Notes under the pieces: generated by a model
What the model saw: only the letters and a program-made list of their open reading frames with translations
What the model was told of the DNA's origin: nothing
The model's database searches: none
Origin: Catajapyx aquilonaris
Lineage: Eukaryota
Direction: 5' to 3'
Assembly (NCBI GenBank): GCA_000934665.2
Contig: KZ539075.1
Coordinates: 1-34,141, forward strand
Length of the DNA: 34,141 nucleotides
Part shown: positions 1-34,141 of the stretch, piece by piece
How the letters are laid out: each line of letters starts with the position of its first letter
How positions within the stretch are numbered: the first letter of the stretch is position 1
Made by a program: the position numbers and the translations under genes

Positions 1-91
1 CCAGACATAATGACTCCTATACTTAAATCGATCCTCTGGTGGCTAGGAAGGCAGTCATATACGTCGGGGCACTGAGTTCAGATACACCCTG
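1..91. mobile_element. Right end of a Tc1/mariner-type MITE, truncated by the window edge
   Basis: Ends ...GATACACCCTG|TA. Near-identical to ~13514-13604 and related to the subterminal repeats of the MITE at 3119-3556. Confidence 0.8.
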
Positions 92-196
92 TATACAGTA
101 GGCCTGTATAATGTTTTTAAAATCTTCAGGGAGTCTGTGGTCATGGCTTTGCCTTTAAAAGCTACCATACTTTACTTTTTTTGTCTGATAATAAAT

Positions 197-442
197 GAGT
201 GGCTAAGAAGCAGAGTGGTTCATGTCGAAAAAGATAGCTTTGAGATAAACGCATGCAAAGTTCTAGGCTTGCTTTGGCAGCCACGGTAAAAGTAAGTCAC
301 ATTAACTTAACAATTTGATACCAAATATTACAAACGTCTTTAGGCCAAGTTACAAAACAGAGTTGGGCATGGGGAATGCCATGCAAGCGACAACTCAAAA
401 TTGCCGAATTTCGACATGAACCACTCTGCTTCTCAGCCACTC
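197..442. mobile_element. Sola-type MITE (246 bp)
   Basis: 34-bp TIR GAGTGGCT(A/G)AGAAGCAGAGTGGTTCATGTCGAAA with 1 mismatch. 4-bp TSD AAAT at 193-196 and 443-446. GAG terminus plus AWWT TSD fits Sola. Confidence 0.8.
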
Positions 443-970
443 AAATTATCACGTGCACAATTATAAGTCATTGACAAATAGAATACAGTGGATATATATA
501 CGTATGTTGAGATGTAGTCAGGCTATCCTTAAAACTTCGGCAAACCATAAAACCCCAACTTTTTAAAACTGTAATCCTATGAAATATCAGAATCAAATAT
601 TGCGAGATTATTCAGTGTTTCCAACATGTGTGTACTGTACGAATTGGCTGTGCATATAAACTGTGAAACCAAGATAACCTTGCAAAAATACTATACACCT
701 GACAAGAATGACAAAGCAGCGTCACTTTTTTATGCATTTACTAATTCACCCTGAAGAAGGCAGTGACCGTGTGAAACAGATATCATAAACTATGTTGGAA
801 TCAAGCCGATAAGATGTGTACTGTGTAGAAAGCCAATATAAACACAATTAAGGTCAGAGAAACTGGAATGCTGGCTTTGAAGCGGCGTCGGCCGCCAAAG
901 CGAAGCAGTCATATAAAGTGCTGGGGATCTACTTCCAGACAGAAGAATCTTGTATTGATAGGTGCCAAAT

Positions 971-1354
971 ATGAGCCTTGCACCTCCTGTGGAGCTGACG
1001 GTAGTAGCGGATATAACCCCAACAGGATCGTTAGCCGCTTCTTCCGAATTGGTGTCGGGTCGTTCGTCATCAGAGGACTCGGTTGATGGTGGACTCGGAA
1101 GAAGTGATGAAAAGTCCATCTCATGGAGCGGCAAGCCCTTCTTGACTAATTTCAAAATCTTACTCGCTAGTGTCACTGTTGAGCCTGTTGCATTCATGTA
1201 CACCGTATGTTCAATGGTTACTAGTCTCCTCAGTCAAAGTTTGCTTCTGGAGAAAGCTTGTCGGGTAAATCTCAATTACACCGATGAGACTTGTCATGAA
1301 CTCCAAACTATGAGTGACCATTCTATGGCAGACATTGAAGAAGATGTGGAGAAG
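971..1354 (+). CDS. SLC46-like exon 1 (MSLAPP...EEDVEK)
   Basis: ATG at 971, preceded by a possible acceptor AG at 960-961 (a non-coding exon may lie upstream). Donor AAG|GTAATC at 1355. Contains TVEP and EKAC.VNL motifs. Confidence 0.88.
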
Positions 1355-4300
1355 GTAATCTAAGTTTAGAATCATTAGTGATTACAATTTCTCGTTATTG
1401 TTACGGATGGCACAAAAAGCACACTATCTTTTTACAAAAATTACTTTCCATCAGCAATTCACACATTTATCAAAATACCTGGTTTATCTAATCTATGTTA
1501 CACTCAAGTTATGATCCAGATAAGATAAAGTAATAGAGCTACTTGGGGAAAACAGCTTGCCAATGTAACGTCGACTTTTTTTTCCAAAAATATGTTTATC
1601 AATTTAACTTGACATTTTTATACCATATAGAGTAGAGCGAATTCATAGTCACGGCGATATACGTAAATCATACTTAATTATTGTCTGTGCCATGCTACAA
1701 GTCGTTACTGACGTAATTGTAAACTGTGTGTCTTCAAAAATAAGGTGTAAGTTATAGAATATCCTGGCCATTCTCCCATAATATTGCCTTGGGGAGGTGT
1801 GGTGGCCGAGATGGTAACGTCTCGGCTTGCTGAGTGAAAGGTCCCAGGTTCAATCCCCGCCTGGGAATTCCCTTTCACCTGCGTCGGGAGGGTCTCTGAC
1901 CTGCACCTTGGAGGTGTCTGGCAACCTAACCTCTTGGGGGACTGCACATGGCCCAAACTTGAGCATTGCACCTGCACCAGTGTCCCCTCCCTGAAAATCC
2001 ATATCCTTACCTAATATCCTTGATTCCATGCACCGGAGATTGAAGTTAAACAAATAAGAAAACTGATGGTGGTGTGCCACCTCCCAAAAGGCCCATGTAG
2101 CCCTATCACGGGGAAAAATAAATAAATAAAATATTATTGCTTTTTAAATTCAAATTTTAATGTTATCATTAAGAATACACTGGAGCTCTTAAGGTGAAGT
2201 AGAGCGAGTTCCAAAAACAACGAAAGTGTAGAAAAAACTCCACATGGCACTTTTTTAAAATTAAAACGAATTATCTCGGAAAGAAGCTGAGCCGAGCCTA
2301 AAGTGATACTGAAAACATGATATTCACCATATAAGTTTGTCTGTAAAATTTATAAACAACCTTCCAAGTGTCAGGTTCCTGACACATCCTGACACAATGT
2401 TCTCGCTCTATTGTAGAACATACGGGATTCGTTCTGAAATGCGTCTAAATTGCGAGTTCAATGTATAATACACTATTAGCAACATAATCTGTAGAAAGCA
2501 TTGGAAAACCTGTACTTTGAATACGAATCATAGGATATTCAACCTTATGTACACTCTAGCAGTCAGTACAACCAGAAAAATATACAATGGGTATGGTGCG
2601 TATTTTTTAAAGGTACGCAGATTGTAACATTAATTTAATAACTAACCGTTTTTTACAGGTATCTGCGGGCATTCTTGAATGGAAAACTCCACTGGAATTC
2701 ACATTTCCTATTGTATTCATCCTATTTCTCGGACCATGGACAGATAGGCATGGTCGAAAGTTGGCTTTAATTTTGCCCATCTTAGGGTTGACACTGATGG
2801 ATCTGGGACTTGTTCTAAACGCCATTATGGACAATTGGGCGGCGGAAATTGTGGGAATTTTTCTGGCCGTACCTTCCACCCTTACTGGATCAACCATGAC
2901 ATTTTACATGGCCATCTACAGTTTTATTACGGACGTGTCATCTGTGCAAAGTCGAACATGCAGAGTAGGTGTTATCACGACCTTTACTTCAATGGGGAGC
3001 GCCATTGGACTCTCTTTAACAGGAATTCTACACAAGTTAGTATATGTAACTTTCTCTTTTTGACAAATGAGAAATGAGCAATGTTAATGTTATCCTATCT
3101 ATTACAGTAAAACTTCTACAGGGTGTATCAAAACTCTACCGCAAGCTATGTGCCAATGGCATAAGGGGCACCAGAGCATCATTATATGTAGAGGGGTCAT
3201 CATGTCTAGGCAGCCTCATTACGGAGATAATTGCCTTCAAACACGTAGTACAAAGTATCCTGGGAGGTATGAAAACCTTCAGCCCCGACATCGCATCACT
3301 TGTGAAAATAGCAGCTTTTCCATTTAGCTACTAGCATGTCGCATGTGTACTGCATGTCGCATGTGATCTGTGACCATTTGTGACAATCTGTGACAATCTG
3401 TGACAATCACTCTTAGGCCCAATTGCTAAATCGCAAATGATCAATTATCTCAGTAATGAGGCTGCCCAGACATAATGACTCCTCTACATTAATTGATCCC
3501 CTGGTGCCCATTAAGCCATTGGCATATGGCTTACGGTAGAGTTTTGATACACCCTGTATAAGTCGAATCTCCATGGGACCGGGAAAAAACTTCGAGTTAG
3601 AGAAGTTTGGAATTTTTAAAGCACAGAACTCTAGTATAAGGAAGCCTACCTTTATATCCAGTGACGAAACGTGTTCAAAACTTGAAAATAACTGTCACTA
3701 TCACACTTGCAATGTTTCTCATTGTTTTGTTGTAAAAAAAACTCCGTTATGCCTTACTCTTAGATTCAAGGATTCAATTGTTACAATCGAGTCAAACAAT
3801 TCTTTAGGTACGTCTGATAGACGGAGATCAGGAAATTGAGCTTTTATGTACATGTGGTCTACTCTTGACCCTTCGGCTGGGAAATGAGACAATTCTCCGT
3901 ACTCGCCAACATGAACTTTGACTTAGGGAGACTGAAAATGCATTGCCCTGCCTGCACTTCGAGTTATGGAGAACTTTGAGTTATAGAAATTCAAGTTAGG
4001 GAAGTTTATTTCCTATTATTTTACATTGTGACCAACCAAGCTCATCATTTTCTTCGACTTATAGAGAACTTCGACTTAGGGAAGTTCGACATAGAAGTTT
4101 TACTGTATTATCACTCGAGTCCGGACTTTTAGGCACGAAAAAACCCCGACATAGGCACGAAAAAACCTCAAATAGGCAAAAAAATTACTTTTCCGGGAGT
4201 AAGGAGGATAATATGTTACAGAAAATAAAAAGCTAGAATAATTTTATATGCCTAAACTTTAGGCCCTAAAGTATAAATATAAGATCACAAACTAGAGCTA

Positions 4301-7300
4301 AAATCGAATAACAACGATAAACTGACAGGAAATCACGAAACTTTGGAAAAATACACAAGTACAAGCAATATAATTATTAAGTATCACTTGTTCTTGACTC
4401 TACCGCTTATAGCCAGTTTTCACTTGCACAATATGTTGCCAAATATTCGTCTAAATTCTCCTTTGTTTGGAACAATCAGAGGAAAATTTAGAAAAATATT
4501 TGGCATGCGCGTCACGGAAACATGATTCGTATTACTTCTGAACGATTTTGGATCTTTCAGGAGCACAAAAATACTCAGCAAAAAACAAACATGCATCTGA
4601 AGGAATAGGTCCGGAATAGGGCCAAAAAGTCCCGAAATTGCTTCGAAAAGTTCAAAAACTATCCCAAAAAAGGCCAAATAGGCATGAAAAGTCGCAAAAA
4701 GCCAGAATATGCAAAATAGTTCTCAAAACCACGAAATATGACATTTTAGGCACTAAAACCTACATTTTCCACATCCTGCACTTATGAAACGGATAGATCT
4801 CTTCCCAAAACCATCCCGACTGTTAAGGAACTAAATAGGAATTTGCCTAAAAATCAGGACTCTAATTATCACATTCGTCAACCAGTTTACGATTCACAGC
4901 CAAATACACTAGGCCTGTATGTTGCTTGAAACATGCAGAAATTGCCCTGAATATGGTACACTTTTTCCAGCAGTGCATGCTAATACACAGGAACAATAAA
5001 TTCAATCCATGTCGGGGGTTAGCTATTTGATACTATGACTTGCATATACTGTATGTTCATGTAAATATTTTATTAGTCATAAAATTATACCGGTACTGAA
5101 ACCATTCCGGCTCTACCGCATGTGATATACGGTACTGTATGAATGTTATTGTTTGCAGATCTCTAGGATTCCCGTGGGTGTTTGCTGCTGCTGCTTGTGT
5201 GGGCACCTTAAATGTGTTATACATTGTGCTCTGGGTTCATGACGTGAAAAGGCCCCAAAACGACTCACAGTCATGCTTTTGCGCAGATTTCTTCGACATA
5301 AAAAACATGGTAGATGTCGTCAAAAATGTCATCAAAAAGAGAAAGAGCACCATGAGGCTGGAATTACACTTGATTTTTATAATCATTCTCCTTTCGTTTT
5401 TCCCTTATGCTGGTAAGTTGTTGACAGCTATATTATTTTGAATTATGCAGATTACGAGGGTCAAGGGGGTAACCACTTCGGTACTCCGGTGTACACCTGC
5501 GAGTGGTACTCCCAGGTACTCCTTACTCTTTAGTCCTTGGTACTCCTTGAATTTGGTACTCCAGTGTACAGTACACTTTTCAGTCGAGTGGTTACCCCCT
5601 TGACGAGGGTTGTTTCAGGTGTATGTGACCGATTTGGAAATGCCATGTAACAGAGTTGCATTGAACCGGGTTGAGTGAAATGCGTATGTACGAAGAGCCC
5701 TTGAAATGCTGCATGTGTCAATGTATATAAGGAAATCGTTCGACGTACGGTGCGCCATGCTCCCGAAAATACCTCCATTTTGGGAGGGATACATAGTTTT
5801 AGCACTTTCCGACGCGGGATACTCGGAGTCCAAGATAGTATACAACAGTGAAAGGTGAAAGGTTACAAGGCATCCAAAGCATGTGTGCAGAGCGTGTTGA
5901 AACGGAACAAGAATGGACCCCCATCAGTCCACGGTGCAGCAGGAAAAGAAGGAAACATGAGCCCCACGTCCCGCCGAAATCGGCTCATCGTTTCAAAGGT
6001 GAGAGCCATATGGTCACCCAGGAGAACCCGAAGACACAACGGCATATCGCATCACGTGTGGGAGAGTCCGTGGCAACCATGGTGGCAACTGTCAATCGCA
6101 TCATCCGGGAAGCTGAGGATAAGTGGCGATTACATGGACAGAATAGCCCAGGAGACCGGGATACGTGCCATACCATTTTCTGCAATCCCCGTCAAATCTC
6201 CTGATGCCTCCCCCATGAATTTCTGTGGATTTCGCCTCCTAAACGAGCCCTTGGAAGTAGGCGCCCCAAGTCAGTGGCTGGGCTCTGGAAAGCTTGCCGC
6301 GAGGAATGGGACGCGATTGACCTCGTATCTTTGCAACGCAGCCTGTTGCAGTGGAAACTCCGTTGTCGGGCGATAGTGCGGAACCAAGGGAAGCACATCG
6401 AGCATAATAGCTGGTGGCGACGAGGCTTCACGTAATGTAAATCGACCATTTCAAATCGGTCACATAGATGTGAAACAATCTTCTGTATACGTCATATGAA
6501 GCAGTAAAATGAAATAGGAGTTTACAAACATTCATATCTGCATTTATGAGCCTTTTAACGCTACGTCATCACAACAAAGGCGGCCGCCATGTTGGTTGGG
6601 TAAAACCCCTATCCCACCCGTGTTGTTGGCATGGTTTTTGAGGTCTGCCGGGGTTTAGGAGCTCTGCTGTGGCCCGTGGTTGGCCCGTGGCCTACCTACG
6701 GGGCTCCCCGACATGGCCCGCTCTTTGGAACCACTGCCGCACTACGCGAAAAGGCTTACTACGGGAGAAGCAAAGAGGCGAGGCGATACGATACTCGATA
6801 CGATACTCTCGTGGGTAAATGATCGCTCCTGCTCGTGTCGTTGGCAGTGTTTGTGCCGGTGTGTGAGGTTCGCCGGGGTTAATTAGTCACACTGCAACTT
6901 CCAGCAGGGAAATAAACACGGGAAATGGTTACTTTGTGGAAAGTGTGAGCTCCGCAAATCAGTCGATGTTTGGTGGGTTACCAACTTTTCTCGACCTTCT
7001 CCACTCTCCTGACGGCGGCCAACAATCTGGCCCTCCCCTCCACATCAATTTGGAACCGAAAAGAAGGCCGGCGTGGCTTACTTACTCGAGATATTGTTGC
7101 AGAAATAACCCGCTCAGCATGCCGCCATGCTGGTTCTGCCCAACCAACATGGCCGCCGCGAAAAAAAAAGGTAAACAAATACGTCACGGCTAAAAGGTCC
7201 ATAAGTTGATATACAGGACAAACTCTCTACTTACAAAAAAGTTAAGGATTGTGCACTCCAACTACAGCTTACATTAATAATATTTTTATAACGTTTCCCC

Positions 7301-10300
7301 CCTTGTTAATCTGGCAACTTGCCCTTGCGAGTTTCAGTTGAGAAAATGTGTATTGGCTAGAAGCCTAGAACAGGTTCAGGGGCTGATCTGATCGTATACG
7401 TTCGTACAGATTATGGCATTTTCACACCACTTGTATTGATTTTGTTGGCACCCTAATGGATATGATTTCCTTATTCAGCAAAATAAGATGTTGTCTAAAC
7501 TCTGCTAAACTCACATTTTATCGTAGAATTCAAGTTACATGGTCTGTTTACTTTTTTCAGGGGAAGGACCACTCATGTATATGTTTACAAGAACAAGGCT
7601 GAACTGGAACGAGATGAAATATGGATTATATGGAACATATCGGATGTTTGTAGCAATGATTGGTAAAATCATTATGGTGAAAAAGTTCACAGTATTTGCA
7701 TAATTCTTTTTGCAGATTATAATATATGAACCATTACAGCAATATTTTTTCAACAGGTACACTTTTTGTCTCCGGCGTACTAAGTTACAAACTAAAGCTT
7801 CGTGATGTTATCGTGGCAATCTCTTCCGTCATCTGTCATTTGACCACGTGCCTCATTTATGCCTTTACAAGCTCAGACTGGCAAATGTTTGTAGGTATGT
7901 ATTATTATCATATTGACCGTTGATATTGGAGAAAGACACTAGACAAAATAATAATGAGTCAAATACTTGGTTAGACACGAGAGGATGAAGCAATTATTCT
8001 GGGAAAAGGCTTTAAAGATCGAGCGTTGCATGACAAATGTATTGTGTCATATGACCTATCAAACAATATGGGCAACATATTCAGTATAGCACCAAAGCAG
8101 CAGCATGGATACAGTGGATATGTTGAAGATTGATTAGCCATTCCATAATTGTAACACATGGGCATGAGTTGTCACACTGTTATGCAGTTTTGTTTCTTTT
8201 CTTATGACGGAACTGTGGCAATATTCTATGCAGTCCCTGTCTCTGTCGTTAGTATTACATTCGACACCATTTTACAAGCACAATGGCACTGGCTTTCTTA
8301 AGTCATTTCGTCTGTCATACGTGAGTCGCTTATTGGCATGGTTGTTGGGTGGTGGGAGTTTAACTATAATTACAAGTGAAATCTATGTTACTCATATAAT
8401 TTTTCACTCTTTATTGCAATAATAATGATTAGTAACAATCATTACCAGACTGACGGGGCTTTCCAAAAGTAGGTGCCATCATACTCCACAGTCACAAAAA
8501 AAGAGCCAGTCTCAGTGCTGAGGAATTGGTTCCTATAGTTTGGCTTGCTTGCAGTGGAGCCATTGCTCTCCATCTGTGGCGGCCCACTGAATTGACACCT
8601 CTTGGCTTTCACCTTTAGATATACTGTAGTATCATATAAAATATAAGATGTATAATACAGGGTGGACGGAAAGTTTCGGACCCCCCCCCCCCAGGTTTTT
8701 TAACCCTACTTTTTACAGCGTCTTTTCACATCTTTTAAAAGTCCACAAGCAGTTCTAATGTACACTATCTTTTGAAGCATAATCTTGAGAACATCTGAGC
8801 ACCTTCGCTCTCGCAATTCCATTAATAACTTCGCCTCTATGACTCATCTAAACATCCTATCTGTTTTGCGTTTATTTTGCTTGTTGCCTTGGAGGACACC
8901 TGGTCATATTCAGCGTCAGATAAGGTTTTTATGGCCCTTTTCCATGAGTTCCCCTTCATGCAAATGTTGTGAACTCACTTCTAACCTTACTTTTTTCTCA
9001 TTGGTACATAACCTGGTCCAATAAAAATTTGAAAAGGAATGCATGAAATGGCGGACCCGGATGCATTACTTTCGAATTCTCACATTGGTACCATCACATT
9101 TGTCTCCATTTTTACTTTAAAATAATTTTTTGGTGCGAAAGGACGTGAACGAAAGGATGTGTGATGTTGATTAATTTACCAAGGTAGGACTGTTTACTGT
9201 CCTTTCCCATAAAAAATTATTTTAAAGTAAAAATGGAGACAAATGTGATGGTACCAATTCGAAAGTAATGCATCCGGGTCCGCCATTTCATGCATTCCTT
9301 TTCAAATTTTTATTGGACCAGGTTATGGACCAATGGAAAAATAAAGTCAGGAGTGAGTTCACAACATTTGCATGAAGAGGAACTCATGGAAAGGGGTCAT
9401 AAAAACCTTATCTGACGCAGAATATGACCAGGGGTCCTCCAAGGCAACAAGCAAAATAAACGCAAAACAGATAGGATGTTTATATGAGTCACAGAGGCGA
9501 AGTTATTAATGGAATTGCGAGAGCGAAGGTGCTCAGATGTTCTCAAGATTATGCTTCAAAAGATAGTGTACATTAGAACTGCTTGTGGACTTTTAAAAGA
9601 TGTGAAAAGACGCTGTGAAAAGTAGGGTTTAAAAACCTGGGGGGGTCCGAAACTTTCCGTCCACCCTGTATATTACGCCACTGTTACCAAAAATCTTCCA
9701 GAAACTGCGACAGTGGATTGTTTTGTAAAGTATGGAAAAAGACATGCTACAGTGTGTTTGGCTGGAAATTCCCTGGAGTTGGGATACGTCTTGTAGGCTA
9801 CATGCGGTGTGGCATGTGGTAGCAAATGAAGAAAAAAACGAAGTTTGTAGCATATACTATTGGTTTCGGGTATAAATATCACTTTTAATTCAAAAGTTAT
9901 TTCATTTCAAAATAGGTCATCTGTTTTTGGAAAGCCTTGTATAAATATGCAATAACTTAAACGGTTGGTCAAGTCACGATCCTCTTTTGTTTCTAGCTTC
10001 CCTAGCTGAAATGTGCAATGGGACTATTTTTATCTCTCGGTCAATGGCTACCAAGATTGTGATGAAAGATGAAATCGGTGAGTTATTTTTCCCTCACAAT
10101 AGTATACTGTAGTGTGTAGTACTTAGTTGAGCCTGAATTAATATAAGAAAATATGTTTATCGAGAAGTAGCTCCGTACGCGAAAATGTTCCTTTCTGGTC
10201 AAATATACAGTAGATCTGCCTATGTCCAAAACTAGTAATGGCGAAAGTCGCGTGCATGCCCTGCACTAATCACCCCTGACTCATGAGGGATTAGTGCAGG

Positions 10301-11269
10301 GCATGCATACGACTTTCTCCCTTACTAGTTTTGGGCATAGGGTGTTTCTCCTTGGGACAGTAGAGATATGATTGTGCATAAACGGTGGTGAAATCTGAGT
10401 CACGTCATACTTTTCTTCAGCACAGTTGATACCATAAAATAATAACCTATAGTTAATTGGGAATGAATATTAAGTATTTTTCTACGTTACATTCCGCATG
10501 TAACTTATCTAACACTGAACAGGGGGAGAGTATTTAAGGCGGCGCAGTAGCAAAAATACGGTAGGCGCATTTCGTAGGGAACTTTATTTTTTTGTCGCAA
10601 AACTCGTCGTTAATCTGAGAAAACATGAAATAGGTGCTTTCGCAAAGGTTTGGCCTTTACAATGGGATACCATATTCGACATGATTGCATTGAAACTGTG
10701 GACGTAGGGGCACAGAAGCGTGACCTATTTTCACACGATTCCGTCGGCCATGTTAATCAAATGGACTTTTTGGAGACGCCATATTCCGCGAACTTCAACT
10801 GACTTGCTGTAAAGGTCACTTATTGAAAATTGAAAAAAGACAAACTACTGCAGGTGCCCTGCACCTGATCATGTACTATTTTTTGGTGCAATTATTTCTG
10901 TGTCGATTGAACCATTTTTTTGCGGCCGTATGGCTACAGATATTTGCAGACATGTCGAATCCCCATATGATGCCTATGCAAGCACGTTTGTTTGGGTCGT
11001 CGGCTCTGCATTGTTACCGTATTTTTGGTACTGCGCCCCCTTAATACGAGGACACCTGTTAAGTTTGTTGCGTTACAATTTTTAACTACTGTATTTTGTA
11101 ATTTCAGGCCAAACAAACGCATTTATTACATGCATAGAATCACTGACTCCTCTAGTAACAGGCCCTCTCTACACCGAGATATACGCCTCAACTCTGGAAT
11201 ACTTCCCAGGAGCATTTTTCCTGCTGTCGGTCGGAGTACTTTTTGTCCCTTATGTTCTGCTTTTGTAAG

Positions 11270-11331
<62 letters not shown>

Positions 11332-11332
11332 G

Positions 11333-11400
<68 letters not shown>

Positions 11401-14400
11401 TCTTCATTGTTACCATTAAGAATTACTGTAGGCTAAAGTCACAAAATCAAAACATCGTCCCAGAGTTCACAGTCATACACGCTACTCTTGAAGTAAGACT
11501 ATGAGTAACTAAAAGCTACTGTGTGTTATGTAGAAACAATGAAAATCGCAATAATTAGCCGAACAGTGAAACTACATCCTACTTTTAGATGAAGATTATT
11601 TTTGAATTTCGTTTTACAAGTTTGAAAGTCTTGCCAGTTACGTATATAAGTATATGAGGCATTCCACGTCAAGAGAGACACTTTCCGACAAATCTTTGAG
11701 GACCTTGACCAAAATTTAGTGACATACATGTACTATTCATCGACCTGTGCAGGAGTCCAAATTATTATACCTCTGGGTTACGTGGTTGCATAACTACAGG
11801 GTGTCAAATGTGCCAGTTTTTGGACATTTTTGCTACGTTCGCTATGACTTAGATGGCCATATCTCCTAGAAGGTCAGGTCAAATGTAACATTTGATATGT
11901 GCATTGGAAGCGTAGTTGTACGCTCTATGAGATGGTCATATTCAACATTGAAGAATCCAAAAATTTAAAATCAAATTTGGCGCCCAAAACATTGATTTTG
12001 ATATTGGTCATGAATTGACCCCTACGATTTCTTTTGAATGGCACTAAAAATGACAAGGGAAATGTTTACTTCATTTTTCATTTTGAGTATGCCCCAGGAG
12101 ATGGTCATACTCAAAATGAAAAAATCCAAAAACTCTAAATAAAAAATGACGGCCAATTTTTGATTTTGATTTTGATCAGTAATCGACCCCTACGATTTCC
12201 TTTGAATGGCACTTAAAATGATCAGGGTAATGTTTACTTGAGATTTCCGCGAAATCTGGAGAACCCTTATTTGATAATTGCCAAGGGCCGAATTCAGAGA
12301 GGTTGCTTAACGTAAACGCGCCCGATTAAATCCTTTAGTCATCCTCGATTAGCAAAGGACCTGTTCAAGTAGCCCCGCTACCTAAACGGCAACCATCTTG
12401 CGCATCTTGTAGTGTATAATCTATGCACCTAGTTTTACGCTAAAGGCCGCTGTGTTCGCCACTGACTGTATCTTTGATGTGGTAGGGGTTGCTACCTAGC
12501 GGCCTTGGTAGGATTCAAAGCATGTTGTCACGTTGTGAACTGTTTTATTAGTTGATTTAGAGGCAGGAAAACTCGTGTGGTTTTTACCCCGTAAAAATGT
12601 TGTAAGAATATTCGTGTGAGACAAATGCCGCCTCAGGGAACCATATGCGAAATGCAAGCCCCATCGAGATATCACGCGTTTGCCCAATCGCGTATCTCTC
12701 CCTCTCTCCCTCTCCTCTCTCTCTCTCTCCCCCCTAAAAGAGAGACAGGAGCGAGGGGCGGACTCAGGATGGCGTTCGTTGGCAAAGCAAGGGCGAACTC
12801 TTTCTCCAAACTGATGAAGGTCACCCTTTAGAAGAATTCTTCCATTGAATGACTTATATTAGAGTGGCTGGACAGCAACATTTTGATCCAACTCCCCTGC
12901 GTTGCCAAGTTTCAGTGATCTGCTCCAATCTAATGACACGAATCATTGAGCCATGTGGGTGGCCTTTCTTTGCCAGGATAACCTTGAACAGGTCCTTTAA
13001 CCAACCTGCTAATACAAAGACGGCGATTAACGCTAAACGCCCCCTAATCGCACTTGCTAGCACTTTTAAATTTGCCAATCGAGGATAACTAAAGGATTTA
13101 ATCGGGCGCGTTTACGTTAAGCAACCTCTCTGAATTCGGCCCCAAATATAAAAACATTTTAGTTGCGAGACGCGTACCGTAAATGTAGTCACCTCAATCA
13201 TCAATAAAATTACTCAAATTTGTTGCGTTAAAAATTCATGCTACACATCGCGAGAATCATTATGTCTGGGCAGCCTCATTACTGAGATACACTCTTTAGC
13301 GATTTTTGCCTAATCCCTCCTGACTTTTAAATAGAATTTTCTGGTGTAACTAGCCAAAGAGGCCTTACCACATGTGGGCAACAAACCAACAAAGTCCCGC
13401 CCCCAGACCTTCCAGAGCCTTCTGACTGGGGGAGGGTTCGATGGGTGGCCTAACCGACAGGATATTTTGTACTAATTACATGTTTGCGGCCAATTATCTC
13501 AGTAATGCGGCGGCCAAACATAATGACTCCTATACTTAAATCGATCCTCTGGTGGATAGGAAGGCAGTCATATACGTCGGGTCACTGAGTTCAGATACAC
13601 CCTGTATAAAAAGTACTGTATATAAGTTATAACTACAGAGTCATCATCTATTGCTTACATGTAGACTTATCTGTAGTTATCCTTATCATCAGTCTGGTAT
13701 AATACGGCTTACAATCAGCTTGGGGAAATGAATCGGTGATTTTGAAAAGGGCAAGATTCCACTAATCCTTTTTTTTCAGGACACAAGAAAAATTGAATGT
13801 TATTTAAATGGTGCTCTCTATCCAAAATGTGATATAGCAGTTTTATTGTGAAAGTCACAGTGCATTACACCACATTCACCTGTTACCCACCCATCGCTTC
13901 ACATTGTTGCAATATGGAATTCAAAGTGTTGGAATAATGCCCTTTTCAAAATCACTGTACAATGCATATGTAAAGGAGTTGTATTGTGTACATATTATTT
14001 GGTTTCCGCCTGGGAGTTACCTTTCGCCTGCGTCAGGAGGGTCTCTGACCTGCACCAAGGAGGTGTCTGGCAACCTAACCTCCTGGGGAACAGCACATGA
14101 CCCATAGCTACGACATTGCACCTTGCACCCATGTTCCCTCCCAAAAAAATCCCAATCCTTACCCAATGTCCTTGTCTCCCTGCACCCGAGTGAAGTTAAC
14201 TTAGAAAATTGAGGGAAACTGGTGGTGTACCACCCCCCTATAGAACCCGTAAGGGTCATCACGGCTTCACGGGGTACAATCAAAAATAAAAAATAAAAAT
14301 AAAATTAGATTTGAAACGTACTCGTACAAACATGAGATGATCACAGTGTTACCAGTCCTCTTTTTCAGAGTCACTTTCTTTCTCATCAGTCTGCCAAGTC

Positions 14401-15831
14401 ACGATATCATCATAAAAGGTGATGTAGTTTGAATCTACATACTTCATCACCTTGGATATGTCTTCTAGCTTTTGAGACTTTTGAGACTTGATTGGCACCC
14501 CCCCCCCCCTTCAATGGCTGTGGTACTTGGCATTTCAGGTGGCAGTTGTACAATACCTTACGAAGCTTATAGGAGGATGAGAGTAGTCACGGAATATTGC
14601 GCTTTTCAAACTCCGTGGCATCAGTTCACCATGACCGGTGTATGGAATTATTCCGTTTACAATCTCATTTGATGCATTCCCAAGCATATGATACTTCTGC
14701 ATCAGCAGTTAATTTTGACAAAAAATGGAGTATTGCCCTTTTCAAAATCACCGATTCAAATGTTGTCTGTGCACATAGGCTACTGCTAAATGGAATGAAA
14801 TAATATGTTACACGTATACTGGTATTCCTCAAAAAGCACACTTGCTCTCGAACTTGGGTTTTCCGTATTGTTCTGTAGAGTTGATTTGATCTATTTGACC
14901 TTCCTTACATGCAAAGATACCGCCGTATTGAAAATGTTAGCCTACAGGTACTTTTTGTTATGCTACCGGTACTCTCCTACACAGGTCTATGACCAAGAAT
15001 ATCCTCTGCACATCAGGCGAACCAAGGTGGGTGATGAGAGATGGACAGGAAGGCTCATACTGGTTTTTACTTTTTTTTGTTTTTTTTGTAAGACCCCGTG
15101 ATAGGGCGGAGCCCTCTTAGGGGGGAAGGGGAGGTTCCCAAGGGAGGGCGCTGAATATTAGTCATTTCTGACTGTGAAATACACCAGACCTTTTCTGCTG
15201 GCCCTGGGCAGAGTAGGGAGTGCAATTCTGCCCCGGCATGTCGGGTGAAAAGAGGAAAAAGTTCCGACCAAGTAGAGGTGACGGGGACGGGATTTGAACC
15301 CCGACCTCCCGCTTGGCTGGCCAGCGGCGTAACCGCTAGATCACAATGCCGCCCCTACTGTGTTATTCACATGTACCAGTGAAACCTGCGTATTTCGGAA
15401 TCGCACGGGGCCCTAAAATTTCCGCTATACCCAGGGTCCGTAATGGGCAATGACAAACCCAAAGTTAACAAGCCTTTATCTCCATTGCGCAAACAAATTA
15501 GAGAAATTATTTATCATTACAATAGTGCAATGTGAATGTTGTTATGTGACAACAGGATTTGAACTTTCAGGAACACCATGAACGCTATAACACTCTACCG
15601 GTGTGTTAATGTTCCCCATATCGTTACTCAAACGACCACCTCTACTACTGTATATAGTTGTAAATGAACAAAATTATTATTTCCAATAAGGCACTCACAC
15701 TGCTATGTGGAGGGCGTTTGTTCTAATAATTCCACAACATATAGGCCTATCACCTGCATCAGTATTTTATCCTTTACAGGTGTTTGTTCGTGCTTCAACA
15801 GCAGAGGGAAATGACTCAGCAATCTCACTGA
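971..15831 (+). CDS. SLC46-family (proton-coupled folate/heme transporter-like) MFS transporter, 8 coding exons: 971-1354, 2659-3035, 5159-5412, 7561-7662, 7757-7894, 9997-10077, 11108-11264, 15780-15831 (514 aa)
   Basis: Exons join in frame across GT-AG introns (phases 0,2,1,1,1,1,2) and total 1545 nt with no internal stop. SLC46 family motifs: VTVEPVAFMY, LLLEKACRVNLNY, FLGPWTDRHGRK, YSFITDVS..RT.R, DFFD, YMFTR..LNW, SRSMATKIV...EIG, GPLYTEIY...FPGAFFL. The exact orthologue cannot be assigned by eye. Confidence 0.92.
1791..2130 (+). mobile_element. tRNA-derived SINE, full length
   Basis: A box TGGCCGAGATGG, B box GGTTCAATCCC, (AAAT)n tail. Degenerate TSD ATAATATTGCCTT (1778-1790) vs ATATTATTGCTTT (2131-2143). 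Confidence 0.88.
2659..3035 (+). CDS. SLC46-like exon 2 (VSAGILEW...GILHK)
   Basis: Branch-like ACTAAC and tttttacag acceptor. GPWTDRHGRK MFS motif A. Donor AA|GTTAGT. Confidence 0.92.
3105..4105. mobile_element. pogo/Tigger-like MITE interrupted by a nested MITE
   Basis: TA|CAGTAAAACTTCTA...TAGAAGTTTTACTG|TA. Internal repeats of TTCGA(C/G)TTAG/TA(G)GGAAG. The left TIR is split at its TA by the 3119-3556 element. Confidence 0.8.
3119..3556. mobile_element. Tc1/mariner-type MITE (438 bp, ~115-bp imperfect TIRs)
   Basis: TA|CAGGGTGTATCAAAACTCTACCG ... CGGTAGAGTTTTGATACACCCTG|TA. Short internal tandem repeats (GTGACAATCT). Confidence 0.88.
4115..4864. mobile_element. Non-autonomous hAT element (750 bp)
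   Basis: TIR T(C/A)GAGTCC(G/T)GA(C/T)TTTTAGGCA. Perfect 8-bp TSD ATTATCAC at 4107-4114 and 4865-4872. Subterminal TAGGCA repeats. Confidence 0.85.
5159..5412 (+). CDS. SLC46-like exon 3 (SLGFPWVF...FFPYAG)
   Basis: tttgcag acceptor, G|GTAAGT donor, DFFD loop motif. Confidence 0.92.
5462..5602. mobile_element. 141-bp MITE with 8-bp TSD (hAT/P-type)
   Basis: Perfect 16-bp TIR CAAGGGGGTAACCACT. TSD ACGAGGGT at 5454-5461 and 5603-5610. Five internal GGTACTCC repeats. Confidence 0.88.
5757..6435 (+). pseudogene. Tc1/mariner transposase relic
   Basis: Frameshifted pieces: HTH1 (LALSDAGYSESKIV..ASKACVQSVLKR), HTH2 (TQRHIASRVGESVAT..VNRII), IPVKSPDASPMNFCGF (equivalent of the WPxxSPDLNP[D/E] motif) and C-terminal ACREEWDAID...RCRAIVRNQGKHIE. 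Most of the catalytic core is deleted. Confidence 0.82.
6548..7200 (-). mobile_element. PIF/Harbinger-ISL2EU-like non-autonomous element with a THAP-domain relic
   Basis: Imperfect TIRs (GAGCCTTTTAACG.. / ..CGGCTAAAAGGTCC) and inverted subterminal GGC(C)GCCATGTTGGTTGGG motifs, flanked by AT on both sides. The minus strand at ~6934-7080 reads SFRFQIDVEGRARLLAAVRR..KSW*PTKHRLICGAH, a THAP-like FP..R..W...R..W.P....IC..HF pattern. Confidence 0.68.
7561..7662 (+). CDS. SLC46-like exon 4 (GEGPLMYMFTRTRLNW...AMIG)
   Basis: cttttttcag acceptor, G|GTAAAA donor, 102 nt. Not in the ORF track. Confidence 0.9.
7757..7894 (+). CDS. SLC46-like exon 5 (GTLFVSGVLS...WQMFV)
   Basis: caacag acceptor, G|GTATGT donor, 138 nt. 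Confidence 0.9.
8658..9668. mobile_element. 1011-bp foldback MITE with ~480-bp inverted arms (Tc1/mariner-type ends)
   Basis: TA|CAGGGTGGACGGAAAGTTTCGGACCCC ... GGGGTCCGAAACTTTCCGTCCACCCTG|TA. Arms ~8658-9135 and ~9207-9668 are highly similar reverse complements. Confidence 0.92.
9997..10077 (+). CDS. SLC46-like exon 6 (ASLAEMCNG...KDEIG)
   Basis: ttttgtttctag acceptor, G|GTGAGT donor, 81 nt, RSMATKIV..DEIG motif. Confidence 0.9.
10219..10341. repeat. ~123-bp hairpin (~52-bp arms), probable tiny MITE
   Basis: CCTATGTCCAAAACTAGTAA...GCATGCCCTGCACTAATC pairs with GATTAGTGCAGGGCATGC...TTACTAGTTTTGGGCATAGG. Confidence 0.8.
10538..11040. mobile_element. Kolobok-type MITE (503 bp)
   Basis: TTAA on both sides (10534-10537, 11041-11044). 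26-bp TIR GG(C/G)GGCGCAGTA(G/C)CAAAAATACGGTA. GG..CC termini fit Kolobok rather than piggyBac (CCC..GGG). Confidence 0.78.
11108..11264 (+). CDS. SLC46-like exon 7 (GQTNAFITCIESL...PYVLL)
   Basis: atttcag acceptor, TT|GTAAGT donor, P.Y..IY..TL..FPGAFFL motif. Confidence 0.9.
11271..11398. repeat. Compound microsatellite (ATA)n(GAT)n
   Basis: About 20 ATA units followed by about 22 GAT units, starting immediately after the GTAAGT donor of exon 7. Confidence 0.97.
11797..12240. mobile_element. Left part of a Tc1/mariner-type element with a ~169-bp internal tandem duplication
   Basis: TA|CAGGGTGTC end at 11797. 11929-12071 is repeated at 12098-12239 (GAGATGGTCATA...GACCCCTACGATTTC...AATGTTTACTT). 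No matching right TIR found. Confidence 0.55.
12285..13142. mobile_element. PIF/Harbinger-type MITE (858 bp)
   Basis: ~72-bp TIR starting GGGCCGAATTCAGAGAGGTTGCTTAACG. 3-bp TSD CAA at 12282-12284 and 13143-13145. Confidence 0.88.
13254..13604. mobile_element. 5'-truncated Tc1/mariner-type MITE, same family as 1-91
   Basis: Right end ...GATACACCCTG|TA. Inner part of the left TIR (TCATTATGTCTGGGCAGCCTCATTACTGAGATA) retained at ~13257-13289. Confidence 0.75.
13730..14757. mobile_element. Sola-type non-autonomous element (1028 bp) carrying a truncated SINE
   Basis: Perfect 25-bp TIR GAATCGGTGATTTTGAAAAGGGCAA. TSD AAAT at 13726-13729 and 14758-14761. An extra right-TIR-like copy at ~13931-13957. 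Confidence 0.82.
14006..14304 (+). mobile_element. 5'-truncated SINE of the 1791-2130 family
   Basis: Collinear with ~1857-2130 (GGAGGGTCTCTGACCTGCACC...GGAGGTGTCTGGCAACCTAACCTC). Lacks the A/B boxes. Has an (AAAAT)n tail. Confidence 0.88.
15064..15356 (-). mobile_element. tRNA-derived SINE, minus strand, different body
   Basis: Reverse complement reads TGATCTAGCGG (A-box-like) and GGTTCAAATCCC (B box), and ends CCCTATCACGGGG + A-rich tail as in the 1791 SINE. Confidence 0.8.
15780..15831 (+). CDS. SLC46-like terminal exon 8 (LCLFVLQQQREMTQQSH*)
   Basis: Strong acceptor ttttatcctttacag. Phase 2 completes the last TM helix. TGA at 15829-15831. AATAAA at 16023-16028. Confidence 0.7.
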
Positions 15832-15864
15832 CACAAACTAGGGTGTATTGATCAGTGTTTGGTT

Positions 15865-16545
15865 TACACCTGTCTCAAAGTCAACTGACCGTCCGTAGAC
15901 AAGGCTCTTCCTCCCTCCATCTTATGCGAGTACTTCTTCTCAAAGAACTTGACATAACTGGAATGTCAAGACAATCACAACCATTTTTTTGCTCTAATGG
16001 TGTATAGTTTATGTAAAATGAAAATAAAGAAAGTCGGCCGGATTGATCCCATCCTGCAGGATCCTCACTTTGAAAATTTGGCTTGCATAGTTTCCTGCTG
16101 CTATACTATAGTGAATTTTGATTGTCTCTTCTAGAATTTGCCCCCTCGTTCATGATTAGCAGGGAGACACTACCCTCTCGCCATTTTCGTATGAGTTGGG
16201 GTTCTACAACGTCTACATTCGTCGCGTTCGAGGGGTGGTTCTCTGCTCTTTCTTTGCTGACCCTCATTCTTCTTTTGTTTTTGACTCCAGGTCCTTCATT
16301 TCCTCTGAGCCCACTTCTTCCTCTGGCTTTGTCCAGGAGTCTTCATTTGTGTCTAACAAACGATCTTCCTCATTTGGGATTAAGCTATATATGAGGCTCT
16401 ACCATAATATTGCTCTGGCTACAAACTCTTGGACAGTTTTTAGGCAAGCCACAGTGAGGAGCAAAATTCGTGTTTCCCCCGAAGGTGCAACCCGGAGCAA
16501 CAGGGAAATTGTTTTTGGATTATTATCGGTAGGTCAATAGGCCAT
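15865..16545 (-). pseudogene. Copy A of an unidentified gene family (degenerate)
   Basis: 16542-16264 translates AY*PTDNNPKTISLL..SGET.ILLL.VACL..VQ...IPNEE...EDS.T..EEEVGSEE...KTKEE*, collinear with copy B. Two in-frame stops. Nucleotide similarity to 23790-24930 continues down to ~15870. Confidence 0.6.
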
Positions 16546-17108
16546 CGACAAATCCACTGGTGTTGTCACTTGCCTTCGCTCACTATGCCACCATAGTCAC
16601 AGACTCACGGTCCAAACTCCTACTATACGCCTACTATTGTTCCGCAGCACACAACTCTTCAAGCAGCAGAAAACGCTGAACAAGGTGGGGTTGTGCCAAT
16701 TCAATAGTTAGCAAAACAAAATGCAAATTTGGCATAATCAGACAAACAGTACGTATGAGGAACACTGGATCTGCGAGACCGGAAACTGACTCAGTCAGTC
16801 ATATGTGATGCTACCCATAGAGGGCGAGGGAAGAGTCATGAAAAGGTACCAGACGCTCTTTTCAAAGTAATTCCGAATTTCTGCAGTCACATGCTTTTTT
16901 ATCGGATGACTTTGCAAGCAGATTTCACATTATTTCACAACATATAATACTCCTCCTATTAGGCCTATATGTGAATCGAAAAATGTGGTTGTAAAACTGC
17001 AGTCAGACTTGCTCGGAGCCCGCTAAGAGCCATGGCCGGACAGTATGTGAATGTAAAAGGAAATGGGAGAGGCGCAACCGGGGAGAGGGAGGGCGGAAGG
17101 GAGAGTCG

Positions 17109-17290
17109 TGATTGATGGATGTCAGGCCTCAATTAGAGACGAATGGAGCGTGTCCATCGGCCCTAAGCGCCAATTAATGAGCGCAATTAACACCCTTTGT
17201 AGGCACTTGGGCCTAATGAGCCGTAAATCCCCCTTTTCCCTCTCCCTAATTCCCACCATATTCATCTGGCGCTCCCTTAACGCTTGCCTC
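17109..17290. promoter_or_regulatory. Enhancer-like cluster of homeodomain sites with a Pbx/Exd-Hox-Hth-like composite
   Basis: TGATTGAT and TGATGGAT (17109-17120) abut TGTCA. At least five TAAT/ATTA cores follow within ~110 bp in GC-rich non-repetitive sequence. Motif evidence only. Confidence 0.4.
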
Positions 17291-17410
17291 AATGAATGAA
17301 GTTGTCCATACAGCCAGCCTCTCAACACTGCACCGTATTTCTCCCCCTCCCCTCCTTCCCTGCCTCTTTAAGACCTTAACCGTAACCCATAAGCGAATTG
17401 GTAGTATGTA

Positions 17411-17554
17411 CTATGGGGCTCAAATAAATTGTTTTTGCCACTTTATCCTAGTCTTGAAGCAACCCTTCGCACAGGCCCTACGGTGAGGCACGGTGTGTGT
17501 GAAGGGTTGCTGCAAGACCAGGGTAAAGTGGCCAAAACAATTTGAGCCCCATAG
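17411..17554. mobile_element. Palindromic MITE (~144 bp, ~60-bp arms)
   Basis: TA|CTATGGGGCTCAAA...TTTGAGCCCCATAG|TA. A half copy lies at ~20295-20343. Confidence 0.8.
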
Positions 17555-18983
17555 TATGTTGGTCTGGAAGGCTCCAGGCCTCTACCTGCAGCGAAGACGA
17601 ACGGAGGAAGTCTGGAGGAGGTGGGAGGGATGGAAGAAGGAAGAAGATAAAAAGAAGGCAGGCAGGCAGACAAAGGGATTGCAAGCGAGAAAATAGACTG
17701 CTGGCCCCTTCCGTTTTTCCAAAAAGCCGACTACTTTTGATGCGGCCAGTCCATTTGAGCAGGCTGCTTGCCTTGCCTCCTTGCACAGCCCCATTAACTT
17801 TCCAAAAGATGGAATGTGTGCTTGCTTGCTTTGGCTGGACCCATCTCACATCTATCGTGATGGCGCCTGCAGGCACAAAATCCCTCCCCGCCTTCCCCCA
17901 CAATTCTCCCCCGCCCGCCAGCCACGACGCGGCGTCCCTCCCTTCCATCCAGCAGCCTGATAACTAAATCCGTCTCCCTGGGTCCCTCCCTCCCTCCCTC
18001 TCTCCCTCTCCGAAAAGGGGTGGGTGGCGAACAAAGGCCTGCTTTCAGCTCCATTCGCTCTGTGGTGCTGGAAACAAAGTCCGGACCACCATTACTCAGA
18101 GCCAAAGCCTTCTCCCGTTTCCACACTATAAATCTGAAGCAGCGGCGCCAACCACCACCCTGCGCACATCCATATACACTTACTTACTTTCAACCGCCCC
18201 CTCGCCCGCCTCTATCCCAAAAAAGGAGCCAGGGGGTGGGGGCAGCTAGGGAATAAAGAGAGAAAAAGAGAGAGAGAAAAAGGAAAGGTCGGGATAAAGA
18301 GAAGGCGCCCGTCCGTCCGGAAATGAGGACCGAAAGGCCAAGCTCTCCCAGCCCAGGACTTACTTTTCTTCTTTCTTTTCTTTTATTCTGCCACTTTTCT
18401 CTTTCATGTCCTTTACTCCTTATAAACAACCCCCATTTCGACCCTTTCCAGTCTCGGTAGAGAAGACTTTTTTTAAGCCTTGCTGGATGCTTGCAGGAGA
18501 AAACTTTGCACGGGAAACCATGGAGAAGTATAAGTATAAGAAGGGGGGAAAAAGCCGCTAATACAATAGCATAGGCCGATAAGTGCGGTCAAATCAAAGT
18601 CAAAAGTAAGAAAACTTGTTAAGGTTATTTCTTAGGGGTTCCATGCTTCCATCTTCTTTATTCGAAAGTATGAACAGAGGAAACACAATAACGAAGTGCC
18701 TTAAGCCGATTCCTCTTCCTCTATTTTATCCCTTCAGTTTTCATGTTTATTTGTTTAATATGATAGGAAATGATTTATTAATCGCGACTATTCGTGCTTT
18801 TAGCACTGGAACTAATCATCAATTGTGTTAAAACGAAACTGCCTCTAGCTTTCGTGGTTGGAAAAAGTAGCGCCATAACGCAAGGTATACATACAGTATC
18901 ATATAATATGTTACCGGTACTCTTTACACAGTGTTTCTATTATAACTCAACTCAATAAAGCAAATTATAATAAAAGGCAAAGC

Positions 18984-19011
18984 TTGTTTGTTTGTTTGTT
19001 TGTTTGTTTGT
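18984..19011. repeat. (TTTG)n microsatellite
   Basis: Direct reading. Confidence 0.9.
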
Positions 19012-19035
19012 CCCCTTTTATAACAATTTCATATC

Positions 19036-19545
19036 AATTTCGTACCAATATATAGTTGGGTAAAGGCCAAAGTTTGTACACATCCAGGTTTGGTTACGAT
19101 GGCAAGCGGTTACTATGGTACCAACAACGATGGATTGTTGTTGATTACATTACAGTAGGCCTACAAGGTTTGGGTCTTCCTTTTCCTGTTTGCATGCCGC
19201 TTGTCATGTATTTCCAAAGGTACACTCTCCCATCCCCACTTTTCAGATCGTCAAGTTGGACAGAAGAACATCCTGTATCATATTGTTCTAGAAATAAACC
19301 GACTGGACCATTCAATGGACGTCTCAATGTAAGGACTGTACTAGTAGTATCCTGGACTACATCTAGTTACGTCCTGTGCACAGGACCTAACTAGATGTAG
19401 TCCAAATGCAACTATTCTGTACAGAACCTGACAGATGTAGATCCACATCATAAACTGTTGTGTTTGCTGAGGAAATACTGGAAACTCTAATACACTGTAT
19501 CACCCATCAAGGAACAGACAGCAGAGATAGTGTATTTTTAAAGTA
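19036..19545 (-). pseudogene. Possible degenerate three-exon relic of a secreted PI-PLC X-domain-like gene
   Basis: Phase-consistent GT-AG exons (..-19428, 19335-19165, 19112-..) give ..SANTTVYDVDLHLS/VLTLRRPLNGPVGLFLEQY...GRPKP/LTACHRNQTWM, then after a frameshift TLAFTQLYIGT. This resembles, from memory, the insect PLCXD pattern VGLF...C...PTWM...L..L.IPGTHD. Confidence 0.3.
19353..19404. repeat. 52-bp spacerless palindrome
   Basis: TGGACTACATCTAGTTACGTCCTGTG|CACAGGACCTAACTAGATGTAGTCCA, one mismatch. Confidence 0.92.
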
Positions 19546-20345
19546 TACAGTACCGTATATTTGGTACAATACCGGTATATTGGGGATTTTGAAAGGGCAC
19601 CTAAAGTACAAGTTCTGGATGTGGAGTGAGTAACATTAAGCAAGTTGCATATCGGCGCCCGATGACATTATACAACAAGCACAGGGGCCCACAAGATATT
19701 TCTCCTCAAAGAAAACATGAAGATTATAGTTAAGGTGTCAAAGGCGTTAGGTTTTGACGAGAATATACGCTCTTACAGTAAGTGTTTTTCTTCCGTGTAT
19801 CTGATGTGCCTTGAAAAATCGGACCCAAAAGCAAATTGCAATTCATGAATAATTCAATCCGAATCGAGCGAGACACCCCTAAATCTTCTGGACTGCACAT
19901 TTTGAAGCACATCATTAATCACCCACGATTGGCCTTGAGCCTCTACTTTACGAACTTTAGACTACACTTAAGAGTGTAGGTCTCTCCATCGCATCTGAAT
20001 CCCGGACGTGCAGTTTTCCAATATACGAGTAAGTTGACTGAACAGGGCTGAACGTGTGCCACCTATGCACCGTCTGGAAGAAATACACCAATCAGGACCA
20101 CATTCATGTATTCCTCGCCCTCTATCTTGATCTTCCTTCCTACAAGGTTCCGATTGTTACATTTTTAAATGATGCAATTAAACCATTATGTTTCCTTCCC
20201 TTCCCCGGTCCGACATCAATGGTGTAATATAGGCTACAGAAGGCTAACATAAGGTCAACCCTGCAAAAAAGCTCAGGGAGAAGGCACAGAAGCGTACTAT
20301 GGGGCTCAAATAGTTTTGGCCACTTTATCCTGGTCTTGAAGCATA

Positions 20346-20650
20346 CTGGGACAAGATAACTCATTCGTTTTGGGAGGTGGCTTGTGACCTTGGCAACCAT
20401 CATTAAGCCCCACCCCCTACCGGTCCACCAATCAGGATTCAATTTCAACGTAGATTGGCGTTATGTTCTAAAACCTCAAGAATGATATGAGTTTGTTTAC
20501 ATTAACGCAATTGGTAACCAAGCAGGGGGGAAATATTTCCCCACCAATCGTTCTAAATTCCATACAAAAAACTCATCTGGGGGCGGGGCTAATTATGGTT
20601 GCCAAGGTCACAAGCCACCTCCCAAAACGAATGAGTTATCTTGTCCCTAG
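20346..20650. mobile_element. MITE (~305 bp, ~70-bp TIRs), TA-flanked
   Basis: GGGACAAGATAACTCATTCGTTTTGGGAGGTGGCTTGTGACCTTGGCAACCAT and its perfect reverse complement at ~20595-20647. Abuts a half copy of the 17411 MITE. Confidence 0.85.
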
Positions 20651-22666
20651 TATACATATCGGAATAAAACTTAAATTTCGCAATTGACAGATTTCCGCTG
20701 AATTCAGAGACCACTACAGGCATTATAGAACATTACCTTGTTTCTAGAACATTTCAATGCTTCCATATTTTATACAGTAAATTTTTTACTTGATTTTTAC
20801 TTTCCCTTGACTTGATATTTACTCGATTGAAATTTTTTTATCTGATTCTTTGGTTTTCTTGTGGAAAAGATATTGAATGACAGAAAACGGAAAAACATGT
20901 AGGCCTATACTGTAGATGACTGTGGAAGAAACATTCTCTGACTTGACTCATACCAATCTGTAATCTGCTTTAGTTGGCGACTATTTGTTTCGAGGAGACA
21001 GTATAAAGAGGAAGAGGCAAATGAGGCGTGACTCTGGCGCACTCGGCATCATTTCCCGGCAAACAAGCCCAGCTTTCGCTCTTTCTCTTTCTCTCTGTCT
21101 CATGCCGTGCTCAAAAGTGCTGCCGGAAGTGGCGCAAAGTGCCCCAGCCCATTTTCACACCGTCTCACAGGAAATCTCTTATACGGACACTTCTTCAAAA
21201 CCACAATCTCTCACCGTTTTATTTGTTCCGGAAGATTATTCATTTCATATTGCTTCTTTCAAACACCAACATTCGTCATTGTCACGTGACTGAAAAATAG
21301 GATGAGCCGAAAATACCATTTAAGCAGAGAAACGGCAGGGAAGTTTATAATGGCCCATTAAACAAACGTATATTGTGCAAAGTAGCGTTACAACGTAATG
21401 TTCTCGTACAAAAGAAAGCATACACATTGTTTACAATGAGCAGAGAATACTCTGAAGAATGACAATGACAATGAAAATAGTCAATATAAAAAGATAATAA
21501 TATATCACAATATATTTTTAAATACCGGGATGTCAAGGTGTAGGAAACCCGGATAGCATGGGTATAGGATAAGGAACACAGGAAAGGCTGGGCGTAGCCA
21601 GTACACATCAGTTCAAGAAAGGACGTCCAAAGCCTTCTATCCAAGAAAGATTGTCCCAGAACACGTTGCAGGTATGGCTAAGGGCAGAAATTCAAGCAAC
21701 AATCAATCTGTGAGCATGGACATTAACATTCATCCAAATAAACAACACAAAACACTCCAACATTGTCCATAAAAACAAGGCAACGTAAATGTTACGCAAA
21801 AGCTCGAGCACAAAGAGTAATGAAACAATAATGCCGTTAAGTGAACCAATGGAGCACCACAAGTTCAAAAAAGCATTCAAACACGCGTCAATAATGAAGT
21901 GCATTAGTGAAAACAACACACAGGACAGCGAGAGATGACATTCCTCTGCAAAATCAAGACGGAGAGTTACAACGACTCTCGCAGCCATTTATTAGAACTA
22001 TACCAAAATGAGGAGTAAACCACTATACATCCAACTTGCAACCACACAACTCGTGATCGTAGGGCACAGATTACGAGACTGAATACGGAATCAAGGGAAA
22101 ACATTTCCCCGGAGAGGTTGCCAGACACAACCGACTCCATGCACAGTCAGAAGTCGACTGTCTTTGAAGGACAGGAAGAAGCTTCCCAGCAAAAAATGAT
22201 AGTCAAACGGGCAACAAAAGCAAATGAAATAGTTCAGAACGTGGATAAAAAATGCACCAAAAAGGAAATCCAAAGGTTGACATGCGACAGCCATGGCAAT
22301 GTTTAGTGTTCTATCTTATTCTGCTTATTATTTAGAGACCAGTGTCTGTGGAGAGCAGGGGTGAGGATGGGTCTAAAAGAAAGCAGGGACTCGATGATTA
22401 AGAAATGACAAGCCTATCTACATGAATGAGTTCAATTAATTTTTATAAGTAACGCAATGAAATGCTGCTCACTAGGATTCAGATTTTAATGGCATATACA
22501 GTACTCTACACAGCACAACACAACACCGCAGGGTGTTGCAAAGGTTTACACTACCTCTGGGATCGAGGTTCTTTGCGAATTTGTGAAACAGAATTACCTC
22601 TGTTGCTTATGGCAATTTCGTCACCATCACGAGATTATTTGCTGTTATGTTTAGATTCGCCCTATA

Positions 22667-22992
22667 AGGGAGGCGGAGTGGTGCTGCGGTAACGCCCACG
22701 GATGTTAAGGTCCCGGGTTCGATCCCAGCCCGGGGTTCCCCCCCTTCATCTCGTGCAGAGTTGGGCCATCTCTGGCTTCGTCTCGGGTGGAAATTTCCGC
22801 TAGACTAATCCACCCGGGGGAGTTCACAAAATGACCAATATACGACATTGCTCTTGCACTCTGCACATCCCCTCCTACTTACCCTTGGAACAATTAACAT
22901 ATATACATTATATGGTTCCAAAAATAGTTGTATTCCACTCCCCTAAAAAAGGCCCAAGGCCTGAGAATGGGGTACTGTAAAAAAAAATATAT
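22667..22992 (+). mobile_element. tRNA-derived SINE, third head/body type
   Basis: TGGTGCTGCGG A-box-like and GGTTCGATCCC B box. Shared 3' tail (GACATTGC..TGCAC, TATTCCACTCCCCTAA..GGCCCA..GGGGTA + A run). TSD ATTCGCCCT(A/G)TA at 22655-22666 and 22993-23004. Confidence 0.85.
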
Positions 22993-24653
22993 ATTCGCCC
23001 TGTACAGTATTGTATGGTGGTAATAGGGGTCATCCTGCGAGCCTGGCAACCTCCCAAAACATTCGAGCAGCATGGGTGTCCTGACACACAGGAACACTCA
23101 TATTACAGTACCAGCGTATATGGAGAATCTAAACCTTACGTATATGCGATTATCTTCGTAATGAAGTAGAAATCTCCAAAATCAATTCGATATACAATAG
23201 TCCCTAACCGGGAGGCTCATGCTACACAGCAGTGGTCAACCCTTTTTCTTTACTAATAGTTGATTCAAATGGTGGTAGGTGCGTAGGTCTGGAGGAATTG
23301 GTGGGGCCAGTTGCTTGGTATGGGGTAGCCTCGCGGGTAGCGGAAAGACATTGGAACGAAATATCACTATGATTCACATACCGTCTGCTCCTGTGGTGGC
23401 GTGAATGCTGCTGTACTATATATTATATTAATACCTTAATATTTTAATATCATTAGTCATTGCAAGTTACATTTCTGCACGAAACCTTACAGCGCCTTAC
23501 AGTAACAGATAATATTATAATGAATGACACATAAATACTGTAGTAAGTATCTCAAATAACGTAAGTCATGCTTCGTCTCACAGTCAGCAACCTCAGCTAG
23601 AATCAATATCAGCAGCTCTTGATATCAGTAAAAAATGATGACGGCTTCAGCTGTTTCTTGCTTTTTGATTGATTCTGACCACATTAAAAGGTCATCTTAC
23701 TTAGAGACTTCTCTCAAAATATACGGTACACTTCTCGGCCCTACCTCCCACCTCCCCTTCACCTTTTCCCCCATCACACCCATCCCACTTATCTCAAAGT
23801 CACTGACCTTCCCGTAGACAAGGTTCTTGCTCCCTCCATCTTAATATTACTACTGTAGTATACTTCTTCTCAAAGCACTTGACAAAATAATGGGGCCCTG
23901 TAGCCTTGGTCTGGGATTTGGGAAATTTGTACACGAATAGCTCCATACAGTACATGTAAAGAAGCATTCCACCACTTCTCAGCACAGAAAAAAAGGCATT
24001 CCTCGATAAATTATCGATGGTTTAAAAGTCACTCTCAAATTGGCGGGGAAAGGGGGGGGGGGNGGGGGGGGGGGCATGGCCTAACGGGCGCGTTTCCACT
24101 CATGACATCCCCTTCCTGGGGGCGTAAGCGAGGCAGGTCCGCCCCGGGGCGACCTGTAGAAGGCAGTCAAGTACCGGCACCGAGTCCTGAGAACGAACGA
24201 AGTAGTTCGGATGACAGGTGGAGAACTAAACCAGGAAGCGTACAGTACCTGTCTCATTTTTGTAATCTCTCTGGCCTGGCTGACGTCACCGCAACAACAA
24301 CGGGCCACAATGGATAATAAAATCGATTATATATATCTCGAAAACTAATACACATGCATGTACTTCTTCAAACAAAAAAAACCCAGTACTGTGCAACACT
24401 CATATCTTTTATTCCAGATGTGCATTATTGTAAAATAAACACTGTCGGCTGGATTTATCCCGTCCTAGTGTAGGATCCTCGCTTTCACAGCTTCCTGATA
24501 ATCATTATGACTAGTCAATTTTTATTTTTACTTCAGAATTTTGCGTAGCAGGGACACATTATTTACGCTCTCTGCCTTCGTATGAGATGTAGCTCGACGA
24601 CATCTAATGTTTATTCGTCCGCCTCGCTGGGTTTTCTCCTTTCTCTGCTGGCC

Positions 24654-25009
24654 CTAGTTTTCGTTTGTCTTTGGCTGGAAGGGTTTCGTCTCATCTGAGC
24701 CTACTTCTTCCTCAAACTCTGTCCCGGAGTCTTCAGCACTTGTGCCAGAGAAGAAACTTTCTTCAGCTGGGATTACTTGCTCAGGTTGTACCATCTTGGG
24801 TATGCCCAAAAGCCCCTGGACGATATTGAGGCAAGCTATAACGAGCATGAGCAAAGCTGTTTCACCCGAACGCACAGCACTCTGTAATAAAGAAATCGTT
24901 TCTGGGTAGTTATCGATAGGTCTGTAGGACTATTGTATTACTATATCACTGTGTTACTCCACAGGGGGTGGTCCGTACTTACCATGTTGAGAGTAATAGG
25001 AGGAGTCAT
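24654..25009 (-). CDS. Copy B of the unidentified gene family: two exons (25009-24983, 24929-24654), 100-aa open frame with one hydrophobic segment and an acidic tail; may be a truncated pseudogene
   Basis: AAAAC ATG context, 9-codon exon ending ATG|GTAAGT, 53-bp intron, aatag acceptor. Protein MTPPITLNM-SYRPIDNYPETISLLQSAVRSGETALLMLVIACLNIVQGLLGIPK...EDSGTEFEEEVGSDETKPFQPKTNEN*. Same exon-1 length and splice sites in copy C. Synonymous-biased differences vs copy A. Confidence 0.5.
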
Positions 25010-25244
25010 GTTTTCGCACTTGTCAGACCGACTTTTGATTGTTTCTTTGTGTCTTTGTTTAAAGAAATCATTTGCCAGGCAACTGCACGGTGGTAAATGG
25101 AAATCATATATATGCTATAATACTCCATTATTACAGATAGTTAAATATAATGCCTGGTTGACCAGCTGAAAGAGTGTGCACTTTTCGGTACTTGTACCAT
25201 CATTTTTGAAATGCCGCATCACTTTTGATACTGATTTTTCAATA

Positions 25245-27063
25245 TCGCCTCTATATATTGACAGGCAATAAGGATGCTTGTGTTAGACAATTCCCCATAA
25301 TAAACGCCTTGTCTGGAACGATTGACGTCACTCTGACGTAATGGCCCGTCCACAGTGCTGCCACCTAATTCTTCCCCGGGTGAGTGCTATCACCTTCTCA
25401 TCACGGCACCAATTCATCTGGCCACCTTCTTCCCTTCCCGCCAAAAGTCCTAACTGCCACCTATTTCCTTTCCCGCCAATACAGGCCCCGGGTGAGTGCT
25501 GCCACCTTCATCTCATCACGGCACTAAATCATCAGGCCGGGGGTAGGGGGCGGTGCGGCGGGTTGTGGGTGGGGTGGGGTGGGTCAGTGGCTCACTTCTC
25601 ACTGCGCAGTGGAGAGTATGGTCGCTTTATTTCTGTCGGTGGTCAGTACCTTACGTCCTCACGACCTGCTCAGTGCCTCATATCCTCACAACCCGCACAA
25701 TGGACGAGGAGGAGGATCCCATTACTAGAAAGCGTCGGATGGCTAAGGCACGCAGGGCTAGATGGCTAGCAAAGCAAAGTCAGGAGTCCCTGGACAGAAT
25801 TCGTCAGGCAGACGCTGCAGCTCATCGCTTAGCACGCCATCCTCTAACCCAATCCATTCCCGACGAGGCTATTCATTTTCTGGAGGCCCGAGTAGTTCCA
25901 CACTTCTGCGGACCGATTAATGTCATTTGCCACTTCTGTAAGTCCCGCAACTTTCTTACCGAACTTCCTTCTGATGGTAAATTCACAACTTGCTGCCGCA
26001 AAGGAAAACTCAAGGGAAAACTCCGATTAGAGACACCTCGAGATGCTCACGGGAATCTCTTGCCTTATCCTCTTTTCCTGCTTGACGTGATGTCCAATCC
26101 TGACAATCCTGATTATAGGAACTTCCGTGACATCATTCGCTCATACAATAGTGCTATGTCGTTTGCGTCCATGGGAGCCAAAGTGGTTGATTTCAGTGGT
26201 GCCGGACCTTACGTCTTCAAAGTCCATGGTCAAATTTTCCACCGCACGAGTCACGTTCAACCATCGATTATTGACAAACTCCCTTCACAGTCTGTTGTCT
26301 ATTACAGTTCCGATTCAGTCGTTTCCGAGGATCCACACGACGTCCTCAATTTTCCACCAGAGTTTTTGCATGAACTCACTCCCTCAGGCATGCCGCCGCA
26401 TAAGTTGTTGCTGAAACAAGGAGTGGTGGTGATGTTGCTAAGAAATCTCGATCCCAAACAAGGCCTCTGCAACGGCAGTCGCCTATTGGTCACTGGGCTC
26501 CATGCTAATTTCATTGCTGCCGAAGTAGTGTCGGAATGCAATCGCGGTCATGTCGTTTTCTTGCCCCGAATTACCTTAGCTCCCAGTGACATCAATATGC
26601 CTTTTGTTCTCAAACGTCGCCAGTTTCCTATCATTCCAGCTTATGCCATGACGATCAACAAGTCGCAGGGCCAGACTTTTGAGCACGTGGGCATTTACCT
26701 GGATGAACCTGTCTTCTCACATGGCCAGCTGTATGTGGCACTGTCCCGGTCTCGCAACCCAAGTCAGGTCAAAGTATTCACTACTCCTACTGCTCAACAA
26801 GGAACATTGCTCTCCAACAACAGAGTCTTTACACAGAATGTTGTATATCGCGAGGTTTTATGAAAAAGACTTCTCATGTCCGACTCAAGAAGTATAGCCT
26901 ACAGTATGTCCACTGATTCAATGCCACTAAATTTTTCAGCCCCGTCTTACGACCACATATACGCTATTTCTTAGTTGTCACTCCGAGAGGCCTCTCATCC
27001 CATTTTTTCATTCCCATTGTCCTCATTGCAGGTTTTGCCAAATTTTGGCTACGGGTCCGCTAG
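25245..27063 (+). mobile_element. Internally deleted Helitron (~1.8 kb)
   Basis: 5' A|TCGCCTCTATATATTG (5' end uncertain between 25245 and 25250). 3' hairpin GCCAA-ATT-TTGGC (27037-27049), then CTAG|T at 27060-27064. No TSD. Absent from the paralogous arm near 33410. Confidence 0.88.
25700..26863 (+). CDS. Helitron RepHel deletion derivative: N-terminal Zn-binding region fused in frame to the C-terminal Pif1 helicase region (387 aa)
   Basis: CHFCKSRNF..E...CCRKGK, FRDIIRSYNSAMSFASMG and GPYVFKVHGQIFHR are followed directly by PSGMPPHKL.LK.G..VMLLRNLD...GLCNGSRL, RRQFP...YAMTINKSQGQT and VFSHGQLYVALSR. No HUH/Y2 Rep motifs and no Walker A. First ATG at 25700; the track's 25553 start is GTG. 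Confidence 0.9.
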   Translation: MDEEEDPITRKRRMAKARRARWLAKQSQESLDRIRQADAAAHRLARHPLTQSIPDEAIHFLEARVVPHFCGPINVICHFCKSRNFLTELPSDGKFTTCCRKGKLKGKLRLETPRDAHGNLLPYPLFLLDVMSNPDNPDYRNFRDIIRSYNSAMSFASMGAKVVDFSGAGPYVFKVHGQIFHRTSHVQPSIIDKLPSQSVVYYSSDSVVSEDPHDVLNFPPEFLHELTPSGMPPHKLLLKQGVVVMLLRNLDPKQGLCNGSRLLVTGLHANFIAAEVVSECNRGHVVFLPRITLAPSDINMPFVLKRRQFPIIPAYAMTINKSQGQTFEHVGIYLDEPVFSHGQLYVALSRSRNPSQVKVFTTPTAQQGTLLSNNRVFTQNVVYREVL

Positions 27064-27076
27064 TAAGATAGATTCA

Positions 27077-27488
27077 CCGAAGCAGTAGTGGCGGAGGGGA
27101 TTTGGTATCCGACTGCTAATCGGGAGGTCCTGGGTTCGAGTCCCGGAGGCCGGCGGTCCTGACCTTGGTTTTCTGTGGTTTTCCAAGGTCTCCCCAGGAA
27201 TAATTTCCGGGATCGTACCGTAAAATAGGCCACAGCCGCTTCCTTCCTCTCCCTGTCCTGGAGGAGGTGCGGGTTAGTCGGGGGTTTCTAACTCGCATCT
27301 AGGGGGTCATCTTGGCGAACGGGCCCCCTGAGGGACTGCACACGACCCCCAACTTGATGACATTGCACATGCACCAGTGTCCCCTCCTATCCCCACCCTG
27401 TCCCTGGGACAGAGTGGTATTCCACTCCCCTAAGAGAGCCCATGGCTCTAGCACGGGGTATATCTAAAAAAAATAATAATAATAAAAA
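27077..27488 (+). mobile_element. tRNA-derived SINE with an Lm1/Talua-like central domain and the shared 3' tail
   Basis: TGGCGGAGGGG A-box-like and GGTTCGAGTCCC B box. GGTTTTCTGTGGTTTTCC...CCGGGATCGTACC.TAAAATAGGCCACAGCCGCTTCCTTCC resembles the orthopteran/termite SINE domain. Perfect 13-bp TSD TAAGATAGATTCA at 27064-27076 and 27489-27501. Confidence 0.9.
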
Positions 27489-27602
27489 TAAGATAGATTC
27501 ATGAGTGAATGCAAATTATGTGAGTTCTGTAATATGGCTACTTACCGCCTCGCATCCCTTTCCACTGCTACCTAAATTCCGTAGAAAATTCATATATATA
27601 TA

Positions 27603-27740
27603 CAGGGTGAGTCATAATTCGGCAGACAAACAATGGGTGAACTCTCACAGTCAGAGACACCTCCACATAAAGTGATCCACTGGTGCTCATACAGGAGTCG
27701 ACTCTATAGAAGTGTGTCGGTAGAATGAGGAAAGACCCTG
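27603..27740. mobile_element. Old Tc1/mariner-type MITE, duplicated in inverted form at 32742-32895
   Basis: TA|CAGGGTG...ACCCTG|TA. CATAATTCGGCAGACAAAC and CAGAGACACCTCCA are shared with the reverse complement of 32742-32895. Confidence 0.7.
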
Positions 27741-27761
27741 TAAGTTATATGCATGAATATA

Positions 27762-27951
27762 CAGTGTACTCCGGATATAACAGACTGCAAGGGACCGCGG
27801 AAATGAGTATGTTATAACCGAGGTCTGATATTATATGCAAATATACAGGCCATAATTATATGGAAGTATGGCGGGACCAACCTCTCGAGTCTGCTATAAG
27901 CGGTAGTCTGTTATAGCCGATGCTGTTATAATTATCAGGAGTCAATTATTG
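27762..27951. mobile_element. pogo/Tigger-like MITE
   Basis: TA|CAGTGTACTCCGGATATAAC, internal GGGACC and GTTATA(A/G)CCG repeats, degenerate right end. Absent from the paralogous arm. Confidence 0.6.
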
Positions 27952-28781
27952 TATATAAAATGCAAATATGCAGTGCTATGTGCAGTACAGTATTAGGATA
28001 ATCAAATATAAGAACAAAATATTTTGACCATGACAACATTAACGTTGTGCTTCAAACAAATATCACTTATGATGAAAGTGCACGAAGCAGAAGAGCAATC
28101 ATCAGAATCGCACAAGCGAGATAATAGAAAGATCATAAAGATTGATGGGCCTTTGAAAAATCCGATATCTTCCTGTCACCTGGGCGGCACTTATATAGAC
28201 TACTGATCACTTATTTTCTTCGGAGTATGCTCTCGTGCGTGTCACCACGACAGTTCCAATGACAAAAAAGCTGCACGTGAGCCATACCAATACTTGCAAA
28301 CTTTTGCTAAAATCCTTATTTCTCAGGAACTAGGTATAACCTAAATGAAGATACTTTTAACGAACAGTGGCGTAATTCATTTTACTGCGTTTTACAAGAC
28401 CTTTCCTTCCAGTGTGTAACAGCTAGACATTTAAAAAAATACCTGCAGACGTCTTTTTTACATAAGCACTATATTATCCTAAGCACTTTCCTTTTTCCTC
28501 TGCCAAAGTTATGATTCCATATTTGGATGCGGCTTTCCTATCAGTGTGCTATCAGTTTATACTTTCCCAGCAAAAAATAGTTATCCTGATACATAGGCTG
28601 CGGTATGGCATGAGTTGCGGGTTGCTATGGTGAGTTAGGATAAATGTAATGTTGCATAATTATCCTACATATGACATAATAACGTGGAACATATTTTTCT
28701 TATGTTTAAGAAGGCCATTATTATCTTGTTCTATTATTTTAAGCTAGCAATTAATTCACACTCCGTGTTTTTACTCATAAA

Positions 28782-29037
28782 CGCATCCCGGCAATAACAG
28801 GGGCACAAGTCCAACAATGACGATTTTGACTTACTACTAGAGCAGGGTCCATGACCGTGTGCACATTCAGAATGCATATTCTGATTTTTAGAAATTAATA
28901 ATTAATAATTCTGATTATTCGAATGCTGCATCAATACCTGATTTATGATAACACTATACCAACACTTTACAGCTTTCAAAGTGCTCTCCTGTGAAATTGA
29001 CTTTTTGGACTTGAGCTCCTGTTATTGCCGGGGTGCG
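28782..29037. mobile_element. MITE (256 bp, ~33-bp TIRs)
   Basis: CGCA(T/C)CCCGGCAATAACAGG(G/A)GC(A/T)CAAGTCCAA at both ends, inverted. TSD degenerate. Confidence 0.8.
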
Positions 29038-31874
29038 ATATGTAGATCGACATGCTACAAAATGTTCCCTGGTGGGATTTGAATATTGTCATGCTTATGG
29101 CACTCTCCCTGATCTACGGTGTAAAACTGTTCGCTAATTTTTACTGCCGATTGCCATACTGTGAAGTCACCTTATAGCTTACACTCCTTACAGGATGGTG
29201 AAAACGATCCATTTTTCACCCAAACATTACGGTCCTTTAGAAGGTCTCAGGAGAAATTGCTTTCTACGTAATTTTTGCCATTTCGGATCAATAACAGAAC
29301 TGTCGTTTGTCACTCTTGAGGATGGTAAGACTTATCCTGTCGGGCATGCCGTTCCCAATTACCTGCACTGGGTTTCTGAGTGGTCTACCATGCATGAATT
29401 TTCCTATCATTCACATTGGAAGCAATACCAATAAAATTACATACGATTATTATCAACAAAACATAACCGAAATTGTCACATTCAACTTTTTTTATTATTG
29501 AGAGAGTCGGTGCAAGAAGATCGTATCCCAACCGATATTGTGCAATTAAAACACTCCTGATGGCATCTGTCAATTCGTGAGAGTATGTAGATTAGAGAGG
29601 CTATATTCCTAGTTTTCTACTACAAAAAAACAAACAGGGGCATTTTAAAAATTCTTCAGTGTGGTGCCAAATGCTAGTCTTTCAATGAGATAAAACACTA
29701 CATCCTGAAGCGACCATTTGACACAAGCTGTGGAAAAATTAGAAAGAAAACTCAAAATATTAGCGAAAATATACTGCAGAAAGAATATTGCAGCCGCAAA
29801 ATTGTAACTGCCTTTTCCAAAAATTGGGGAGAGTTGAGACACGTTGTCCTTACACCAACCCTCTCAGTTTTGAGATACCTAATAGTAAATCCGAGCGGAA
29901 ACGCAACCTTTCCTCCATCATGTTATAATTATCCAGGAGGTCTAATTCCATTGACTATTTTAAAAATAAACAAATATACGCATCGAAATTGCCTAAGAAT
30001 AATAATACCAGGCCCAATTAGACTGCTGGTCAAGATTTGAAGAAGACTGTGTGAAAAATAGATTGCTTTTTAAAGAAATATATGGTGCTGAGGTCACCGC
30101 AAGAAGGGGATAGTTTTGTGCGAGAAATGGGACAGGGCGGGAGAACCATGGGGGGAAACGGGGGGAAAGGTGGGGGAAGGGCCTCGGTTTGCTGAAAGGC
30201 GCGCGGTCAGCTGGCCACAAATCTCCAGTTGAATGGAGCTAGGCGAAGGGGGTTTAATGGGCCGAGGCCTATCTATCAATTAGGTAGGGAGAGGAACACT
30301 AATTCCTTCTCTCTACTGCTGCCCTCTACCGTTCCGCCCTTTTCTTTCATTCGGCCTGCTCCTCTCGTCCCCCTCCATCCCTTTTGCAGGGATGTTGCAG
30401 CATGCCGGGATGATGATGCTGGGAGGAATGGGGGGAATCGATGATGGCCTGCTCTCCCGCTTCATCACTGGGCTTTTATGAGTCGGAGACACCCCCCCCC
30501 CCCACCCCCCNNNNNNNNNNNNNNNNNNCCCCCCCCCCACCCCCCCATCATCCAGCATCAGACTGAGGGAGCCACGGACCAAGCAACCAAGCAAGCCCTG
30601 GACCCCATTTGTTGGGCCGTGACGTAATTGCCCTTCTCTTGGCGGCCAAATTGCTTCTCATCGCCTCGATTATCCCCTTAATGGAAGCCGCACATTACTA
30701 CTCTCGCTTCCGGATTTCTTTCTCCGGATCGGCTCTAGGGGACCAGCGACGGAGCTTAGTGGGGGAGGGAGAGGAGGGGGGAGGAAGAAAGGAGAGGGAG
30801 GGAGGAGAAGAGGAGGAGGGGGGGGGGGGGCAGATGNGGGGGCAGATGCCGACATTGGCCCTAATGGCAGGCTAACCTCGATCAAATGGGCCCCTGCGAT
30901 TTTGATGCTTCGTATATTTTGTAAGCCGTCAGCCTGTTCGCATTCAGCCAATTTGGGCCTGAGATATAGGCCTATATACTTAGTTAAGTTGTGGTTTGTT
31001 GTCGCAACAAATAAAACTAACATCAATGTCGCATTGTATGATTGGGTGTGTTGTAGTATTTGTTTGCTGCTGTTTGATATGCATTTAACAATTTGTANCC
31101 CCCCCCCCCCATATCTCTATATAGGTTCGTCCCTGATCAAATTCACGCACACGACAAGGGTCTTACTCATGAGCTTACAGGAATACATAACAGTTGATTA
31201 CTAAAACTGAAAATGAGCATATTTTTACAATTTTCATCCGATTCAAAGATATAAAATGAAGTTATATTTGACTGATTTTGAAAAAGGAGGGTTTCAAGTT
31301 CGCAGATTGCACTGCCACTAAGCCACTTATGGATGGATTTTTCAAATATACCGCCGGTATTCTTAGGGGACAATAATTTTTCTATCAGAAAACTGACTTG
31401 ACCATCAGAAAGTTATCCTTCGATTAGTTCGATAACTACAGCGGGTCCTGAGTACCGCGCATTTAGCCAACCGCTGATATTTATTTTTAAACATTCCAAT
31501 AACTTTGCCGCGTGCTGAACACTACAGTATACAGTAGGCTGTAACGGCTACTACTTAAATACCATTTACATCGAGTTATGTCTTCTAAGGTAGCGATCTA
31601 GAGATAAGTATACACTGTACAGTACGTAGTTAACAGTTGCTCCTTCGTCTCATTTCTCATCCCTACATTTTTTGACTTATTTTGTAATAATTATTTCTTC
31701 CCAATGACGAAGATAACGCGCTTAAGGAGCCCTTCCACGATTAATTTTGCTGTGTACCACGATGATTTTAATGAACGTTGTTCCTAAAAGCATCTCCAAA
31801 TGTAAGTTTGTATCCTTTGGAGTAAAATGTAAATATTTCGCAAAAAAAAATCAACTTAATCACAGCATACAAAC

Positions 31875-32310
31875 ATCATGTATACTGTATAGATCGAAGC
31901 ATTTCCTCAGCCGTCGTGTCATATTTTGTAAGCTTACGAGGAGAGTTTAAGAAAGTTATCTACGTAATTATGAAGATATTCTCGCCTGTATATAATTATA
32001 TAGGATCATTTTGTAAGGGACAAAAAAATGTGTGGTCACTCGGTTCAAGGTCTGGATAATGGTCTGGCATGCTGCGATAATGTTCAGAGACGACCCGCTT
32101 CATTATCGGAGAAAACATGTCGACATTGTCTGACTGCAAATGGCAGTTCATACGCTGGCATTGCGCAAAATTTGGAAGACTGAAAGACAGTACTTTACGG
32201 ATGACTCCCAATGGATGATTTTGCTAGCCCAGAAAGCTAAGCGAGAAGTTGTTCTCGCGAGCTTGCAAACCCACCTTTACAGCTGGAGTCATAGACATTA
32301 TCAGTGTAGG
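31875..32310 (-). pseudogene. Highly decayed mariner transposase relic
   Basis: Minus-strand fragments in the expected order: FWASKIIHWE (cf. VFWD..GIIHWE), HLQSDN (cf. LLHDNARPH), HYPDLEPSDHTFFCPLQN (cf. YSPDLAPSDYHLF..LQN), LQNMTRRLRKCFDL (cf. IQKL..RW.KCID). Confidence 0.72.
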
Positions 32311-32495
32311 CATTCTGTGTAATAAATAATAAATAATTGAGATAAACCGCACTTTTCTTATGTCCTTATACGCCCAATTATACGTACTAACTTACATAAA
32401 ATAATGTAGGCTACTGTTGTGCACAAGTCATAGGACTCATAGCACTGCATGTTTGCATTTTATATATGACGTACATAGGCCTACAGTATATATTT

Positions 32496-32711
32496 CAGTG
32501 GTTTCCAACATTTTACCTACTGCGACCCCCTAAACATGTTTTCATAAATATGCGACCCCACCCCCTTCCTCCCCTCCCCCGGCCCCTTCTACAACTGCCC
32601 CCCTTCCAGAAAACATACACTCTGTACGGCCGCAAAAATGGTTCAATTGACACAGAAATTGCAAAAAAAAAAGTTGAACAAGGCCCGTGACCCCCCGGTT
32701 GGAAACCACCG
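32496..32711. mobile_element. hAT (Charlie/Buster-like) MITE
   Basis: TIR C(A/G)GTGGTTTCCAAC with subterminal GCGACCCC motifs. 8-bp TSD only partly conserved (ATATATTT vs ATATAGGC). Confidence 0.72.
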
Positions 32712-32899
32712 ATATAGGCTATTTGGTGCATTAAAAAACTACATGGGTTTTCATAATAAACATCGACAAACTGCTAGACTCTATCTAGAGTGAACTCCTG
32801 GAGATCAGTGGATGACTTTATCTGGAGGTGTCTCTGCTCCGAAGAGTTCACCCTAGAATCCTAGATGTTTGTCTGCCGAATTATGAACCACTTTGTATA

Positions 32900-33299
32900 C
32901 AGCGTGGTTATGAATTCGTCTGCCAAAATTATATGGGTAGTAGGGGATGGATATGGAAGAAGCATGATATGGGTCCGAAAGGTCGGCGATGACTTTGACG
33001 GCGACGATGTCTATCCTGACAAGTAGCCTGTGACATGCCTGCATTGCTGGTTGCTGGAGTCAGGGCGGTTGAGCAACGGTCTGGGCGGGTCTGGGAGTGC
33101 GAGCCCCTGACTCCGGCAACCAGCGATGCAGGCATGTAAGGAGGTATCCATACTTGCAAGGATGGACATAGTCGATGTCAAAGGTCGACATATCCAAAAC
33201 GGATTGTCGCAGGCCTTTCGGACCCATGCCATGCCTCTGCCATACTCACCCACTACGAGCATCCGGATCATTTTGGCAGACGAATTCGCGAACACGCTG
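32900..33299. mobile_element. 400-bp foldback MITE, TA-flanked
   Basis: CAGCGTG..GAATTCGTCTGCCAAAAT TIRs plus inner inverted blocks (ATGGGTCCGAAAGG/CCTTTCGGACCCAT; CATGCCTGCAT.GCTGGTTGC.GGAGTCAGGG and its complement). The element is an imperfect palindrome along its whole length. Confidence 0.85.
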
Positions 33300-33671
33300 T
33301 AAATGAATTTGCTAAGTTATGGAACTTAGATAGCAGTGGAAAGGGATGCGAGGCCATAACCATATCACGTAAAAGTCACATAATATGCATTCACTCATGA
33401 ATCTGGCTTATCCTTGTTAGTCCGGGGCCTAAGCGAAAAAATCAGGCCTAACTCTGCACTTTGTGATCAGAAGGTCCCACTTGGGACATAAATTATGTTC
33501 CCTATGCCTATAGGAGCCATTTGAGAGTTGACGCCACCTGATCGGCCCCTTAGGTCACGAGTAATACGGAGTTGCCAACCTGGTCCGGGATGATGCAAGT
33601 ACAGACAAGTGCACACTTTGTCAGCTAGTCAACCAGTCGTTATATGTAACTACCTGTAATATTGAGTATTG

Positions 33672-33814
33672 GGGCCCGTTTACATGTGAGCGATTCGCTC
33701 AGCGATGAATCCAATATATTGTTAGGGAACAAGGCATTTTCGTTCCAAACAATACTGGTTTCATCGCTCAGGGATGACCATCGCTGAGCGAATCGCTCAC
33801 ATGTAAACACGTCT
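33672..33814. mobile_element. Harbinger-like MITE (~143 bp)
   Basis: Perfect 30-bp inverted core GTTTACATGTGAGCGATTCGCTCAGCGATG (33678-33707 and 33779-33808). Absent from the paralogous site near 25118. Confidence 0.8.
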
Positions 33815-33921
33815 TATAAAATAGCCTACGCTTTCTATTTCCCACCCTGCATGCTGCAGTTGCCTGACAAATGATTTCTTTAACAAAGAACCAATCAAAC
33901 AAAAGTGACACGGTCTAAAAC

Positions 33922-34027
33922 ATGACAGCTCCTCTCATCTTCGCTTTCGTAAGTATAAGGACCATCCCCCGTGTAGTAACACCGTGATATATATGTCAGT
34001 ATAATATAATAGCCTTATAGACCTATC

Positions 34028-34067
<40 letters not shown>

Positions 34068-34090
34068 CGACATTTCCCTATGAGGGGTAG
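33922..34090 (+). pseudogene. Copy C of the unidentified gene family (exons 33922-33948 and 34013-34090)
   Basis: AAAAC ATG, 9 codons MTAPLIFAF|GTAAGT, 64-bp intron, aatag acceptor, then PYRPI + (AAC)13. A 1-nt deletion relative to copies A/B leads to TAG at 34088-34090. Confidence 0.55.
34027..34066. repeat. (CAA)n/(AAC)13 microsatellite
   Basis: Direct reading. Confidence 0.95.
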
Positions 34091-34141
34091 TCAGCGATGA
34101 AGGGAGACGCAAGCTAACCCAACATATGAACTAATAAAACT

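Follow-up and report, generated by a model that had tools for sequence, protein, structure and literature searches.

The question raised by this locus is whether three similar stretches of DNA represent a spliced gene family, as an initial annotation of the region had claimed, or duplicated DNA that resembles one. The window analysed here is a 34,141-nt stretch of Catajapyx aquilonaris contig KZ539075.1, and within 18 kb of it lie three homologous stretches of about 1 kb in both orientations (copies A, B and C, Table 1). The claim of three diverged, locally duplicated copies is borne out by homology at the DNA level. The description "three-copy spliced gene family" is nonetheless overstated, because the full two-exon open frame is found in B only, the other two copies being decayed or truncated. 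These are not three genes: the locus holds at best one unproven orphan gene and two decayed duplicates. Our preferred reading, that B is an orphan gene for a single-pass membrane protein accompanied by two such duplicates, is held tentatively and at rather less than even confidence.

Three paralogous copies, two of them decayed

Copies A and B are joined by two blastn matches, one pairing 16021-16541 with 24432-24928 (65%, E 1e-19) and the other 15867-15957 with 23786-23887 (78.6%), and by a tblastn match of 44.6% identity (E 2.5e-16). Copies B and C are likewise joined at 24906-25087 and 34036-33855 (71.5%, E 1e-19), and again at 25119-25201 and 33670-33589 (84% over 83 nt by blastn; 70/82 = 85.4% in the alignment). 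Searches with tblastn and nhmmer found no fourth copy within the window. The homology of B and C takes in the promoter region and intron, and that of A and B runs into the 3' flank and continues for about 0.9 kb beyond the AATAAA of B. Since promoter, intron and 3' flank are all homologous, the copies are DNA-level duplicates and not retrocopies. We propose that a segment of about 1 kb may have been duplicated locally into at least three copies, in both orientations, with a partial fourth look-alike elsewhere in the same genome.

Copy A is decayed. Read in the frame of B, it contains two in-frame stops (TGA at 16536-16534 and TAG at 16401-16399) ahead of a closing TGA (16266-16264) that occupies the same stop position as in B. 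The acceptor AG of B is replaced by GG in A, and upstream of 16541 no intron, exon 1 or 5'UTR of B can be aligned (42% identity). The hydrophobic segment of B is broken in A by K, E and R inside it, and alignment with B shows no AATAAA at the corresponding place. The view of A as an intact family member, implicit in the initial annotation, does not survive its two stops and its lack of exon 1 and acceptor. A is a dead copy that has been deprived of exon 1 and acceptor and has acquired two stops. We also considered A as a processed retro-pseudogene and rejected this, as there is neither an exon 1-exon 2 junction in its poorly matching upstream sequence nor an A-run at 15867.

Copy C is decayed in a different way. 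About 184 nt absent from B break its upstream homology at 33671-33854, and they hold a perfect 30-nt inverted repeat (33678-33707 / 33779-33808). Only 24 nt of exon 2 are common to B and C, the 78 nt behind an (AAC)13 microsatellite cannot be aligned to B (35.7%), and the open frame amounts to 34 codons in total. C is dead as well: almost the whole of exon 2 is gone beyond the expanded microsatellite, and its promoter carries a palindromic insertion. Separately, a TIR-bounded element ends at 33419, near C.

An alternative origin, in which A and C are one copy halved by an inversion of 16542-34036, fits the geometry. However, the two halves have diverged unequally from B (in non-coding parts A is 60-79% alike and C about 85% alike) and they overlap by about 23 nt, so this reading is unsupported.

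Table 1. Positions of the three copies, their parts and a neighbouring open frame in the window
Feature	Position	Strand	Basis
Copy A	15867-16541	minus	blastn
A 3' flank, homologous to B 3' flank	15867-16263	minus	blastn, alignment
A decayed exon 2 homologue	16264-16541	minus	tblastn, codon alignment
Copy B	23786-25201	minus	blastn
B distal 3' block, common to A 15867-15957	23786-23887	minus	blastn, alignment
B-specific 544 nt (63 nt there in A)	23888-24431		blastn, contig depth
B 3' flank, homologous to A 16021-16263	24432-24653	minus	alignment
B AATAAA, 38 nt past stop codon	24610-24615	minus	sequence; putative function
B exon 2 coding part, 91 codons + TAG (276 nt)	24654-24929	minus	ORF, sequence
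B intron, 53 nt, GTAAGT...GTAACAC...AATAG	24930-24982	minus	sequence
B exon 1 coding part, 9 codons (MTPPITLNM), then GTAAGTAC donor	24983-25009	minus	sequence
B putative core promoter and 5'UTR	25010-25112	minus	read from sequence
B far-upstream block, common to C 33589-33670	25119-25201	minus	blastn, alignment
Helitron-type Pif1 helicase open frame, internally deleted, outside the unit	25547-26863	plus	Pfam
Copy C	33589-34036	plus	blastn
C upstream region, homologous to B	33589-33921	plus	blastn, alignment
C exon 1 homologue (MTAPLIFAF)	33922-33948	plus	sequence, alignment
C intron, 64 nt	33949-34012	plus	sequence, alignment
C exon 2 start, 8 codons (PYRPINNN), (AAC)13 microsatellite, unrelated sequence, TAG at 34088-34090	34013-34090	plus	sequence, alignment

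Copy B as a candidate gene

Copy B retains an intact two-exon open frame at 25009-24654 on the minus strand, with a 9-codon exon and 91 codons in exon 2 giving the 100 open codons that the initial annotation had counted. Unspliced read-through of the intron meets a TAG. Upstream, TATATAT at 25112-25106 lies 28 nt ahead of the A in CAGT (25084), which by their resemblance to the motif consensus we take to be a putative core promoter, followed by a putative 5'UTR of about 75 nt and by AAAAC directly before the ATG. As the initial annotation had observed, B and C agree in their AAAAC-ATG context, 9-codon first exon, GTAAGTA donor, short intron and aatag acceptor leading into SYRPIDN in B and PYRPINN in C. 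On this anatomy, B would be complete as a compact gene read by RNA polymerase II, with TATA-like box, CAGT start, 5'UTR, two exons, intron and AATAAA, and it may be transcribed, spliced and translated.

The predicted product has 100 residues. Exon 2 encodes a hydrophobic segment (ALLMLVIACLNIVQGLLGI) and a Ser/Thr-rich acidic tail, with 12 D/E and 3 K/R in 48 residues. The mean Kyte-Doolittle hydropathy of the segment is 2.36 over 19 residues, a value reached by 5 of the 85 frames used as a control, 23 of which reach 1.6. An AlphaFold single-sequence model of the 91-residue exon 2 product (pLDDT 65.6) places helices at 9-21 and 24-41, the latter over the hydrophobic segment, and gives the tail low confidence. 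The single hydrophobic stretch and acidic tail described earlier are thus recovered, and both hydropathy and fold model indicate a lone hydrophobic helix, some 19-21 residues long, as is typical of single-pass membrane proteins. We predict a short N-terminal part, a membrane helix at about residues 34-52 and a disordered acidic C-terminal tail; the tail would be cytosolic and, anchored in the membrane, may serve as a small device for docking or sorting.

Small single-pass membrane proteins with acidic, casein-kinase-2-type cytosolic tails form a class and not a defined family. B resembles its members in its length of about 100 residues, in its single 19-residue helix of strong hydrophobicity and in its acidic, disordered, Ser/Thr-rich tail. 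It differs from them in matching none by sequence or profile, in that its topology is a prediction, and in that the segment is not kept in A.

Homology searches returned no family, in agreement with the initial annotation, which could assign none. Pfam gave no families for the B frame and Rfam no matches in the window. A word-index search of the B product against 5.8 billion proteins found nothing, the ESM Atlas returned nothing usable, and two metagenome scans, one with the protein and one with a 28-letter conserved motif, had no matches. Against 1.84 billion representatives, phmmer produced a single match, P0002, which is artefactual: the frame, 526 residues long and lying on a 1.4-Mb contig, consists of tandem repeats of 53 residues, its score is the sum of eight stretches of about 24-27 bits each, and we rejected it as a relative. 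The protein library includes animal proteins, and as a positive control the neighbouring Helitron helicase frame finds relatives in it. Protein-language-model recognition of B was 1822; 91 of 100 proteins from known families reach 2300.

Selection, neutrality and chance

The initial annotation had held that differences between A and B favour synonymous positions, and this lean is present. By codon position they number 32/25/43 in 90 codons (chi-square p=0.02), an excess at the third. In the frame of B, dN/dS between A and B is 0.434, the lowest of six frames (0.49-1.31 in the other five) and below the neutral value of 0.775±0.221, and 2.8% of 2000 neutral simulations were as low or lower; the departure is on the side of constraint and marginal (simulation p ~0.03). 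Furthermore, A keeps the frame of B over 90 aligned codons in a codon-guided alignment, with one 1-codon and one 2-codon gap and its stop at the same codon, and in a nucleotide alignment the four indels in the ORF (1, 2, 3 and 4 nt) preserve the net frame. Purifying selection on the B frame is thus marginally indicated by the comparison with A, and the evidence for B being coding is modest.

These observations have to be weighed against the possibility that the copies are non-coding, low-copy segmental duplicates, either intergenic DNA or a long-dead gene, in which the B frame and the signals resembling splice sites arose by chance or survive as relics, with no translation today. We regard this as possible, if somewhat doubtful. 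It draws support from the coding letters, which are kept no better than the flanks between A and B and worse between B and C. The A-B ORF (66.5% identical) is not significantly better kept than the 3' flank (133/220 = 60.5%, with indels of 1, 2, 11 and 11 nt; p=0.19), and is less well kept than the distal 3' block (p=0.025), which is the best-conserved A-B stretch in the alignment (72/91 = 79.1%, one 11-nt indel). We considered this block as an extra exon and rejected it on account of that indel and of a six-frame translation in which no frame is open in both copies. Two of the three copies are plainly dead, and the two stops in A fit neutral decay (3.4 expected, P(<=2) = 0.31).

Open frames of this length are common by chance, the window containing 54 stop-to-stop frames of at least 90 codons. 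An upstream in-frame ATG / GTRAGT / AG model could be built for 4 of its 84 open frames of at least 80 codons, B included, and only 2 of these, again including B, pass a strict version that asks for GTAAGT and a purine at -3. This rarity speaks for B as a gene, and the chance gene models that are left, in 3 of the 83 other frames on lenient terms and 1 on strict terms, speak for non-coding duplicates. That B lacks homologues and is poorly recognised by the protein language model is also what non-coding duplicates would give. Against them stand the low A-B dN/dS and third-position excess, the retention by A of frame and stop position at 66% nucleotide identity, and the apparently proper order and spacing in B of promoter-like and Kozak-like sequences, donor, branch, acceptor and AATAAA.

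Comparison of B with C gives a different picture. The 25010-25087 stretch of the putative promoter and 5'UTR of B is 83.6% identical to its counterpart in C (33855-33921) and the intron 86.8%, whereas exon 1 matches at 15/27 nt. Overall, coding letters agree at 33/51 positions (65%) against 172/202 (85%) in promoter, 5'UTR and intron (Fisher p=0.002), although the non-coding blocks were chosen as alignable, with some bias. Coding letters therefore change about 2.4 times faster (35% versus 15% difference), a pattern contrary to simple purifying selection. At 85% identity the ATG, GT and AG common to the two copies carry little weight. The pattern could also arise if B were a recently born orphan gene, still active within a birth-and-death cluster, whose membrane-anchored product with its acidic tail is under diversifying selection or mosaic gene conversion with the regulatory shell conserved; we consider this stronger version improbable.

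The more cautious orphan-gene reading that we prefer has a general parallel in taxonomically restricted (orphan) genes that undergo local birth-and-death duplication. Like these, B is short, has few exons and no detectable homologue, its local paralogues are mostly pseudogenised, and its coding sequence diverges fast beside better-kept flanks. Unlike established orphan genes, it is a candidate, with a marginal sign of constraint from the one pairwise comparison with A.

Transposon surroundings and significance

A further explanation is that the copies are fragments of an interspersed repeat, old and unclassified, which would be either a transposon of the non-autonomous type or a segment carried by a Helitron and whose copies are now 60-85% alike, with the ORF a remnant of the element or of captured sequence. 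We judge this unlikely. Consistent with it, the ends of the copies differ, A lacking the 5' part and C the 3' part, and they lie in both orientations among transposons, comprising the Helitron-type helicase, a TIR-bounded element and a SINE-like insert. The last is a very high-copy repeat within B at about 23901-24058, beside a C/G run with an N, where contig depth rises to 1,900-16,800 (bins 23866-24081) over a baseline of about 25-34 and many contigs end loosely at 23901 and 24051-24058.

Copy number was assessed over 23650-25250 from contigs of four runs, aligned there with a likeness of at least 80%. One run of unknown kind (X5) gave cover on the repeat only. In all three DNA runs of one sample, one extra contig joins 24658 to 24881, representing a partial fourth look-alike in the genome and a further point in favour of a repeat. 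The gene part of B (24406-25250) stays at baseline depth, which counts against a repeat, in a test that is blind to old copies: known copy C was itself missed at this threshold, so that stretches without extra cover prove nothing.

The initial annotation had named dispersed copies in the hundreds, bearing TIRs or LTRs, as the mark of a transposon fragment. No TIR or LTR surrounds B, where the only inverted repeats in 23600-25400 are of 16-19 nt and 74-88%, and no poly-A tail occurs at the ends of homology; the copy-count half of this comparison carries the blindness just described. Pfam detects no transposase, RT or helicase domain in the B ORF. Additionally, B has no genuine translated look-alike among the 1.84 billion representatives, in contrast to the neighbouring helicase, for which the word-index search of 5.8 billion proteins scored 8000 candidates and gave 5568 relatives at E<=1e-10, some of them named Helitron helicase-like.

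Helitrons carry host gene fragments, and the deleted helicase frame (Pif1_2B_dom, 5.9e-19; UvrD_C_2) lies on the opposite strand about 350 nt from the upstream end of B, as might be expected of gene capture. Unlike such a case, A and C have no adjoining helicase, no Helitron termini were identified, the unit has its own promoter-like region and intron, and B and C cease to be homologous at 25201, before the helicase frame is reached.

Should B turn out not to be expressed, the locus offers a useful caution: in animal DNA rich in transposons, chance produces an open frame with orderly splice signals and a hydrophobic segment about once or twice per 34 kb. If it is expressed, B would be an unannotated, lineage-restricted small membrane protein, of a kind overlooked by gene predictors and homology searches, and the locus would illustrate on a small scale how genes are born and die, a live copy lying beside two wrecks.

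Three related copies and their setting

The window is eukaryotic, animal-like and repeat-rich DNA, with large palindromes, TIR pairs and no Rfam family matches. A blastn self-comparison of the window, together with a tblastn match of the B exon-2 product to A (44.6% identity, E 2.5e-16), bears out the initial annotation's claim of three related copies, A, B and C, with kinship well beyond chance (see table). No additional copies were found in the window by tblastn or by two nucleotide profiles. The copies arose by DNA duplication and not by retroposition, because their homology extends to the promoter, the intron and a long stretch of 3' flank; A lacks a poly-A end.

Copies A, B and C, their pairwise matches and neighbouring features
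Feature	Coordinates	Strand	Remarks
Copy A	15867-16541	-	
Copy B	23786-25201	-	exon 1 24983..25009, intron 24930..24982, exon 2 24654..24929
Copy C	33589-34036	+	
A-B match	16021-16541 vs 24432-24928		65% over 540 nt, E 1e-19
A-B match, distal block	15867-15957 vs 23786-23887		78.6%
B-C match	24906-25087 vs 34036-33855		71.5%, E 1e-19
B-C match	25119-25201 vs 33670-33589		84%
Major-facilitator-superfamily (MFS) transporter exons	962-1363, 2611-3063, 5100-5441	+	Pfam MFS_1, 3e-10 for middle exon
Helitron-type Pif1 helicase frame	25547-26863	+	internally deleted; Pfam domains
Palindrome	8655-9671		1 kb, near-perfect, 91% self-complementary
Inverted terminal blocks	27480-27706 and 32786-33419		~120 nt each, 77-78%; enclose 5.9 kb containing N gaps
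Compound (TAA)n(TGA)n microsatellite	11263-11420		yields poly-Ile and poly-Asp open frames
Dispersed repeat pair	1-110 vs 13514-13622		93%
Dispersed repeat pair	1857-2085 vs 14006-14238		79%

The MFS transporter is the only ordinary host gene noticed. The palindrome, with nested arms (8686-8994 / 9337-9645, 96%), resembles a foldback-type element, and the stretch bounded by the inverted blocks is likely a TIR element ending ~170 nt ahead of C's upstream homology. Both dispersed pairs keep the same order at ~12-13.5 kb separation, which may reflect a more extensive, old duplication or one element in two copies. Weak Pfam hits on the microsatellite frames are spurious products of poly-Ile/poly-Asp.

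One intact copy and two wrecks

On the minus strand, B reads AAAAC-ATG at 25009, then nine codons (MTPPITLNM) and a donor (GTAAGTAC); the intron, 53 nt long, has GTAACAC as a branch-like site and AATAG as its acceptor, after which exon 2 stays open for 91 codons up to its TAG (24656-24654). If the intron were retained, the frame from the ATG would run into a stop inside it. The open frame with a hydrophobic stretch and acidic tail described previously is thus present, with 9+91 codons, one strongly hydrophobic 19-residue window (KD 2.36) and a 48-residue tail holding 12 D/E and 3 K/R. A single-sequence AlphaFold model (pLDDT 65.6) gives the exon-2 product helices at residues 9-21 and 24-41 and leaves the tail at low confidence. 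TATATAT (25112-25106) stands 28 nt ahead of the A in CAGT at 25084, and AATAAA (24615-24610) 38 nt past the stop; from consensus, we take these to be putative signals of B. TGACGTCA / TGACGTAA motifs, CRE-like by consensus, occur at 25320-25342, upstream of B, and at 24270-24289, within a B-specific insert.

That insert (23888-24431) measures 544 nt against 63 nt in A, and includes a very high-copy SINE-like element at 23901-24058 in B's 3' flank. Contig depth there reaches 1,900-16,800 (bins 23866-24081) against a baseline of ~25-34, and loose contig ends pile up at 23901 and 24051-24058. The element adjoins a C/G homopolymer run containing an N and, in the region examined, is the only part covered by the 2022 run X5.

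Homology between A and B starts at the first exon-2 codon and extends over ~0.9 kb of 3' flank. B's frame is kept in A across 90 aligned codons, with one 1-codon and one 2-codon gap in the codon-guided alignment (four indels, of 1, 2, 3 and 4 nt, in the nucleotide alignment), and A's terminal TGA (16266-16264) aligns with B's TAG. A is nevertheless a decayed copy and not a gene, since it carries in-frame stops (TGA 16536-16534, TAG 16401-16399), has GG for the acceptor AG, and upstream of 16541 shows no detectable homology (42% identity) to B's intron, exon 1 or 5'UTR.

C matches B in a far-upstream block (85.4%), promoter plus 5'UTR (83.6%) and intron (86.8%), and at the start of exon 2, where 24 nt are 75% identical. 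It then runs into (AAC)13; the 78 nt to the window end are not alignable with B (35.7%), and the frame stops at 34088-34090. C is thus only the 5' part of the unit; its frame has at most 34 codons. Its promoter region has ~184 extra nt, within which lies a perfect 30-nt inverted repeat pair (33678-33707 / 33779-33808), a MITE-like insertion. In the nine-codon exon 1, B and C agree at only 15/27 nt (56%; 24983-25009 vs 33922-33948) against 84-87% in the flanking intron and 5'UTR (Fisher p=0.0007); chance, mosaic conversion or diversifying selection could lie behind this divergence. Of the proposed three-copy spliced gene family, the three copies hence stand, but they amount to one intact copy and two wrecks.

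Coding evidence for copy B

The A-B differences were said to favour synonymous positions, and third positions are indeed the richest (32/25/43 of 90, p=0.02). A dN/dS near 1 in all frames, together with no spliced reads, had been named as refuting the family; in B's frame the A-B value is 0.434 (pS 0.536, pN 0.315), the lowest of six frames (remaining five 0.49-1.31) and below the mean for random placement of the same substitutions (0.775±0.221), a level reached in 2.8% of 2000 simulations. A's retention of frame and stop position likewise argues for B being coding. An in-frame upstream ATG-GTRAGT-AG model is found for 4/84 frames of >=80 codons, and two of these, B and one at 18407, combine GTAAGT with a purine at -3.

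The same comparisons leave room, with a somewhat lower probability than we give a coding B, for the duplicates being non-coding and B's frame a chance product or relic. Neutral decay would account for the two stops in A (3.4 expected, P(<=2) = 0.31). At 66.5%, A-B identity in the ORF does not exceed that of the proximal 3' flank (60.5%, p=0.19), and the distal block is better kept (79.1%, p=0.025). Between B and C, coding identity (33/51) is below non-coding (172/202, Fisher p=0.002), a somewhat biased comparison because the non-coding blocks were picked as alignable. The ATG, GT and AG common to B and C carry little weight at 85% identity. Long frames (54 stop-to-stop frames of >=90 codons) and TM-like stretches (23/85 frames above KD 1.6) are abundant in the window, which counts against B being coding.

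Relatives, repeats and the nature of the locus

In agreement with the earlier failure to assign a family, Pfam gave 0 families for the B frame. The product had no hits among 5.8 billion proteins in a word-index search, returned nothing from the ESM Atlas (recognition 1822), and gave 0 hits in metagenome scans. Against 1.84 billion representatives, phmmer gave one hit, P0002, a 53-residue tandem-repeat frame rejected because its eight stretches score only ~24-27 bits each. The library does include animal proteins, as the neighbouring helicase frame, used as a control, recovered 5568 relatives at E<=1e-10 among 8000 candidates scored, some of them belonging to spiders, a hairworm, a hagfish and others. 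That frame fuses a Cys-rich N-terminal part straight to Pif1 2B and C-terminal helicase domains; its best relatives show 70% identity across 47% of the frame and belong to widely differing animals, namely a spider, a hairworm, a hagfish, a myxozoan and a cnidarian.

A further reading, that A, B and C are fragments of an old unclassified repeat, we consider unlikely. The initial annotation had looked to hundreds of dispersed copies with TIRs or LTRs as the mark of a transposon: no TIR or LTR was found around B, Pfam found no transposon domain in its frame, and its gene part lies at baseline contig depth at >=80% likeness, a method blind to copies 60-80% alike. Copy C itself went undetected on B in this way, so old relatives of that likeness would be missed too, and the repeat reading keeps some probability. 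Each of the three DNA runs from a single sample also yields one extra contig, with matches at about 24608-24658 and 24881-24920; it links 24658 with 24881 and so leaves out 222 nt (74 codons) of exon 2. At least a fourth, partial look-alike therefore exists elsewhere in the genome, its middle deleted or diverged.

On sequence evidence, we tentatively favour, at rather less than even confidence, the reading that B is, or recently was, a candidate taxon-restricted gene whose product would be a small, acidic-tailed membrane protein of the single-pass type, and that A and C are pseudogenes. An intact B beside pseudogene copies is comparable to orphan genes with local birth and death, and the locus is a candidate for this already known kind.
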